Positions 1-53,865 of a stretch of 53,865 nucleotides of DNA are shown piece by piece. The stretch covers positions 1 through 53,865 of IMG/VR virus record IMGVR_UViG_3300029267_001426. The stretch is one strand, 5' to 3'. The position numbers were made by a program, and so were the translations under genes. Origin of the DNA: a virus. The number at the start of each line of letters is the position of its first letter. Position 1 is the first letter of the stretch. Under the pieces are notes generated by a model. That model was not told the DNA's origin. It did no database searches and saw nothing but the letters and a program-made list of their open reading frames with translations.

Positions 1-144
1 AACAGGATGCCCTGGACCAGCTGGCAGCTGAAACCCATCCCAGCCTGGCAGACCTCGCCCTGGCATCCCTTGACCTGGTCAAGGATGACCTGGCCCAGGT
101 CCCTGTCATCTTTGCTGGCCAAGCCCTGGCCACCTTTTCCAAGC
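1..144. repeat. Terminal direct repeat, copy 1 (exact copy of 53722..53865)
   Basis: Bases 1..144 recur exactly as the last 144 bases of the window, giving a unit length of 53,721 bp. The repeat lies inside an ORF, so it reads as the overlap of a circular or permuted assembly. Confidence 0.95.
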
Positions 145-752
145 GTTTTGACATCCCCACTGACACCATTGATGCCTATGCCATTTCAGACAATGTGGCC
201 AGGCTGACTGTGGACCAGGTCTGGCAATTTGAGGCACGCCGAGACATGGCCAAGATGGACATCCATCTGGAATTCTACATGGCCAGCCATTGCATGATCT
301 GTGGCCAGGTCATGTGGTCCTATGTGGACAGCCTTGAATCCATCGGCTATCACATGGCCAACAGAATCCCCTGTCCCCACTGTGCCAGACCTGACAGCCC
401 CTTTGAACCTAACATCACCCTGATGGACCTGGACCAGCTGGCTGCCCTCGAGAACCTAGCAGCCACAGCAGTGGCCCAGCTGACACTGAGACTGGCCAGG
501 GAACAGCTGGCCCTTGAACAGGTCAATGCTGACATCCTGCTGGCTGCTGACTGGGATGGCAAGAATACGCCACTTTGCAAGGCCCAGGCTGTGGCCATCC
601 TTGCTGAAAGTGAACAGGCCCAACAGGCCCAGGACCAGGTCTGGCTGACAGAATGCGAACTGGACCAGGCCAAGGCTGAACAGGCCCACTATGCCCAGAA
701 AGCCCGGCTATACAGGGCCTATCTGGACAGCATGCCCAGGCCCAGAAACTGA
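3..752 (+). CDS. Hypothetical protein, 3' part of a gene that crosses the window junction (5' part is 53622..53865)
   Basis: Frame 3 is open from base 3 and continues in frame from ATG 53622. The joined product is about 283 aa. It has HCMICGQ...CPHC cysteine pairs and then an Ala/Gln-rich coiled-coil-like tail. Stop is TGA 750..752. Confidence 0.7.
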   Translation, partial: QDALDQLAAETHPSLADLALASLDLVKDDLAQVPVIFAGQALATFSKRFDIPTDTIDAYAISDNVARLTVDQVWQFEARRDMAKMDIHLEFYMASHCMICGQVMWSYVDSLESIGYHMANRIPCPHCARPDSPFEPNITLMDLDQLAALENLAATAVAQLTLRLAREQLALEQVNADILLAADWDGKNTPLCKAQAVAILAESEQAQQAQDQVWLTECELDQAKAEQAHYAQKARLYRAYLDSMPRPRN

Positions 753-813
753 CATCACCCAGGGGCATCAGTCCCCACCCACATTGGGGCACAGCCCCCA
801 AGGAGCAAAACAG

Positions 814-1371
814 ATGAAAGAACAGTGTCCGGTCCCCAAGGAAACCCTGGCCCAAGCCAGGATTGAAATCCCCCCTGGTTCCCCCTATGACCGCAACCGC
901 GCCCAGCTGGTGAACAAAGACATGATCCAGGCCAGCCTGGGCCACATGATTGATGAACCGACCACCAGCCCTGTCTGGTTCGGACCCACACCAGTCTGGT
1001 CAGCAGGCATTCACCCTGGCAGCCAGCCCCATGGAACCTTTCTGGGTTTCCAGATGGCCATATTCAATCTGAACACATTCGGCCATGTCCAGATGGCCGC
1101 CATTCAGGCCAATGAAATCTTTGACTGGTCCCAATGGCCTGCCCGGCGTGCCACCTTTGCAGCCCAGCTGGTGTCCAGCTGCCAGACTGCCATTGACCTG
1201 AAAAAGGCCATGCTGACAGACCTGACCAGCCAGCCGCCCAAGACTGTGACCAAACGTTACAAGGAAAGGGTCCAGGCAGCTGAACAGTCTGTCCAGCAGG
1301 CTGAACATAACCTGGCCACCATGCTGGATGTGATGGGGATGTCCCCAGACAAGGATGAATCTGATGACTGA
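814..1371 (+). CDS. Hypothetical protein (185 aa)
   Basis: ATG 814 is preceded by AAGGAG with a 7-nt spacer. The upstream part of track ORF 691..1371 has no RBS and overlaps the previous gene. Confidence 0.65.
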   Translation: MKEQCPVPKETLAQARIEIPPGSPYDRNRAQLVNKDMIQASLGHMIDEPTTSPVWFGPTPVWSAGIHPGSQPHGTFLGFQMAIFNLNTFGHVQMAAIQANEIFDWSQWPARRATFAAQLVSSCQTAIDLKKAMLTDLTSQPPKTVTKRYKERVQAAEQSVQQAEHNLATMLDVMGMSPDKDESDD

Positions 1372-2695
1372 GAAAGCCCAAGACCAGGCCCCTGTGGCCT
1401 TAGTTCAAGTCCAGACCATCTGGGCAGCTGGCAAGGAATTCCCTGACATGGATGCTGCCCTGAGACATCAAGACCAGATGCTGGTGGCCCCCTTTCTGTC
1501 CTACTATGTGAAATGGCGAGCCATGCGGGTTTCCAGGGACAAGAAAAGGGCCTTGGCTGCTGCCTACATTGACAGCCGGGCTGTGATGGACAGGCTTGAT
1601 TATGTGTTCGGGAAAAGGGGCTGGTCCCCCCATTACACTGTGACCCCAAAGGGCCTGATGTGTGACCTGACTGTGACCTGGGCAGATGGCACAGTCACCA
1701 CAAAGTCAGCCCTGGGCCATGCCGGTGGGGGCATTGACATTGGGGAAAAGGGTGATGAATCTGATGCCCTGAAAAGGGCTGCTGTGGTCTATGGTGTGGG
1801 GCGCTATCTTTACAGAATGCCCAGCCCCTGGGTGGACTATGATGACCGAGCCAAGCGGCTGACCAGGCTGCCCCCCTTGCCTGACTGGGCTGACCCCAAA
1901 GGGGACCCCACAGCTGATGGCGCGCCCCCTGTGGGTTATGCCCCAGAACCTGAACCTGACACCACAGAGGCCCCCAAGCCAGAACCCCAGACCAGGCAGC
2001 CTGCCAGGCAGACCAGGCAGCCCAGAACCCCTGGGGAAAGCCAGCCGGCTGCTGGCCAGGAAATCCTGACTGCTGGGTCCAAGACAGGGGAACCCCTGGC
2101 CACACCCATCCAGGACCTGGCCATCTGCAAGGTCACTGATGAAAGACCACTGCCTGGCAATTGGAAACTTTTCTACGAAATGGCCCTGGGTGGCAAGTAT
2201 GGTGAATATGCTGCCCAGCCCCATGTGGTCAATGCAGTCAGGCAGTATTTCCCTGGGTTCAACCGGCGTGGCAAGAACAGGCAGAATGTCAGCATTCACC
2301 AGGCATGGTCTGTGATCCTGTTCAGGACCTTGACTGAAACCCAGCAGGCCACTGTCATGGCATCTGCCAGCCAGTCCATCCAGAAAGGTGTCCCCCAGGA
2401 ACCTGAACAGGATGACCTGGATGAAACCAAGGGCAAGCCTGAACAGCAGGCCAAGGCTGGTGGGGATGCCCACTGGGCTGACCAGGAACACCCAGACAAT
2501 CAGCTGGTCAGCTGGTTCCAAGTCTTGGGCCTGATGGACCTGTCCCCAGCTGTGGCTGTCCATGACGGTCTGGGGACAGCCACCCTGCTGGACTATTCTG
2601 GGACCTTTGACCAGGCCATCACTGCCTTGATGGAAAAATGGCCTGAAAAGGCCAAGGCAATGGAAAAGAAACTGGCTGCCCAGTCCCAGAACTAG
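1364..2695 (+). CDS. Rad52/Rad22-family single-strand annealing protein
   Basis: Contains AYIDSRAVMDRLDYVFG...SDALKRAAVVYGVGRYLY, the signature of Rad52-like phage annealases, followed by a Pro/Gln-rich low-complexity tail. The start is ATGACTGA, overlapping the upstream stop. An alternative ATG is at 1355. Confidence 0.8.
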   Translation: MTEKAQDQAPVALVQVQTIWAAGKEFPDMDAALRHQDQMLVAPFLSYYVKWRAMRVSRDKKRALAAAYIDSRAVMDRLDYVFGKRGWSPHYTVTPKGLMCDLTVTWADGTVTTKSALGHAGGGIDIGEKGDESDALKRAAVVYGVGRYLYRMPSPWVDYDDRAKRLTRLPPLPDWADPKGDPTADGAPPVGYAPEPEPDTTEAPKPEPQTRQPARQTRQPRTPGESQPAAGQEILTAGSKTGEPLATPIQDLAICKVTDERPLPGNWKLFYEMALGGKYGEYAAQPHVVNAVRQYFPGFNRRGKNRQNVSIHQAWSVILFRTLTETQQATVMASASQSIQKGVPQEPEQDDLDETKGKPEQQAKAGGDAHWADQEHPDNQLVSWFQVLGLMDLSPAVAVHDGLGTATLLDYSGTFDQAITALMEKWPEKAKAMEKKLAAQSQN

Positions 2696-2719
2696 GGCAG
2701 ACAAGCTGAGAAAGAACAG

Positions 2720-2758
2720 CCGCCATCCCCCTGGGCACAGCCTGGGCAGGGATGGCGG
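2720..2758 (+). terminator. Stem-loop after the annealase gene (10-bp arms ccgccatccc / gggatggcgg)
   Basis: A perfect 10-bp inverted repeat with a 19-nt loop lies 25 nt after the stop. There is no U-tract, so terminator function is uncertain. Confidence 0.4.
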
Positions 2759-2800
2759 TAGAGCGAGCAGCCCCACTGGGGCAGAAAGGTCAGGATCAAG

Positions 2801-3706
2801 ATGTTTGTGGCTTTTGATATTGAAATCACTGCTGGGGTCCATGGGCCAGACTGGTCCATTTTTCGCCCCTATGGCATCAGCTGTGCTGCCACCAAAGTGG
2901 ACGATGAACCAGTCAAGGTCTGGCATGGGGATGGGGACAAGCTGACCCTGCCTGGAATCACCCATCCAGAAAGGATGACCCCAGGCCAAGTGGCTGAACT
3001 GGCCAGCTATCTGCTGAGCATGACCCACTGTGGTCACAGGGTGGTCACTTGGAATGGCTTGGGCTTTGATTTTGACGTCTTGGCCGAGGAAAGCCGGAAC
3101 CCCAAGCTGGCCAGGGAAATCTGTGAACTGGCCCTGAACCACATAGACCTGGGGTTCCTGATGCGCTGTCAGCTGGGGTTCATGGCCAAGCTGGTCAAGG
3201 TGGCCCAGGGCCTAGATGTGGGCAACAAGACCGAGGGCATGCATGGTGGCCTGGCCCCTGTGCTGTGGACTGGAAACTGGCCAGACATCCAGGATGAACA
3301 GGACCTGGCCGAGCTCCGCGCCCAGGTCCAGGCATTGGCCCTGGCCCAGGGGGCTGGGTTCATGCCAGGCAATAGGATGGCCCAGGACCTGGTCTGTGAA
3401 TATGTGGGCCAGGATGTGATCCTAACCATGGATGTGTGCCAGGCCCTGATTCAAAGACGATCGGTTAACTGGATCACTGGCAAGGGGACCCCATCACAAA
3501 GACCCTGGCGCCCGACCATGGCCAAGACAGGCATGGGTCCCAGACCACTGCTGGCCAGGGAATGTCTGGCCAAGGTCCAGGAACCAAACACCAGCTGGAT
3601 GACAAACGCACCCAAGCCCAGGGAATCCTATTATGAATGGATGAAACCCCATCTGGGGACCTATAACCTGGCCATGGCCCTGACTGGCCAGCCCCTGGCA
3701 GACTAG
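2801..3706 (+). CDS. DnaQ-like DEDDy 3'-5' exonuclease
   Basis: Exo I is FDIE, Exo II is WNGLGFDFDVL and Exo III is EYVGQDV (YxxxD), in canonical order. RBS is AGAAAGG upstream of the ATG. Confidence 0.7.
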   Translation: MFVAFDIEITAGVHGPDWSIFRPYGISCAATKVDDEPVKVWHGDGDKLTLPGITHPERMTPGQVAELASYLLSMTHCGHRVVTWNGLGFDFDVLAEESRNPKLAREICELALNHIDLGFLMRCQLGFMAKLVKVAQGLDVGNKTEGMHGGLAPVLWTGNWPDIQDEQDLAELRAQVQALALAQGAGFMPGNRMAQDLVCEYVGQDVILTMDVCQALIQRRSVNWITGKGTPSQRPWRPTMAKTGMGPRPLLARECLAKVQEPNTSWMTNAPKPRESYYEWMKPHLGTYNLAMALTGQPLAD

Positions 3707-3721
3707 CAGAAAGGGAACCCG

Positions 3722-4630
3722 ATGACAAGCATGACCATGGCAATCAAGCCATACTGGAAACCAGAACCCAAGGCCCCAGACAAAGACTGGCTGGCCCCAC
3801 TGCTGAAAAAGTCCCTGTGGGTATCAGGCACAGGCTGGGCCATCTATGGGGTCTTTGCCTTTGCCTTTCAGGACATTGATGTCATCCCTGGCTGGCTACA
3901 GTCAGCCCTGGTGATCTTGGGGTCTGCCCTGATTGTCATCGGCGCTGAAATGAACACTGCCCCCACCAGTGTGGCTGTGTTCAGGAAACTTGGGGCAGGA
4001 AAGGCCCACTGGCTGGATGTGGCTGCCCTGCTGCTGTCCTTTGTGGGGTCCATCTTTTCTGCCCTGCTGACATTCTCAGCCAGACAGACACTGCTGGGGG
4101 AACAGGGCTGGCGCGCGTGGATGCTGGCCAAGGGTCCCATCTTTGCTGGTGTGGCCACAGCTGCTGACTATTATGCTGCCACAGCTGAACTGGGCCTGTT
4201 ATCTGCTGACTATGAAAGGGACATGGAAACCTGGCTGGCAGGGAAAGCAGAATGGGAACAGGCCCAGCTGCCCCAGCTGCCTGCCCATGTCGACGATGAC
4301 CAAGCCTGGCAGCCCAGGACAGCCCCCTTGGCCCTGCTGGCAAGCATCCTGGGGATTGAACTGACTGATGAAATGATGGACGCCTTGTCAGCTGCTGACC
4401 CATCAGTCCAGGACTATGCTGAACTCGAGGTGGACCCCAGCTGGCCCACAGGGGACCTGGATGACCTGAAAGTCATCATTGGCAGGCTGAATGGCCAAGG
4501 GGCCACCATCACCAGGGGGCAGCTTGAACAGGAATTCATCAAGATGGAAAGGCAGCCCCCCAGCCTTTCCACCATGAAACGATATGTGAAAAGGGTCCAC
4601 AAGGCCAGCAGGGATGCTGCCCATGTCTGA
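3722..4630 (+). CDS. Multi-pass membrane protein, unknown function
   Basis: RBS AGAAAGGGA lies 5 nt before the ATG. There are at least four hydrophobic segments in the N-terminal 150 aa and an acidic C-terminal half. Confidence 0.7.
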   Translation: MTSMTMAIKPYWKPEPKAPDKDWLAPLLKKSLWVSGTGWAIYGVFAFAFQDIDVIPGWLQSALVILGSALIVIGAEMNTAPTSVAVFRKLGAGKAHWLDVAALLLSFVGSIFSALLTFSARQTLLGEQGWRAWMLAKGPIFAGVATAADYYAATAELGLLSADYERDMETWLAGKAEWEQAQLPQLPAHVDDDQAWQPRTAPLALLASILGIELTDEMMDALSAADPSVQDYAELEVDPSWPTGDLDDLKVIIGRLNGQGATITRGQLEQEFIKMERQPPSLSTMKRYVKRVHKASRDAAHV

Positions 4631-5000
4631 CCAGCCAGAAAGACTGCTGAGACTGCCCGAGCCCAGGCCCCCAACGCCCACCAGCTATCTGGGTGGGTCT
4701 GGGCCTGACACTGACACTGGCTGTGACCTCTTGGGCCAGGCTGCCCTGATTGTCTTGGCCATCTGTGTCCTGGCTGTGGTAGGAATGACCCTGGCCACTG
4801 AAATCAGGGACAGGGTGGCCTGGTCCACTTGCCAGGCTGCTGGCTTTGACGATGTCTGGGTCAGCAGACAGGCATGGTGTGTCCAGGCTGACCCATTCAT
4901 CCTGGTCCCCATTGACCAGGTCATTGGGCAAGTGGATGGGCTGAACCCAGGCTGGATGCCTGGCAGACAGCCAGAAAGGAATGGTGATCAAGATGCCTGA
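4623..5000 (+). CDS. Small membrane protein (125 aa)
   Basis: The start is ATGTCTGA, overlapping the upstream stop. There is one hydrophobic helix (AALIVLAICVLAVVGMTLA). Confidence 0.6.
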   Translation: MSDQPERLLRLPEPRPPTPTSYLGGSGPDTDTGCDLLGQAALIVLAICVLAVVGMTLATEIRDRVAWSTCQAAGFDDVWVSRQAWCVQADPFILVPIDQVIGQVDGLNPGWMPGRQPERNGDQDA

Positions 5001-5424
5001 AACACCAGACACAGTCATCACTGGTGGGGGCAGAGGTTCAGGGGTCAGGGAATTGATATTCCGTGGCGAAAGGACGAACCCGAAAGCTGTCATGGCCCAG
5101 ACTGGGGCCTTTGCCCTGGCTGGGGCCTTGATGACCTGGCTGATAGTGGCCATCATAATGGTCTGGGTCCCCAGGCCCTGGGCCTGGCTGGGTGACCACT
5201 GGCGATGGCCAGTCACCATCAGCCTGGTCAGTGGGGTCATAGGGGCAGCCATCCTGGGCCATGTCATGTTCATTGAAAGCTATGATCCCATGCATCCAGG
5301 GGCCAGACAGCCACTGAACACATCCAAGCCAGTTTTCCCCTGGACCAAAGAAAAGGCGCGCTGGCCTGAAATGCCAGCAGCAGAAAGGCTGCCAGATGTG
5401 GAATCTTATGATCTGGATTCTTAG
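4993..5424 (+). CDS. Small membrane protein (143 aa)
   Basis: The start is ATGCCTGA, overlapping the upstream stop, with AGAAAGGA 12 nt upstream. There are two hydrophobic helices. Confidence 0.6.
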   Translation: MPETPDTVITGGGRGSGVRELIFRGERTNPKAVMAQTGAFALAGALMTWLIVAIIMVWVPRPWAWLGDHWRWPVTISLVSGVIGAAILGHVMFIESYDPMHPGARQPLNTSKPVFPWTKEKARWPEMPAAERLPDVESYDLDS

Positions 5425-6763
5425 GGTCATCCTTGTGGGCCTTGGCCTGGCAGCCTTGACCTGGCTGGGGTCCATGGCCTGGGATGTGATCTTTCTCAGA
5501 ATGCGCCGCTGGCAGATTCACCAGGTCAAGCTGGGGGCCTTAAGGCACAAGGCTGCCATGGCAGCATTCAAACAGCTGGCCACTGACCCCAATGGGCGTG
5601 GTGGCTGGGTCTTGACGTCCACTGGGGACATCTTGCATGACCTGGACAGCCCAGCTGAAAGAATCCTGCTGGCAGCCAGCAGGGCCAGCAGGGCCACCCA
5701 GGCCCAGGTCCTGAACCAAGACCCTGAACTGGTGGACCCTGACCCTGTGCCCCAGCTGCCAGAATACTTGCCATCAGACAAGGTCATCAGGGGCCAGCAG
5801 CTGACCTATAGGTCCCTGATTCTGGGCCAAGGCCCTGATGGCCTGGTCCAGGCTGGGATGGACAAGCTGGTCCACTTGGCTGTGGGTGGGTCCAGTGGCT
5901 GGGGGAAATCAATGATGCTCCGCTGGGTGGCCTATCAGCTGGCCAAGTCTGTGGACATGGTTCAGCTGGCCCTGGTGGACCTTGAGGGTGTCACCCTGGC
6001 CCCCTTTGAAACCTGTGCAAGGACCCTGTGGCCAGTGGCTGAAAGTGGGGCTGGGGCCTTGAGGCTGGCCCAGGCCCTGACTGATGAACTGGACCACAGG
6101 AAAGACCTTTTTACCCAGTTCAGGGACCAAGGTGTTGACAGCCTGGCTGCCTATAACAGCCTGGCTGACCAGCCCTTGTCCCCAATTGTGCTGATCGCCG
6201 ATGAAATGTCAGCCCTGTTGGAGGATGCCAAGGTTGTGGATGCTTTCAGGCCCTTGATCTTTAGGTCCAGGAAATATGGAATCTGGAATGTCTGGGGCGG
6301 CCAAGACTGGAAAGCTGGCACGATGCCCACAGCAGTCAGGAACCAATTCAGCAGCCGCATGCACTTTCATGCCATGTCCAGCAGCCAGTCCAGGGTCTTG
6401 CTGGGAATGCCTGGGGCTGAACACTTGACCACAGCTGGCAGGGCCTTGGCTGTTCTGCCCGGGCGGCCGCCGATTGAATTTCAGGCCCCCATCTTGGGTG
6501 ACAATGACATCAGGTCCATCATAGGAAATGGCCCAGTCAATGACTGGCCAGACTGGCATCCCCCTGGGGGCTGGGACAATGCTGCTGATGAATGGGATGC
6601 TGAACAGGCCACCCTATATGACCAGGTCAAGGATGCCCTGGCTGCTGGGGCTGACAACCCCACTGCCATCTGTAGACATCTTAAGATGTCAGCTGGTGGT
6701 CAGAACTGGTATAAAATCAAAGACATCCTGGCCACCATCCAGGAAATGGAACCCAGGGCCTAG
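5396..6763 (+). CDS. FtsK/SpoIIIE-family DNA translocase-like ATPase, membrane anchored
   Basis: N-terminal TM helix, Walker A GGSSGWGKS, Walker B IVLIADE, and RKYGIWNVWGGQ. A C-terminal segment (LYDQVKDALAAGADNPTAICRHLKMS...) looks like a winged helix. RBS is AGAAAGG. Confidence 0.8.
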   Translation: MWNLMIWILRVILVGLGLAALTWLGSMAWDVIFLRMRRWQIHQVKLGALRHKAAMAAFKQLATDPNGRGGWVLTSTGDILHDLDSPAERILLAASRASRATQAQVLNQDPELVDPDPVPQLPEYLPSDKVIRGQQLTYRSLILGQGPDGLVQAGMDKLVHLAVGGSSGWGKSMMLRWVAYQLAKSVDMVQLALVDLEGVTLAPFETCARTLWPVAESGAGALRLAQALTDELDHRKDLFTQFRDQGVDSLAAYNSLADQPLSPIVLIADEMSALLEDAKVVDAFRPLIFRSRKYGIWNVWGGQDWKAGTMPTAVRNQFSSRMHFHAMSSSQSRVLLGMPGAEHLTTAGRALAVLPGRPPIEFQAPILGDNDIRSIIGNGPVNDWPDWHPPGGWDNAADEWDAEQATLYDQVKDALAAGADNPTAICRHLKMSAGGQNWYKIKDILATIQEMEPRA

Positions 6764-6767
6764 TCTA

Positions 6768-6828
6768 CTACTCCTTACCCTGGCCCCTTACAGGGCAGGA
6801 ACAGGCCCCTGGGGCCTGTAAGGAGTAG
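6768..6828 (+). terminator. Compound stem-loop after the FtsK-like gene
   Basis: 11-bp arms ctactccttac / gtaaggagtag enclose an inner palindrome caggcccc-t-ggggcctg. There is no U-tract. The CCGACCAAG motif and the next RBS follow immediately. Confidence 0.4.
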
Positions 6829-6857
6829 ACCGACCAAGACAGAAAGGGAAACCAAAG

Positions 6858-7331
6858 ATGAAAAAGACCAAGAACATGACCCTGCTGCTGGCAATTCTGA
6901 TGGCTGTCCTTGTGGGGGGCTGTGTCCCGACTCAGCCCAAGCCAAGTGAATTGGCCATGGCAAGCATAGTGGCCCAGCAAGAAATGGCCAAGGCCCAACA
7001 GGCCCAGGCCGAGACAGACCAGGCAGCCTTTGACCTTTTGACCTTTGTGGCTGCCCAACAGAATGAACTGGCTATGGAAATCGCCCAGACCAATTCCTAT
7101 GTCACCAAAGAAACCACTGATGCCTTGCTGGCCCTGGCACTCGAGGAACACCAGGCCAGGGTGGAATGGCGTGAATACTGGCAGACCATTGGCTATGTTA
7201 TCCTGGCCATCACATTCATCACCCTGTTCATCTTGCTACTGATAACATGTGAGGACCCAGGCTGGCTGCCCCGGCGTCTGGGCAAAAGGACAGTCACTTA
7301 CAGGGTCAGGGGGCAAGATGACCCCAGCTGA
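6858..7331 (+). CDS. Lipoprotein with C-terminal TM helix
   Basis: The signal peptide ends in the lipobox LVGGC. RBS is AGAAAGGGA. The middle is coiled-coil-like and the C terminus has the hydrophobic segment IGYVILAITFITLFILLLI. Confidence 0.75.
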   Translation: MKKTKNMTLLLAILMAVLVGGCVPTQPKPSELAMASIVAQQEMAKAQQAQAETDQAAFDLLTFVAAQQNELAMEIAQTNSYVTKETTDALLALALEEHQARVEWREYWQTIGYVILAITFITLFILLLITCEDPGWLPRRLGKRTVTYRVRGQDDPS

Positions 7332-7620
7332 ACAGGAAATCCAGGCTGCCCAGGCCAGGGCAAAAAAGGCCCTGGTCAGGCCCCTGGGCATTGACCCTGA
7401 TGCCAAGAATCCCAGGCTGCTGGACATCAAGCCTGACCCTGACAAGGTCCTGGCTGAGATTCACACCGACCTGTGGTCAAGTCTGTGGTCAGCCTGTGGC
7501 AGAAATCCTGACCTGGTCAAACAGGTCATGGCTGCCCTGGCTGACCCTGATGTGGTCCACATCACAGTCACTGCTGAAAGGGCTGACATCATGATTGAAC
7601 AGGATGTGGACCATGTCTGA
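7318..7620 (+). CDS. Hypothetical protein (100 aa)
   Basis: This is the first ATG that clears most of the upstream gene, overlapping it by 14 nt. The upstream part of track ORF 7249..7620 lies inside the lipoprotein gene. Confidence 0.55.
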   Translation: MTPAEQEIQAAQARAKKALVRPLGIDPDAKNPRLLDIKPDPDKVLAEIHTDLWSSLWSACGRNPDLVKQVMAALADPDVVHITVTAERADIMIEQDVDHV

Positions 7621-8428
7621 AACAAGCAGACCATTCAGGGTTCTGGCCTGGGGCTGTGGGGTTCAGTCCACCCTATTGGGTGAACTGTCAGCCAGGGGCA
7701 TCATTGAAAAGGTGGACCTGATTCTGTCTGCTGACCCTGGCTGGGAAAGGGCCATCACCTATCAGATGCGCGACTGGTATGCTGCCCGATGGGAAAAGAT
7801 GGGCATGAAAGTGGTCATAATGCCCAAGGATGACATCAAGGGCAAGGGGGCACGGGACCATATTCATATACCTTTCTGGACCAGCACAGGGGGACCACTT
7901 ACCAGGCAATGCACAAGGGCTTTTAAGATTCGCCCCATGCGTCGATGGCTCAGAACCCATCTGGGCTTTCCCCCTGACAGGCCCCCACATCCCCCAGCTG
8001 GGGCCATTGAACAGTGGATGGGCATCACCACAGATGAATGGACCAGGGCCAAGCCATCCAATGTTCAATATGTGATCCACAGATGGCCCCTACTAGAACA
8101 AAGAATGTCCAGGGCTGACTGTGAACAGACATTCATCAGCCTGGGGCTGCCTGTGCCCATCAAGTCTGCCTGTGTCTGCTGCCCCTACCGCAGACCCACA
8201 GAATGGCTGGACATGATTGACACAGCCCCAGATGAATGGGCTGATGCTGTGGCCTTTGACCAGGCCAACAGAAAAAACCCACTGGACAGCAAAGCTGATG
8301 AACTGTTCATCTATAGGGGGGACCAGGTCCCCCTGGACCAGGCAGACCTTGATCATGATGCCAGCCGAGAACGCAGGCTGGGCAGGGTCCACATGTTTGC
8401 CTGTGAATCTGGCTTGTGTGGAGTGTGA
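7613..8428 (+). CDS. PAPS reductase-like (PP-loop superfamily) protein
   Basis: The N-terminal AWGCGVQST sits at the PP-loop position, followed by ADPGWE, then WMGITTDEW and the C-terminal PLLE...GLPVP..SACVCCPY, as is typical of phage PAPS-reductase family proteins. The start is ATGTCTGA, overlapping the upstream stop. Confidence 0.7.
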   Translation: MSETSRPFRVLAWGCGVQSTLLGELSARGIIEKVDLILSADPGWERAITYQMRDWYAARWEKMGMKVVIMPKDDIKGKGARDHIHIPFWTSTGGPLTRQCTRAFKIRPMRRWLRTHLGFPPDRPPHPPAGAIEQWMGITTDEWTRAKPSNVQYVIHRWPLLEQRMSRADCEQTFISLGLPVPIKSACVCCPYRRPTEWLDMIDTAPDEWADAVAFDQANRKNPLDSKADELFIYRGDQVPLDQADLDHDASRERRLGRVHMFACESGLCGV

Positions 8429-8430
8429 AC

Positions 8431-9072
8431 ATGAACTGGCCACCAGGGACCATATTCAAAACAGCCTTGGGCATCACTGTGGGTGACCAGGTCAGCACAG
8501 AATATGACTCTGGCCCCTACCGGGTCAGGTTCATCAATGGGCCAGTCTACTGGCAGGAAATCAATGACATAATCATCAGGACCTGGCCAGTGGTTCATCT
8601 GGCCTGCTGTTCCCTTGAATCTGTGGAGGTGTGCGCCTATCTGGGGGCCATCAGGCAAGCTGAGAATGGCCACTGGTATGCTGATGGTGGGGATGAAATC
8701 TTTGTGACCCCAGACCCTGACCACCATCCCCAGCTGGTGGACATGTTTGATTCCTATCCTGTGGCCGAGCCATACCAGTTCAAGGATGGTGTGGACTATA
8801 CCAGGGTCAGGGGCTGCTGGCATTGCCGCCGCTGTGGGGATTTCAATGCCCCTGAACAGCATCCCAGATGTAATGTGGTCAGCTGCCCGACCTGTGGCCA
8901 GTCATCCCAGCTGGTGATCCTGATGCCCCCCAGGGTCATTGGGACCTGGCAGCATAATGCCTACTACTATGAAACCAATTATGGCAAGGTCTGGCCAGGC
9001 CATGTCACCTATGGCCAGGCCCTGCCTGAAATACACAATTTCCGCAAGGACAAGCCCTGGGGGCCAGTGTGA
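8431..9072 (+). CDS. Hypothetical protein with Zn-ribbon (CWHCRRC...CPTC)
   Basis: GGAG lies 7 nt upstream of ATG 8431, just after the upstream stop. Confidence 0.6.
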   Translation: MNWPPGTIFKTALGITVGDQVSTEYDSGPYRVRFINGPVYWQEINDIIIRTWPVVHLACCSLESVEVCAYLGAIRQAENGHWYADGGDEIFVTPDPDHHPQLVDMFDSYPVAEPYQFKDGVDYTRVRGCWHCRRCGDFNAPEQHPRCNVVSCPTCGQSSQLVILMPPRVIGTWQHNAYYYETNYGKVWPGHVTYGQALPEIHNFRKDKPWGPV

Positions 9073-9365
9073 CCCAGCCACAGCAGCTGGACATGCTGGC
9101 CTGCCTCGAGCTCGCCCCCATCTGGCATGAATCCACACCAGACCAGGGATTCTGGGCCTGCCCTATCTGCTACAATCCCAAGCCCAGATTGAATGTGGAC
9201 CCCTGGTTCCACAGCCTGACCTTTCAGCCCCCTGACTATACAGTGGGCCTGTGCAAGCCCTGTGGCTATGCTGCCAGGTTCCCTGTCAAGTTTGGGGGCA
9301 TCCACAAAGATGACCAGGTCCCCCCTGACCAGGTCTGGCAGATAACAGAACAGGGCAGCCACTAG
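9069..9365 (+). CDS. Small Zn-ribbon protein (CPIC...CKPC)
   Basis: GTG start in a GTGTGA overlap with the upstream stop. An alternative ATG is at 9093. This is the last gene of the rightward block. Confidence 0.5.
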   Translation: MTQPQQLDMLACLELAPIWHESTPDQGFWACPICYNPKPRLNVDPWFHSLTFQPPDYTVGLCKPCGYAARFPVKFGGIHKDDQVPPDQVWQITEQGSH

Positions 9366-9403
9366 GGCTGCCCTGTCACCATCCCAGGCCCAGATGGGGC
9401 CTG
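9351..9403. terminator. Two hairpins between convergent blocks (bidirectional terminator candidate)
   Basis: Hairpin 1 is cagggcagcc-actag-ggctgccctg (10-bp stem, 9351..9375) and overlaps the TAG stop. Hairpin 2 is caggccc-agatg-gggcctg (7-bp stem, 9385..9403). Confidence 0.55.
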
Positions 9404-9406
9404 CTG

Positions 9407-9823
9407 CTATCTCAGCCGCTTGAAAGCCAGTTTGGCCACATCCCTGACCAGCGCGCCCCCAGCATAACCCAGCCCAATGGCAGCCAGGGGCAGGGTGTCC
9501 ACCAGGACCTGGGCAGCCCCAGGCACAGTCACCAGGGTCAAGATGTAGCCCAGCAGGGCCATGGCGAACGTGGTCAAATACTTGGGTTCAAACTTGGGCC
9601 AGCTGGCCCAGCTGCCACTGTCCCCGATGGCAGTCAGCCCAGTGGTCAAGTAGGGCACAAAGGCGCGCAGGGCACAGCCGATGGTCAGCCACAGCATCCC
9701 CAGGCCGATGGCCCCCAGATAGGTCCAGTCAGGCCCTTGACCATCCCCAGCAGCCATGGCACAGCCACCCAGGATCAAGGTCACCAGCAAAGCAGGCACA
9801 AGGAGCAGATACTTTTTCCGCAT
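9407..9823 (-). CDS. Membrane protein, holin candidate (N-terminal lipobox-like ILGGC plus three more hydrophobic segments)
   Basis: AGAAAGGA lies 7 nt before ATG 9823. This is the last gene of the lysis cassette. The function is inferred from position and topology only. Confidence 0.55.
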   Translation of the reverse strand: MRKKYLLLVPALLVTLILGGCAMAAGDGQGPDWTYLGAIGLGMLWLTIGCALRAFVPYLTTGLTAIGDSGSWASWPKFEPKYLTTFAMALLGYILTLVTVPGAAQVLVDTLPLAAIGLGYAGGALVRDVAKLAFKRLR

Positions 9824-9846
9824 GTCAGATTCCTTTCTTTTGTGGG

Positions 9847-10134
9847 TCATCTGTTCATAAGATAGCGAACCAGTTCAATCAGCAATAGGACAATGGTGGG
9901 AATCCCAGCCGCCACAGCAGCCCACTGGGTCAGTTTTGTTTTCATGACAGCCATTTCCACTTTCAGCTGTGTCAGGTCAATCCTGGTCTGTGACATGTCT
10001 TTCTGTAGGGCATCCAGTTTGTCATCCATGCTTGTGAATTGATGCTGACAGCCCTTGGCATGTTGGTCAGCCACGAACCTTGCAGCCTCATTCAGGCTGA
10101 CCTGGGCCAGCTTGTCTGCCACAGCCTGGGTCAT
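9847..10134 (-). CDS. XhlA-like coiled-coil protein with C-terminal TM anchor
   Basis: 95 aa, with a coiled coil followed by AAVAAGIPTIVLLLIELV. The architecture resembles the XhlA lysis-associated family. RBS is AGAAAGGA. Confidence 0.5.
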   Translation of the reverse strand: MTQAVADKLAQVSLNEAARFVADQHAKGCQHQFTSMDDKLDALQKDMSQTRIDLTQLKVEMAVMKTKLTQWAAVAAGIPTIVLLLIELVRYLMNR

Positions 10135-10162
10135 GTCATGGTCCTTTCTTGTGTGATAGTGG

Positions 10163-10906
10163 CTAGTCTGGCCAGGTCAGTTCAGGTCTGGCCCTTTCCA
10201 GTTCCTGTCTGAACATTGCCCTGAATGCAGCCATGTCCAGCTTGCAGCCATCCACAGGGCCTGGTGGATCGATCGGTGGGTCCTGATCGCCGATGGCCAC
10301 ATGGACCAGGCTGGCATGGTCCAGGATGACATCAGCATGCTTGGATTTCCATTTATTCCATCCCCGCAGACAGACCACCAGGCTGTCAGCCATGGCCATG
10401 ATGGGTGGGGTTTCCAGGACCTGGAATTCAGCCCCCACATAGGCCCAAGGGGTCCAGACTGTGCCAGGGGTCCACTGGCCAGCCCCCCGGTCCCCCACCA
10501 GGTCAGCCTGTCCCCAGGGGTTCAGGCCCAGGCTGATATACATTTCACGCTCACTGACCCTGGGGTCATCCCTGTTGGAACACCATGCCTGGACATTCAT
10601 GGACAGCTGATAGAACTGGCCAGGCTGGATGCCCTGCTGGACCACTTGCATGACCCCAGCGTCCATGGTCCTGTGGAACACAAAGAAACACTGGCTGGAC
10701 GTCCCATTCTGGACCCTATAGGGAAACTGTGCCCCCACCAGTTCCTTGTATTCTGGCCTGGCTGTGGGTCCCTGGTGCTGTTCCTGGGGGACACTGGACC
10801 TTTCTTTCCAGACAGGCTGCCAATGCTGGGACAGAATCCCCTCTGGGAAACTGGCCTGGGAATAGGGGCCATCAAGGTTGGGATTCTGGATCAAATTCTG
10901 TGACAT
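10163..10906 (-). CDS. Carbohydrate-binding (CBM4/9-like jelly-roll) protein
   Basis: The N terminus NLIQNPNLDG...W..W is typical of CBM_4_9 modules. AGAAAGGA lies 5 nt before ATG 10906. The C-terminal 22 aa are shared with the next gene upstream. Confidence 0.5.
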   Translation of the reverse strand: MSQNLIQNPNLDGPYSQASFPEGILSQHWQPVWKERSSVPQEQHQGPTARPEYKELVGAQFPYRVQNGTSSQCFFVFHRTMDAGVMQVVQQGIQPGQFYQLSMNVQAWCSNRDDPRVSEREMYISLGLNPWGQADLVGDRGAGQWTPGTVWTPWAYVGAEFQVLETPPIMAMADSLVVCLRGWNKWKSKHADVILDHASLVHVAIGDQDPPIDPPGPVDGCKLDMAAFRAMFRQELERARPELTWPD

Positions 10907-10935
10907 GTGGGTCCTTTCTGGTGGCAATGGCCACC

Positions 10936-12003
10936 CTAGTCTGGCCAGGTCAGCTGGGGCCTGGCCTGGGCCAGTTCATCCCTGATGATAGCTTGCAGCT
11001 GGTCCATTATGGTGGGGTCTGGGGGCTTTTGCGTCGACGATGGGCCAGATGTGTGGCCCAGCTGCCAGGCATCCATCCAGTCTGCTATGACCAGGGGCTT
11101 GTCTTGAAAGGCCCACTGGTCCCCTTTCCATCTGTAGCAGGCCAGGCCCCTGATGGGAAATTCTGGATGGTCTTGATTCCAGGCATTGATTTCAGAACTG
11201 GCAGCAGGGATGAAACCAGCCCTGACATTCAGCCATGGATCATAGGCGTTGAACTCTGTGATGATTGCTGGCTTGCCATAGTTCTCAGCCAGGGTCCAGT
11301 CTGCCCAGTTCCGAAAGACCTGAAAGCCCCAGAAATGGTCCTTGAATGGGACAGACATCTGGACTGGGTCTGTGATGTGATCTGGGGTCTGCCCCCTGGC
11401 ATAGGCATGCCAGTCAAAGCCATCAATGGTGATGCCCAGCATCTGGCAGGCCAGCTGGATGTGGCGATAGTAGACCAGCCAGTCCCCAAGGGCATTGGGT
11501 TCCCCCAGGGGATTGTCAGCACCATAGCTGGTCTGGTTATTCCAGGGGGCCACAGCCCCCATCAGGACTATGTCATCCTGGTGGCCAGGCTGGCTTTTGA
11601 TCTGGTCCTTGCACAGCCCATAACATCTGGCATAGTCCCAGGGCATGATGTCCTGGCCATCCTTGCCATCCACATTGCCTGGCTTTTCCTGGCCATGGTT
11701 CATTTCATTCCCAATGGCCCAGATGTGGCAGCCCTCAGAACTGTTTCTGACCCAATTGCCCACCCTGATGCTGAATGGGCCATACTTGTCAGGGGATGGG
11801 ATGGTCCCCTGTGAACCGTAACCATGATTCAGCCTGGCCACTGCCAGCTGGCCTGCTGTGGCAATCCCCAGATAGTTATGGCCATGCTGGTGGCCTGGGT
11901 CTGCCCCCAGTTCATGGGTGGTCACACAAAGGCCCCCCACAGTCAGGCTGTGTTCACCATGGATGCCCAAGATGGGCCAGTCATGGTCCAGAATGTTTGT
12001 CAC
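10936..12003 (-). CDS. Clan GH-A TIM-barrel glycoside hydrolase, endolysin or depolymerase candidate
   Basis: WAIGNEMN (acid/base NE) and AIITEFN (nucleophile E) have the expected spacing. GTG start in a GTGA overlap with the upstream stop. Confidence 0.6.
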   Translation of the reverse strand: MTNILDHDWPILGIHGEHSLTVGGLCVTTHELGADPGHQHGHNYLGIATAGQLAVARLNHGYGSQGTIPSPDKYGPFSIRVGNWVRNSSEGCHIWAIGNEMNHGQEKPGNVDGKDGQDIMPWDYARCYGLCKDQIKSQPGHQDDIVLMGAVAPWNNQTSYGADNPLGEPNALGDWLVYYRHIQLACQMLGITIDGFDWHAYARGQTPDHITDPVQMSVPFKDHFWGFQVFRNWADWTLAENYGKPAIITEFNAYDPWLNVRAGFIPAASSEINAWNQDHPEFPIRGLACYRWKGDQWAFQDKPLVIADWMDAWQLGHTSGPSSTQKPPDPTIMDQLQAIIRDELAQARPQLTWPD

Positions 12004-12329
12004 TGGTCCCCCTGTTCTGGCTGTTCGTCGCCGGCCGCTGCTGCCTGCTGGGCTGCCATCTGTTTCATCCTGGCTTTCATCCCTGGGGTCATCATAAGAA
12101 ATTCAGTTCTGACAGCCTCACAGGCTGACATGCCCAGTTCTGGTGTCACACCAGCTGAGAAATCAAAAGAAATCCTGGGCTGCTGCTGCCCTGGGGAATA
12201 GGCCAGGCTGATGGTTATGATCTGATTCCCCCTGGTCATGTCAATGACTGGCAGCCCATTCAATGTTTCACCCTCTGGGGGCTGTTCCGAGGATGCCCCC
12301 TGGTCCTGTTCCTTGCCCTGGTCTGTCAA
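12000..12329 (-). CDS. Hypothetical protein (109 aa)
   Basis: TTG start preceded by GAAAGGGGA. This is the first gene after the candidate promoter at 12385..12413. Confidence 0.5.
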   Translation of the reverse strand: MTDQGKEQDQGASSEQPPEGETLNGLPVIDMTRGNQIITISLAYSPGQQQPRISFDFSAGVTPELGMSACEAVRTEFLMMTPGMKARMKQMAAQQAAAAGDEQPEQGDQ

Positions 12330-12384
12330 TGTGGTCCCCTTTCCTGTGGTGTGGCCCTGGTCCCCCCAGGACCTGGCTGATTAT

Positions 12385-12413
12385 ATGATACCAGCAGACA
12401 AGCTGGCAGTCAA
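12385..12413 (-). promoter_or_regulatory. Candidate sigma70 promoter for the lysis cassette
   Basis: On the minus strand: TTGACT (12413..12408), a 17-nt spacer, then TATCAT (12390..12385). It sits in the only TA-rich patch of this intergenic gap. Confidence 0.4.
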
Positions 12414-12417
12414 GGCA

Positions 12418-15400
12418 TCAATTCAAGGTTCCAAAGGCCACATGATAATAGCCATCTGTGATCCTGTTCCCATCGTCTTGAATGTAGACCTTGAAATAAC
12501 CTTTGGTGACCATTCCGCTGACCCCGCTGTCATCCTCAGAAACCAGACATCTGGTCTTATTCCCATCAGCCCCTGTGCCCACAAGACTGATGAAATCCCT
12601 GTCATTGTCATCCTGGTCCAGCCTTAAGACTGGGATATTGCCACCAGTGTCATCCTGGACAAAGTGGCCAATGGCCCCAGGGCTGTTGGTCCCTATGCCC
12701 ATTCTGCCATCCTCCTGGATTCTGAAAACTTCTGTGGCCAAGGTGAAATCATCGTCATCTTTCAGGACTGCAAAAAAGTTATTGGTCCCTGTGCTGTCAT
12801 CACAGTCAATGAATATGCCCACATTCCTGTCAGCTGACAGCCCCAGCTGTTCATGGCCCCAGATGTCAGATTCTGCCCCAGCCACATTTCCACTGGTCCT
12901 GATTTCAAGGATGGTGGACCCTGCCTGGCCAATTTCCAAGGCTGATGCTGTGAAATTGTATGTGAGACTGCCCCCCACATAAAGCCCTAGCTGGTCATCC
13001 ACACCCATGGTGTATAGATAGGTGTCATTGTCAGCATCCAGAAAGATGGCCCGCCCGCCCATTCTCAGCTGTGCCCCCAGGGCCACATAATTGGTGGCAG
13101 CCTCGACACAGTCAACCATGTTGACAGCCCCAGCCGCAAGGGTTAGCCTGTCATCCCTGAATCTGACATAAGTGTCAATGTCCCCCAGATGGGCCACATA
13201 TTCTGCTATCTGTAATGTCCCAGACAAAGCCAGGCCGCCCCCTGAATTGCTGGCCAAGATGGCTGATGTGGTCCCTGGATTATTGCTTGTGGTGATGGCA
13301 TGGCTGTGGTCAGCCCTGGCGAAATAGGCCCCTGACCCCTCTGAATTGCCTGAACTGAATGAAAGGTTAGAACTGGGGGCAGCAGTGGCAATGCTGTGGA
13401 CATGATCGCGTCTGGCTGCCACTGATGCTGACCCTGTGTTCCCTGACTGGTCTGGGGTCAAAACGTCTGGGACATTCCCATCAAAAAGGGCAATGGTGGC
13501 ATCAGTCCTGACATAGGTGCTGGCAGACCCAGCAGCATTGGAGGTGGAAAAGGACAGGGCTGGGGTTCCCCCCAGGCTGGGGAGATCACTGGCCTGAATG
13601 GCCCTGGGCAAGAACCTGGTCCCATTCCCAAAGAATCCCCAGCCAGCTGTGTTCCCATCAGTGTGGATGAACCCCTTGCCAGATGTGGTGAAATCAAGGT
13701 CAGTGTCCATGACCTCGATTCTGTCAGTTCCTGTGTCCTGGAATCTGAACCTGGGGCCATTGTAGGCCAGGCCGATCCAGGCATCGTCAACCATTTCAAT
13801 GCTGTTGTCCTGACTTGATGTGGTCCCAATGCCGAGCCGTCTTATCTGGACCTGGCCATTGGTGTCAGTGGCCAGAATGGACTGGCCTGCCCCAGGGTTA
13901 TTGCTAGATGTGACCTGGTGGGTGTGGCTGGTGGCTGTGGTCCCATTGGTGGACGTCACATTCAAAGTGGATGGGGTCCCCAGCCAGACAGTATATGCCC
14001 CATTGGCCCCACCATCACTGGAATCTAGGCCATTCCCCATGCTGATATATCTTTCAGCTGACAGACCTGAAACCCCACCCACAGTCAAGAATGGGGCATT
14101 GATGGGGGCATAGCTGGCAGACAGGTCCAGGGCATGGGTGTGGTTGGACCTTGCAAAGGTTGTGGCGTTGCCCTCTGTATTCGTGGATGATTCTGTCAGG
14201 GACCCTGTGGGGGCAGCACAGCTGATGGCATGCTGATGGTCATGCCTGGATGCCCTGACAGCTGTCCCTGGGTCACCAGTCTGGTCTGGGGTCAAGATGT
14301 CTGGGTCACTTGTGTTGAAAAGATGAATCTGGGCATCAGTCCTGACATAGGTGGCCGCCGAGCCACCAGCATTGGATGTGCTGAATGTCAGGGCTGGGGT
14401 TCCCCCCAAGCTGGGCACATCACTGGCCTGGATGGCCATGAACCTGGCAGCAGTCGCGCTGGTGGCTCTCAGCACATGGCCTGCTGTGGCCCCACTGATG
14501 GTGTGGTCAGGTCCCAAGGCAGAATTGGTGGCCAAGACATGAACCTGATTATGATGCAAGTTTGCCCCCAGGCCAGCTGGGTGTGAATGAATGTGGTCTG
14601 ACCTGTTCATAGTGTCTGCCACACCAGCCTGATCGGACGTCCCAATTGGGCCAGGGATTCCTATAGCAAAGCCATGCTGGTGGTCTGCCCTGGCAGCAAA
14701 ACGGCTGACCCCTGGTTCAGTGGGGTCATCTGGTGTGATGGGTTCTGTTTCATCAGCCCCAAAGATGGGACCCCTTGCCGGGCTGTTAGAGTTCCCCCCG
14801 CCCAGGTTGTTCCTGTCCACAGTCTGGTGGCCCAGTTCAATTTCATATTCTCTTTCAGACCCAGTGTCATTTCTTGGCCGCATCACTGCGCGTCTGACCC
14901 AGAGAAATTCCCCACCAGGGACCCAATGAGAATGGGTCAGACTCAAATATTTATATTCCCAGGCAGGGTCATCCCAGCAGACCAGCCGCCTTTCTGTGAT
15001 CCCATCCCCATAGGCATCAATCAAGGCAGCCCCTACAGCATCAATGCCATCCTGGGTGGTCACATTGGTGTCATGGACTATGGCCTGGTATTCACCAGTA
15101 GGCGGGTCAGGATACCAGCCCTCTACACCATCCCCGACCACATAGACCTGGTCAATCTTTTGGCTTTCATCCTCCCTTTCATAGTATTGACCATAGGGCA
15201 TGTCAAAGGCATCCTGGATGTCATCTGTAAGATTCCAGGCCCCTGTCATTCCAGGGATGCTGCTGGGGTCATCCACATAGTATAAAGACTTGCCCTGGCT
15301 GACATAGAAATAGGCCCCACCAGCCTGGGCGGCTATTGCTTCCAGGGCTTGCCTGAATGTGCCCTGGATGTGGATTTCCTCCAAACTGGCATTCAAGGTC

Positions 15401-15831
15401 ATGATGTAGCCAACAGCCACGCCTGGCAGATAGGTGGACAGCAGGGTCTGAATCTCTGTGCTGTCAGTGTCCCCAGCATCAATGGTATAGTCATCAATGA
15501 CAGTCCTGTCCAACAGGACATTATAATCCTGACAGCTATACCTGGCCCCTGTGTTAGGCCCCAGCCTGACCCTTTCCCGCTGGGTCACTATGCCAGCAAA
15601 GAACCCCATGCCTGTGGTGGCATCTGTGATCCTGATTTCCTCCCCTGGGGCAGGCAGCCTGCTGCCAGGTTCCACCAGGCCAAAACGTGCTATGGCCAGG
15701 CCATTGCCAGCCACCCTTTCAGTCTGCGCGATCGGCAAGCCCAGCAAAGGATAGCCCAGCCAGGGACACTGGTCTGTCAGGTCTGACCAGGCAGGCCCAC
15801 CATAATTGGTTTCAATCTTTAGAACACCCAT
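12418..15831 (-). CDS. Tail fiber / receptor-binding protein with N-terminal tail-tip (Dit-like) region
   Basis: 1137 aa, immediately after the tape measure gene. It has at least 7 D/N-H-x-H motifs (ADHQH, SDHIHSH, HDHQH, NHTH, SHTH, DHVH, DHSH), as in metal-binding phage fiber shafts, and an internal 100-aa duplication. Confidence 0.75.
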   Translation of the reverse strand: MGVLKIETNYGGPAWSDLTDQCPWLGYPLLGLPIAQTERVAGNGLAIARFGLVEPGSRLPAPGEEIRITDATTGMGFFAGIVTQRERVRLGPNTGARYSCQDYNVLLDRTVIDDYTIDAGDTDSTEIQTLLSTYLPGVAVGYIMTLNASLEEIHIQGTFRQALEAIAAQAGGAYFYVSQGKSLYYVDDPSSIPGMTGAWNLTDDIQDAFDMPYGQYYEREDESQKIDQVYVVGDGVEGWYPDPPTGEYQAIVHDTNVTTQDGIDAVGAALIDAYGDGITERRLVCWDDPAWEYKYLSLTHSHWVPGGEFLWVRRAVMRPRNDTGSEREYEIELGHQTVDRNNLGGGNSNSPARGPIFGADETEPITPDDPTEPGVSRFAARADHQHGFAIGIPGPIGTSDQAGVADTMNRSDHIHSHPAGLGANLHHNQVHVLATNSALGPDHTISGATAGHVLRATSATAARFMAIQASDVPSLGGTPALTFSTSNAGGSAATYVRTDAQIHLFNTSDPDILTPDQTGDPGTAVRASRHDHQHAISCAAPTGSLTESSTNTEGNATTFARSNHTHALDLSASYAPINAPFLTVGGVSGLSAERYISMGNGLDSSDGGANGAYTVWLGTPSTLNVTSTNGTTATSHTHQVTSSNNPGAGQSILATDTNGQVQIRRLGIGTTSSQDNSIEMVDDAWIGLAYNGPRFRFQDTGTDRIEVMDTDLDFTTSGKGFIHTDGNTAGWGFFGNGTRFLPRAIQASDLPSLGGTPALSFSTSNAAGSASTYVRTDATIALFDGNVPDVLTPDQSGNTGSASVAARRDHVHSIATAAPSSNLSFSSGNSEGSGAYFARADHSHAITTSNNPGTTSAILASNSGGGLALSGTLQIAEYVAHLGDIDTYVRFRDDRLTLAAGAVNMVDCVEAATNYVALGAQLRMGGRAIFLDADNDTYLYTMGVDDQLGLYVGGSLTYNFTASALEIGQAGSTILEIRTSGNVAGAESDIWGHEQLGLSADRNVGIFIDCDDSTGTNNFFAVLKDDDDFTLATEVFRIQEDGRMGIGTNSPGAIGHFVQDDTGGNIPVLRLDQDDNDRDFISLVGTGADGNKTRCLVSEDDSGVSGMVTKGYFKVYIQDDGNRITDGYYHVAFGTLN
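13294..13599 (-). repeat. Intragenic repeat B of the fiber gene (aa 745-846)
   Basis: IQASDLPSLGGTPALSFSTSNAAGSASTYVRTDA...FARADHSHAI. Confidence 0.8.
14128..14433 (-). repeat. Intragenic repeat A of the fiber gene (aa 467-568)
   Basis: IQASDVPSLGGTPALTFSTSNAGGSAATYVRTDA...FARSNHTHAL. It is about 65 percent identical to repeat B, and the similarity is visible at the DNA level. Confidence 0.8.
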
Positions 15832-15841
15832 TCAAGCCCCT

Positions 15842-17827
15842 TTATGAAAGAACCCAGTCCTTGACCTGACCCTTAAGGCGCATGTAATTTTCAATTTCCC
15901 TGACAGTGGCCACTGGGTCTGGGTTCTGGATGTGGTTATGATTCACTATGGTGATGGTGGCCCCACCAGCAGCCATCCCCCTGGACTGGCCTGCTGTATA
16001 GACCTTGGCCCCCCTTGGGAGTTCCACCAGTTCAGCCCCGAATTCCCCCACCCAGGCCATGCCCCCTGGGTGATAGGTGGTCCCCCCAGCATACTGGGGC
16101 ACATTGCCGCCCCCACCAGATGGGCTGCCTGTGGTCTTGTAATTGATGGTGATCGTTTTGCTAGTGGGCAGGGCATCCAATGAGGCTTTCAGGCCATCCA
16201 CTTGGCCAGCTGTGTCAGATGCTGCCCCAGACAGGCTGCCCAGTTCTGTGGTCTGGTTCATAGCTTTCTGGGTGGCAGTGTCCAGCAATTCACCATAGGT
16301 TTCAAGCTGTAAACTCTCAGCAGCATGCTGTTCCACCAGGACCCCAAGCTGGGTGGCATAGTTCCCAGCCTCAACAGTCCCATCTGACATGCCTGTGGTC
16401 AGGTTCATCATGTTTGTGGCCAGGTTCATGCTGGCCTCGTCAGCCAGCCCAAAGGCCAGTTGGACATCCCTGACAGCTGTGTTGTACTGTTCAGCTGTTA
16501 TGTCACCATCAGCCAAGGCAGCCCCCAGCTGCTGGATGGCTGCCTGTGCTATCTGGGCCTCATTGGCCCCTTTCAGGCTGGCTGCCAGTTCAAGCTGGCT
16601 GCTGATGGCTTTCTGGGTGGCCGCGTCTGCTTCCACTTGGGCTGCTGCCAGGGCCAGGGTGGATGCTGCCCTTGCAGCCTCGCCCTGTTCAGCTGCTGCC
16701 AGGGCTGCCTGGTATTGATTATGTGAATCGGCTGACATGCCCACTGATGCTGTGATATTCCCCAGGGCGTCAGTATAGTGGGTCATCCCTGTGGCGCTCT
16801 GTGCCCTGATGGTGTTCAGGGTTTCCAGCATGGCCTGTTCTTTTTCATAAGTGGGCAGGCCAGCCAAGTGGGCATAATGCAGCTGTTCAGTCCCTGCCCT
16901 GTGTTCCTCGAGTATGCCGACCCCTTTCAGCATGGTGTTATTGAAAGCATACTGGGCCTTTTCCAGGGCCTGGCTGATGGGAATCTGCCCCTTGCTGGCC
17001 TTTTGAAATACTTGCAAGGCAGCACTGGCAGCCGCGCCGATCGTGACCACTTGCTTGAATGTTTCAGGCAAGGCACGAATCCGCCTTGACAGTTCTTTGA
17101 CCCCACTGACCCCGCCCAGCATTTCCACAAACAGTTCAGCAAAGCCTGTTTTTGCATCTGCCACAGCAGCAGTCAGCATTTCAATCTTAGCCATTTCATC
17201 AATTTCATCCCCCAGGGCAGCCATTTTCTTTTCACCCTCGACCAGCATCAGGTTCAGGAATGCCTGTTTTTTCTCAGCATCAGTCAGGGCATCAGCTGTC
17301 TTGCCCAGCTTGGCAGCAAAAAGGGCATTCGCCCTGGTGGCTGAGACAGTCAGACCGAGGTTATCAGCTATCTGCATGGACTGGCGCGCAGCAGCTGTGG
17401 TGAAATCATCAATTGACTTGGCAGCATCCTGGCCCATGGCCCTGCCCAAGGCTGTGGCCACTTTGGTCATCTTGGCGAATTCATCAGGGGTCTTGGCCAC
17501 ATCCATGACCAAGGCTTTGTTGGCAGCAGACATGGCAGACATCCTGTCAACAGTCAGGTCTGATGCCTCTTGCATGGCTGCTATGATTTCTTCCCCAGAT
17601 GTCCCAACGGATTCAGCCAGGTTGTCCAGGCTGCCTGCCTGGCGCCGAGCCTCAGCCCCCACCTTCGCAAAGTCTACTATAACCTCAGCAGACTTGATGG
17701 CAGCAAAGGCCCCAGCCACAAACTTGGCAGCCTTTGTGATGGATTCCAGCCCTTTTGATGTTTGTTTGTCACCCTGGCCCTGTTTCTCTGTGGACAGGAT
17801 GATCCTAAGTCTTTCAGTGGCGCTCAT
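15842..17827 (-). CDS. Tail tape measure protein
   Basis: 661 aa, Ala/Gln-rich and helical. The N-terminal region (AKFVAGAFAAIKSAEVIVDFAKVGAEARRQAGSL...) is typical of tape measure proteins. It lies just downstream of the G/GT chaperones. Confidence 0.85.
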   Translation of the reverse strand: MSATERLRIILSTEKQGQGDKQTSKGLESITKAAKFVAGAFAAIKSAEVIVDFAKVGAEARRQAGSLDNLAESVGTSGEEIIAAMQEASDLTVDRMSAMSAANKALVMDVAKTPDEFAKMTKVATALGRAMGQDAAKSIDDFTTAAARQSMQIADNLGLTVSATRANALFAAKLGKTADALTDAEKKQAFLNLMLVEGEKKMAALGDEIDEMAKIEMLTAAVADAKTGFAELFVEMLGGVSGVKELSRRIRALPETFKQVVTIGAAASAALQVFQKASKGQIPISQALEKAQYAFNNTMLKGVGILEEHRAGTEQLHYAHLAGLPTYEKEQAMLETLNTIRAQSATGMTHYTDALGNITASVGMSADSHNQYQAALAAAEQGEAARAASTLALAAAQVEADAATQKAISSQLELAASLKGANEAQIAQAAIQQLGAALADGDITAEQYNTAVRDVQLAFGLADEASMNLATNMMNLTTGMSDGTVEAGNYATQLGVLVEQHAAESLQLETYGELLDTATQKAMNQTTELGSLSGAASDTAGQVDGLKASLDALPTSKTITINYKTTGSPSGGGGNVPQYAGGTTYHPGGMAWVGEFGAELVELPRGAKVYTAGQSRGMAAGGATITIVNHNHIQNPDPVATVREIENYMRLKGQVKDWVLS

Positions 17828-17839
17828 TCAGCAGCCCTT

Positions 17840-18570
17840 TCAATCCCCCCCTGATTTCAGCTTGGCAGCCTCTTTCTGTTCTTTCAGCAGGCCCTTTTCT
17901 GCCAGCTGGCATTGAATCTGATTTCCATAGACAATCAAAGCAATCCAATGCTCTGGAATGTCGCCAAGGTTCCATGGTGTGATGTGGGTGGTTCCCATGG
18001 CAGCATTCAAAAACTGGGCCAGCTTGAACCTGGCCCAGTCATCAGGCGGGCTGTCCGTGTGGCCCATCAGATAGCTGGACAGCCGCCTGGTCAGTTTTTT
18101 AGGTATTCGCTCCGATAGTCCCCCATCAGAATCCCTGTCTGTTCAACTAGCCAGTCCCAGGCCATGGGATTCCTGTCAGACAGGGCAGCATGCAGCTGGT
18201 CCACCTCGTCTGGTTCCCAGTCCAGCCAGGTTTCTGACAGCCAGGCTTTCATCCTGGCCACCCATTCCCTGTGGGTCTGGGCTGTCAGGACCTTTTCACA
18301 TTCAGCCCTTTCAGCAGGGTCCTTGATCTTGTCCATTTCGCGCTTGACCCTGGACCTGGAATCAAAAAGGAATTGGGTGATGTTGTCTATTTCCTCTTTG
18401 TGTTCCCTGGTGGGTGTGACCCAGACCTGGAATGTGACCCCCCTATACAGTTCATTCAGGTCACCCAGGTCCAGGACCTTGAATTCCCTGACTGTGCCCA
18501 CTGCCTGGACTGCCTGAATTCTGCCCAGGGCCTTGCTTTTGTCCAAGCCCTTGCCTGGTTCATCTGCCAT
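17840..18570 (-). CDS. Tail assembly chaperone GT (-1 programmed frameshift product)
   Basis: After a -1 slip on A_AAA_AAC, the reading continues LKKLTRRLSSYL-MGHTDSPPDDW... with no stop, into track ORF 17840..18067. Confidence 0.7.
18091..18570 (-). CDS. Tail assembly chaperone G
   Basis: 159 aa between the tail tube and tape measure genes. AGAAAGGGGA is upstream of ATG 18570. The gene ends ...EYLKN-TGA, with the slippery heptamer in its last codons. Confidence 0.75.
   Translation of the reverse strand: MADEPGKGLDKSKALGRIQAVQAVGTVREFKVLDLGDLNELYRGVTFQVWVTPTREHKEEIDNITQFLFDSRSRVKREMDKIKDPAERAECEKVLTAQTHREWVARMKAWLSETWLDWEPDEVDQLHAALSDRNPMAWDWLVEQTGILMGDYRSEYLKN
18094..18100 (-). other. -1 frameshift slippery heptamer AAAAAAC
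   Basis: The plus strand reads gtttttt at 18094..18100. The downstream ORF is exactly in the -1 frame relative to G. Confidence 0.7.
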
Positions 18571-18592
18571 GTGTTGTTTGTCCCCTTTCTGT

Positions 18593-19612
18593 CTAGGAAT
18601 AGATAGATGACAAGTCTGTGACCACCTCAGCAGCCAGGACCTGTGCCCCAGTCTGGTCATAGCCGAAAGTCATGGTGGCTATGTCCAGGTTATTGCCCTC
18701 TTTTTCAGACCCAATGGTCTGCCAGTCTGTCCATAGGCCAGCAAAGTCCAGGGTCAAGGTGTGATAGACAGACCCGCCGATCAAGGGGCCTGTGGTCTTG
18801 AATCTCAGAAACCGTTTTGTCAGGTCATGCCCACTGGCTGGCCGATAATAGGCCATTTCAGCCAGAACAGCTGCTGTCCTTTCAAAGGTCAGCTGGGCAG
18901 TCCCCCTGATGGCCCCCTGGCCATGGTTGTCATATTCCATCTGGTCAGACCCCAGCCACTTTGCATGCAGCCCTGTTTCAAAGTTTATTTCAAAGGCGAC
19001 AAGGGCATTGGCCAATTCAGTGGTCCCCAGCCCAGCCCAGGTCCCATCCACATAGACCTGGGTCAGCTTGGCAACACACATGTCCACATTGCCCATGGAC
19101 AGGCCGCTGGTCTTTGTGGTAGGATGGACCTTTTGGCCGACCATGTCAGCTGACACATCAAAAGTCCCATCGTCACAGTCCCCACTGATGCTGATGGCCT
19201 TGACAAAGCTATAGGGGATTTCAACAGCCCCAGAATCGTCAATCACTTCCAGGGTGGCTGTGTCCACATTCACAGCCGATGTCATAGGGGCAGGAAAGGA
19301 ATAGGTATAATCCCCATCGCCCCCAGCTGATGGTGTTTCCTTGACCAGCCCCATGCTGAACAGATGGGGGAACAGCTGGAAATAGGCCCCATCCCTGGCA
19401 GCCATGGTCAGGCCCACTGCCCCCACTCGCCGGACAACAGCAGCATCCAGCAAAAGGTCAGCCCTGACCCCAATTTCCCCTTGGGGGATGTGAACCTCCC
19501 GATCTTGTCCAGGGGGAGTGATCAAGGTCAGGCCCTTTGTGGTGGCTGCCACAGCTGTGCCTGGCGTGTTTTCATAACCCCACTGGAATTCTTTCAGTTT
19601 TGTTGTGCCCAT
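18593..19612 (-). CDS. Major tail (tube) protein
   Basis: 339 aa, with strong RBS AAAAGGAG, located directly upstream of the G/GT chaperones. Confidence 0.7.
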   Translation of the reverse strand: MGTTKLKEFQWGYENTPGTAVAATTKGLTLITPPGQDREVHIPQGEIGVRADLLLDAAVVRRVGAVGLTMAARDGAYFQLFPHLFSMGLVKETPSAGGDGDYTYSFPAPMTSAVNVDTATLEVIDDSGAVEIPYSFVKAISISGDCDDGTFDVSADMVGQKVHPTTKTSGLSMGNVDMCVAKLTQVYVDGTWAGLGTTELANALVAFEINFETGLHAKWLGSDQMEYDNHGQGAIRGTAQLTFERTAAVLAEMAYYRPASGHDLTKRFLRFKTTGPLIGGSVYHTLTLDFAGLWTDWQTIGSEKEGNNLDIATMTFGYDQTGAQVLAAEVVTDLSSIYS

Positions 19613-19614
19613 GG

Positions 19615-19827
19615 CTATTGCTCCTTTTCTGGGTCTGGGGCTGGGTCATCCATGGGCAGGAATTCCCAGCACTTGCCTTGGACCAGGACAGCCTGGCCCC
19701 CATACTTGACCACCTCGTCTGGGGTCAGGTCCCTGGCAGGGACACCAGGCACAGCAGCATGGGCAGCTGTGCCAATGTACCTGGCCCAGACCTGGCCATC
19801 AGGGAGAGATTGAAAGCCGGTTGACAT
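19615..19827 (-). CDS. Small hypothetical protein (70 aa)
   Basis: This internal ATG of track ORF 19615..19947 limits the overlap with the better-supported upstream gene to 29 nt. Confidence 0.4.
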   Translation of the reverse strand: MSTGFQSLPDGQVWARYIGTAAHAAVPGVPARDLTPDEVVKYGGQAVLVQGKCWEFLPMDDPAPDPEKEQ

Positions 19828-20236
19828 GGAATTTGGTTTTGATGTGGTATCTGACACCGAAATGATCCTTTCCAGCCCAAGTGATAGGTCCTGGGCCATC
19901 AATGTGAAAAAGGTCCTGCTGGGCACAGGTCCCATCTTGGGTGACATGCCCCAGAAAGTATTCTGTCCCTAGTAGAATGTAAGGTCTGGCTGCTGCCTCG
20001 ACCACTGGCAGGCTGTTCCTGTCCAGCAACACATCACCATAGATCAAGCATGTGATGGTGGGTGATCTTGTGGTGTCTGTTTCTACAATGTGACAGACCA
20101 CCATGGGGCAGTCCTCCAAGCTGTCTGGTGGATGTTCTGGGGCTTGATTGATGCCAGTCATAGTGGCCAGCCCAGCTGTCAGGGCTGTGATGTATAGGTC
20201 CAATTCATCTGGTGAATGTGGTGAAAGGTCTGCCAT
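19799..20236 (-). CDS. Tail terminator / tail completion candidate
   Basis: 145 aa. The ATG directly follows the upstream TAG. The call rests on its position between the gp10-like and tube genes. Confidence 0.5.
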   Translation of the reverse strand: MADLSPHSPDELDLYITALTAGLATMTGINQAPEHPPDSLEDCPMVVCHIVETDTTRSPTITCLIYGDVLLDRNSLPVVEAAARPYILLGTEYFLGHVTQDGTCAQQDLFHIDGPGPITWAGKDHFGVRYHIKTKFHVNRLSISP

Positions 20237-20761
20237 CTATCTGCCTTTTCTGGCCCTGCTGGCCACAGCATCAATGATTTCCTCTTGGGCATCTAAAAAG
20301 AACCCTTTGACCAGGGGCCTTGCTTCCATCCATCCCCTGGCAAACATGAATCGCCCTTTGATGCCTTTGCTGTATATCTTGGCCCTGACAGCATAGGCCG
20401 CCCCCTCGTCACCCAGGACCAGCCTGGCCCATCTTTTCAGGGGTTCAATGGGGACCCAGGTCCCAGGCTGCCTGCCGATTTCAACAGGGAAAGCATAGTC
20501 CAGGTTAGATTCAGCAATCCCCCTGATTTCCCCACCTATCTGGCCAATGGTCCCCAGGGTTTCCACCCTGCCTGCTATGGACCCCAGCAAGTCACCCTCA
20601 TTGACTGGGGTCCTGGGCTTGATTTCAGCCACCACAGCATAGATGGATTTTTTCATGGCTGTGACCACGATGGGTTCAGCCAGTTCAGGATACATGGCCA
20701 GGACCTTTGACCAGGCCCTGACTTGGCTGTCATCTATCTTGTATGTGGCAGTTTGGGACAT
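20237..20761 (-). CDS. HK97 gp10-family neck / head-tail joining protein
   Basis: PRTPVNEGDLLGSI resembles the P-V-D-T-G-x-L-x-x-S motif of the gp10 family. Size and position also fit. Confidence 0.6.
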   Translation of the reverse strand: MSQTATYKIDDSQVRAWSKVLAMYPELAEPIVVTAMKKSIYAVVAEIKPRTPVNEGDLLGSIAGRVETLGTIGQIGGEIRGIAESNLDYAFPVEIGRQPGTWVPIEPLKRWARLVLGDEGAAYAVRAKIYSKGIKGRFMFARGWMEARPLVKGFFLDAQEEIIDAVASRARKGR

Positions 20762-20764
20762 CTG

Positions 20765-20860
20765 TCAGAAAGCCCCCTGGGCAAAAGTGTGGCAGATTTC
20801 CTGCCAAGTTTGGATCATTCCCTGCTCAGAATCGCTCCTGACAAGCGTGTTTCTGGCCAT
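20765..20860 (-). CDS. Possible coupled mini-ORF (31 aa)
   Basis: ATG in a TGATG overlap with the upstream stop. Its own stop lies 3 nt before the next ATG, so it fills an otherwise empty 98-nt gap. It is below the track length cutoff. Confidence 0.3.
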   Translation of the reverse strand: MARNTLVRSDSEQGMIQTWQEICHTFAQGAF

Positions 20861-21738
20861 CACAGCCTGGCCATTCTGGGTGGGGCACGCCGGACCAGTT
20901 CCTTGACCATTGGGTCCAGTTTTCTGGGCAATTCCACTGTCCCCAGTTCTGGGGTCCCTGAAATAGTAGACCAGCCAGACTTGACCAGATTATACCACTG
21001 GGCCACTTGGGTCATGGTCGCCCTGACAATCAAGTCAGGGGGACTGGTGGACACTCCCCAGACCCCTGTGACCCTGACCCTGTCCATGCCTTTGGTCCAG
21101 GTCTGCTTTGTGCCTGGGCTTTTGTTGTTCACATCCAGCCGCCTGATGGGGTCATTGGTCAGGGCATTCCTTGGATACCTGACCCAGTCAGTGGATGCCC
21201 AGCTGGTATATGTCCCGTCTGTTTCCTCGACCTCTACCAGGGAAATGCTGACTGCTGGCCAAGGCAGCCACAGGCTTGCCCTGCCATTTCCATCAATGGT
21301 TCTGGCTGATGACCCGCTGGCCATGTAGGCCCCAGGTTCAAGACCCTTGTATTGATCCACCAGCCTGGACACTGCCACAGCACAGGACCACAGGACCTGG
21401 TCCCACTTGGGGCTGATCGCCGATGACCCAGACCCAGTGGACAGTTCCTGGCGCACATCAAAGGCAGTACAATAGGCATCAATTGTGCCACCCTGCTGGG
21501 CATCAGACTTGTCAGACTGCCCTGGGCTGCTGCCCCAGTAGGCCACTTTATACCAGGTATCACTGTCCCCATCTGGGTCCACATAGCTATAACCGGACGT
21601 CTGGGCCACCAGTGTGACAGTCCCATCCAGTGTGGTGAAATCCCCATCCTGGGCAGTGTCTGTGAACACTCGGATCAATGTGTAACCCTGGGCAATCAGA
21701 TTGTCAATGTCAGCCGCTGTGATTTCTAGTCGGATCAT
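20860..21738 (-). CDS. Head-tail connector (gp6-like adaptor) with extra N-terminal beta domain
   Basis: The central region YCTAFDVRQEL...WDQVLWSCAVAVSRLVDQY resembles gp6-type adaptors. ATGA overlap with the upstream gene. Confidence 0.5.
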   Translation of the reverse strand: MIRLEITAADIDNLIAQGYTLIRVFTDTAQDGDFTTLDGTVTLVAQTSGYSYVDPDGDSDTWYKVAYWGSSPGQSDKSDAQQGGTIDAYCTAFDVRQELSTGSGSSAISPKWDQVLWSCAVAVSRLVDQYKGLEPGAYMASGSSARTIDGNGRASLWLPWPAVSISLVEVEETDGTYTSWASTDWVRYPRNALTNDPIRRLDVNNKSPGTKQTWTKGMDRVRVTGVWGVSTSPPDLIVRATMTQVAQWYNLVKSGWSTISGTPELGTVELPRKLDPMVKELVRRAPPRMARL

Positions 21739-24143
21739 GTTTCATCTGTCCCCTTGATGTCAGGGTCCCCAGTCCTTGCCCCCCTGATGGTGGGTGGGGC
21801 CAGGACCCTGCCAGCCCTTAACCTGATTCCTTGAACAGCCGCCCGGATGACTGGCCCTGCCTGTTCCCATCGCAAGGGAACCAGGGTTCCTGCCAAGCCC
21901 AAGGCCCTGGACAGAACCAGCTGAATGAATCTGGCCAGGCCACCAGCCAGCAGCAGGCTGCCAGCCAGGTCCAGCTGGGCTTTCTTGGCCACTGTGCCAG
22001 CCAAGACCAGGGTCCCTGTGACCAGGACAGGGATGCCCAGTTTTCTGCCATCCCCCAGGCCAGCCAGGCCCAAGGACCCTGCCAGGGCCTTGCCTGTGGA
22101 CCTGGCCAGCTGGCCTGCTGGGCCGAGCTCGCCGGCTGCTGCTGTCCTGGTGGACCTGGTCAGCTGGCCTGCTGGGACCAGGTCCCCTGTGAATGCCACC
22201 AGGGCAATGAACCTGAACAGGCCCCCAGCTGGGGACAGGCTGCCAGCCAGGACCAGCCTGGTGATTCTGGTCAGCTGGCCTGCTGAGACAAGGACCCCAC
22301 CCAGGCTGATGCTGACAGCCCTGGCCAGGCTGCCTGCCATGGCCACTGTTCCTGCCAGGGTCAGCCGGGCAGCCCTCGAGACAGACCCAGCCAGACCCAG
22401 GTCCCCAGCAAAGGCCACCAGGACCACCAGCCTGGTCATTATTCCTGATGGGGCCAGGCTGCCTGCTGTGCTGGTGGATGTGTGCCTGGCCAGGCTGCCT
22501 GCTGGGGACAGGACCCCTGTCAGCTGTGCAAAGTATAGCCTGATGCCTGTGGCCACACCAGCCAAGACCAGGGTCCCTGACAGACTGGCCAGCTGGGTCA
22601 GCCTGGTCAGCTGCCCAGCCATGGCCAGGCTGCCATCTGTGGAGGTGGATGTCTGCCTGGTGATGGACCCTGCCAGGCCCAGGCCACCAGTGGCCAGCTG
22701 GATGATTTTTTTGAATGTGGTCAAGCCCCCAGCTGGGGCCAGGCTGCCAGACAATCCTGACAAGCTGACCAGCTTGGCTGCTGCCCCAGTCAGCCCCAGA
22801 ACCCCAGCCAGGGCAAGGGTCCAGGCAGTCACTGTGGCCACTGCTCCGCTGGCAGACAGCTGCCCAGTCAGGACCACCCTGACCACCAGGGCAATGCTGC
22901 CAGCCAGGGCCAGGTCCCCAGCCAGGCCAGTCAGCCTGGTGGTCCTGGTCATTGCCCCAGCCAGGCCCAAGGTTCCTGCTGGGCTGTGCGTCGACGATCG
23001 GCGGGTCACAGCCCCAGCAGCTGAGACTGTGCCAGCTGTGGATTTCCTGGGCAGCCTGGCTGATGTGCCACTTGGGGCCAGCAGGCCAGCCAGGGCTTTC
23101 CCTGCCTGCCTGACCAGGTCACCAGCTGGGGCCAATGCCCCTGACCTGGTCACTGACACTGACCTGGTGGCTGCCCCTGATGGGGACACTGTGCCCTGGG
23201 CCAGCTTGCCTGGCAGCCTGGCCAGAACACCAGCAGGAACCAGGACCCCACCAGCTGTCTTGGCTGTGCCTCTTGCCAGGCTGCCTGCTGGGACCAGGGT
23301 CCCCTGGGTCTGTTTATCAGTCAGCCTGACCAGCTGGCCTGCTGGGGCCAGGATGCCTGCCACTGTGCGTCTGGCTTGCAAAGCATAGGACAGCTGGCCT
23401 GCTGGGGCCAAGGTTCCTGCCTGCCCCCCAAGGCCAATTTCCCTGGCCAGGCCCCCTGATGGGCTGATGCTGCCAGCAGCTGACTGGTCAAATTCCTGGG
23501 AACTCTCGCCAATTTCTGTGCCGTCGTCCCGAAAAATGAACTCGTCAAGATAAAATGTGGAATTCCAGTCATTCCCTGTGTAAGGGACACCCATCCTGAC
23601 ACTGGATGGCTTGCTGAGATTGTATAGATCAATGTTTGACACTTGCTGCTGCTGGACACCATCTATATAATAGGTGATCTGGCCATCATTGGCAGATGCC
23701 CCGCTGGCATATTCCACATGGATTTCAATGTAATGTTCAGCATCACTGATGCTGACACTGCTGCCCAGATAGGTCCAGCCCATGCTGTCATCCATATAGC
23801 GGACCCTGACACTGTGGTCAGGGCCACTGCTGCTGGTATAGGATACTTGCAGCCTGCCGCTGTTATTGTCAAAGATGGTCAGAATCTGGCCTATTCCATA
23901 CTCAGCATAACCGTTAGGGTCAAAGTAGAATCTGAATCTGTATTCATCACTGGTGATCTGGGTCCAGTTTTTGCGGCCATAGATGGTGACAGTGTCATCA
24001 GCCTGAACAGAAACCCCACCAGATGACCCGCCCAGGCCAGCTGAACTGGACCAGGACAGCCGCCCCCCATCTGTTACTGTGCTGTCAAAGCCATCAGACC
24101 CAGTCAGACTGCTTTCACAGTTTATTTCACATACTAGGCCCAA
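21735..24143 (-). CDS. LamG/concanavalin-like domain protein with about 27-30 tandem 18-19-aa repeats
   Basis: TTG start 7 nt after AAGGAA. The N-terminal 215 aa is lectin-like (YIDGVQQ...FYLDEFIF). Repeats of the form G-x-L-x-P/L-A-G-x-L-x-R-x7-8 follow. Confidence 0.7.
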   Translation of the reverse strand: MGLVCEINCESSLTGSDGFDSTVTDGGRLSWSSSAGLGGSSGGVSVQADDTVTIYGRKNWTQITSDEYRFRFYFDPNGYAEYGIGQILTIFDNNSGRLQVSYTSSSGPDHSVRVRYMDDSMGWTYLGSSVSISDAEHYIEIHVEYASGASANDGQITYYIDGVQQQQVSNIDLYNLSKPSSVRMGVPYTGNDWNSTFYLDEFIFRDDGTEIGESSQEFDQSAAGSISPSGGLAREIGLGGQAGTLAPAGQLSYALQARRTVAGILAPAGQLVRLTDKQTQGTLVPAGSLARGTAKTAGGVLVPAGVLARLPGKLAQGTVSPSGAATRSVSVTRSGALAPAGDLVRQAGKALAGLLAPSGTSARLPRKSTAGTVSAAGAVTRRSSTHSPAGTLGLAGAMTRTTRLTGLAGDLALAGSIALVVRVVLTGQLSASGAVATVTAWTLALAGVLGLTGAAAKLVSLSGLSGSLAPAGGLTTFKKIIQLATGGLGLAGSITRQTSTSTDGSLAMAGQLTRLTQLASLSGTLVLAGVATGIRLYFAQLTGVLSPAGSLARHTSTSTAGSLAPSGIMTRLVVLVAFAGDLGLAGSVSRAARLTLAGTVAMAGSLARAVSISLGGVLVSAGQLTRITRLVLAGSLSPAGGLFRFIALVAFTGDLVPAGQLTRSTRTAAAGELGPAGQLARSTGKALAGSLGLAGLGDGRKLGIPVLVTGTLVLAGTVAKKAQLDLAGSLLLAGGLARFIQLVLSRALGLAGTLVPLRWEQAGPVIRAAVQGIRLRAGRVLAPPTIRGARTGDPDIKGTDET
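21861..23477 (-). repeat. Coding tandem repeat array (period about 54-57 nt)
   Basis: Degenerate in-frame repeats (GTLAPAGQL.R...). They also generate the spurious 487-aa antisense ORF 21925..23388. Confidence 0.8.
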
Positions 24144-24146
24144 GGG

Positions 24147-24497
24147 TTATTTCCTTTTCCCAGAACCAGGTCTGATGGCCCCAGGGTCAGGGGGCTTGAT
24201 GTCTGGGATTTCAGGTTCATGTTCCTCGTCCTCTGGCCAGACAAAGTCCCTGGGCACAGGCAATGGCCCCACCCTGATGGCCCATGACTTGTCCCTGTTC
24301 AAGTGGACAGCAAAGTCAGGCAGCTTGATGCCTGCTGCTGCTGCCCTGGCTTGCAAGGCAGCAACAGCATCCCGGTCAGCTGTTAGCTTTTCAGCCTCCC
24401 TGTGGGACAAGGCAATTTCAGCCCTGCTGCCTTTGACTGTCAGCAGCAGGGCCACCCTGTCTTTTATTCGGCTAGTGGCTGACCCAGTCAAAGACAT
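24147..24497 (-). CDS. Hypothetical protein (116 aa)
   Basis: TGATG overlap with the upstream gene. Codon usage matches the neighbouring genes. Confidence 0.6.
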   Translation of the reverse strand: MSLTGSATSRIKDRVALLLTVKGSRAEIALSHREAEKLTADRDAVAALQARAAAAGIKLPDFAVHLNRDKSWAIRVGPLPVPRDFVWPEDEEHEPEIPDIKPPDPGAIRPGSGKRK

Positions 24498-25117
24498 CAG
24501 GACCCTGCTGTCACAGTCAGTTCATAGGTGAATTCAATGCTGTCCCCATTGGACACATTGATTGCTGAAAAGACAGTCCTGTCCAGCAGTGTGCCGCTGG
24601 TGCTGGCATTCAACAGGCCATGTTCTGTGATGGCTGCTGAACCAGTATAGGACAGGGTCCCCACTGAGCGATAGATGTTCGCGCTGGCCCCCTCAGTCTG
24701 GGTCCCAGTGGCCCTGGCCAGGCCATCCCCTGTTTCAATGTCAGTGTCCCCCACAGCCTCTGCTGTGGTCCCTGTACCACTGTCATGATACTTGAAATCG
24801 CCCCATGTGCTGGTTTCCGTTTGCAGCTGGTCAACCATGAAATTGACAAAGGCTGTGGTAACCACACGATAGCCCAGGACCCCAAGGTCCAGCCGCTGGC
24901 CACCAGACTTGACCAGGACAGCCCTGACAGACCCCAGCATCACTGGCAGCCTGGTCAGCTTGGCAGTCCACAGGGCCAGCTGGCGCTGTGCCCAGCCCAG
25001 GATGAAAGCCGGGCGGGCCTGATTTTTCAGCTTGTATTTCCAGGGGACCACCTTGGGGGCATGATGGACCTTGATCCCCAGGTCCCCGGCGATTCCCACA
25101 TTGCCTGTGTAGGCCAT
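24497..25117 (-). CDS. Hypothetical structural protein (206 aa)
   Basis: AGAAAGGA lies 9 nt before the ATG. It lies in the head-accessory region. Confidence 0.65.
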   Translation of the reverse strand: MAYTGNVGIAGDLGIKVHHAPKVVPWKYKLKNQARPAFILGWAQRQLALWTAKLTRLPVMLGSVRAVLVKSGGQRLDLGVLGYRVVTTAFVNFMVDQLQTETSTWGDFKYHDSGTGTTAEAVGDTDIETGDGLARATGTQTEGASANIYRSVGTLSYTGSAAITEHGLLNASTSGTLLDRTVFSAINVSNGDSIEFTYELTVTAGS

Positions 25118-25120
25118 GAT

Positions 25121-25351
25121 TCAGATTCCTTTCTTTGTTGTTTGGCCAGATGCCATGGCTGTGTTTCTAGGGGGGCCATCAAAGGCCCTGGTCTGGACAG
25201 ACCCCTGGGCCACCAGTTCAAAGTGGCCAGGGGCTTTCTGGTCTAGGGCCTGAAAGGTAGCCAGGGACATTTCAAGGACATCCCCCTGGCCACATTGAAA
25301 GACTTGGCCCTGATAGTCAGCCAGGCATCTGACCTGGACAAGGGTGGCCAT
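25121..25351 (-). CDS. Hypothetical protein (76 aa)
   Basis: TGATG overlap with the upstream gene. Confidence 0.55.
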   Translation of the reverse strand: MATLVQVRCLADYQGQVFQCGQGDVLEMSLATFQALDQKAPGHFELVAQGSVQTRAFDGPPRNTAMASGQTTKKGI

Positions 25352-25773
25352 CAGCCTTGATTGATGTCCACATAGACGGTCACCAGGACACTGGGCGTGG
25401 TCCCTGCTGCCCAGCTGGCATCTGTGGTGACCTTGCAGCCGATCCGCTGTGCTGCTGTGACAGGATGCTGTCCCCGGCGCGCTGTGTTGGTGGCATACTG
25501 GGTGTCAGTGGCATTGATGACCGCTGTGGTGCTGATGGCAGTCCCATTGATGGTGGGGGCAAAAGTGGCAGTCCCACCCGTGCGCGCAGCCTCACAGCTG
25601 ACCCCAATGCCGACAATGGACCCAGGCCAGGGGATGGGATGCTGTCCCAAGTCAGTGGCAGTGGCCTCCCCAGGGGGGGACAGGACCACACCAGACTGGC
25701 TGGCTGCCAGGTCTGCCAGGTAAAACCTGAATGATACGATATTGCTTTTGTCTGACCGCATTTCAGCAGGCAT
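25351..25773 (-). CDS. Hypothetical protein (140 aa), possible head decoration
   Basis: AGAAAGGA lies 6 nt before the ATG. The sequence is Thr/Ala-rich and beta-like. Confidence 0.6.
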   Translation of the reverse strand: MPAEMRSDKSNIVSFRFYLADLAASQSGVVLSPPGEATATDLGQHPIPWPGSIVGIGVSCEAARTGGTATFAPTINGTAISTTAVINATDTQYATNTARRGQHPVTAAQRIGCKVTTDASWAAGTTPSVLVTVYVDINQG

Positions 25774-25794
25774 GCTGATTCCTTTCTTTGCCCA

Positions 25795-26142
25795 CTAGGG
25801 GGCTGTGTTGTTGTTTGACAGGGTGAATGACAGGTCCCTTTCACCCACTTGGATGGTTTCACTGTCACCAGGGGCCAGGCCGCCCACAGCCATCAGATGG
25901 GCCTGGGCATTGCCTGTCAGGGTCACTGGCTGGCCACTGGTCAGAATGATCATGGTGATGTCACCCAGGGCAGGGTCTGACCCTATCACCAGGGTGGTCC
26001 ATTCCACCCTGGGGTCATCGGCCTGGGCCTGGATGGCCTGGTCCTGGTCACCAGCCAGGCAGCCCACTGCCAGCACAGCCAGCAGCAGGGCAGCCCACAG
26101 CAGGGCAGCCAGGGCCTTGATTGATGGCCGCCGAACGTTCAT
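25795..26142 (-). CDS. Lipoprotein (115 aa)
   Basis: The signal peptide ends in the lipobox LAVGC. RBS is GAGAAAGGGA. ATGA overlap with the upstream gene. Confidence 0.65.
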   Translation of the reverse strand: MNVRRPSIKALAALLWAALLLAVLAVGCLAGDQDQAIQAQADDPRVEWTTLVIGSDPALGDITMIILTSGQPVTLTGNAQAHLMAVGGLAPGDSETIQVGERDLSFTLSNNNTAP

Positions 26143-26384
26143 GGGGTCCCTTTCTCAGCAGGCCAGCATGGGCCTGGTGGGGGACAAGGTGGCCAAGGCG
26201 GGGTCACTGCTATCAGCTGCCAGCCTGGGTTCTTTTCCAGGACAGGCAGAAAGACATAGTGGCCAGACTTGGCCAGCAGCCTGGGCAAGGCCAGTGTCAA
26301 GACCAGGGCCAAGATCAAAAGGCCCAGGGCCACCCTGGCCGCCCACTTTGCAGCAGGCCCCTTGGGGTCCAGCTGGCTGGGCAT
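26139..26384 (-). CDS. Small membrane protein (81 aa)
   Basis: TGATG overlap upstream and ATGA overlap downstream. One TM helix (VALGLLILALVLTLAL). Confidence 0.5.
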   Translation of the reverse strand: MPSQLDPKGPAAKWAARVALGLLILALVLTLALPRLLAKSGHYVFLPVLEKNPGWQLIAVTPPWPPCPPPGPCWPAEKGTP

Positions 26385-27019
26385 CAGTTATCAGCCCTGC
26401 TGAGCTCAAGCCAGTTGGTCCCATCAGACATCAGGGTCAAGGTGTCATACTGGCCAAGGGCTGCCGCTGCTGTCAGCATCAGGGTCCCACTGTCAGCCAG
26501 ATTGATGGTCTGGGCTGATGTGTTCACCAGGACCACCAGGTCCCCAGCTGTGGCCCCAGCTGTGATGGTGGGCGTGACCTCGCCGGCCGCTGAAATGGGC
26601 TGATAGGACCCAGTCACTGTGAATGCTGCCCCATTGGTCACTGTGATGCTGGTCTGGGCAGCAAAGGTCAGGTCATCGGCTACAGTCAGGTCACCATCAG
26701 CCATGGTCAGGTCGCCGGACGTCATGGTCAGGTCACCCAGGGTCAGGGTCAGATTCCCAGCAGTCAGGGTGGCATCACCGCTGGTCATGCCCAGGTCCCC
26801 ATTGTATAGGGTCAGGCCCCCACCAGCAGCCCCATCCAGTCTGATGGTTTCTGTGGACATTTCGTCAGAATAGAACCTGATGTCCCCACCAGCCCTGACA
26901 TAGGAATCCCCGCGACAGTTGAAACAGATGTTTTCCCTGGGGGAACAGCCAGCCACAGCCACCAGCAGCAGGGCTGCCAGGACCAGGGCCTTGGCCAGGG
27001 TCTGTTTTGGTTGGTTCAT
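26384..27019 (-). CDS. Lipoprotein with GDLT heptad-like beta-repeats
   Basis: Lipobox VAVAGC and RBS AAAGGAGAAAG. Repeats read GDLGMTSGDATLTAGNLTLTLGDLTMTSGDLTMADGDLTV. Confidence 0.65.
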   Translation of the reverse strand: MNQPKQTLAKALVLAALLLVAVAGCSPRENICFNCRGDSYVRAGGDIRFYSDEMSTETIRLDGAAGGGLTLYNGDLGMTSGDATLTAGNLTLTLGDLTMTSGDLTMADGDLTVADDLTFAAQTSITVTNGAAFTVTGSYQPISAAGEVTPTITAGATAGDLVVLVNTSAQTINLADSGTLMLTAAAALGQYDTLTLMSDGTNWLELSRADN

Positions 27020-27036
27020 GCTTGTCTTTCTCCTTT

Positions 27037-27057
27037 GGGCCAGGACTGGCCTGGCCC
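27037..27057 (-). terminator. Hairpin after the capsid gene (GGGCCAGG-5 nt-CCTGGCCC)
   Basis: 8-bp GC stem in the 65-nt gap after the capsid gene stop. It may be an attenuator or an RNA-stability element. There is no U-tract. Confidence 0.4.
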
Positions 27058-27084
27058 TGATGATCGCCGATGGTCAGCCGAGGT

Positions 27085-28521
27085 CTAGATCAAGATGTTC
27101 AGGATGCCTGCTGTGTGGGTGTTTGTGGACCTGGTCCCATGGGCAGCCACAGCCTGTCTGAAACTGGTGACCATCATATACACGCGCCGACTGATGTCCC
27201 TGTCCACTTCCACAGTCACAGACCGGCGGAACCCAAGGAACCACTTGTCCCTGTTGAACAGGGTCAGGCTGCCCAAGGTGTTGCTGGCAGCAGTGGCGCT
27301 GACCTTGCCGTCAGACTCGCCCAGGGGATGGCTGACACTGGGCAGAATCGGGATGCCCCGATAGGCAGCCAGCTGCCCAGTCAGGACCACAGCATTGGAC
27401 CCAAACTTGTCCAGGGTCAAGGTGTGGTCAAGGTTCAGCAGCCCTGACAGATAGGTGGAAATGTCACAGACCATGGCCACCCGGTCTGGCCTGACAGCAT
27501 ACTTGCCCATCTTGACCAGGGCCGCCCGGATCATGGTGTCAGACACTGCCCCGCCACTGGCATCATAGGTCTGGCTGGTGTTCTCAGCAATCCACTGCCG
27601 CCGCAGCCCTGCCTGGCCATTGGTCAAGTAGTAGCTGTCACTGGCCGGGGCAGCATCGTCACTGTTGATGTTCCCAGTGGCAGTGGCTGTGCTGTCAGCA
27701 TTGATGGTGAAAGCATCAATCTGTTCAGCGCCCTCCCTGGCCAGGGTCGCCCGCAAGGTGGGGGCCATAGCAAAGGCCGCATCTTCTTCCAGGGCATAGT
27801 CCCAGTTTTGTTCTGCCACTTGTTCAGTGGATGTCATCACTGACTGGGCTGTGGTGGGGTCCTCAGCCGTGACAGGAACCCCAGCGGAACCCTTTCTGAA
27901 AGTGACAGTGGTCAGACCCAATGGAACGTTGAAAGGGTCAGTGGGCATGGGGATGACTGGGATGGCCCCAGCCACCAGGCTGGGGGGGAAAAAGTCCTCC
28001 CATAGCTGGGCAGCCAGGTCAGTGGGGACCCATTCATCCCCAGCCCCAGTTCCGGTGGCAGTCAGCAGCTTGATGACATTGCCCATGTCCTGGCTGGGCA
28101 GCCGGACCTTGTCATCCCCAGGCATGTGCCCTTTCTGTTCCTTGATGGTGTGCTGGGCTTGCAGCATGACAGCTGCCAGATGAAAGTCCACTGGCTTGAC
28201 CTTTTGGCCGCCATACCAGGCATAGCCATCCTTAGTCATGTTCTGGACCAGATGTCTATACCTGTTGTCAGCCAGCAGCCTGACTGATTCTGGGCTGTCT
28301 ACACTGTAGGCCCCAATGGGCGTGCCGCGCACAGGCTGACTGTTCAGCTGTTCCTTGACCTGGGCATCCACCAGGGCCTTGATCTGGTCCCCAAAGGTGT
28401 CCACGATAGTGGGCCAGTCCAGGGTGGCCCGGTCGCCGGCGCTGTTGTGTTCTTTCACTGTGGTGGTCAATTCCTGAATGCCTTGCAGCAATTCAGCCAT
28501 GGTGATGTCTTGTTCAGACAT
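27085..28521 (-). CDS. Major capsid protein, HK97 fold
   Basis: 478 aa with an N-terminal coiled-coil delta-like region, then the typical HK97-family core (…YALEEDAAFAM…FTINADS…MVCD…LTLFNRDKW…). RBS is AGAAAGGA. It follows the protease gene. Confidence 0.9.
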   Translation of the reverse strand: MSEQDITMAELLQGIQELTTTVKEHNSAGDRATLDWPTIVDTFGDQIKALVDAQVKEQLNSQPVRGTPIGAYSVDSPESVRLLADNRYRHLVQNMTKDGYAWYGGQKVKPVDFHLAAVMLQAQHTIKEQKGHMPGDDKVRLPSQDMGNVIKLLTATGTGAGDEWVPTDLAAQLWEDFFPPSLVAGAIPVIPMPTDPFNVPLGLTTVTFRKGSAGVPVTAEDPTTAQSVMTSTEQVAEQNWDYALEEDAAFAMAPTLRATLAREGAEQIDAFTINADSTATATGNINSDDAAPASDSYYLTNGQAGLRRQWIAENTSQTYDASGGAVSDTMIRAALVKMGKYAVRPDRVAMVCDISTYLSGLLNLDHTLTLDKFGSNAVVLTGQLAAYRGIPILPSVSHPLGESDGKVSATAASNTLGSLTLFNRDKWFLGFRRSVTVEVDRDISRRVYMMVTSFRQAVAAHGTRSTNTHTAGILNILI

Positions 28522-28524
28522 GGT

Positions 28525-30033
28525 TCAGTTTTCCTTTCTAGGTGTGGGGTCCAGGACCCCTTTCAATTCATTCAACGCTTGGCCCAGGGCATTTCTGGCA
28601 TCCTGGTCCAGGGCCTGTGGGCTGCCGTCTAGGTCCAGCCCAGCACCATCCTGGCCAGGGGCATCCAGCCCCAGTCTTTTCTGGACCAGGGCCTTGGCTG
28701 CCCTGATCCCCCTATATGTCAGCTGACAGATGCCCAGTCCCCGGTGGGGGCTGCCGTCTAGGTCCAGCCCCTTGACCAGGCTTTCCCTGGGCAGGGTCAG
28801 CAAAACATCAGACAAGTCACGCACGTCCCAGGCATCTGACTGGACCAGCCTTTCATCAGTGGCATCCCTGCCACCAGTGGACCAGACAGCATCCTCCCCC
28901 CACTTTTCACTGTAGAATGGAATGGGGGGCACATAGAAACAGTCAAGGCCCTTGATGGTCTGGCCAGCATCTGGGTGGGGGATTTCAGTCAGGTCCCCAG
29001 TGTCAGGGTCAAAGTCCAATTTCGTGGCATCCTCTGGGATGTCCATCACCCAAGGGCTGAAACAGGCCAGGGCCAGCTGGACCCCTGTGTTGGTTTCCAC
29101 CTCGAGACGACGAACCCAGGCCAGGTCATCCCCCTGGGGCTGGGCCTTGCATTGGTCACATAGGAAAGGCAGGCCCCTGGCTGTCAGCAGTTTGACCACT
29201 GACTGGGTGGCCTGGAAATCTGACCCGCAATTCCTACAAACACAGTCAACAGGGTCAGCCCCTGGGGCAGCCAGGTCATAGACCTGAATGGCATACTGGC
29301 CACTAGGGGCCACAGCTGTTGAACAGTTATGGTCTGACCAGGTCCCTGTGATGGGGTCCTGGACCAGCCGCTGTTCAGCATCAGCCATCACCCTGCCTAT
29401 GAATGCCTGGGCCTTTTCACCATCAGACAAGGTGGCTGTGGTGTCAGACTGCAAGGTCCCAGCTGATGGCCAGGTCAAGCCCTGGGGGGCAGCCTGGGCC
29501 TTGAATTCAGCAGCATCTGGCCAGACCCAGGCCCTGGTGTCCAGCCCCTGGTCCCTGGCATAGGCCAGACCCTTGGCCATCGCGCGCAGGGCATCAGCAT
29601 TGGCAGGGACTGGCACAAGTGAAACCTCCAACAGTTCAGAATCCAGGAAATCCAGGCCCCCAGAATCGTTGTCTTTCCACTTAAGGGGCTGGAATCCGAT
29701 GCTGAAAGCCCTGACAAAGTCCTGGTCCCATAACAGCTGAATGATGTGCATGGGGTCCTGGGGGCTGGCTGGTGGCCGCCATACTGGCAGCAATTTCAGG
29801 CCATCCTGGGTGGGTTCCACCTCAGTGGCGCGGCCGATGACAGCAAAGGGGTCAGCATAGTTATGGCCCCACAGGACCACAGGGTTTCTTTCATAATTGC
29901 CCAGCCGCAGGCCCAGAACCCTGTCTGACTGCCTGTCCAGCCCAGCTGTGCTGACTGTGACCTTGCCATTGGGGTCCTTTTGGATGGTGAATTCTTTGTG
30001 GACCACACCCAGGGGGAATTTGTTGTCATTCAT
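28525..30033 (-). CDS. Prohead serine protease (HK97/S78 family) with 330-aa C-terminal extension
   Basis: VLWGHNY (His) and AFSIGF (Ser), followed by LEVSLVPVPAN. The extension carries CVCRNCG...CDQC and a duplicated GLDLDGSP motif. ATG in a TAATG overlap with the portal stop. Confidence 0.8.
   Translation of the reverse strand: MNDNKFPLGVVHKEFTIQKDPNGKVTVSTAGLDRQSDRVLGLRLGNYERNPVVLWGHNYADPFAVIGRATEVEPTQDGLKLLPVWRPPASPQDPMHIIQLLWDQDFVRAFSIGFQPLKWKDNDSGGLDFLDSELLEVSLVPVPANADALRAMAKGLAYARDQGLDTRAWVWPDAAEFKAQAAPQGLTWPSAGTLQSDTTATLSDGEKAQAFIGRVMADAEQRLVQDPITGTWSDHNCSTAVAPSGQYAIQVYDLAAPGADPVDCVCRNCGSDFQATQSVVKLLTARGLPFLCDQCKAQPQGDDLAWVRRLEVETNTGVQLALACFSPWVMDIPEDATKLDFDPDTGDLTEIPHPDAGQTIKGLDCFYVPPIPFYSEKWGEDAVWSTGGRDATDERLVQSDAWDVRDLSDVLLTLPRESLVKGLDLDGSPHRGLGICQLTYRGIRAAKALVQKRLGLDAPGQDGAGLDLDGSPQALDQDARNALGQALNELKGVLDPTPRKEN
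28619..28641. repeat. 23-nt direct repeat copy 1 (gggctgccgtctaggtccagccc)
   Basis: Identical to 28748..28770. It has internally palindromic arms GGGCTG/CAGCCC and encodes GLDLDGSP on the minus strand. Confidence 0.85.
28748..28770. repeat. 23-nt direct repeat copy 2
   Basis: Exact copy of 28619..28641. Confidence 0.85.
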
Positions 30034-32399
30034 TACACATAGCTCCACATCTGGTCTGGGCTTGCCCCAGCCACTAGGTAAACAGCATCACACCGACATT
30101 GTATATTCTCAGCTGGCACAGTCCCCATCCTGGGGGCCAGCATCCTGTCAGCCCCTATCTGGAATTGGTCATCCAGACCAATGGGGGCTTTGCTATAGGT
30201 CAGATGGGCATCAAAGTGGGTGTCCCTGGTTCTTTCGTCCATAGCAGCCAGCCATGTTTTCTGTTCAATGACCCCAGACTGTCTGGCTGATTCCTGCCTG
30301 CCAATGGACCTGGCTTTCCCCATTTCTGTTCTGGCAATTCTCTGCCTCTGCCAGTCCTCAGTCCTTAGCCCAAAGACATTGTCAGTTCTGATGCCCAGTT
30401 CTTTCTGGGTCTGCCAGGCTGTCCAGCCATTGTCAGCAGCATCTGTCAACAGCTGCCGCAGGGCCTTTTCAAGCTGTTCCAAGGTGGCCCCATTGATGTC
30501 ATCAGCAAACTTGAACCGCATGTCCTTGATGGCCTGCTGAATGTAGGGGACAGACATGTCAAAGGGGACATCAATGGCCAGTTTTGCCAGCACATCTGCC
30601 CCAGCTGCCCTGGTCATATCAGTATACAGGGGTTCATAGGCCAAGGCAAAAAACAGGACCCATTCATCCAGGTCAAAAAGGTCCTTGGCTGTGCTGGGGA
30701 TGTGGGGTTCCCTGCCCTCTGGGACATCCTCAGCCAAGGCAGCCACAGCCCTGGCCACAGCCTTGGCCTGCCTTTCCAGGTCCCTTTCCAGCTGGTCTGC
30801 CATCCTATTTTCAAAGGGCATGGACACACCCTGGATGGATTTCCACAGGGCCTTGTGGACCTGGCCACCATATTCTGGCCCCTGGGGCTGGACCTTGATC
30901 TGGGACACTGCTGCCCTGACCTGGGCCAGCTGTTCAATGGCATCACTGGCATCAGCTGTGATCTGGATGGCTGGGCCTGGGCCATCGGCTGTCAGGACCT
31001 GGCCAGGAACCCACAGTCCAGACATCCTGTCTGCCAGCTTGTCTGCCAGGCCATCCAGGGCCTGGGTGACAGACTGGTCAATCATCCCCTGAACCTGGGC
31101 TGGTTCCATGCCAGTGGGGGCTGTTCTCTCAGCTGCTGCCAGGATGGGCATCACTCCAATGGGCACAAAGCCCACATCCCCACCAGGGACTGGCCCCAGG
31201 TCTAGGCCCAGCCTGTCATTGATCATGTTCCAAGGGATGCCCATGGACCAGTATTTCTGGGCAGCATCAGCCTTGACTGTGATGTCCTCTTGGACAGCCT
31301 TGACTGTTGAAAGGTCAGTGGCCACCCTTTCCCCAGCTGTCAGCATGGGCCTGGTCCTGGTGAAAAAGGACGACAAGGTCAGGTCCCTGGCCCTGATGAA
31401 TGGCAGCAGGGTCAGCAGCCACAGCCACTGGTGTGCCTGGTCCATGTTTTCATAGGTGTCCTTGCCCCAGCCCATGACCTCGTCTGGGATGCCCAGGATG
31501 CTGCCAACAGCCTGCCGACTGTTCCCCCTTTGTTCAAGCCATTGGACGTCAACAGGGGGAAAGCTGAAAGACTTGATGTCTGTGACCCCATGTTCTAGCA
31601 CGATCGGTTTATGCCAGTTATCTGGTCCCTGGTGTTTCTCAGTCAGGATGGCCAGATATTCATCCCTTTCTGTGGGTCCCAAGCCCTCTGGGGCAATCAA
31701 GGCATAGTCTGGCCTGGCGCCATTTTTCAGAAACCTCTGGGACCACTGCTGGGCATAGATGTCAATGGTGACATCCTCCCTGGCAGCTGAAATGGGGGAC
31801 AAGCCCCGCCAAGCTGACAGGGGATTGACATACTTGTCATGGATGACCTGGTCCCTGCCTAGATTCACATCGTCAGCAGTCTGGTCAGTGTAACCAGCTA
31901 CAATGGGAAAGCCCAGCCTGGCCTGGGTTTCATCTGGAATGACCAGCATCTGGTCAGGTCTGCGCGCCCACAGTTCAGCTGGCTGGCCAGCCCTGTCATC
32001 AATGACCCTGATGAAAGATTCCCCACCCAGCAACTTGTGTAAACAATAGGACTGCCACAGGTCTGCTGGTTTCTCAGATTCATTGACATGGCCCAGCAGC
32101 TGGGTCAGGGGATGGCTGTCCTGGGGTTCCCCATCAGAATTGACCACCCTGACTGGCAGGGCTGCCACAGAATTGGCATAGATGGTCACAGCCTTGGCCA
32201 CCCAGACATAGCTTTGATAGACTGTGGCCCAGCCCACATATTCTGAAATCTGCTGCTGGAATCCCTGGTCAGCAGATGAACTGTATACATGTTGCCGCCC
32301 CTCGAGTTCAGGGTGATGGCTGATTGCCTTGCCAGTCAACAGCTGCCAGGCTGCCCTGGCCCTTTGCAAAAAAGTCATCTGGTCCACTTGTGTTGTCAT
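30033..32399 (-). CDS. Portal protein fused to a Mu F / SPP1 gp7-like head morphogenesis domain
   Basis: The N-terminal 480 aa or so is HK97-type portal. The C terminus has IARTEMGKA...DERTRDTH...IQCRCD, typical of Phage_Mu_F. ATGA overlap with terL. Confidence 0.85.
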   Translation of the reverse strand: MTTQVDQMTFLQRARAAWQLLTGKAISHHPELEGRQHVYSSSADQGFQQQISEYVGWATVYQSYVWVAKAVTIYANSVAALPVRVVNSDGEPQDSHPLTQLLGHVNESEKPADLWQSYCLHKLLGGESFIRVIDDRAGQPAELWARRPDQMLVIPDETQARLGFPIVAGYTDQTADDVNLGRDQVIHDKYVNPLSAWRGLSPISAAREDVTIDIYAQQWSQRFLKNGARPDYALIAPEGLGPTERDEYLAILTEKHQGPDNWHKPIVLEHGVTDIKSFSFPPVDVQWLEQRGNSRQAVGSILGIPDEVMGWGKDTYENMDQAHQWLWLLTLLPFIRARDLTLSSFFTRTRPMLTAGERVATDLSTVKAVQEDITVKADAAQKYWSMGIPWNMINDRLGLDLGPVPGGDVGFVPIGVMPILAAAERTAPTGMEPAQVQGMIDQSVTQALDGLADKLADRMSGLWVPGQVLTADGPGPAIQITADASDAIEQLAQVRAAVSQIKVQPQGPEYGGQVHKALWKSIQGVSMPFENRMADQLERDLERQAKAVARAVAALAEDVPEGREPHIPSTAKDLFDLDEWVLFFALAYEPLYTDMTRAAGADVLAKLAIDVPFDMSVPYIQQAIKDMRFKFADDINGATLEQLEKALRQLLTDAADNGWTAWQTQKELGIRTDNVFGLRTEDWQRQRIARTEMGKARSIGRQESARQSGVIEQKTWLAAMDERTRDTHFDAHLTYSKAPIGLDDQFQIGADRMLAPRMGTVPAENIQCRCDAVYLVAGASPDQMWSYV

Positions 32400-33787
32400 G
32401 CTGCCCTGCCCCTTAACCAGACCCAGTTTTCAAGGGCCTGACATGCGTGATCATTCCCATCAGCTGGGTCATCCTCAAAGGACCCATCCCTGTTTTCTTT
32501 GTTCCTATAGCCTGATGTGATTTCATCCAGCAGGCTGACACATCTGGGATGAATCATCAAGGTCCTGACCCCTTGGCCATCCTTGATCAATGCCCTGGTT
32601 TCCCTGATGGCTGCCTTTCTTGTGCTGCTTTCCCCCTTGACCTTTCTGGCCATCCAATTCCTGGCAGGGATGTCAGCCTGGGTCAATCGTCGACGCAGGG
32701 CCACCGCTTCATGGGCCACTGCTGCCAGTTCTGGGAACCTGACCCCATGTGCCCTCAGCCAGATGGACCTGTCCTGATACCTGGTGAATGTTTCTGGCAT
32801 GGGGGCCTTGTGGCCTGCCAGCCTGTGTTCATGTTCCAAGGCTGCCCAGGGGGACTGTTCATAAAGTCTGGTCTGGATGTCCCTGATGGTCTGTTCCTCC
32901 AATTGCCTTGATCTGTAATTCTCAGCAAAGACCAGGGCCTTGGAACCCTGTTTCTGAACCCAGACCACTGCCCTGGGATCAATGTAGCCATCGTCAATGC
33001 CCAGTTCAAAGGGCAGCTGGGGATCATAGTCCATCTGGTCTGTGACATTGGCATCACTGAAATCAGCATAGACCAGACCGCTGACTGGTATATACCAGTC
33101 GCCATCCACCCAGGCCCTTTGCAGTCTGGGTGGCAAGGTGGCCAGCATGTCCCAGTAGCCCTGGTCAAGGTGGGGATTGTCCCTGGGCAAGGCGCGCACA
33201 AAGGCGAATTCATGTTCATGCCCAGCCATGTGGTCTGGCATCTGCTTTTCAACAAAAAGGGACCTGACCCACTTGAAATATTTGCCATCAGGGTTAGTGG
33301 CCCCAGCCAGAAAGACGTCACTGATGCCTGGCCATCTTAAGGACCCTCTGAGAATGTCAAAGACCTTGGGTGGGTTTTTGGTCAGTTCATCTATGCCCAT
33401 CCCTGCGAATTCTACAGATTGATACTTGCTGGGGTCATCCAGGTTTCTTAACAGAATCCCGCCCCCACCATAGCAGTCATGCAAGAACCAGCCCAGGCCA
33501 TCTGCTTTCGTGGTCCCCAAGTAGCCCAGCCAGTCAGGGAATTCAGCCAGCTTGGAAATCTGCCTGTCCTTAAGGCTTGGGTAGTCCTCGCAAAACAGCC
33601 CCACCCTGACCCTTTCATGGCCCTGCTGTGCCCACAGCAGCAGCCGCCGCACAAGATACCACCTTAGCCAGAATGATTTCCCAGGACCCCTGGCCCCACC
33701 GAATAAAGTGTATTTGTGGGTGTCAGCTGCCCTGGTGGCATCCATCTGCTTTGTGGTGAATGTGCAAAGGTCAGAAAGTTTGACCAT
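32396..33787 (-). CDS. terL: Terminase large subunit
   Basis: Walker A LFGGARGPGKS, with a nuclease-half pattern downstream. TGATG overlap with terS. It lies just upstream of the portal gene. Confidence 0.9.
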   Translation of the reverse strand: MVKLSDLCTFTTKQMDATRAADTHKYTLFGGARGPGKSFWLRWYLVRRLLLWAQQGHERVRVGLFCEDYPSLKDRQISKLAEFPDWLGYLGTTKADGLGWFLHDCYGGGGILLRNLDDPSKYQSVEFAGMGIDELTKNPPKVFDILRGSLRWPGISDVFLAGATNPDGKYFKWVRSLFVEKQMPDHMAGHEHEFAFVRALPRDNPHLDQGYWDMLATLPPRLQRAWVDGDWYIPVSGLVYADFSDANVTDQMDYDPQLPFELGIDDGYIDPRAVVWVQKQGSKALVFAENYRSRQLEEQTIRDIQTRLYEQSPWAALEHEHRLAGHKAPMPETFTRYQDRSIWLRAHGVRFPELAAVAHEAVALRRRLTQADIPARNWMARKVKGESSTRKAAIRETRALIKDGQGVRTLMIHPRCVSLLDEITSGYRNKENRDGSFEDDPADGNDHACQALENWVWLRGRAA

Positions 33788-34203
33788 CAGAAATCCACTG
33801 TGATCAAGGGGCTGCCCTTGATGTCCACTTGGGTTCTTTCAGTGTATAGGCCAAGTAGCTTGGCCTCGTCTTGTAAGATTCTCAGCTTGAATTCTGGGTC
33901 CTGGCTTTTGCGTCTCAGTTCTCGCCGGGCTGCTATGGCCTGGCCTAGTGCCGACACCATGCATTCATCTGTTATTTCAGCCAGCCTGGCCCTTGCCTTG
34001 TATATGTAATTTCTGGCCTGCCTGTGCCCCAGGTCCCATTCTTTGGAAATAAAAGGAACCAGGGCCTGGTCATCCCAGCCATCACATATCAGCTGAAAGA
34101 CAGTATTGATCCGCTTGGCCAATTCCCCATTGGTGGCCCTTTTTTTCTTGGGCTGGTCCTGGTCCTTGCCCTTGCCCTTGTCCTTGTCAGCCATTGCCCC
34201 CAT
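33787..34203 (-). CDS. terS: Terminase small subunit
   Basis: 138 aa with a basic N terminus and a helical DNA-binding-like core (RQARNYIYKARARL). It lies immediately upstream of terL. Confidence 0.65.
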   Translation of the reverse strand: MGAMADKDKGKGKDQDQPKKKRATNGELAKRINTVFQLICDGWDDQALVPFISKEWDLGHRQARNYIYKARARLAEITDECMVSALGQAIAARRELRRKSQDPEFKLRILQDEAKLLGLYTERTQVDIKGSPLITVDF

Positions 34204-34206
34204 CCA

Positions 34207-34941
34207 TCACTTGATGGCCACCCAGCCACAGAAATTCATCCACCTCCAGAAACAGTCAACAGCCCTGAACCCAGCCTGGGTCAGCAGCTGTTCATTCCAG
34301 GCAGCTGTCACAGGGACCAGGACCCCTGACAGGGCCAGCCGCTTTCTTTCAATGTCATCCTGGGAATAGCCATTCTGGGCCTTGAATCCGTGGTATAGGT
34401 CCACCATCAGGCCATTGACCTGGGCAGTGGCCCCCAGGACCTTTTCCACCAGGATGAATGCCCCACCATCTTGCAAGCTGTCATAGACGTCCTGGACCAG
34501 CTGCTGTCTACATTCCAGGGGGACAAACATCATAGTCAGGATGGACTGGATGACACTGGCCATGCAAGGGGGGAAATCCTTGGCCAGGTCCAGGTCCTTG
34601 ATTCTGACACAAGGGCTGGGGCCATCCACAAAGCCCCCAAAACGATCGCGCAAGACGTCAAGCATAGGGGGGCTGGTTTCCACCAGGACAAAGCTGTTGG
34701 TCATTCCCCACAGGTCCACCAGGGGGGCAATGCTGGCCCCTCGACTAGCCCCCAGGTCCACTATGTCAGTGTGGGGCATCCTGAACCTGACAGCCAGGTC
34801 ATAGCATGCGCGCCGCATCACATCCAGCTGGGGGATGGACCTGGCCAGCATGTCATCAAAAACCTGGGTGACCTGGTCATCAAAGGCCCAGCGGTCTGGA
34901 CTGTAGCCTGTGTCAGTTGGGTGATCCTGTGAATGATCCAT
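34207..34941 (-). CDS. cmoA: CmoA-like carboxy-S-adenosylmethionine (Cx-SAM) synthase
   Basis: 244 aa, collinear end to end with E. coli CmoA as I recall it: WAFDDQVTQVFDDMLARSIPQ, motif I VDLGASRG, FILVEK, YHGFKAQNGYSQDDIERKR, and C-terminal WMNFCGWVAIK. The start at ATG 34941 comes after the upstream TAG. The longer track ORF is rejected. Confidence 0.8.
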   Translation of the reverse strand: MDHSQDHPTDTGYSPDRWAFDDQVTQVFDDMLARSIPQLDVMRRACYDLAVRFRMPHTDIVDLGASRGASIAPLVDLWGMTNSFVLVETSPPMLDVLRDRFGGFVDGPSPCVRIKDLDLAKDFPPCMASVIQSILTMMFVPLECRQQLVQDVYDSLQDGGAFILVEKVLGATAQVNGLMVDLYHGFKAQNGYSQDDIERKRLALSGVLVPVTAAWNEQLLTQAGFRAVDCFWRWMNFCGWVAIK

Positions 34942-34954
34942 TGATCCTGTCCCC

Positions 34955-36358
34955 CTATGCCTGGACCCCTGAAAAGGCCCTGATGAATTCTGCCCTATAG
35001 AATCGGGCTGGACTGGGCAGTCTGTTTCTGATGGCAGCCTTGATGCCCATCCCATCCTGGAAAGCCAGCTTGGGCCTTTCACAGATGTGGTCAGGCAGAA
35101 TGCCCCTATAGGCCAGGGACAGGACTGCCTTTTCCTTTTCGTGCTCAGCAGGCCCCCTGACAGCTGCCCTGGAAAGGCCCAGGGCATACTGAACCAAGCC
35201 CTGGGACAAAAAGGGTAGTCTACATTCTACACCATAGGCCATGAATGCTTTGTTAGCCCTGGCGAAATTTTTCCTATGCTGCCCCAAGAAAAGGCCCCGC
35301 CGATAGGCATGCCAGCCAGATGAAATGACCCCATGATAGCTGAAACCATAGCTGGCCCACAGTTCGTCTGAACCCTCCCCAGAATAGGTCACCTTGAACC
35401 CATCCTGGGCCATGGCCTTGGCCAAGTGTAGGCAGGGCCAGCCAATTTCCACTTGGGCCTTGTGGGGCATTTCAATGATCTGGACCACCCTGGCCAGGTC
35501 ATCCCTACCAGGGCAAGGGACTGGGATTTCTTTCAGATGGACACCCAGCTGGCCGCAGATGTGCCGAGCAGCAGCCAGGTCCTTTGAATGGGGATTATAG
35601 ACAGCAGTATAGGCAGTCACATCCCTGAAATGCTGGACCAGATGCCATAGAACAGCCGATGAATCAATGCCCCCAGAAATCAGGCAGCAGACAGGGACAT
35701 CAGACAAGGTTCTGGCCAGGACCCCATCCTTGACCAATGTCTTGACCTGGACTGATGCCTGGACCAGGTCATCTGGCAGCCTGCCTGGCTGAATCTCAGC
35801 AAAGGGCCTGGCAATCATCCCATCCTTGTGGGCAGACACCACATAGCCAGGCTGAACCCAGGAAACAGACCTGGGATGGCAGCCCATGGCCAGCAGGGCC
35901 TTGATTTCAGATGCAAAGCAGAAAGGCTGCTGCTGGCTGATGTGGACTGGGATTTCCCCAAAGATGTCCCTGGCCACAAAGACCTGGCCATCTGCCCAGG
36001 ACCAGGCCATGGCAAACATCCCATCAAACTTGGGCAGGGCATCCAGGCCCCATTCATTCAAAGCCGCGGCTATAATCTCAGTGTCCCCAGTGGTCCTGAA
36101 CTGGTGGCCGAGCTCGAGCAATTCAGCCTTGATCTGGGCACAGTTCCACAGTTCCCCATTATAGACCAGGTCCAGGCCATCCCTGTGGAATGGCTGGTCT
36201 GACCTGGGCAAGGGGTCCAGAATAGCCAGCCTGGTGGCCCCCAGAAAGGCTGACCCAGACTTGACCAGCCCCTGGCCATCAGGCCCCCTGTGGACCAAGG
36301 CAGCCATGCCCTGTAGGGTGGCCTTTTCTGACCTGAACCCGCCGACTATACCACACAT
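34955..36358 (-). CDS. Asparagine synthetase B-type glutamine amidotransferase / amidoligase (as a separate gene from the internal ATG)
   Basis: MCGIVGG (Ntn Cys2), HRGPDGQG, RLAILD, YNGELWN, GMFAMAW, PP-loop CLISGGIDSS and YSGEGSDELW. AAGGTGG lies 7 nt before ATG 36358. Confidence 0.7.
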   Translation of the reverse strand: MCGIVGGFRSEKATLQGMAALVHRGPDGQGLVKSGSAFLGATRLAILDPLPRSDQPFHRDGLDLVYNGELWNCAQIKAELLELGHQFRTTGDTEIIAAALNEWGLDALPKFDGMFAMAWSWADGQVFVARDIFGEIPVHISQQQPFCFASEIKALLAMGCHPRSVSWVQPGYVVSAHKDGMIARPFAEIQPGRLPDDLVQASVQVKTLVKDGVLARTLSDVPVCCLISGGIDSSAVLWHLVQHFRDVTAYTAVYNPHSKDLAAARHICGQLGVHLKEIPVPCPGRDDLARVVQIIEMPHKAQVEIGWPCLHLAKAMAQDGFKVTYSGEGSDELWASYGFSYHGVISSGWHAYRRGLFLGQHRKNFARANKAFMAYGVECRLPFLSQGLVQYALGLSRAAVRGPAEHEKEKAVLSLAYRGILPDHICERPKLAFQDGMGIKAAIRNRLPSPARFYRAEFIRAFSGVQA

Positions 36359-37522
36359 CAGACAGCCACCTTGGCCAGGACCTGGTCCCTGATCGCCGAT
36401 GCAAGATGGCACATCATAAGGGGGGGGGACTGCCCTGCCCAGCCTTTCCCATCGCTTATTATAGGACCCTGTCAGCTGGAAATCTGCTGGGAAAGAACAG
36501 ATGGCCATCACTTCTGGGATGGTAAACTTGCGCCGCCTGGGGGATGTGGGCTGGCCAGCCTGGTCCTGGTCCCTTTCTATGTATAGATGGCCTGGGCCTG
36601 CCTGCCTGACTGTGGGGGCTGGCCTGCTGGTGAAATCCCCCATGCCCCAGCTGCCCCCTGTGTCCTCGATTGCCCGGACAGTCCCAGCCAGGGCATCAGC
36701 CACAGTATAATAGTAGGGCAAGGGGCTGGGCCAGGCATGGTCCACATCCAGGTCATCCCTGATGCCCTGGAAAAATAGCCTTTCCCTGGACTGGGGGACA
36801 CCCAGCCACTGGGCATCAAGTTTGACCACCTTGACCCTATAGCCGCAATCTTTCAGCAGGGCCAGAATCTGCAAGAAATAACCCTTGGCCTTGCCCCTGA
36901 CCAGCCCTGGGACATTCTCAGCCAAGAATACCTTGGGCCTGATGCCCTTGACCAGCCTGGCATATTCCCAGAACAGGTCATCTGTTCTTTGCTGGGTGTC
37001 AGAATATGCTTTCACCTTGCCCCAGTCCTTTTCCCTGTGGCCAATGACTGAAAAGGACGCACATGGGGGGCTGCCATCCATCAGGTCAAGGTCACCCTGC
37101 CCCAGGCCGATGGCATCAAGGATTTCAGCAGCTGTGACCTGTCTGATGTCCCTGGTGTCAAGGATGCTGCCTGGGTGATTCAGCCTGTAGACCTCTTGGG
37201 CAGCTGGGACAAATTCATTGGCCCATAAGACCTTGAACCCAGCCATGCGCAGGCCGAGACAAGAACCACCAGCCCCAGAAAAGGTGGAAATGGCCCTGAA
37301 CCCATTCCAGGGGACCTGTTCAATGTCTGCCATGCTGGGCAGCTGGTATGGTGGCTTGAATGTCCTGTCTTTTCCAGGCACTATTTCACCCTCTAGCCAA
37401 TAGTGTGATAGATTGTCCCCACAGATGCCCCCAGCCAAGATGGCTGGGCTGGGCTGTCTGTCCAGGTCAAAACGCTCCACCATGGGTGTCATCCCATTGG
37501 GGTTATGGTGACAAAGAATCAT
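34955..37522 (-). CDS. Continuous ORF as assembled: C5-cytosine DNA methyltransferase-like domain fused in frame to the AsnB-like domain
   Basis: There is no stop between the two halves in the given sequence. ATG 37522 is in an ATGA overlap with the ParB-like gene. Alternative starts are 37540 and 37333. The fusion depends on the 9-nt homopolymer at 36420..36428. Confidence 0.6.
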   Translation of the reverse strand: MILCHHNPNGMTPMVERFDLDRQPSPAILAGGICGDNLSHYWLEGEIVPGKDRTFKPPYQLPSMADIEQVPWNGFRAISTFSGAGGSCLGLRMAGFKVLWANEFVPAAQEVYRLNHPGSILDTRDIRQVTAAEILDAIGLGQGDLDLMDGSPPCASFSVIGHREKDWGKVKAYSDTQQRTDDLFWEYARLVKGIRPKVFLAENVPGLVRGKAKGYFLQILALLKDCGYRVKVVKLDAQWLGVPQSRERLFFQGIRDDLDVDHAWPSPLPYYYTVADALAGTVRAIEDTGGSWGMGDFTSRPAPTVRQAGPGHLYIERDQDQAGQPTSPRRRKFTIPEVMAICSFPADFQLTGSYNKRWERLGRAVPPPYDVPSCIGDQGPGPGQGGCLMCGIVGGFRSEKATLQGMAALVHRGPDGQGLVKSGSAFLGATRLAILDPLPRSDQPFHRDGLDLVYNGELWNCAQIKAELLELGHQFRTTGDTEIIAAALNEWGLDALPKFDGMFAMAWSWADGQVFVARDIFGEIPVHISQQQPFCFASEIKALLAMGCHPRSVSWVQPGYVVSAHKDGMIARPFAEIQPGRLPDDLVQASVQVKTLVKDGVLARTLSDVPVCCLISGGIDSSAVLWHLVQHFRDVTAYTAVYNPHSKDLAAARHICGQLGVHLKEIPVPCPGRDDLARVVQIIEMPHKAQVEIGWPCLHLAKAMAQDGFKVTYSGEGSDELWASYGFSYHGVISSGWHAYRRGLFLGQHRKNFARANKAFMAYGVECRLPFLSQGLVQYALGLSRAAVRGPAEHEKEKAVLSLAYRGILPDHICERPKLAFQDGMGIKAAIRNRLPSPARFYRAEFIRAFSGVQA
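36358..37522 (-). CDS. C5-cytosine DNA methyltransferase-like enzyme (predicted carboxymethyltransferase). The stand-alone form needs an 8-nt homopolymer.
   Basis: Motifs: I FSGAGGSCLG, IV SPPCASFS, VI LAENVPG, VIII QSRERLF, IX RKFTIPEVMAICSFPADF and X LGRAVPP. With one C fewer the C terminus reads AVPPLMMCHLASAIRDQVLAKVAV and stops at TGA 36358..36360. Confidence 0.6.
36420..36428. repeat. G9 (C9 on the coding strand) homopolymer inside MTase motif X
   Basis: This is the longest G/C run I saw in the window. It encodes the PPP of GRAVPPP. Confidence 0.9.
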
Positions 37523-38124
37523 CTGGGCTGCCCAGACCATTCATAGCCACAGCTGGGGCATCTGTAGTCTGTTTCCAGTTCATCACCATATTCCTGAAAG
37601 GCCTCTGGGGCCTGGTCCTGTTCAGCCAGCCGCCGAAAAAGGGCCAGGTCATCAGTGTCCACTGTCACAGGCAGCTGGTCTGCTGTGTTCAAGGTTTCCA
37701 AGAACTGGGCATAATTGGCATCATAGACCCTGCTGATGTCCAGCTGGGTGACATCCCCACCAGCCATGACCAGGCTGTTGTGATCGATGCTATAGGCCCA
37801 GGCAGCATGTTCACTGGCAGCATCCACACCAAAGATGACCGGGACTGCCCAGTCATCAGATTCCTGTTCAAGCAAGATGCCCCTGGGCACAGGGTCCCCC
37901 TGGCCTTTCATCCAAGTCAGGGCCTGGATTCTGCCATTGCCAGCCACTATGCCACCCTTGCCACCATTCAGGGTGGGTTCCCACTTGGGTGGGTCCTTGA
38001 ACCCATGCCGCTTGATTGAATCAATTATGGAACCAAGGTCATGCAGTTTGACATTCTGGGCAAACAGCAGGCATGTGGCAAGTGGGACATATTCAAGGCG
38101 CAATTTCTCAGCAGGGCTGGACAA
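37519..38124 (-). CDS. ParB N-terminal (ParB/Srx-like nuclease) domain protein with C-terminal Zn-ribbon
   Basis: LRLEYVPLATCLL...NVKLHDLGSIIDSIKRHGF...VAGNGRIQAL matches the ParB-like fold pattern. TTG start 7 nt after AAAGGA. The C terminus has CPSCGYEW. Confidence 0.7.
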   Translation of the reverse strand: MSSPAEKLRLEYVPLATCLLFAQNVKLHDLGSIIDSIKRHGFKDPPKWEPTLNGGKGGIVAGNGRIQALTWMKGQGDPVPRGILLEQESDDWAVPVIFGVDAASEHAAWAYSIDHNSLVMAGGDVTQLDISRVYDANYAQFLETLNTADQLPVTVDTDDLALFRRLAEQDQAPEAFQEYGDELETDYRCPSCGYEWSGQPR

Positions 38125-38540
38125 GTGGTCATCCTTTCGAGTGTGGCAGCCATCCTGGTCAGATTGACCACTGTGACATGGGCTGTGCCCTTGTATGTGG
38201 CCAGGGCTGTTGGGGCATCAAGAATGATGGGCTGGGTGGGGTCTAGGTCTACTCTGTAGGGTGAATCTGGGCCAAGGTTCCCAGAATCAAGGGCTGTGGC
38301 AAAAAAAGGGGCAGCCCCCTGGGGCAGGGCCAGAATCTTTTCCCGACAAGACCACCAGGTCTGGCCTGGGGGCAGGGCCACCCAGGGCTGGGCTGCCAGC
38401 TGCTGTTCTGTATAGTAGTATGAATGGACCCCATCTGAACAGTATAGGGGATTGCCCCTGTGGGGTTCTAGATCATAGGTGGTTCCCATCCCTGTGACAG
38501 AAAAGATGGCCATCAGGGTCAGGATGATTGATTCCATCAT
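38025..38540 (-). CDS. Secreted protein with DPBB/3D-like (RlpA/MltA-type) cell-wall-binding or lytic domain
   Basis: Signal peptide MMESIILTLMAIFSVTG, then ...VALPPGQ...FFATALDSGNLGP...YRVDL. The 3' end overlaps the ParB-like gene by 100 nt in another frame. The start was chosen at M65 of the track ORF. Confidence 0.45.
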   Translation of the reverse strand: MMESIILTLMAIFSVTGMGTTYDLEPHRGNPLYCSDGVHSYYYTEQQLAAQPWVALPPGQTWWSCREKILALPQGAAPFFATALDSGNLGPDSPYRVDLDPTQPIILDAPTALATYKGTAHVTVVNLTRMAATLERMTTCPALLRNCALNMSHLPHACCLPRMSNCMTLVP

Positions 38541-38832
38541 GTTTGGATACACATCCAAAAAACCCCTTTTCAGTGGGGCCTGGTTCAGGCTGCCACAGGT
38601 GGGGGGGAACCCATGACAATTATGGCCTTGCCCACCATCACCAGGCCCACTTTCCATCTTTGCCGACCAAGACAAAGGACGGAACAAAAAGAAAGGATGG
38701 CAGCCAGCCTGGTGAAAGGTCCCCAGCCGCATCCTGGCATATACACTGCCCAGGCTGGCTGTGTCCCTGGCCCGGTGGTCTGTGGGTGGTCAATCCACGC
38801 CCCCCAGGCTTGCCAGCAGGAAACACAATTTG

Positions 38833-38861
38833 AGTATACCATAACAGCTGGACACTGTCAA
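38833..38861 (-). promoter_or_regulatory. Leftward sigma70-type promoter
   Basis: On the minus strand: TTGACA (38861..38856), a 17-nt spacer, then TATACT (38838..38833). It is divergent from the promoter at 38897. Confidence 0.65.
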
Positions 38862-38896
38862 CAGTCCCCCAGTCCTAGATTGATTATATGACTTGC

Positions 38897-38925
38897 TTGA
38901 CAGGACCATATAACTGTGGTACAAT
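38897..38925 (+). promoter_or_regulatory. Rightward sigma70-type promoter
   Basis: TTGACA (38897..38902), a 17-nt spacer, then TACAAT (38920..38925). It is nearly identical to the element at 41224. Confidence 0.7.
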
Positions 38926-38979
38926 GGGCTTGTCCCAATTGAACAGCCGACCAAGACAGAACCAGAAAGGACCCAGACA

Positions 38980-39840
38980 ATGACATCCCCAGCATTGGCC
39001 CCCAAGATGAACACCATCACAGTCACCCGACAGGCCCAAGTCACCATTGAAACCCCAGTCAATTTCCCCATCACCATTTCTGAACCCCAGCTGACTGAAC
39101 TGGCCACAGCTGCTGCCTTTGCAGCCGTCAAGGACTGCCAGGTCCTGAATGGCCACCAGGGCCAGCCCACAGAACTGTGGCTGACCACCAATGCCCTTGG
39201 CCAGACAGTGGTCAAGGCCAGCTGGTCAGTGGATGTGGACACCATCACAGTCCAAGTGGAAAAAAAGACCTGGGATGGGATGACATCCGAGGAAAGCCAG
39301 GCATTCAGCCGCAGGGTCATAGAACTGATGACCCAGGACCATCCCCTTTTCTGGCCTGCTGACCCCACTGACTGGGGCCTAAAAGTCATCCAGCTGGTCT
39401 GCCAGGCAGCCAGGCAGCTGGGCCAAGCCCACCGGCTGTTCCCCAACCATCACTATTATCAGATGGTGGACAGCATTGGCAAGCATCTGGCTGCCGAGGC
39501 AGCAGACAAGCTGGCATGGGCTGCTGGTGAGATTCCAGCCAGAATCAAAAAAGGTGATGACTGGGTCTGGGATGAATTCATTGCCCAGATGGACTGCCCT
39601 GAAACCCAGCTGACCAAGGCCCAGGAAACCAGGTTCAAGACCACCTTGATCGCCCGACTGAAACAGGACCAGGACCCAGCCACAGTCTGGACCACAGCTG
39701 GCATAGTCCTGGCTGACCTGGTGGCCGAGATTGCCGAGGCCCAAGGCTTGCAAGAATTCATGGCCTATGGTGGCCCCCTGATGGACATTGCCCTGGCCAC
39801 TGTGGACTGGCTTGATTCTTTCTATGGCCCCCAGAACTAG
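38980..39840 (+). CDS. Hypothetical protein (286 aa)
   Basis: AGAAAGGA lies 9 nt before the ATG. This is the first gene after the promoter. Confidence 0.7.
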   Translation: MTSPALAPKMNTITVTRQAQVTIETPVNFPITISEPQLTELATAAAFAAVKDCQVLNGHQGQPTELWLTTNALGQTVVKASWSVDVDTITVQVEKKTWDGMTSEESQAFSRRVIELMTQDHPLFWPADPTDWGLKVIQLVCQAARQLGQAHRLFPNHHYYQMVDSIGKHLAAEAADKLAWAAGEIPARIKKGDDWVWDEFIAQMDCPETQLTKAQETRFKTTLIARLKQDQDPATVWTTAGIVLADLVAEIAEAQGLQEFMAYGGPLMDIALATVDWLDSFYGPQN

Positions 39841-39893
39841 ACAATAACCAGCCGCCAGGCGCGATTCTGAGCGGAGAACAGCAGAAATTCCAA

Positions 39894-39916
39894 GGGCCAG
39901 GCAAGGTTCCTGGCCC
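39894..39916 (+). other. Hairpin GGGCCAGG-7 nt-CCTGGCCC
   Basis: It has the same 8-bp stem sequence as the hairpin at 27037 and lies just upstream of the next RBS. Confidence 0.4.
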
Positions 39917-39931
39917 AGAAAGGCCCCAGAA

Positions 39932-40759
39932 ATGACAGCCATTATGGAAACCAGAAAGACCACCAGCTATACCTTGATCGTCACCATCCCCCTGACCAAG
40001 GCTGAACAGGAAACCCTGAATGATGTCCAGCTGGACACCCTGGCTGTGGCCGAGCTCGAGCGCCACATGCCCCAGGAATTCAGGCACATCCCCTGGACAC
40101 TGGCAGGCCGCGCCCAGGTCTATGAACTGACTGCTGATGAAATGTGGGCCAAGGCTGAATGGTCTGTCCTGGACACTGACCAGATTGACTATGGCCAGCC
40201 CTTTGAACCCAAGCCCCAGGACACCATCAAGAAAGTGGGCCTGGACCTGACCAGGGATGTGGCCATTGGGGACACCATCAGTGTCCCCCTGGGGATGCCC
40301 AAGCCCACTGCCCTGAAAGTGACAGCCCTGTCCTGTTCCCTTGCTGACCGGACCTTTGATGTGGAGGGGACCATAGTCCCAGCCCCTGGTCATAGCTGGG
40401 TTCAGATGCACAGGACAGCCAGGGCCACCCTGGACTGGTATCCTGCCCCTGATGCCACACCAGTCCAGGAATCCACTGACAAGCTGGCCCAAAGGGACAA
40501 GGACACCATGGCCCTGATGCCCCTTTGTGACGACGACATGACCCCAGCCCAGAAACTGGCCTGGAAAGGCATGATCCGCCATCTGGCCACCATAGAGGAT
40601 GTGGGCCTGGACCCCAGAACTGGTGAATATGATGCCACTGCCCTGGTGGAATCTGCTGCCTGGGAATTCCACTGGGACCAGCTGCTGGATGACCCTGACC
40701 ACATAATCTGGACCCTGGCCCTGGATGTGGTCTTTGAAATCGAGGCCAGCAAAGAATAG
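39932..40759 (+). CDS. Hypothetical protein (275 aa)
   Basis: AGAAAGG lies 8 nt before the ATG. The antisense 637-aa track ORF is rejected. Confidence 0.7.
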   Translation: MTAIMETRKTTSYTLIVTIPLTKAEQETLNDVQLDTLAVAELERHMPQEFRHIPWTLAGRAQVYELTADEMWAKAEWSVLDTDQIDYGQPFEPKPQDTIKKVGLDLTRDVAIGDTISVPLGMPKPTALKVTALSCSLADRTFDVEGTIVPAPGHSWVQMHRTARATLDWYPAPDATPVQESTDKLAQRDKDTMALMPLCDDDMTPAQKLAWKGMIRHLATIEDVGLDPRTGEYDATALVESAAWEFHWDQLLDDPDHIIWTLALDVVFEIEASKE

Positions 40760-40792
40760 CAGGCCCCCTGGGCCTAGAAAAGGAACCTGACC

Positions 40793-41170
40793 ATGACCTA
40801 TGAAAGCCATGAACTGACCGATGCTATGAACCAGGCCCAGCTGGCCTATGCCCAAGCTATGTGGGCTTGTGTGGACCACATCAGGGGCCAGCTTGGGATG
40901 CTGTGCAAGCCTGATGGGTCCCCTGACCTGGATGGGGCCAATGCCCTGGATGTGGGCAGGCTGAATGATGGCAGCTGTGACCCTGGGGCTGTGGCTGCTG
41001 AGATTGAAACCCTGCGCGCCAAGCTGGATGCCCTGCTGTCCCTGCTGATAGGGATGCCCCACACCCAGGCTGTGGACTGTGGCCAGTGTGAACTGGCAAT
41101 GATGACCAAGATGACTGCCAGTCAGCCTGGCCAGCCCATGGGTCCCTGGTCCAAGCCCATTGGGTCCTAG
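40793..41170 (+). CDS. Hypothetical protein (125 aa)
   Basis: AGAAAAGGAA lies upstream of the ATG. Confidence 0.65.
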   Translation: MTYESHELTDAMNQAQLAYAQAMWACVDHIRGQLGMLCKPDGSPDLDGANALDVGRLNDGSCDPGAVAAEIETLRAKLDALLSLLIGMPHTQAVDCGQCELAMMTKMTASQPGQPMGPWSKPIGS

Positions 41171-41223
41171 TCCCAAGCCCCACACATGTGGCCCTGTCAG
41201 CCAGGCTGATTCCATAGTCTGGC

Positions 41224-41253
41224 TTGACAGGGCCATATAATGTGTGGTACAAT
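41224..41253 (+). promoter_or_regulatory. Rightward sigma70-type promoter (near copy of 38897 element)
   Basis: TTGACA (41224..41229), an 18-nt spacer, then TACAAT (41248..41253). Confidence 0.65.
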
Positions 41254-41302
41254 GGACCCAGCCGACCAAGCTGAACCAAGACCCAGACAAAGGACAGGCC
41301 CC

Positions 41303-41659
41303 ATGACAGAACTGAACATGCCCCCAGCTGAATTCCTCAGATTGATTGCCACTGCCAGCCAGGGCCTGGATTTCACCAGCCTGGCCAGCAATATGGCCCA
41401 AGCCAGGGACCTGGTCAAGGCCAGGGAACAGGCCACATCCCCTGACCATCCCTTGATGGCCCCTGAATTTGTCCCCTTTTTCCTCTTTCTTGAACAGCTT
41501 GTGGTGTCCTATTATGTGGGCACAGGGTTCGCCCAGCTGCTGACCAGCAAAGCCCCTGAAATCATCAAGGCCCTGGATGCTGAATTCTGCCGGGGCTGCC
41601 ACTATTATGGCCCAGATGGGCAATGCTTTCAATTCAGAACCCCAGCAGACTGCTGCTAG
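41303..41659 (+). CDS. Hypothetical protein (118 aa)
   Basis: ATG 41303 is preceded by AAAGGA. The upstream part of track ORF 41240..41659 overlaps the promoter. Confidence 0.6.
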   Translation: MTELNMPPAEFLRLIATASQGLDFTSLASNMAQARDLVKAREQATSPDHPLMAPEFVPFFLFLEQLVVSYYVGTGFAQLLTSKAPEIIKALDAEFCRGCHYYGPDGQCFQFRTPADCC

Positions 41660-41673
41660 AAAGGACCCCAAGA

Positions 41674-42519
41674 ATGACCACCCAAGACCCGACCCCTGAC
41701 AAGATGGCTGAATTCAAGCCCCTGGCCTATGATTACAAGCCCAAGGACATCAGGGCTTTTGACCTAACCCAGGCCCAGACCTATGATGCCCAAGATGAAA
41801 TCAAGGCAGCCCTGTCATCAGAACATGCCTGGAATTTCAGCCCTGACTATGTGGCCCATCTGAAAAGAATGAAAAAACGCCTTGAACGTTATGCCACAAA
41901 GAAAGGCTGGGGGGCCACCAGGAATGCTGAATCCACCAGGCAGTGGCGCCGAGAAAAATACAGGGCCAAGTGGGGATGTTATCCCGAGGATGACCCCTGG
42001 CAGCCTGGCCAGCCGATGGTCCCAGCTGCTGAACTGGACAGCACAGTCCATAGCTTGCCCCCAGCTGAGACAGGCCCCACCATGGGCAAGTCCACAGCCT
42101 TGACCAATGCCCTGCCCAAGGAAATGGAAATTGACCAGCAGTGGGGACCCATGGACCCGGTCAGCCGCACCGAACAGCCCAGGGCCTTGCCCCTGGCCCA
42201 GGCAGACTGGATGCCCCAGGGTTATGGCCCCAGCCCAGCCCTGGCAGCCCACAGGGCCTGGTGGACTGAACAGGCAATCCGTGAATACACTGGGGCCTGG
42301 GATGGCCAGCAGCTGTGGACCCCATCAGACCTGGTCTGGGAAATGCTGGAAATCCTGCTGGCTGACAGCAAGGCCCAGAATGCCATCCTGAAAGACATCA
42401 GGGTCTATTCCCCAGATGACCCAGGCCCCATTCCCATCTGGCCAGACCAGGAACAGATTCCCCTTGACACTGGGGATGACACTGCTGACAGCACAAGGGC
42501 TGCCAGCTATCACATCTGA
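41674..42519 (+). CDS. Hypothetical protein (281 aa)
   Basis: AGAAAGGA lies 9 nt before ATG 41674. Confidence 0.65.
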   Translation: MTTQDPTPDKMAEFKPLAYDYKPKDIRAFDLTQAQTYDAQDEIKAALSSEHAWNFSPDYVAHLKRMKKRLERYATKKGWGATRNAESTRQWRREKYRAKWGCYPEDDPWQPGQPMVPAAELDSTVHSLPPAETGPTMGKSTALTNALPKEMEIDQQWGPMDPVSRTEQPRALPLAQADWMPQGYGPSPALAAHRAWWTEQAIREYTGAWDGQQLWTPSDLVWEMLEILLADSKAQNAILKDIRVYSPDDPGPIPIWPDQEQIPLDTGDDTADSTRAASYHI

Positions 42520-42532
42520 GAAAGGAAACCCC

Positions 42533-42922
42533 ATGCCCACCATTGATGTCCAGATTAAACCCAAGCTGACCAAGCTATACACTGAACAGCTGGTCCACTA
42601 TGATGAAAGCCTGACTGGCCCTGGCAACATGCGCGGCCTGTGCCACCAGGTCTGGGTCCAGGTCAGACAGTGGTCTGGCCAGGCTGCCCCTGACACTGTC
42701 CTGGAATGCATCGTCCATGTGGATGGTGAAAAGGTCTTTGAAAAGGCCAAGCTGATGCCCAGGGACTGGACCAAGGCCCAATGCATCAGGGAGGGGATCA
42801 AGGTCTTTGACCAGCAGGCTGCCCAGCATCCCTTTTTCTATGCCCAGCCCACTGGCCAGAATGGGACCTGGTCTTTTGACAGCATCTGCCTGGCCCCCAT
42901 TGGGGAGGATGACCAGTCATGA
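42533..42922 (+). CDS. Hypothetical protein (129 aa)
   Basis: GAGAAAGGAA lies 6 nt before ATG 42533. Confidence 0.65.
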   Translation: MPTIDVQIKPKLTKLYTEQLVHYDESLTGPGNMRGLCHQVWVQVRQWSGQAAPDTVLECIVHVDGEKVFEKAKLMPRDWTKAQCIREGIKVFDQQAAQHPFFYAQPTGQNGTWSFDSICLAPIGEDDQS

Positions 42923-43263
42923 TGACCATCAAAGTGAACCCCACAGCCCTGGTGGATGACATCCCCTTTGCTGACCCTGCTGCCAGCTGTGCCAGCTGGG
43001 TGACCCAGGTCAACCAAGAACTGGCAGTCTATGGCCTGACAGCAGCCTTTCAGATGGCCTGGGATGGGGCCTTTGTTTGGCAGATTGCCCAGCCAGCCAA
43101 TGAAAAGGACCTGGCTGAAATCACAGACTGGGACCCTGAATTCATGGTGGACAGCCTGCTGGACAAGGTCACTGATGAATACACTGACAGCTGGCTGGTC
43201 ATCCAGGACCCTGAATTCTTTGTGTCAGATGTCCCAGACCACATGCGCCGGGCTGACCTATAA
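42919..43263 (+). CDS. Hypothetical protein (114 aa)
   Basis: ATGA overlap with the upstream gene. Confidence 0.6.
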   Translation: MMTIKVNPTALVDDIPFADPAASCASWVTQVNQELAVYGLTAAFQMAWDGAFVWQIAQPANEKDLAEITDWDPEFMVDSLLDKVTDEYTDSWLVIQDPEFFVSDVPDHMRRADL

Positions 43264-43574
43264 TGCCAGCCCCCAAGTATTCTGCCAGACCAGACACGAA
43301 CCAGCCAGAAATAGTGGCAGCCCTGACAGCCCTGGGCTTTCTGGTTCTGGTGGTAGGGGGCAAGCTGGGTGTCACTCCGGACATTCTGGTCTGGGGTTAC
43401 AATGCCAGAACCCAGCAGCATGAATGGACTGCCTGGGAAATCAAGACAGCCACTGGCAAGCTGTCACCAGCCCAGAAACATTTCATGAACGTCCTATGGC
43501 CAGGGGCAGTCAAGCTGACCAGGTCACTGGACACCATTCTGGCCTACTATGGCCAGGGAACACAAGGAGCATAG
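43263..43574 (+). CDS. VRR-NUC / PD-(D/E)xK nuclease (resolvase-like)
   Basis: 103 aa with GVTPDILVWG...WEIKTATGKLSPAQ, matching the D...E-x-K pattern of VRR-NUC proteins. TAATG overlap with the upstream gene. Confidence 0.6.
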   Translation: MPAPKYSARPDTNQPEIVAALTALGFLVLVVGGKLGVTPDILVWGYNARTQQHEWTAWEIKTATGKLSPAQKHFMNVLWPGAVKLTRSLDTILAYYGQGTQGA

Positions 43575-43577
43575 AAC

Positions 43578-44288
43578 GTGAAACCAGCAAAGGACCAGAT
43601 TCAAGAATACCTGGCCACCCAGCCTGTGGTCCAGATTGTATCTGTGAACCAGGCCACACCAGACCAGTCCCAGGTCCCCCTGTCTGACAATCCAGTCAGC
43701 CGGGAAAGCCTGCTGGCTGCCAGACAGACCTTTCTGAAAGGGGCCACCATTGCCCAGATGACAGGGGAACCCAAGCCCCCAGTCAGCCTGGACCCTTTCT
43801 GGGCCATCAGGGTCATTGATGAAATCCTGGCTTTCAGGGTCAATCTGGCCATAGGGTCCTGGGTGGCTTTCGTCGACGCAGCCCCCACACCAGACCAGGA
43901 TGTCTTGATCCTGGGCCACATTGGGGGCCACAGGGTCAGCCTGGTGGCATCCTGGGACCACGTCACTGGGGCCTGGTATCTGGCAGGCCAGAAAGGCGTG
44001 AAATTCCTGGGCACAGTCACCCACTGGCAGACCATCCCCTGGCCAGGCCAGCTGCCTGCCCCCCAGAATGCCTGGCTGGATGCTGAGACAAACAAGCCAG
44101 CAGATGGCCAGACTGTCCTGGTGTGGACAGGGGAGCAGTCCAGCTGGGGTTCTGGCCCATCCATTGCCAAGTGGCAAGCCCAGGGATGCATCTGGCGCGA
44201 GGCTGACACATCCTTTGAAATGACCCATGTGCTATACTGGCAGCCCATCAGCAGCCCTGAAACAGACCAGAAAGGACCCCTGACATGA
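43578..44288 (+). CDS. DUF551-like repeat protein
   Basis: GTG start 8 nt after GGAG. There are two modules, ending VTHWQTIPWP and VLYWQPISSPE. Confidence 0.55.
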   Translation: MKPAKDQIQEYLATQPVVQIVSVNQATPDQSQVPLSDNPVSRESLLAARQTFLKGATIAQMTGEPKPPVSLDPFWAIRVIDEILAFRVNLAIGSWVAFVDAAPTPDQDVLILGHIGGHRVSLVASWDHVTGAWYLAGQKGVKFLGTVTHWQTIPWPGQLPAPQNAWLDAETNKPADGQTVLVWTGEQSSWGSGPSIAKWQAQGCIWREADTSFEMTHVLYWQPISSPETDQKGPLT

Positions 44289-45175
44289 TCCCCTTGACAG
44301 ACAGAAACATCCCATTGAATGCCTGGCCTGAGACAGGCATGCTTGAACCCCAGCCAGAACCGGCCGAGGCCAGGCAGGCCAGGGCCTGGGGCTTGTATCA
44401 GATGACAGGCTGGCACATCTGCGACCTGGTCATGAATGATGACATGGCCCCCCAGGAATATGCTGACTGGGTCCACCTTTTCAAGGCAGCCCCCACCATG
44501 CTGGTGGCCATCCAGGCTGATGAACTCTACCACCAGCATGTGGTCTTGTGCCCCATCTGCCGGACTGGGGACCTGTGCCCTGCTGGCCAGGCCATGAATT
44601 CCCAGGCCCAGAAAGCCAAGGACCTGGCCATCCTGCTGGCCAAAGGTGTGGACATTGGCATCCTGACCAAAGAATACATCAAGGCAGCCAGGCTGGACCT
44701 GGGACCCACACCAGGCCCCTGGATTGACATCTGTGATGCTGCCCCCCACTATGGCCAGACAGTCTGGGCCTGGTGTGAAAAGGCCCCCCAGTATAGTGGG
44801 CCTGGGCCTGCTGTTGTGCGGCGAGTAGGGGCCAGATTCAAAGCTGTCAGCCACCCTGACCGGCCCTGGGTCCACATCAGCCACTGGATGCCCATACATG
44901 AACCTGACAGCCCACAGCCCCTGTCCTTTTCTCAGCATGTGGGCTGGGTGGCCATTGATGACCAGGAACCCCACCAGGACACTGACATCCTGGTCTGGGT
45001 CTGGGACGATGGCCAGGGCTTTCCCATAGTGGCCCAGTACAGTCCCCCCACTGACCAGGTCAGCATTGACCATGGGAACCCCTGGACATTCCCGAACCTG
45101 GCCACCAGGCCAGTCTATGATGACATCACCCACTGGATGCCCCTGGGGCATCCCACAGAAAGGAACCCATCATGA
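44285..45175 (+). CDS. DUF551-like repeat protein
   Basis: AGAAAGGA RBS and ATGA overlap with the upstream gene. Modules end ISHWMPIHEPD and ITHWMPLGHP. Confidence 0.6.
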   Translation: MIPLTDRNIPLNAWPETGMLEPQPEPAEARQARAWGLYQMTGWHICDLVMNDDMAPQEYADWVHLFKAAPTMLVAIQADELYHQHVVLCPICRTGDLCPAGQAMNSQAQKAKDLAILLAKGVDIGILTKEYIKAARLDLGPTPGPWIDICDAAPHYGQTVWAWCEKAPQYSGPGPAVVRRVGARFKAVSHPDRPWVHISHWMPIHEPDSPQPLSFSQHVGWVAIDDQEPHQDTDILVWVWDDGQGFPIVAQYSPPTDQVSIDHGNPWTFPNLATRPVYDDITHWMPLGHPTERNPS

Positions 45176-46197
45176 CAGTCTGGATCAAGATTGATGAATC
45201 TTTGCCCCCCACAGAAACAGTGGTCCTGGGCTGGATCGAGGAACCCGACAAGCCAGCCATGGCTTTCCCTGCCTTTGCCAAGCTGACTGCTGCTGGGGAC
45301 TGGGAAATTGGGGACCCCAGCCCAGCCATGCAAGTCACCCACTGGGCCTGGATTGCCAGCCCCCAGGAAATGGCAGATGCCCCCACTGATGCCAAGGCCC
45401 TGACTGCCCAGGCCCAAGCCCTGAGAATGGCAGCTGAACATGTAGTCAAGACCAGCCCTGGTGACAAGGATGCCCTGGACCTGGCTGCCCTGATGACCAA
45501 CACAGAGGCCATCATGCGCGCTGGTGATGAACTGATAGCAGCCATGGCCCAGCCCATCCAGGTCCTGGATGACCAGCCATTCCAAGTGGTCAACAGCAGA
45601 CAGGATGGCCAGCCAGATGAATTCCAGACAGCCCCCTGGGCTGGGGATGCCTATCTGGATGAATTGCAGCTGGACCTTGAAACCATATTCCTGGCAGGCC
45701 ATCTGGACCAGCTGCCTTTCCAGATTCTGGATTCTTTGCGGCTCCACTTTGGGGCAGATGGCCAAGATGACACCAGCATGGACCTGACCATTGGCCAGCT
45801 GTCTGTCCTGGATGCCTTTGCAGCCTTTTGCCAATGGAACCATGACAGGGTCAATGTTCACCCAAAGACCCTGGCCTGGGCCTTGAATGCCATCCTGATG
45901 GCCTGCCTGGGCCAGCCCACTGACCTGGTCCACAGGGCAGCCTGGACAATGAGAATGGCAGCCATCCAGCTGGTGGACAAGGACCTGGCTGCCAAGGTGG
46001 ATGACCTGGGCAAGCAGCTGGCAGAGGCCACCCAAGTGGATGACAAGCTGGCCATGGACATGCAGCTGTCAGGGACCCTGGTCTTTCAGAAACACTATGC
46101 ATGCCAAGGCCAGGGCTGTTCAGCCTGTGACCAGGGCTGGGTCTGGGACTGGGCAGTCCATGACCTGGGCCATGGCAAGGGCCAAGGGGCTGACTGA
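45172..46197 (+). CDS. Hypothetical protein with N-terminal DUF551-like module
   Basis: AGAAAGGAA RBS. The N terminus reads WIKIDESLPPTETVVLGW...VTHWAWIASP. Confidence 0.6.
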   Translation: MTVWIKIDESLPPTETVVLGWIEEPDKPAMAFPAFAKLTAAGDWEIGDPSPAMQVTHWAWIASPQEMADAPTDAKALTAQAQALRMAAEHVVKTSPGDKDALDLAALMTNTEAIMRAGDELIAAMAQPIQVLDDQPFQVVNSRQDGQPDEFQTAPWAGDAYLDELQLDLETIFLAGHLDQLPFQILDSLRLHFGADGQDDTSMDLTIGQLSVLDAFAAFCQWNHDRVNVHPKTLAWALNAILMACLGQPTDLVHRAAWTMRMAAIQLVDKDLAAKVDDLGKQLAEATQVDDKLAMDMQLSGTLVFQKHYACQGQGCSACDQGWVWDWAVHDLGHGKGQGAD

Positions 46198-47111
46198 TGA
46201 CTGGCCAGACTGGCTTTGTGGGGGAACAGATTCAAGATGCAGCCCTGCTGTCTATCTCAGATGCTGGGGTCTGCCACTTTCGCTGGGACGATGACCCAGC
46301 CCATGTGCTGAATCTGCCTGCCACCAGCTGTGCCAGGGGTTCCCAGGTTGGGGACACTGGGGTCCTGACCAGATTCAAGGATGGACCCCAGCCCCAAGAC
46401 TGGGCCTGGCGTTTTGAACCTTATCCCAAGGATGGGCCTGTCCAGTCCATAGTCCCCAGCAGCCTGGTCAAGGTCACACCAGTGGGGGCCAAGGTCCTTT
46501 TTGAACTGTCCTATGCTGAATGGTCTGCCCAAGTGTCAAAGATGTGGGACCTATACCGAGCCATGCCATTCATCCTGGGGGACCTGATCGCCTATGGTGA
46601 ACACAGATGGGGCCATACTTATGACCAGGCCCTGGATGCCACTGACTATGAATATGACACCCTGGCCAGTTTTGTCTGGGTCTGTTCCAATGTGCCCTTT
46701 GAAATTCGCAGACCCAGCCTGACCTTTGAACACCACAAGGCTGTGGCCAGGTCATCCATCCCCATCAAGGACAAGGTCCATTATCTTGAACTGGCTGAAC
46801 AAAAGGCCCCAGGCTTTGAATCTGCCAGGGCAATGAAACAGACCATCAGGGACAGGCTGGGCCTGTCCAGTGGCCAGGAAAAGATGGCCTGTCCCATCTG
46901 TGGTGAACTAGAATGGAACGTGAAAGCCTTGCATGGTGTGACCTGTGGCCACTGTGACACCCATGCTGATGAATTGGTCAGACAGCTGCTAGACCTGACA
47001 GCTGACTATGATGACTTGCTGGCCGAGCTCCAACAGGCCAGGCAAGAAATAGCAGCCCTGGAAAGGGCAAGAAAGGAATCCCATGTCCCTAGAATACTCG
47101 GCCCTAGATGA
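46197..47111 (+). CDS. Hypothetical protein (304 aa) with Zn-ribbon and coiled-coil tail
   Basis: TGATG overlap with the upstream gene. It contains the conserved-looking block LGDLIAYGEHRWGHTYDQALDATDYEYDTL...LTFEHHKAVA. Confidence 0.6.
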   Translation: MTGQTGFVGEQIQDAALLSISDAGVCHFRWDDDPAHVLNLPATSCARGSQVGDTGVLTRFKDGPQPQDWAWRFEPYPKDGPVQSIVPSSLVKVTPVGAKVLFELSYAEWSAQVSKMWDLYRAMPFILGDLIAYGEHRWGHTYDQALDATDYEYDTLASFVWVCSNVPFEIRRPSLTFEHHKAVARSSIPIKDKVHYLELAEQKAPGFESARAMKQTIRDRLGLSSGQEKMACPICGELEWNVKALHGVTCGHCDTHADELVRQLLDLTADYDDLLAELQQARQEIAALERARKESHVPRILGPR

Positions 47112-47589
47112 AAACACCATCATTGAACTGGCTGGGGAAAAGACTGCTGCTGAACTGGCTGCCCTGTTCACAAAGAATGGCACGCCAAGGACTGCCCGCA
47201 GTGTATACCAGAAAGCCAGGTCCCTGGGTGTCAGATTCAGGGGGGAACCTGAACCCTGGGATGATTCTGAACTGGACGTCTTGAATGCCTGGGCAGGCAA
47301 GGAAAGCCCCAAGGCCATCGCCGGCCGATTGCCCACCAGGACCAAGGCTGATGTCTTGCACATGGCCAGGTTCCTTGACCTGGACCTGACTGTCCTGGCC
47401 ACCTTTGAAAAGTCTGAAAGGGTCTGGGGCAGGGTCCCTGCTGAGAAAGCCCAGGATGTGGCAGATGCCCTGAATGGCCTGGCCAAGTTTTTTTTGGCTG
47501 AACAGAAAGGGGACTGCCTGGTCCAGACCATCCTTTATGCCTGGGAACAGGCCCAGCTGGTCCAGCTGCCCAGAAAGGGGGACCTGTGA
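47083..47589 (+). CDS. Hypothetical protein, possible HTH regulator (168 aa)
   Basis: AGAAAGGA lies 5 nt before the ATG. It overlaps the upstream gene by 29 nt. Confidence 0.55.
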   Translation: MSLEYSALDENTIIELAGEKTAAELAALFTKNGTPRTARSVYQKARSLGVRFRGEPEPWDDSELDVLNAWAGKESPKAIAGRLPTRTKADVLHMARFLDLDLTVLATFEKSERVWGRVPAEKAQDVADALNGLAKFFLAEQKGDCLVQTILYAWEQAQLVQLPRKGDL

Positions 47590-48278
47590 ACCTGAACACT
47601 GACAATCTTGAACTGGTGATGGATGGCCCACAGTTCCTGGTCACAAAGCGTGAAATCTGCCCAGACTGCAAAGGCAAGGGCAAGATCAAGCATCCTGACT
47701 GGGAAAGGCTTGACCAGGTCATGGCTGACCCTGCTTTCCAGGATGTGTCTGACAAGGGCCACAGGATTGCTGTCCTGATGAAAGAAATGTGGCCTGATGG
47801 GAACCAGCCCCCCACTATCATCCCCTGTGACACATGCCAGACCGAGGGGATCAAGGAAAGCCTGGTCCCCCTGGCCAAGGCCCTGGCCCAGCTGGGCTGG
47901 CAGGCCCCACTAGAAATCAAGGGCAGGCCAGAACTGTGCATGGATTTCCCTATGGACCATGCTGAACATGACCTGGCTGAACTGGACATCAATCCCATGA
48001 TCAAGGGGCTGCTGGTTCAAAGGGGGGGCATCAGCACAGTGGAACAGCTGCTGGACAAGCTGTCACAAAGCCCCCAGGCCATCACTAGCATCAGGGGCAT
48101 TGGGCCTGCCTATCTGAACCAATTGCTTGAACAGCTGTGGGCCTGTGGATTCCCCAAGTGGGGACCCTGGCCCTGGCAAGCTGGGGATGGCATTGACCAG
48201 ACCTGGTGGCAGCCCACACCAGAACAGGCAGCAAAAAGAAAGGAACAGGCACAAAAGGCCAATGACTTGCCATTCTGA
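47586..48278 (+). CDS. Protein with DnaJ-type CxxCxGxG zinc fingers and a helix-hairpin-helix motif
   Basis: CPDCKGKG and CDTCQTEG, then ITSIRGIGPAYLNQLLEQL. GTG start in a GTGA overlap after GAAAGGGGGA. Confidence 0.55.
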   Translation: MNLNTDNLELVMDGPQFLVTKREICPDCKGKGKIKHPDWERLDQVMADPAFQDVSDKGHRIAVLMKEMWPDGNQPPTIIPCDTCQTEGIKESLVPLAKALAQLGWQAPLEIKGRPELCMDFPMDHAEHDLAELDINPMIKGLLVQRGGISTVEQLLDKLSQSPQAITSIRGIGPAYLNQLLEQLWACGFPKWGPWPWQAGDGIDQTWWQPTPEQAAKRKEQAQKANDLPF

Positions 48279-48528
48279 ATTTTATGAACTGGCCCTGATG
48301 GCCCAGCCCAGGGGCCTGAAAGTGGTCATTGAATTCTGGGCATCAGACCAGGGCATCCCCACCATTGATGCTGACACCACAGTCACCATCACTGAACAGG
48401 CTGCCAAGCTGGCTGGCCAGCTGCCGATCGTGGTCACAGCCAGGGGGCCAGCAGCCAAGATGCTGACTGTGGCCACTGAGATTGTCAAAGGGTTCCCCAG
48501 GCTGGATGGGCAGCAGGCCCAAGAATAG
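48262..48528 (+). CDS. Hypothetical protein (88 aa)
   Basis: This is the first ATG near the upstream stop. The RBS is weak and an alternative ATG is at 48298. Confidence 0.4.
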   Translation: MTCHSEFYELALMAQPRGLKVVIEFWASDQGIPTIDADTTVTITEQAAKLAGQLPIVVTARGPAAKMLTVATEIVKGFPRLDGQQAQE

Positions 48529-48538
48529 GAACAGACAG

Positions 48539-48754
48539 ATGAAAGGTCCCCAAGAACAGAAAAGAATCAATGCCATCAAGACCACAAAAAGGTGGGGGCT
48601 GGCCCTGACCCTGGCAGCCTTTTTCAGCCTGCTGATTATGGCTGGGCACATCTGGCCCCAGGATGCCAAGGACTGGCCCTTGTTGGTCACAGGGGCTGGC
48701 TTTTCCCTGGGCTTGTCCTGGCTGATCGCCGATGGAAAAGACTGGCTGTTCTGA
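48539..48754 (+). CDS. Small two-TM membrane protein (71 aa)
   Basis: AGGA lies 8 nt before ATG 48539. The hydrophobic segments are WGLALTLAAFFSLLIMAG and LLVTGAGFSLGLSWLI. Confidence 0.55.
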   Translation: MKGPQEQKRINAIKTTKRWGLALTLAAFFSLLIMAGHIWPQDAKDWPLLVTGAGFSLGLSWLIADGKDWLF

Positions 48755-49317
48755 TGAATAGCTATAGGGCCAGCAAAGGCAAAAGGGGCAAGCCCATTGG
48801 CTGGGCTGACTTGCCTGGTGTGGTCTATCTGCTACACTTTGACAAGCCCCACCATCATGCCCAGCACTATCTGGGCTTTTCTCAGCAGCTGGAAACCAGG
48901 CTGGGCAAGCATTTCAGTGGCAATGGGACTGGCTTGACTCGAGTGATCAAAGAACAGGCAAACAACCATGCAGTCCTGGCCAGGACCTGGCCACACCCAG
49001 CTGGCCTGGGACCTGTGCCAGACAGCCAGCTGGTGGACCAATGTGTTGAAATGGTCCTGAAAGCCAGGGCTGAAAGCCCCAGGCTGTGCCCCATCTGTAA
49101 CCCGGACAAGGCCCTGTCCTTGGCCAGGTATTACACTGTCAAGCCCACAGCTGCTGACCTGGATGGCCAGGACCCTGATGACTGTGAATGGTGGAAACAT
49201 GACCTGGGTCTATTCGTTTTTACTTATGATCCAGACCTGGACCTGATGACAGCTGCCCCACCAGAAAGGACAGACACATGCCAGACATCCCTGGCAACCT
49301 TAGAAATGCTATTCTGA
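48754..49317 (+). CDS. GIY-YIG-like nuclease family protein
   Basis: TGATG overlap with the upstream gene. GVVYLLHFDKPHHHAQHYLGFSQQLETRLGKHFSGNG resembles the GIY-YIG-related phage family. Confidence 0.45.
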   Translation: MNSYRASKGKRGKPIGWADLPGVVYLLHFDKPHHHAQHYLGFSQQLETRLGKHFSGNGTGLTRVIKEQANNHAVLARTWPHPAGLGPVPDSQLVDQCVEMVLKARAESPRLCPICNPDKALSLARYYTVKPTAADLDGQDPDDCEWWKHDLGLFVFTYDPDLDLMTAAPPERTDTCQTSLATLEMLF

Positions 49318-49925
49318 ATGTGGATGCCAGGGACCTGGCTGACCAGCTGCCTGATGCATCCATTGACCTGGTGTTCACTGACCCTGTCTATGACCAGCTG
49401 GATGACTATTTCTGGCTGGCCAAGACAGCTGCCAGGGTCCTGAAACCTGACAGAAATCTGCTGGCCTGGGCCAGTGTGCCCAAGGCTGCCAGGGTCCAGG
49501 GAATGATGGAAATCAGCCCCCTGGACTATGTCTATACCTTGACCTATACCGTGAAAGCCAAGACCTATAGAATGCGCGGCTATCACCTTTTTTGCTGGAC
49601 CACACCCTGTCTGTGGTTCAGAAAAGGGGCTGGGTTCATGCCTGACCCCTGGGTCCCAGACACGTTCATCAGCAGCAAAAGACCTGATGGCGCTCACAAG
49701 TGGAACAAAAACCAGGCTGTCCTTGGGGCCTGGCTGAAAGCATACTGCCCCCCAGGGGGCACAGTCTGGGACCCATTCTGTGGGGGCGGGTCAATCCCTG
49801 TTATGTGCAAGATGCTGGGCCTGACCTATGTGGCATCTGAGATTGATCCAGACACAACAGCCATGGCCATAGACAGGCTGGCCAACACGCTGCCCCTTTT
49901 TGAAATGATCCAGGGGCAATTCTGA
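49278..49925 (+). CDS. Beta-class amino DNA methyltransferase (N6-adenine or N4-cytosine)
   Basis: Motif IV IDLVFTDPVY precedes motif I VWDPFCGGGS, which is the beta-class order. AGAAAGGA lies 7 nt before the ATG. Confidence 0.75.
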   Translation: MPDIPGNLRNAILNVDARDLADQLPDASIDLVFTDPVYDQLDDYFWLAKTAARVLKPDRNLLAWASVPKAARVQGMMEISPLDYVYTLTYTVKAKTYRMRGYHLFCWTTPCLWFRKGAGFMPDPWVPDTFISSKRPDGAHKWNKNQAVLGAWLKAYCPPGGTVWDPFCGGGSIPVMCKMLGLTYVASEIDPDTTAMAIDRLANTLPLFEMIQGQF

Positions 49926-49938
49926 GAAAGGACCCGAC

Positions 49939-51102
49939 ATGGCCGACCAAGCCAACAAAGAAAGCCCACCAGATGAACTGGATGTGATCCAGCACAGAAA
50001 TCCAGTGGATGCCCTGGGCTGGGCAATGATGTCCCATGCAGCCACCTTGGACAAAGACCTGTCTGATGGGGCCTATAGACTGCTGGGCCTGCTGATTATG
50101 CATGCTCAGCAGAAAGGAATCTGCTGGCCCCTACGTGAAACCATGGCAGACAGGCTGGGTGTGTCCCCTGAAACCATCAGCCGCCGACTGAAAGAACTGG
50201 CCCAAAGGGGTTACATCACCAGACAGCGCAGGCTGGACAAGTCCACCCTAACCTGGATGGAAACCTGGAACCAGAACCCCAGATTGATCATGGTGGCCAT
50301 TGATGAACTGGTCAGACAAGCCCAGGCCAGGGCTGACAGGTCCCAGGGCACACATGTCAGAAATGACATGAATGACCTGTCAGGAATGACAGGAATGACC
50401 TGTCAAGAATGGCATGAGGAAGAAGAACAACATGAACCAGAACAACATGAAAAAGAAACTGGCCAGCCAGCTGGCCAGGGTCTTTCTGGGGACCAGGGGC
50501 CTGAAAGTGGGCCTGGGAGTGGGGACCCCACATCTGACCTGGATGCCCTGCTGGGCAGGCCCCCACTTTCCAGCCAGCCCAGGTCTGGGCCAGCCACCCA
50601 GGGCCTGGACCTAACAGGGGCCACAGACTTGCTGGACGTGATTCAAAGGGCAGCAGCCCACAAGGCCAGTGGAAAGGCAGCCAGGGCAGCAGCTGTGGCC
50701 AGCCCCCACCAGGCAGACCTGTCCCCCTGGGCAGCAGGCCCCCTGGATGAATTCTGTGAACTGGTGGCCAGGTCTGTGGATGGCCTATCAGCATCTGAGG
50801 CCAAGAACTGGCCAGCAGAATTGGCCAAGCTGGCCGCCGATCGAAAGAAACCAGCCACACCAGATGAACTGGCAGCAGCCATCAGGATGGTGGCAGACCC
50901 CAAAGGGGATTTCCATTTCATGACCTTTGTGTCCCCTTTTGGGGATGGGTTCAAGTCTGCTGTGAACACTATGCTTGATAGGCATCGGCGGGGCGTCTCA
51001 GCTGATGCCATCACCCAAGGACCCCAGGACCAGGCCAGGGATGGGGACATTGGGGCTGACCAGAAAGCATCCTTGGCCCATGCATTCAGAAAGGGAAACT
51101 GA
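49939..51102 (+). CDS. Replication initiator-like winged-HTH protein
   Basis: LRETMADRLGVSPETISRRLKELAQRGYITRQRR is the wHTH. GAGAAAGGA RBS. It lies upstream of the DnaC-like loader gene. Confidence 0.6.
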   Translation: MADQANKESPPDELDVIQHRNPVDALGWAMMSHAATLDKDLSDGAYRLLGLLIMHAQQKGICWPLRETMADRLGVSPETISRRLKELAQRGYITRQRRLDKSTLTWMETWNQNPRLIMVAIDELVRQAQARADRSQGTHVRNDMNDLSGMTGMTCQEWHEEEEQHEPEQHEKETGQPAGQGLSGDQGPESGPGSGDPTSDLDALLGRPPLSSQPRSGPATQGLDLTGATDLLDVIQRAAAHKASGKAARAAAVASPHQADLSPWAAGPLDEFCELVARSVDGLSASEAKNWPAELAKLAADRKKPATPDELAAAIRMVADPKGDFHFMTFVSPFGDGFKSAVNTMLDRHRRGVSADAITQGPQDQARDGDIGADQKASLAHAFRKGN

Positions 51103-51104
51103 CC

Positions 51105-51698
51105 ATGGCATTTTTCAAGACCAAGAAAGATGGGGGGCTTTATGAACAGACATACTGTGCCCACTGTGTCCACCAGCAGGGCTGTCCTGTGCTCGAGCTC
51201 CACCAGGCTTGGAATGATGAACAGCATGGGGTCACTGTCATCCAAGAAACCAAAAGACTGGCCCTGGAAACCTTGATCCCCCAGGGGTCTGCTGGGCCTG
51301 GCCCTTGCCGCCTTTTCCAGCCCAAGCAGACCAGCTGGGCTGGGGATGAATTTGAATACCAGGTCATGCCCATCACATCCATTGGCCTGCCCCTGACAGA
51401 ATATCCTGGCCGCCATCCCCCTGGGCTGGTGGACCTGGGGAACCATGGCTGGATGCTGGCAGCCATCCACAGCCCAGCTATAGGACCAGTGTGGGCTGTG
51501 TTCTACCGTCGCAAGGCCCAGGGAATGCCCCTGGCCAGCAGGCTGGCTGCTGTCAGGTTCCTGGTGGAAACAGCCCCTGGCAGCCCAGTCCCCCCACCTT
51601 TTGAGGTCCCCGGCTTTGCTGTTGGGTTCCCTGAACCAGACCAGACCAAGAACCCAGTCCAGCCCAACAGCCCCCCAGAGGATGGCCCATGTTCCTAA
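51105..51698 (+). CDS. Hypothetical protein (197 aa)
   Basis: AGAAAGGGAA lies upstream of the ATG. Confidence 0.6.
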   Translation: MAFFKTKKDGGLYEQTYCAHCVHQQGCPVLELHQAWNDEQHGVTVIQETKRLALETLIPQGSAGPGPCRLFQPKQTSWAGDEFEYQVMPITSIGLPLTEYPGRHPPGLVDLGNHGWMLAAIHSPAIGPVWAVFYRRKAQGMPLASRLAAVRFLVETAPGSPVPPPFEVPGFAVGFPEPDQTKNPVQPNSPPEDGPCS

Positions 51699-51877
51699 AA
51701 GCCCTAGTGGGCTTGATTGACTGGCTGGGGGACACCCTGGCCAGTCATCTTTCCAAGCCCCCAGAACCAGGTCAGGTCACTGACAAGGAAAAAAAACAGC
51801 ATCAAGCCTGGGCAGCCCTGGGCAGATGTGCCAAAAAAGATGACCAGCCCCAGGCTGATGAAAGGAATAGGAAATGA
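51689..51877 (+). CDS. Small hypothetical protein (62 aa)
   Basis: GAGGA lies 6 nt before the ATG. ATGA overlap with the downstream gene. Confidence 0.45.
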   Translation: MFLKALVGLIDWLGDTLASHLSKPPEPGQVTDKEKKQHQAWAALGRCAKKDDQPQADERNRK

Positions 51878-52773
51878 AACAGGGTTCAGCCCCACTGCCT
51901 GGCTTGGCCAGGGTGACGAACGTGTTTTCAGAATTCCAGCAGACTTGGACAGCAGCCACCGAGGCTGAAAGGGCTGCCCTGAAAAAGGAAAGGTCCTGGG
52001 TCTGTCCCCACTGTGGGGAGGATGTGCCCCCCAAGCTGATTGAATACCAGGGCCAGCCAGTCATGCTGTCCTTTGCTGATTTTTGTGGATGCATCCAAGA
52101 ACAGCAGGCCGAGCAGGCCAAGGCTGATGCCACCAGGGCTGCTGAACTGAAAGCAGCCATGTCCACTGCTGGCCTAGTGGGCAAGCTGGGGCGGGCCACC
52201 TTTGACAGCTATGGCATAGAGAATGAACACCAGGCTGAACAGAAAGCAGCCTTGATGGCCTATGCCCAGACCCTGACCCACAGGCCAGATGGGTCCCCAG
52301 TCAAGAAATACAGATGGACCCTGGGGGACTGGCCTGGCCTGCTGCTGACTGGCCCCTGGGGCACAGGGAAAAGTCATCTGGCAGCAGCTGTGGTCAGACA
52401 GGCCCTGGAAATGGGCTGGGACAGGGTCTATTATAGGTCCTGGGCTGCCTACATCAAGCGGCTGAGGGCATCCTTTGAAAAGGGGGCCAAGGAAAGGACA
52501 TCAGCCATTGAATTTGAACTGACCCATGGCCAGCTGGTGGTCATTGATGACCTGGACAAGATCAAGCCCACAGAATTTGTCCAGGACACCCTGTTCAATG
52601 TGATCGAGTATAGGCAGAATCGAGAACTGCCCACCATCCTGACCAGCAATTCTGAACCACAAGACCTGGTCCCCTGGGTGGGGATTGCCACCCTGGACAG
52701 AATTGGGGGATTCTGTGTTCAGATTGAATTCAAGGGGGAATCCTACAGGACAAAAGTGGCATGGCAAAAGTGA
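51874..52773 (+). CDS. DnaC/IstB-like AAA+ helicase loader
   Basis: Walker A GPWGTGKSHLAAA, Walker B LVVIDDL and sensor TILTSN. GAAAGGAA RBS. Confidence 0.8.
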   Translation: MKQGSAPLPGLARVTNVFSEFQQTWTAATEAERAALKKERSWVCPHCGEDVPPKLIEYQGQPVMLSFADFCGCIQEQQAEQAKADATRAAELKAAMSTAGLVGKLGRATFDSYGIENEHQAEQKAALMAYAQTLTHRPDGSPVKKYRWTLGDWPGLLLTGPWGTGKSHLAAAVVRQALEMGWDRVYYRSWAAYIKRLRASFEKGAKERTSAIEFELTHGQLVVIDDLDKIKPTEFVQDTLFNVIEYRQNRELPTILTSNSEPQDLVPWVGIATLDRIGGFCVQIEFKGESYRTKVAWQK

Positions 52774-52931
52774 CCAGGTTCAAGTGTCCTGTCTGTGGCA
52801 AGCTGACAGCAGGCAGAAAGCCCAGGCATGGGGACCTGTCTGCCAGGTTCCCAAGACGCCACAAGGGGCCTGATGGAAAGCCATGCCCTGGGAACACCAG
52901 GCAAGCCATCTGGGTGGATGTCTCAGCATGA
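52770..52931 (+). CDS. Possible small basic Zn-binding protein (53 aa)
   Basis: GTG in a GTGA overlap with the DnaC-like gene stop. The sequence begins MTRFKCPVCGKLTAGRKPRH... The gene ends in an ATGA overlap with the next gene. It is below the track cutoff. Confidence 0.4.
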   Translation: MTRFKCPVCGKLTAGRKPRHGDLSARFPRRHKGPDGKPCPGNTRQAIWVDVSA

Positions 52932-53293
52932 AAGTATACAAGCTGACACCCAGCCTTGATGACCTGGCCCCAGCTGTGGAATCCCCAGAAAGCAGGGCAG
53001 CCAGCATCAGGGCTGCCCTGGCAGACAAGACCAGCCCCAGGGTCCAGTGGTCTGTGGCCCCAGAACCAGGAAATGCTGGCTTTCTCTATAATTGCCAGGT
53101 CACTTTCAGACTAGACAGCAGGGACTGGCATGGGTCCAAGGTGATCAATGACCAGGACCTGGCTGTCTATGGAATGGACCAATGCTGTGACAAGGTCATC
53201 ACTGACCTGGTGGCCTATCTGGGCCATTACATCATGACCCACATCATGATCCATGACCCTGGGCCTGAACCTGGCCCCCCTGTCTTTATATGA
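52928..53293 (+). CDS. Hypothetical protein (121 aa)
   Basis: This internal ATG of track ORF 52883..53293 is coupled by ATGA to the mini-ORF upstream. Confidence 0.5.
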   Translation: MKVYKLTPSLDDLAPAVESPESRAASIRAALADKTSPRVQWSVAPEPGNAGFLYNCQVTFRLDSRDWHGSKVINDQDLAVYGMDQCCDKVITDLVAYLGHYIMTHIMIHDPGPEPGPPVFI

Positions 53294-53298
53294 CCCGC

Positions 53299-53327
53299 TT
53301 GACAAGGGGGCTGGACTGTGCTATAAT
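53299..53327 (+). promoter_or_regulatory. Rightward sigma70-type promoter with extended -10
   Basis: TTGACA (53299..53304), a 17-nt spacer, then TGcTATAAT (-10 at 53322..53327). Confidence 0.7.
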
Positions 53328-53330
53328 TTC

Positions 53331-53354
53331 CTATAGGTTTCTATAGTCTGATAG
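53331..53354 (+). promoter_or_regulatory. Operator-like repeats CTATAG-N4-CTATAG-t-CTGATAG
   Basis: Hexamers at 53331 and 53341 are spaced 10 bp apart, with a third half-site at 53348. They lie between the -10 and the RHH gene, forming a TA-rich cluster in a TA-poor genome. Confidence 0.45.
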
Positions 53355-53383
53355 GCAAGGCCACAGCAGCCAGAAAGGACAAC

Positions 53384-53629
53384 ATGACCACAGAACAGGG
53401 TGACACCACAGTTGGGGTCAGCAAAGCTGACCACAGCCAGCTGGCATCCCTGGCCAGGTCTGATGGACGTTCACAGAAAGCATTCATCAGCAGGCTGATG
53501 GCACTATGGCTGGCAGTCCCCCCAGCTGTGCGCGAACTCTTGATCCTGGGGCTGGTCCCCCCAGATTTCCTGACTGGGCTGATGGCCCAGATGGTCCCTA
53601 CTAGAAAGGACACTGAACAGAATGACTGA
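53384..53629 (+). CDS. Ribbon-helix-helix (Arc/CopG-like) regulator
   Basis: TTVGVSKADHSQLASLARSDGRSQKAFISRLMAL fits a beta-strand-helix-helix pattern. AGAAAGGA lies 4 nt before the ATG. This is the first gene after the promoter. Confidence 0.55.
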   Translation: MTTEQGDTTVGVSKADHSQLASLARSDGRSQKAFISRLMALWLAVPPAVRELLILGLVPPDFLTGLMAQMVPTRKDTEQND

Positions 53630-53865
53630 ACCGACCAAGACGGATGAATCCACTGCCCAGGCCCCTGTGGCAGACCTGGACCAGCAGGCCGCTGATGCTG
53701 CTGCTGATTTCCTGGCTGCTGAACAGGATGCCCTGGACCAGCTGGCAGCTGAAACCCATCCCAGCCTGGCAGACCTCGCCCTGGCATCCCTTGACCTGGT
53801 CAAGGATGACCTGGCCCAGGTCCCTGTCATCTTTGCTGGCCAAGCCCTGGCCACCTTTTCCAAGC
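53622..53865 (+). CDS. 5' part of the junction-spanning hypothetical gene (continues at base 145 of the unit, i.e. feature 3..752)
   Basis: ATGACTGA overlap with the RHH gene stop. The frame is open to the window end, and the last 144 nt are the terminal repeat. Confidence 0.7.
   Translation, partial: MTEPTKTDESTAQAPVADLDQQAADAAADFLAAEQDALDQLAAETHPSLADLALASLDLVKDDLAQVPVIFAGQALATFSK
53722..53865. repeat. Terminal direct repeat, copy 2
   Basis: Exact copy of 1..144. Confidence 0.95.

Follow-up and report, generated by a model that had tools for sequence, protein, structure and literature searches.

A C-run at the 3' end of a candidate cytosine carboxymethyltransferase gene in an uncultured phage as a probable slippage site in a DNA hypermodification operon

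We describe a run of cytosines at the 3' end of a candidate phage gene for a cytosine C5-carboxymethyltransferase (cmoX), which is nine bases long (C9) in the window (the whole 53,865-nt stretch of viral DNA analysed here) and eight bases long (C8) in other assemblies of the same phage. On balance we favour the interpretation that this tract is a hypermutable mononucleotide repeat, with C8 as the native length and C9 as a +1 slippage variant in which DNA modification would be switched off or strongly reduced. The window itself would represent this +1 variant.

RESULTS

A putative carboxymethylation operon

Judged by its sequence, the operon is an instance of a system published in 2025: cmoX is followed by the gene of an AsnB-type glutamine amidoligase, and this in turn by cmoA. 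The body of cmoX (36422..37483, minus strand; residues 1–354 when counted from an MVERF start, with alternative in-frame starts at 37522 and 37540) encodes a candidate DNA cytosine C5-carboxymethyltransferase with the catalytic SPPC motif in the context DGSPPCASFS, in which S138, P139, P140 and C141 are invariant among 40 homologues. Its GRAVPP segment carries an arginine, Arg350, at the motif X position and aligns with GRMVPP of the SpCmoX crystal structure 8YF3 under the same numbering; the motif X arginine (SpCmoX R350, corresponding to HhaI N304) binds the carboxymethyl group (PMC12783734). The amidoligase gene (34955..36358, minus strand; 467 aa, beginning MCGIVGG) is predicted to encode an N-terminal Cys glutaminase domain and a PP-loop synthetase domain with the motif SGGIDS. 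The Cys right after the initiator Met and the PP-loop domain are features of class II (Ntn)/AsnB enzymes, the residues C2, R43, N67-G68-E69, D92 and S228-G-G-x-D-S are invariant in six homologues, and the comparison with 1CT9 gave an E-value of 2e-39. A cmoA candidate (34207..34941, minus strand; 244 aa, putative carboxy-S-adenosylmethionine synthase) lies two genes downstream of cmoX, so that the candidate CmoX has cmoA in its genomic neighbourhood. The product of this gene matches TIGR00740 over the full model length with 139.6 bits (curated cut-off 193.3) and E. coli CmoA (4GEK) with an E-value of 4e-28; from these matches it appears clearly homologous to CmoA, but divergent. No second C5-methyltransferase was found in the genome, and a megablast search of the 5-kb region against GenBank phages returned zero matches.

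Position and reading frames of the C-run

The nine cytosines occupy 36420..36428 on the coding (minus) strand, the plus strand reading G9, which agrees with where a previous sequence-only reading had placed them. They run from the last base of Val352 through Pro353 and Pro354 into the following cmoX codon. That reading had further described how the length of the tract decides between one gene and two, and the sequence agrees with it in each particular: with C9 the frame reads through, giving an ORF at 34955..37540 (minus strand) of 861 aa that continues as ...GRAVPPPYDVPSCIGDQGPGPGQGGCL-MCGIVGG..., and with one C deleted the methyltransferase ends in ...GRAVPPLMMCHLASAIRDQVLAKVAV* at a TGA at 36360..36358. 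This TGA shares 1 nt with the amidoligase ATG (36358..36356) in a TGATG overlap (36356..36360, minus strand), and a Shine-Dalgarno-like AAGGTGG (36372..36366, minus strand) stands 7 nt upstream of the ATG; the 1-nt overlap recurs in eight distinct related loci. The native tail of cmoX, L355..V374 plus TGA (36358..36420, minus strand), which comprises a conserved terminal helix, is readable in the C8 frame only and is out of frame in the window. There it is replaced by a linker of 21 codons, PYDVPSCIGDQGPGPGQGGCL (36359..36421, minus strand), which connects both ORFs in the C9 state and has no counterpart in any homologue. A C7 or C10 reading would terminate at ...VPP(P)L*.

No other G/C run in the window reaches eight bases. 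Homopolymers this long otherwise comprise an A8 at 51789 and a T8 at 47488; among the 7-base runs are G7 at 25673, 27982, 38601 and 48022 and C7 at 17845. As dinucleotide-preserving shuffles lead one to expect ~30 G8/C8 occurrences, compared with one locus observed, the genome avoids runs of this type, with the C9 tract as the exception. At the local codon usage (Pro CCC 39%, Val GTC 49%, Leu CTN 79%) the peptide V-P-P-L would be spelled as C8 in ~6% of cases. Thus the origin of the tract is explicable without selection, and it could be a chance product of CCG-poor codon usage, with a probability of about 0.06. The run is specific to this lineage: the VPP site carries six C's at most in each of the 24 related cmoX loci examined. 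Nor are homopolymers general in such operons, since across 34 related loci (230 kb) the runs of at least eight bases were A-runs only, found in two AT-rich loci.

C8 restores a conserved C-terminus

In the alignment of the C8 frame with SpCmoX (8YF3), ...ERLGRAVPPLMMCHLASAIRDQVLAK pairs residue by residue with ...ERVGRMVPPLMMKAIAENIYKEVLSK under identical numbering (R350, P353, P354, L355). Among 40 homologues the stretch W345–P354 is invariant apart from A351, and A351, M356, M357, A361, R365 and D366 are each conserved to at least 90%. An AlphaFold model of the C8 form of CmoX, for which 8YF3 is the top fold match in the PDB, shows a helix at residues 354–373 with pLDDT values of about 94–98. 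The earlier suggestion that C8 yields a proper C5-methyltransferase C terminus is thereby borne out by both the structural register and the modelled helix. The helix is intact and in frame in the three C8 contigs (L001, L002 and L003), and in the window residues 355–374 are replaced. On comparison with its homologues, C8 is to be regarded as the native state.

The comparison of fused and split orthologues that had been recommended with the sequence-only reading was carried out, and two genes with overlapping stop and start proved to be the norm in relatives. In 20 of 20 IMG/VR loci with cmoX directly upstream of an amidoligase gene the two are separate; the cmoX product ends in ...GR[AS]VPPxMM... 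in 19 of these, and one has SRAVPP. The same separation holds for the cultured Streptomyces phage TurkishDelight (gp123/gp124/gp125), so that neither there nor in the 20 IMG/VR loci do the two orthologues form an in-frame fusion that preserves both domains. When 1.84 billion protein representatives were searched exhaustively, no intact fused orthologue came up and just one other two-domain protein (P0002) did; the first residues of the stand-alone amidoligase homologues from this search pair with the M-C of MCGIVGG. A Cys at the amidoligase N terminus, to which attention had been drawn before, is the residue right after the start in each of the 29 loci read, whether that start is ATG or GTG; in the C9 fusion this Cys is internal.

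Both tract lengths occur in assemblies of the same phage

Scans of metagenome_contigs and viral_contigs for the exact flanks of the tract gave no hit, these collections evidently lacking the contigs. By exact protein look-ups we located contigs of the same phage, three with C9 (the window, the 53,862-nt contig in ENA ERZ27256778, and Logan SRR14699967) and three with C8 (JGI 3300017989, ENA ERZ27256770 and JGI 3300029258), although the six assemblies may partly re-assemble the same reads and the independent read sets possibly number only two or three. One C8 contig (L001) aligns to the window over 20,285 nt with 0 mismatches and a single gap, which is the tract, and five further 7-base runs in this span (two G7, two A7 and one T7) are invariant. 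The locus thus combines two features of a contingency locus, namely a coding mononucleotide run of at least eight bases in which a ±1 change shifts the frame, and length polymorphism between otherwise identical genomes. Three pipelines (JGI, ENA MEGAHIT and Logan) yielded C9, in two instances on a complete circular contig of 53.86 kb. The 90% protein cluster holds four proteins only, of 842, 855, 374 and 467 aa; products of C7 or C10 would probably fall into the same cluster, and the recorded lengths are those of C8 and C9 only. In one sample the contigs from both pipelines break 123–157 nt past the tract, and the next contig begins 140 nt from the first C, roughly one k-mer at k = 141. Measured from the first C, the distances are 131 and 140 nt; a branch of the de Bruijn graph at the tract predicts, for k = 141, values that are close to these but not identical, so that the agreement is no more than suggestive.

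DISCUSSION

What the additional cytosine would do

In the C8 state the operon would be expressed as two translationally coupled genes, with CmoX keeping its terminal helix and the amidoligase starting with its obligatory Met-Cys. In the C9 state a Pro/Gly-rich stretch would substitute the last 20 residues of CmoX, right after the cofactor-binding Arg350-Ala-Val-Pro-Pro, and translation would enter the amidoligase frame. Conservation and structure make it likely that this inactivates CmoX. The enzyme is expected to supply the carboxymethyl handle that the amidoligase requires, and since CmoX makes the substrate of the amidoligase and the genome has no other C5-methyltransferase, C9 would mean absent or strongly reduced modification, not a new end product. 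Replication slippage would switch the tract reversibly. If loss of modification is costly, C9 as the consensus of a complete circular genome is unexpected.

Weighing the alternatives

Homopolymers of 8–9 bases are a classic site of indel errors, and the sole difference between the compared contigs sits exactly at one. The phage might therefore be uniformly C8 and the C9 consensus an error of library amplification, sequencing or assembly; the contig breaks just past the tract, seen with both pipelines in one sample, likewise indicate a region that is hard to assemble. However, C9 came from three different pipelines and in two complete circular genomes, C8 came from three other assemblies, a short-read consensus would be wrong only if most of the reads were, and the 7-base runs elsewhere in the 20 kb compared are identical, so that we consider a technical origin unlikely. 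The sequence-only reading had left undecided whether the tract reflects an error of assembly or genuine slippage; as the tract is the sole difference and both lengths were recovered repeatedly, the data speak against a one-off slip of an assembler and for a hypermutable repeat, and we infer that the C8/C9 polymorphism is biological rather than technical.

C9 could also have meanings other than loss of modification. The same earlier reading had envisaged a toggle between end products, in which C8 leads to the carbamoylmethyl product and C9 to an active CmoX fused to an amidoligase with a dead glutaminase, and hence to the carboxymethyl product. In class II amidotransferases the Cys acts as free N-terminal nucleophile, which the fusion would bury, and the Met-Cys or Val-Cys start of all related loci read and of the stand-alone homologues is in line with this idea. 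Yet C9 removes the helix of CmoX itself that is conserved in 40 homologues and visible in 8YF3, so that the first step is the one most likely lost and CmoX the likelier casualty. Nor need the amidoligase be dead, as had been supposed: the AAGGTGG-N7-ATG stays inside the fused ORF and would allow separate synthesis, and some Ntn amidotransferases remove propeptides, as B. subtilis PurF does. We therefore regard a purely chemical switch as quite improbable; the toggle is likely one between modification on and modification off or low. Recoding, by which a genomic C9 would give normal CmoX through programmed +1 frameshifting of the ribosome or through slippage of transcription along the C-run, seems improbable as well. 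The nine bases of the run equal the length of the RNA-DNA hybrid, and if tRNA-Pro slipped by +1 on CCC-C inside the C9 run, the exact C8 protein (...VPPLMM...) would result and termination at TGATG would be regained. Indeed, CCC-C is known as a +1-prone site (PMC7577736). But C8 exists in DNA, the run is absent from relatives, and we found neither a downstream stimulatory RNA structure (z-score +0.56; the fold was equalled or bettered by 143 of 200 shuffles) nor a significant Rfam match, so that a conserved programmed signal of slippery site plus stimulatory structure was dismissed; such slippage would at most render C9 leaky. Finally, the methyltransferase-amidoligase of 842–861 aa might be the intended protein, a genuine functional fusion, as the ORF is open in C9 and P0002, a second two-domain protein, is known from at least five contigs. 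P0002, however, lacks motif IX and the WERLGR segment and has its terminal helix out of frame, which marks it as a deletion remnant and rules it out as a true fused orthologue. Moreover, the linker is the conserved helix read out of frame, an intact fused counterpart is missing from the protein collections searched, and only 12 of 21 loci have an amidoligase frame that stays open as far back as the VPP site, a proportion at chance level that speaks against any conserved potential for fusion. A genuine fusion is thus very hard to credit.

Comparison with known systems

The CmoA/CmoX/CmoY system of Synechococcus phage S-B43 (Yang et al. 2025, PMC12783734) resembles the present operon in its methyltransferase homologue with SPPC and an Arg in place of the motif X Asn (R350, in the register of 8YF3), in the adjacent cmoA and in the gene for an ATP-dependent amide ligase in the same operon. 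It differs in that the ligase here is of the AsnB type with a glutamine-hydrolysing domain, the predicted product presumably being a primary amide. The ligase resembles the second-largest ligase cluster of that study (A0A7T0Q3R0), of which its authors did not obtain a soluble form, and homopolymer variation is not described there. TurkishDelight (NC_073473, gp123–gp125) shares the order methyltransferase, glutamine amidotransferase, methyltransferase, an amidoligase of 49% identity and a CmoX that ends ...WERIGRAVPPVMMSHIAAAVRD...; in contrast to our operon its genes stand apart, separated by a spacer of 2 nt, the start codon is GTG, ParB-like genes lie upstream, and VPP is spelled GTT CCG CCG, hence without a homopolymer.

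For the tract itself, the A9 contingency locus in agt of phage T2 offers, by analogy, a close precedent. This repeat, which reverts at ~1000 times the rate of a point mutation, toggles glucosylation of the DNA (Gomez, Barrick and Waters, bioRxiv 10.1101/2025.10.21.683753). In both cases a 9-base mononucleotide run lies inside a phage DNA-hypermodification gene, slippage by ±1 shifts the frame, and the proposed benefit is hedging between restriction that the modification blocks and systems for which it is the target. Unlike in T2, the run here consists of G/C and not of A, lies at the extreme 3' end, where it costs only the last helix and fuses the product to the next gene, and is known from consensus-level differences between metagenome assemblies. 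Phasevarions, such as that with the polyG tract of the C. jejuni Type IIG enzyme cj0031 (PMC4889913), likewise have a coding G/C homopolymer that alters the frame of a DNA-modifying enzyme, but the element described here is borne by a phage and not by the host, and its role would be anti-restriction instead of gene regulation.

Only tentatively do we go one step further and suggest that the C-run might be a selected contingency locus that hedges the phage population between two kinds of host, a possibility that we consider rather doubtful. C8 would then be favoured where the carboxymethyl-derived cytosine modification blocks the restriction enzymes of the host, and C9 in hosts with modification-dependent (type IV-like) defences that attack modified DNA. 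C9 might also be leaky, as the +1 slip of tRNA-Pro on CCC-C gives the exact native CmoX, in which case the tract could act as a rheostat of modification density.

For the use of public protein collections, our results imply that the 842–861-aa "fusion protein" is a frameshift product and should not be read as a natural two-domain enzyme. C8 is the sequence to use for expression of the operon, which matters as the AsnB-type ligase branch is still uncharacterised. If the variation is biological, an uncultured phage holds a hypermodification pathway in two natural states that lie one slippage-prone base apart. Phage contingency loci, an idea recently proposed for T-even phages in the laboratory, would then apply to environmental populations as well, and to the newly discovered carboxymethyl-cytosine pathway. 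Should the tract be a selected contingency locus, it would be the first case from a natural population of phase-variable cytosine carboxymethyl hypermodification, and thus an environmental counterpart of the laboratory T2 agt.

Reading frames at the cmoX/amidoligase junction

On the coding (-) strand the junction reads ...GGC AGG GCA GTC CCC CCC CCT TAT GAT GTG..., the nine C's lying at 36428..36420. As written (C9), an ORF of 861 aa (34955..37540, (-)) stays open, with a C5 DNA methyltransferase domain (PF00145, E 6.5e-49) followed by GATase_6/7 and Asn_synthase domains. With one C fewer (C8), the first protein ends in ...GRAVPPLMMCHLASAIRDQVLAKVAV at a TGA (36360..36358), which overlaps the ATG of MCGIVGG (36358..36356) as TGATG; AAGGTGG (36372..36366) stands 7 nt from this amidoligase start. 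Tract lengths of C7 or C10 would lead to an early stop, ...VPP(P)L*. The C9 run, the two frames, the TGATG overlap and the AAGGTGG site described in the sequence-only reading can all be read directly in the window. The tract is its sole G/C homopolymer of at least 8 nt; as about 30 G8/C8 matches are expected from dinucleotide-preserving shuffles and one locus is found, the genome otherwise avoids such runs. At the 5' end of cmoX, three in-frame ATG starts (37483..37540, (-)) are chosen differently by different pipelines (842, 855 and 861 aa); similarity to SpCmoX starts only at residue 43 (MVERF-start numbering), residues 1-40 being of low confidence in the structural model.

Identity of the three genes

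Judged by its sequence, the methyltransferase is CmoX, a cytosine C5-carboxymethyltransferase described in 2025 from Synechococcus phage S-B43 (PMC12783734). It carries an SPPC motif, and at the motif X position Arg takes the place of the Asn found in ordinary C5-methyltransferases. Its best-scoring PDB entry by sequence is 8YF3, the SpCmoX crystal structure (E 3.3e-57), and in this alignment R350, V352, P353, P354, L355, M356 and M357 are numbered identically in both proteins; 8YF3 is also the top structural match when the C8 protein is modelled with AlphaFold (mean pLDDT 81.8). The second gene downstream of cmoX is a divergent CmoA candidate, which scores 139.6 bits with TIGR00740, short of the cut-off of 193.3, and matches E. 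coli CmoA 4GEK at E 4e-28. The middle gene encodes an AsnB-type glutamine-dependent amidoligase (1CT9, E 2e-39) with Cys2, R-L-A, N-G-E, D-T-E and SGGIDS all present. It resembles the glutamine-amidase ligase cluster, the second-largest in the 2025 paper, whose purification was not achieved there (PMC12783734), and its product is presumably the primary amide of 5-carboxymethylcytosine. The operon belongs to the published CmoA/CmoX/ligase systems.

The window (1..53865, 57% GC) is extremely depleted in CpG, with a symmetrised odds ratio of 0.15 (0.11-0.22 in every 6-kb bin); TA stands at 0.35 and CA/TG at 1.63. CCGG, GCGC, CGCG, TCGA and ACGT each reach 0.11-0.20 of expectation, while GGCC is over-represented 2.4-fold. 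Deamination decay at modified CpG or restriction-site avoidance could be the cause of the CpG depletion. The few CGs concentrate in CTCG/CGAG (92 versus 16 expected) and CGCG (78 versus 19). Also scarce are GAAG/CTTC (14 observed, 479 expected under a second-order Markov model), GAG/CTC (0.16 of expectation) and GTAC (7 versus about 202).

C8 as the native state

Structural register, conservation and the architecture of relatives all agree, so C8 is almost certainly the native, two-gene state. Alignment of the C8 tail with 8YF3 stops no more than one residue short of the C-terminus, and the segment past the tract is modelled by AlphaFold as a 20-residue helix (pLDDT about 94-98). Across 40 homologues W345-P354 is invariant apart from A351, which like M356, M357, A361, R365 and D366 is at least 90% conserved. 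The sequence-only reading had left fusion and two coupled genes as alternatives, and orthologues speak for the latter: cmoX lies directly upstream in 20 of the 32 IMG/VR loci found with the amidoligase, and all 20 have two genes, whose stop and start overlap by 1 nt (TGATG or TAATG), which overlap by 13 or 19 nt, or which are 0-4 nt apart. Throughout these loci cmoX ends ...WER.GR[AS]VPPxMM..., save one with SRAVPP. The same three genes are separate in the cultured Streptomyces phage TurkishDelight, too.

The fused protein of the window results from a frameshift and does not represent a natural fusion. Its 90%-identity cluster also holds the split products, namely a 374-aa protein (exactly the C8 reading) and a 467-aa amidoligase, and stand-alone amidoligase matches that reach the N-terminus align, starting at their residue 1 or 2, with the M-C of MCGIVGG (HMMER). 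When the fusion was used as query in an exhaustive HMMER search over 1.84 billion cluster representatives, one other two-domain protein, P0002, was returned. We do not regard P0002 as a true fusion: its alignment to CmoX homologues ends near residue 300, it is without motif IX and WERLGR, and its AVPPVMM... helix is in another frame, which ends in the ancestral TGATG. A related phage (L006 1037..5149, Logan SRR31980946; likewise L007-L009) has a decayed cmoX that has lost motif IX and WERLGR by deletion and is fused in frame to the amidoligase gene, the identical allele appearing in several sequencing runs. Next in L006 come cmoA and then a gene whose product combines chorismate mutase and DAHP synthase domains; this last gene may supply prephenate for Cx-SAM synthesis. 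P0003 (JGI, 986 aa, on a 36,732-nt contig) combines an amidoligase homologue with a C-terminal radical SAM domain (PF04055); its N-terminal Met-Cys stays free.

C8 and C9 in public assemblies

C9 is found in the window (53,865 nt) and in contigs from ENA ERZ27256778 (53,862 nt) and Logan SRR14699967 (27,665 nt), C8 in contigs from JGI 3300017989 (22,640 nt), ENA ERZ27256770 (5,462 nt) and JGI 3300029258 (5,039 nt). Because three pipelines reproduce C9, we rejected an assembler glitch as its source; three others reproduce C8. Some of the six assemblies may draw on common reads; we count at least two and probably at least three independent read sets among them. Aligned over 20,285 nt, the window and the C8 contig from JGI 3300017989 show no mismatches and a single gap, the tract; five other 7-base runs in this stretch are identical in both. 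In the ERZ27256770/3300029258 sample the contigs of both JGI and ENA are interrupted a short way downstream of the tract: the upstream contigs end at window positions 36297 and 36263 (123 and 157 nt past the tract) and both downstream contigs begin at 36288, 140 nt from the first C or about one k-mer (k=141), which hints at mixed tract lengths or read trouble there. The C8/C9 difference is probably a real polymorphism of a hypermutable tract at the DNA level.

An exact 144-nt terminal direct repeat (1..144 and 53722..53865) and the circular permutation of the 53,862-nt ENA contig relative to the window point to a complete circular assembly, 53,721 bp in length. A slightly divergent strain of the same phage (ENA ERZ27256790; aligned to 33374..35882) differs by two SNPs (34327 and 33817) and an in-frame 6-nt deletion (34164..34169) in a small gene downstream of cmoA; its contig stops short of the tract.

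Likely consequences of C9

The C9 frameshift begins one residue after G-R350-A-V-P-P and turns the conserved helix into PYDVPSCIGDQGPGPGQGGCL. As the motif X helix of C5-methyltransferases is part of the cofactor-binding domain and is conserved here, we infer that C9 would leave CmoX inactive or unstable. No second C5-methyltransferase is encoded in the genome. In C9 the amidoligase retains its own ribosome-binding site and ATG, from which internal initiation may still produce it; propeptide removal is also known for some Ntn amidotransferases. Without CmoX, however, its substrate is absent. Taken together, C8 and C9 likely contrast modified with unmodified or weakly modified DNA. The proposed toggle between carbamoylmethyl and carboxymethyl end products is unlikely, since C9 destroys the conserved CmoX helix and the amidoligase would then be left without substrate.

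Some leakiness of C9 is possible: if tRNA-Pro slipped by +1 on CCC-C, exactly ...VPPLMM... and the TGATG coupling would be regenerated, and slipperiness of CCC-C is documented (PMC7577736). No programmed frameshift signal was found at the tract: the fold downstream has z +0.56 against shuffles, Rfam gave no significant match, and the run is absent from the relatives.

A possible contingency locus

In its behaviour the tract resembles a contingency locus of the simple-sequence type. Whether it is kept by selection as an adaptive on/off device is another matter, and we consider this unlikely. The run is lineage-specific, none of the related cmoX loci examined having one, and codon usage could explain it: CCG, used freely in those loci, makes up only 2% of the Pro codons of the window, and the probability of V-P-P-L being spelled as C8 is about 0.06. 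Nor is the capability for fusion conserved, the frame being open in 12 of 21 loci. The closest precedent is the A9 run in agt of phage T2, which reverts about 1000-fold faster than a point mutation and toggles DNA glucosylation between TgvAB-carrying and McrA/BC-carrying hosts (bioRxiv 10.1101/2025.10.21.683753). In contrast to T2 agt, the present tract is a G/C run at the 3' end of a gene in a different pathway, with evidence from natural populations, and it would add a new case to contingency loci of this type.

Follow-up and report, generated by a model that had tools for sequence, protein, structure and literature searches.

The arginine found in motif X of a cytosine-C5 DNA methyltransferase homolog in this phage very probably belongs to a CmoX-family carboxymethyltransferase, encoded first in a cassette of three genes for the hypermodification of phage DNA that is located behind a ParB-like gene. 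The cassette occupies the minus strand of the window, by which we mean the whole stretch of 53,865 nucleotides analysed here (Table 1). The enzyme is a CmoX-family member and thus of an already published kind (Yang et al., Nat Commun, Dec 2025, PMC12783734). Because that discovery has been published, the present finding mainly adds one more member to the family. New here are a CmoY with an intact glutaminase domain, a C9 fusion as opposed to a C8 allele, and an extreme depletion of CpG.

Table 1. Cassette features and upstream neighbour, in window positions
Feature	Position	Strand	Evidence
cmoA, carboxy-S-adenosyl-L-methionine synthase homolog, 244 aa	34207..34941	-	PDB 4GEK; TIGR00740
cmoY, AsnB-like glutamine-dependent amidotransferase/ligase, 467 aa	34955..36358	-	GATase_7 1.5e-27; Asn_synthase 9.4e-36
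cmoX, predicted DNA cytosine-C5 carboxymethyltransferase	36358..37483	-	PF00145 6.5e-49; PDB 8YF3 E = 3.9e-57
Homopolymer C9 (G9 on plus strand)	36420..36428	-	One C above intact allele; in-frame cmoX-cmoY fusion
Motif X G-R-A-V, Arg codon AGG 36436..36434	36428..36439	-	Aligned to SpCmoX, HhaI, HaeIII, M.MpeI
Motif IV S-P-P-C, catalytic cysteine C141 (374-aa numbering)	37061..37072	-	Alignment with SpCmoX
ParB-like protein, 201 aa, C-terminal CxxC zinc-ribbon-like end	37519..38124	-	PHROG 620, E = 4.9e-10

The motif X arginine

A first-pass annotation had reported an arginine in motif X of a C5-cytosine methyltransferase, and the minus-strand codons bear this out, since GGC (36439..36437), AGG, GCA (36433..36431) and GTC (36430..36428) read G-R-A-V; the interval 36434..36439 that it marked comprises the Gly and Arg codons. 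The arginine is R350 in the 374-aa protein encoded by the intact C8 allele and R369 when counted from the ATG at 37540. The annotation had further inferred, without an alignment, that the residue sits at the position of the cofactor-pocket Asn, and the alignments now agree. Phmmer pairs the window segment ERLGRAVPPLMM with ERVGRMVPPLMM of SpCmoX (R350, PDB 8YF3), and also pairs motif X with MIGNAVP of HaeIII and FGNSV of HhaI (N304). The motif was likewise aligned with GNAVPP of a plant MET1-type DNA methyltransferase 1, and in a MAFFT alignment the AGNSIPV of M.MpeI (N374) shares a column with the window Arg. The M.MpeI sequence and numbering were taken from PDB 8C56/4DKJ, with an M.SssI sequence as the search bait. 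The numbering was checked at two points, namely Q136 immediately after the catalytic Cys and the published pairing of mutants, in which M.MpeI Q136A/N374A corresponds to M.HhaI Q82A/N304A. A PDB search with the C-terminal 59 aa alone did not find M.MpeI.

Canonical SAM-dependent C5 DNA methyltransferases (M.HhaI/Dcm type, producing 5mC) carry an Asn in motif X (G-N-[SA]-[VI]), as seen in the alignments shown for HaeIII, HhaI, 3G7U, MET1 and M.MpeI, and the window enzyme has Arg instead. This Arg is no chance substitution, as it recurs in every one of the best 120 of 5,937 database homologs, all with the pattern ERxGR[AS]VPP, and in 88 of 93 related viral loci surveyed in IMG/VR.

The CmoX fold and cofactor pocket

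The window protein has a C5-methyltransferase fold. Among solved structures, the nearest in sequence is 8YF3, entitled 'DNA cytosine C5-carboxymethyltransferase in complex with Cx-SAM', which is also the best Foldseek match (E = 1e-25, TM-score 0.75) of an AlphaFold2 model with a pLDDT of 83.5. The SPPC motif is invariant in both alignments A1 and A2 and pairs with S95-P96-P97-C98 of SpCmoX. Identity to SpCmoX is about 35-41%, and F25, E47, F48, D69, SPPC, ENV and RxR of SpCmoX are all kept in the window enzyme (alignment A2), where the list of Cx-SAM-contacting residues F25, E47, F48 and D69 follows PMC12783734. Several marks of a CmoX are found together: an Arg equivalent to SpCmoX R350, the other Cx-SAM-contacting residues and a cmoA encoded nearby. 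The region between motifs VIII and IX, which serves target recognition, differs and is shorter than in SpCmoX and in the homolog of phage TurkishDelight, and it would be unsafe to transfer the GpC specificity of SpCmoX to the window enzyme.

The crystal structure of SpCmoX with Cx-SAM shows R350 in contact with the carboxymethyl group, and only Cx-SAM is accepted by the wild-type enzyme (PMC12783734). The earlier expectation that an R-to-N mutant would go back to using SAM does not hold for SpCmoX, whose R350N mutant is inactive with both cofactors (PMC12783734). The switch of M.MpeI to Cx-SAM by N374K, rationalised by a salt bridge to the carboxylate and cited in the first-pass annotation, is documented in PMC12015181.

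Co-variation with cmoA and gene neighbours

The first-pass annotation had proposed a survey of the motif X residue against a neighbouring cmoA, and across the viral loci the two co-vary perfectly. A cmoA-like neighbour is present in 88/88 Arg-type loci and in none of the four close homologs that carry Asn, Leu or Met at this position. A first-pass phmmer search with the window CmoA left seven Arg-type loci without a match, their divergent CmoA-like clade being missed or weakly hit. Iterated jackhmmer recovered a cmoA-like gene in all seven, and TIGR00740 was the best NCBIfam match for six examples.

Directly upstream of cmoX lies the gene of a ParB-like protein that has no direct Pfam match and is assigned to PHROG 620, 'ParB-like partition protein'. 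In 88 of the 93 related loci a member of its jackhmmer family precedes the methyltransferase, and the member from locus L089 matches PF02195 ParB_N at 2.8e-10. ParBc proteins often occur beside CmoX (PMC12783734).

The partner enzymes CmoA and CmoY

The CmoA homolog annotated two genes from the methyltransferase was confirmed, lying downstream of cmoX at 34941..34207. It aligns to E. coli CmoA (PDB 4GEK) over its full length (residues 17-244, E = 4.1e-28), and to the biochemically validated SpCmoA with 27% identity (E = 5e-23). TIGR00740 is its best-scoring family by far (1.2e-40), at 139.6 bits against a curated cutoff of 193.3. As this score falls below the equivalog threshold, the protein is filed as a divergent phage CmoA and not as the bacterial equivalog.

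CmoY combines an N-terminal Ntn glutaminase domain, which starts M-C-G-I-V-G-G, with a PP-loop synthetase domain (SGGIDSS at 35657..35677). Its start codon, at 36358, shares bases with the stop codon of cmoX (TGATG), and the same kind of stop/start overlap is present in relatives. It scores 256.9 bits against TIGR01536 (4.6e-76), just under the cutoff of 267.1, and matches E. coli AsnB (1CT9) over both domains (E = 2e-39). The glutaminase motifs Cys2, HRGPD, RLAILD, NGELWN and GDTEI and the PP-loop are all present and align to AsnB. Like AsnB, CmoY pairs an Ntn glutaminase bearing an N-terminal Cys with a PP-loop ATP pyrophosphatase, but it is about 90 residues shorter and its presumed acceptor is a DNA-borne carboxylate, not aspartate.

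Two classes of CmoY are to be distinguished. The glycine-ligating class, represented by SpCmoY, is synthetase-only and about 270 aa long, unlike the 467-aa window protein with its GATase_6/7 domain. SpCmoY itself, with 271 aa, matches the window CmoY in the synthetase half alone, at residues 211-358 (28% identity over 162 aa). By domain architecture and by its position beside CmoX, the window protein falls in the glutamine-amidase class (A0A7T0Q3R0 cluster, PMC12783734), of which a soluble enzyme was not obtained by its authors. A CmoY with a glutaminase domain occurs in 25 of the 93 surveyed loci. The intact glutamine-amidotransferase domain in the window is new here and belongs to a class whose product is a predicted one; from sequence, that product is predicted to be 5-carbamoylmethylcytosine.

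Proposed pathway and alternatives

The reading as a natural DNA carboxymethyltransferase, which the first-pass annotation reached independently of the publication and from raw sequence, gains support from the position of the Arg, the cmoA co-variation and the biochemistry of SpCmoX as a homolog precedent. By homology to E. coli CmoA and SpCmoA, the window CmoA would convert SAM and prephenate into carboxy-SAM (Cx-SAM). CmoX would then flip a cytosine out of double-stranded phage DNA, Cys141 of SPPC would attack C6, and the carboxymethyl group of Cx-SAM would be moved onto C5 to give 5-carboxymethylcytosine, with the motif X Arg, in place of Asn, pairing with the extra carboxylate of the cofactor. 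This CmoX mechanism was demonstrated for SpCmoX by crystal structure and assays, and is suggested for the window enzyme by the alignment of every cofactor-contacting residue. CmoY may subsequently adenylate the carboxylate of 5-carboxymethylcytosine and amidate it with glutamine-derived ammonia, yielding 5-carbamoylmethylcytosine. The modification presumably protects phage DNA against host nucleases.

Two other assignments of function were weighed. An ordinary SAM-dependent 5mC methyltransferase that tolerates the motif X Arg, next to a CmoA serving tRNA cmo5U synthesis or SAM depletion, would agree with the otherwise canonical C5-methyltransferase motifs and with the Asn-type close homologs in the same clade (L089 and L093). 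It is exceedingly improbable, as wild-type SpCmoX does not use SAM (PMC12783734), Arg and cmoA co-vary perfectly, and a scan of 25 window ORFs, a part of the total, gave no CmoB-like match. It is also quite unlikely that CmoX makes 5-carboxymethylcytosine to which CmoY adds glycine or another amine and not ammonia, or that the glutaminase domain serves some other purpose. The sole characterised CmoY, SpCmoY, does ligate glycine (PMC12783734), and AsnB-like variants transfer other nucleophiles, an example being the hydroxyamidotransferase 7YLZ, the second-best PDB match of the window CmoY. However, the glycine-ligating enzyme lacks a glutaminase domain and corresponds to the synthetase half alone, whereas the window enzyme retains the N-terminal Cys and all glutaminase motifs, and the use of glutamine-derived ammonia is what PMC12783734 itself predicts for this class.

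The third alternative concerns a C9 tract directly after GRAV-PP, the longest homopolymer in the window. The extra C shifts the frame and fuses the methyltransferase to the next gene, so that the window shows one ORF of 861 aa (37540..34955, minus strand) in which cmoX and cmoY are joined. Over 7,404 nt, contig L100 (JGI 3300017989) differs from the window solely by having C8 at this site, and its gene calls give an intact 374-aa cmoX and the exact 467-aa cmoY as separate genes. The C8 reading yields the C-terminus GRAVPPLMMCHLASAIRDQVLAKVAV*, which matches all homologs. The frame of the C-terminal helix after motif X is intact in L100 and broken in the window; this helix, modelled with a pLDDT above 90, is lost from the window allele. 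An Ntn glutaminase of the CmoY type needs a free N-terminal Cys. If the C9 is real, the window copy may be inactive, because the helix is lost and the N-terminal Cys of CmoY is buried. Such a disabled or recoded allele, a CmoX without its last helix fused to CmoY, is in our view doubtful. It would leave the cassette off, or make it dependent on +1 slippage at the C run, whether ribosomal or transcriptional, or on self-processing of the fusion. The allele draws some weight from a fused 842-aa product called on three contigs of 50-200 kb in ENA short-read (k141) assemblies, one of which the window matches at 100% over 14.2 kb, and from the tract being the longest homopolymer of the genome. On the other side stand the JGI contig with C8 and two normal genes, and the 120 best homologs and the related loci, all of them unfused, with stop and start overlapping by 1 or 13 nt and the two genes in different frames. 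It is also possible that the ENA and JGI assemblies come from related or even the same samples, so the C8/C9 difference may reflect an artefact of assembly or consensus. A natural CmoX-CmoY fusion as the general state was rejected, given the absence of fused homologs in these same sets and the existence of the C8 allele.

Comparison with known systems

SpCmoX of Synechococcus phage S-B43 shares with the window enzyme the C5-methyltransferase fold, SPPC, the motif X Arg and the cofactor-binding residues, and both phages encode cmoA and an Asn-synthetase-like ligase in the same cluster. The gene orders differ, being cmoA-cmoY-cmoX in S-B43 and parB-cmoX-cmoY-cmoA beside terminase genes in the window. 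The partner ligase of S-B43 is of the other class, and SpCmoX is GpC-specific. For the cassette, the closest isolated phage is Streptomyces phage TurkishDelight (genes 121-125, MW291017), known from its sequence alone. Its methyltransferase is 61% and its GATase/Asn-synthase protein 49% identical to those of the window, and its genes follow the same order of ParB, (ParB), methyltransferase, amidotransferase and CmoA-like methyltransferase. Unlike the window, TurkishDelight has 73% GC, a normal CpG ratio of 1.04 (5.7 kb examined) and a longer target-recognition region in the methyltransferase.

The engineered variants M.MpeI N374K and M.MedI N377K also show that Cx-SAM can be used once the motif X Asn is replaced by a cationic residue (PMC12015181). 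These are CpG methyltransferases with an engineered Lys, some remaining SAM activity and a low kcat (PMC12015181), whereas the window enzyme carries a natural Arg, belongs to a family apparently committed to Cx-SAM and has an identity of only 25%. In the E. coli CmoA/CmoB pathway of tRNA cmo5U, CmoA makes Cx-SAM from SAM and prephenate. The alignment of the window CmoA runs the whole length of 4GEK and takes in the K-R pair (E. coli residues 198-199). The acceptors differ, with a tRNA uridine modified via CmoB in E. coli and, as proposed here, a DNA cytosine modified via a C5-methyltransferase in the window.

Genome composition and phage backbone

The CpG observed/expected ratio of the window genome is 0.15 and stays even over its whole length and across the three codon-position pairs; TpG/CpA stands at 1.63. 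Backbone relatives with other modification cassettes have CpG ratios near 1.0 and no depletion. A host-wide dinucleotide signature was judged an unlikely cause, as two of these relatives near 1.0 come from the same JGI/ENA accession series. The depletion could conceivably be a footprint of the phage's own modification, with this CmoX, whose target-recognition region is unusually short, being a natural CpG-specific carboxymethyltransferase and the (carbamoyl)carboxymethylated cytosines being converted to T by deamination; we hold this to be improbable. GpC-specific S-B43 offers a weak precedent for such a footprint, with a GpC ratio of 0.57 compared with 0.78-0.82 in two related cyanophages. 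If the reading is true, the target dinucleotide of a CmoX could be read from the phage's own dinucleotide statistics.

As a separate observation, GAG is depleted in every frame on the coding strand of 21 genes, as is its complement CTC, and across the whole window the plus strand is low in the two of them. Avoidance of internal Shine-Dalgarno sequences was rejected as the cause of the GAG depletion, since CTC is depleted too, in all frames.

Isolated relatives of the phage backbone are distant only, the large terminase having ~25% identity to Arthrobacter phages. Megablast of positions 34000-38200 against 50,697 phage records returned no match. A portal search in IMG/VR gave a single relative (44%), and backbone relatives were found in a larger protein collection. 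At one locus, the lineage exchanges complete DNA-modification cassettes.

Significance

The window phage, or the intact C8 allele (JGI contig Ga0180432_10003414), is a further source of glutaminase-type CmoY. The natural Asn, Leu and Met variants of the same clade, without cmoA, form a comparison set for other changes that accompany the cofactor switch, a point of interest given that R350N by itself inactivates SpCmoX. The window phage, a member of a cassette-swapping lineage, also shows a striking avoidance of sequence motifs. Overall, one residue in the pocket is enough to turn a DNA methyltransferase to carboxy-SAM, and phages make use of this via a borrowed tRNA-modification enzyme.

The motif X arginine and the CmoX family

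The window's C5-cytosine methyltransferase, CmoX, reads G-R-A-V near the end of its PF00145 domain (E = 6.5e-49), encoded by GGC AGG GCA GTC, and translation of the window verified AGG as the Arg codon. The first-pass annotation had inferred that this Arg stands at the pocket Asn of M.MpeI, and the alignments bear the equivalence out. The best PDB-sequence match in phmmer is 8YF3 (E = 3.9e-57), that is SpCmoX, the characterised CmoX of Synechococcus phage S-B43, and phmmer aligned the window Arg with R350 of 8YF3, the Asn of HaeIII 'MIGNAVP' and N304 of HhaI 'FGNSV'; the Asn of plant MET1 'GNAVPP' was its partner when the C-terminal fragment alone was aligned. In the M.MpeI sequence recovered from PDB 8C56/4DKJ, N374 is the Asn of 'AGNSIPV' and Q136 directly follows the catalytic Cys, a numbering that agrees with the published pairing of M.MpeI Q136A/N374A with HhaI Q82A/N304A. 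MAFFT brings M.MpeI N374 and SpCmoX R350 into one column with the window Arg, and two close natural homologs have their Asn in that column. Further, the AlphaFold2 model of window CmoX (pLDDT 83.5) has 8YF3 as its top Foldseek match (TM-score 0.75), with HaeIII and HhaI next in rank, and in the alignment the window protein keeps every one of SpCmoX F25, E47, F48, D69, SPPC, ENV and the RxR arginines.

The family was named CmoX by Yang et al. (Nat Commun, 7 Dec 2025; PMC12783734). SpCmoX carboxymethylates cytosine C5 at GC motifs with carboxy-S-adenosyl-L-methionine (Cx-SAM) from a phage CmoA, and in its 1.9 A structure R350 replaces HhaI N304 and touches the carboxymethyl group (PMC12783734). 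Cx-SAM is the only cofactor accepted by the wild type, and R350N accepts neither cofactor (PMC12783734), contrary to the earlier expectation that an R-to-N mutant would revert toward SAM. Among 5,615 candidates with SPPC and Arg, most have cmoA nearby and ParBc proteins are often adjacent; the authors themselves draw the parallel with M.MpeI N374K (PMC12783734), for which PMC12015181 presents the salt-bridge rationale. The family match and the equivalence to SpCmoX R350 support a natural DNA carboxymethyltransferase in the window, a reading already published (PMC12783734).

Features of the window and of related loci (coordinates of each record; loci labelled L are fetched relatives)
Feature	Coordinates	Strand	Description
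Terminal direct repeat	1..144; 53722..53865		Exact, 144 bp
ParB-like protein	37519..38124	minus	PHROG 620; directly upstream of cmoX; C-terminal CxxC zinc-ribbon-like end
861-aa ORF	37540..34955	minus	DNA_methylase, then GATase and Asn_synthase domains
CmoX N-terminal extension	37369..37483		First ~38 residues
G-R-A-V codons	36439..36428	minus	Motif X
Arg codon AGG	36436..36434	minus	Motif X; R350 in 374-aa CmoX numbering
Run of nine C	36428..36420	minus	Directly after GRAV-PP; longest homopolymer of the window; fuses cmoX in frame to cmoY
cmoY, 467 aa	36358..34955	minus	E. coli AsnB match across both domains, E = 2e-39
cmoA, 244 aa	34941..34207	minus	E. coli CmoA 4GEK match over full length, E = 4e-28
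L089	565..1644		CmoX homolog, Asn at Arg position
L093	7095..8615		CmoX homolog, Asn at Arg position
L092	949..2004		CmoX homolog, Leu at Arg position
L012	7035..8135		CmoX homolog, Met at Arg position
L014, L062, L044	1316..1987; 3317..3967; 1632..2327		CmoA-like, one group
L024	5743..6477		CmoA-like, other group
L102/L103	2189..8417		Three TET-associated glycosyltransferases, radical-SAM/SPASM proteins
L104/L105	L104 4105..8606		N6/N4-MTase-like protein; B12-binding radical-SAM enzyme fused to N6/N4 methylase-like domain
L106	4879..8296		AdoMet_dc-like gene

Co-variation of the arginine with cmoA

The ORFs of 93 IMG/VR loci with relatives were searched with the window proteins and then by iterated profile search, the partial match L013 being set aside. 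Arg occupies the motif X position in 88 of the 93 loci (two read A-R, not G-R), and a CmoA-like ORF, nearly always immediately downstream, was found in all 88 by the iterated profile search; because the loci are not phylogenetically independent, this co-variation is given as counts without a probability. The first-pass annotation held that GRAV homologs lacking cmoA would refute its reading, and none occurred among the 88 Arg-type loci, whereas the four close homologs with Asn, Leu or Met had no cmoA-like gene over 4.5-10 kb downstream. Among these, L089 and L093 share 56% identity with the window protein and read 'WERLGNSVPP'. Terminase genes directly follow the methyltransferase in L089 and L092, and ParB-like genes still lie upstream of it in all four. 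Window CmoX shares its N-terminal extension 'RFDLDRQPSPAILAGGICGDNLSHYWLE', which resembles the variable region's P-x-P-T-I motif, with the Asn-type L093 ('RVDLDTNPAPTIVATGLGCYHYHLE').

Phage CmoA-like proteins of the related loci form two groups. The window's belongs to the one near bacterial CmoA (TIGR00740, 1e-40 to 1e-44); those of the other are divergent and shorter (~220 aa, 'HVREQLPWYDL...EKELSLxGVQRP') and reach no better than 1e-12 to 1e-16 with TIGR00740, their best family.

Reading frame of cmoX and cmoY

With one C fewer in the tract, CmoX ends in 'GRAVPPLMMCHLASAIRDQVLAKVAV*', and the TGA after 'GRAVPPLMMCHLASAIRDQVLAKVAV' overlaps the ATG of 'MCGIVGG...' as TGATG. This end matches SpCmoX '...GRMVPPLMMKAIAENIYKEVLSK' residue for residue in phmmer and fits 'GR[AS]VPPxMM', the ending common to the 120 best homologs, all of them unfused. 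In related loci the two genes share 1 or 13 nt where the methyltransferase stop meets the amidotransferase ATG, always in different frames. A JGI contig (L100; JGI 3300017989, Ga0180432_10003414) is the same as the window over 7,404 nt save C8 for C9, and carries separate genes of 374 aa and 467 aa. Since the C8 end matches homologs, no homolog is fused and the C8 contig has separate genes, the biological unit is, on these comparisons, two genes, cmoX and cmoY, not one fusion. Gene calls on three ENA short-read contigs give the fused product, and one of these contigs matches the window at 100% identity over 14.2 kb. The C9 tract could be a genuine allele, a site of slippage, or an error of assembly or consensus.

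Cassette neighbours and the predicted modification

Window CmoA matches TIGR00740 at 1e-40, under the curated cutoff, and SpCmoA at E = 5e-23. Aligned with 4GEK, it keeps the K-R pair at E. coli residues 198-199, of which R199 presumably binds the Cx-SAM carboxylate. Window CmoY retains the N-terminal Cys, the HRGPD, RLAILD, NGELWN and GDTEI glutaminase motifs and the SGGIDSS PP-loop, whereas SpCmoY has 271 aa and aligns to its synthetase half only; judged by these features, window CmoY belongs to the glutaminase-bearing class. The Asn-synthetase-like CmoY of S-B43 joins glycine to the carboxylate, and for the glutaminase-bearing class, of which the authors did not obtain soluble protein, ammonia is the predicted nucleophile (PMC12783734).

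In the proposed mechanism, CmoA would make Cx-SAM, CmoX would use it to carboxymethylate cytosine at C5 while the motif X Arg pairs with the carboxylate, and CmoY would then amidate the product. Strong homology to characterised enzymes makes the CmoA and CmoX steps very probable; the amide product of CmoY is a somewhat favoured prediction. No mention of carbamoylmethylcytosine was found in the literature searched.

A ParB-like gene precedes the methyltransferase in 88/93 related loci, Arg-type or Asn-type alike. The uncharacterised cassette of Streptomyces phage TurkishDelight has the window's order (ParB, methyltransferase, amidotransferase, CmoA-like methyltransferase), with 61% identity in the methyltransferase and 49% in the amidotransferase.

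CpG depletion and motif avoidance

At 57% GC, the window holds 652 CpG against 4,366 expected (observed/expected 0.15; 0.10-0.24 in every 3-kb bin), with ratios of 0.28, 0.09 and 0.13 at codon positions 1-2, 2-3 and 3-1 and a TpG/CpA of 1.63. This strong depletion accounts for AGG as the motif X Arg codon; most Arg codons of the window are AGG or AGA. GAG/CTC reaches 0.16 of what a first-order Markov model predicts, and observed against expected counts are 14 vs 481 for GAAG/CTTC, 0 vs 107 for GGGCCC, 2 vs 84 for AGGCCT, 1 vs 37 for CACCTG, 0 vs 31 for ACCTGC and 0 vs 36 for CACCCC. Non-palindromic short motifs are very strongly avoided on either strand and in every frame. The bias extends to the proteins, in which Glu amounts to 4.2%, and Glu-Gly, Glu-Ala and Glu-Val dipeptides to 0.32-0.39 of expectation. 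Restriction avoidance is the obvious candidate cause.

CmoX-bearing relatives differ, with CpG observed/expected from 0.28 to 1.73. CpG stands at 0.97-1.04 and GAG at 0.83-1.0 in backbone relatives (L102-L106; portal 50-54% identical), of which L102-L105 stem from the same JGI/ENA accession series; these relatives also lack GGGCCC, and their GAAG depletion is milder. In S-B43 (60000..109999), whose CmoX targets GpC, GpC observed/expected is 0.57 vs 0.78-0.82 in the related cyanophages S-SM2 and Bellamy, and CpG 0.48 vs 0.58 and 0.61, in 50-kb segments that are not orthologous; as regards CmoX in the comparators, neither is among the first 30 tblastn matches listed. The GpC contrast lends weak support to reading a CmoX target from depletion.

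Genome context

A near-identical ENA contig of 53,862 bp bears a MEGAHIT-style 'k141' name, which together with the terminal repeat suggests a circularly closed assembly: the repeat is probably its overlap, and at ~53.7 kb the genome in the window is likely complete. In backbone relatives, other modification cassettes occupy this same place ahead of terS/terL/portal, and the locus resembles an island of exchangeable modification genes.

Window CmoX is an additional member of the published family; the first-pass inference was correct and is no longer new. The points of interest left are the ligase class of CmoY, the homopolymer frameshift and the genome-wide motif avoidance.
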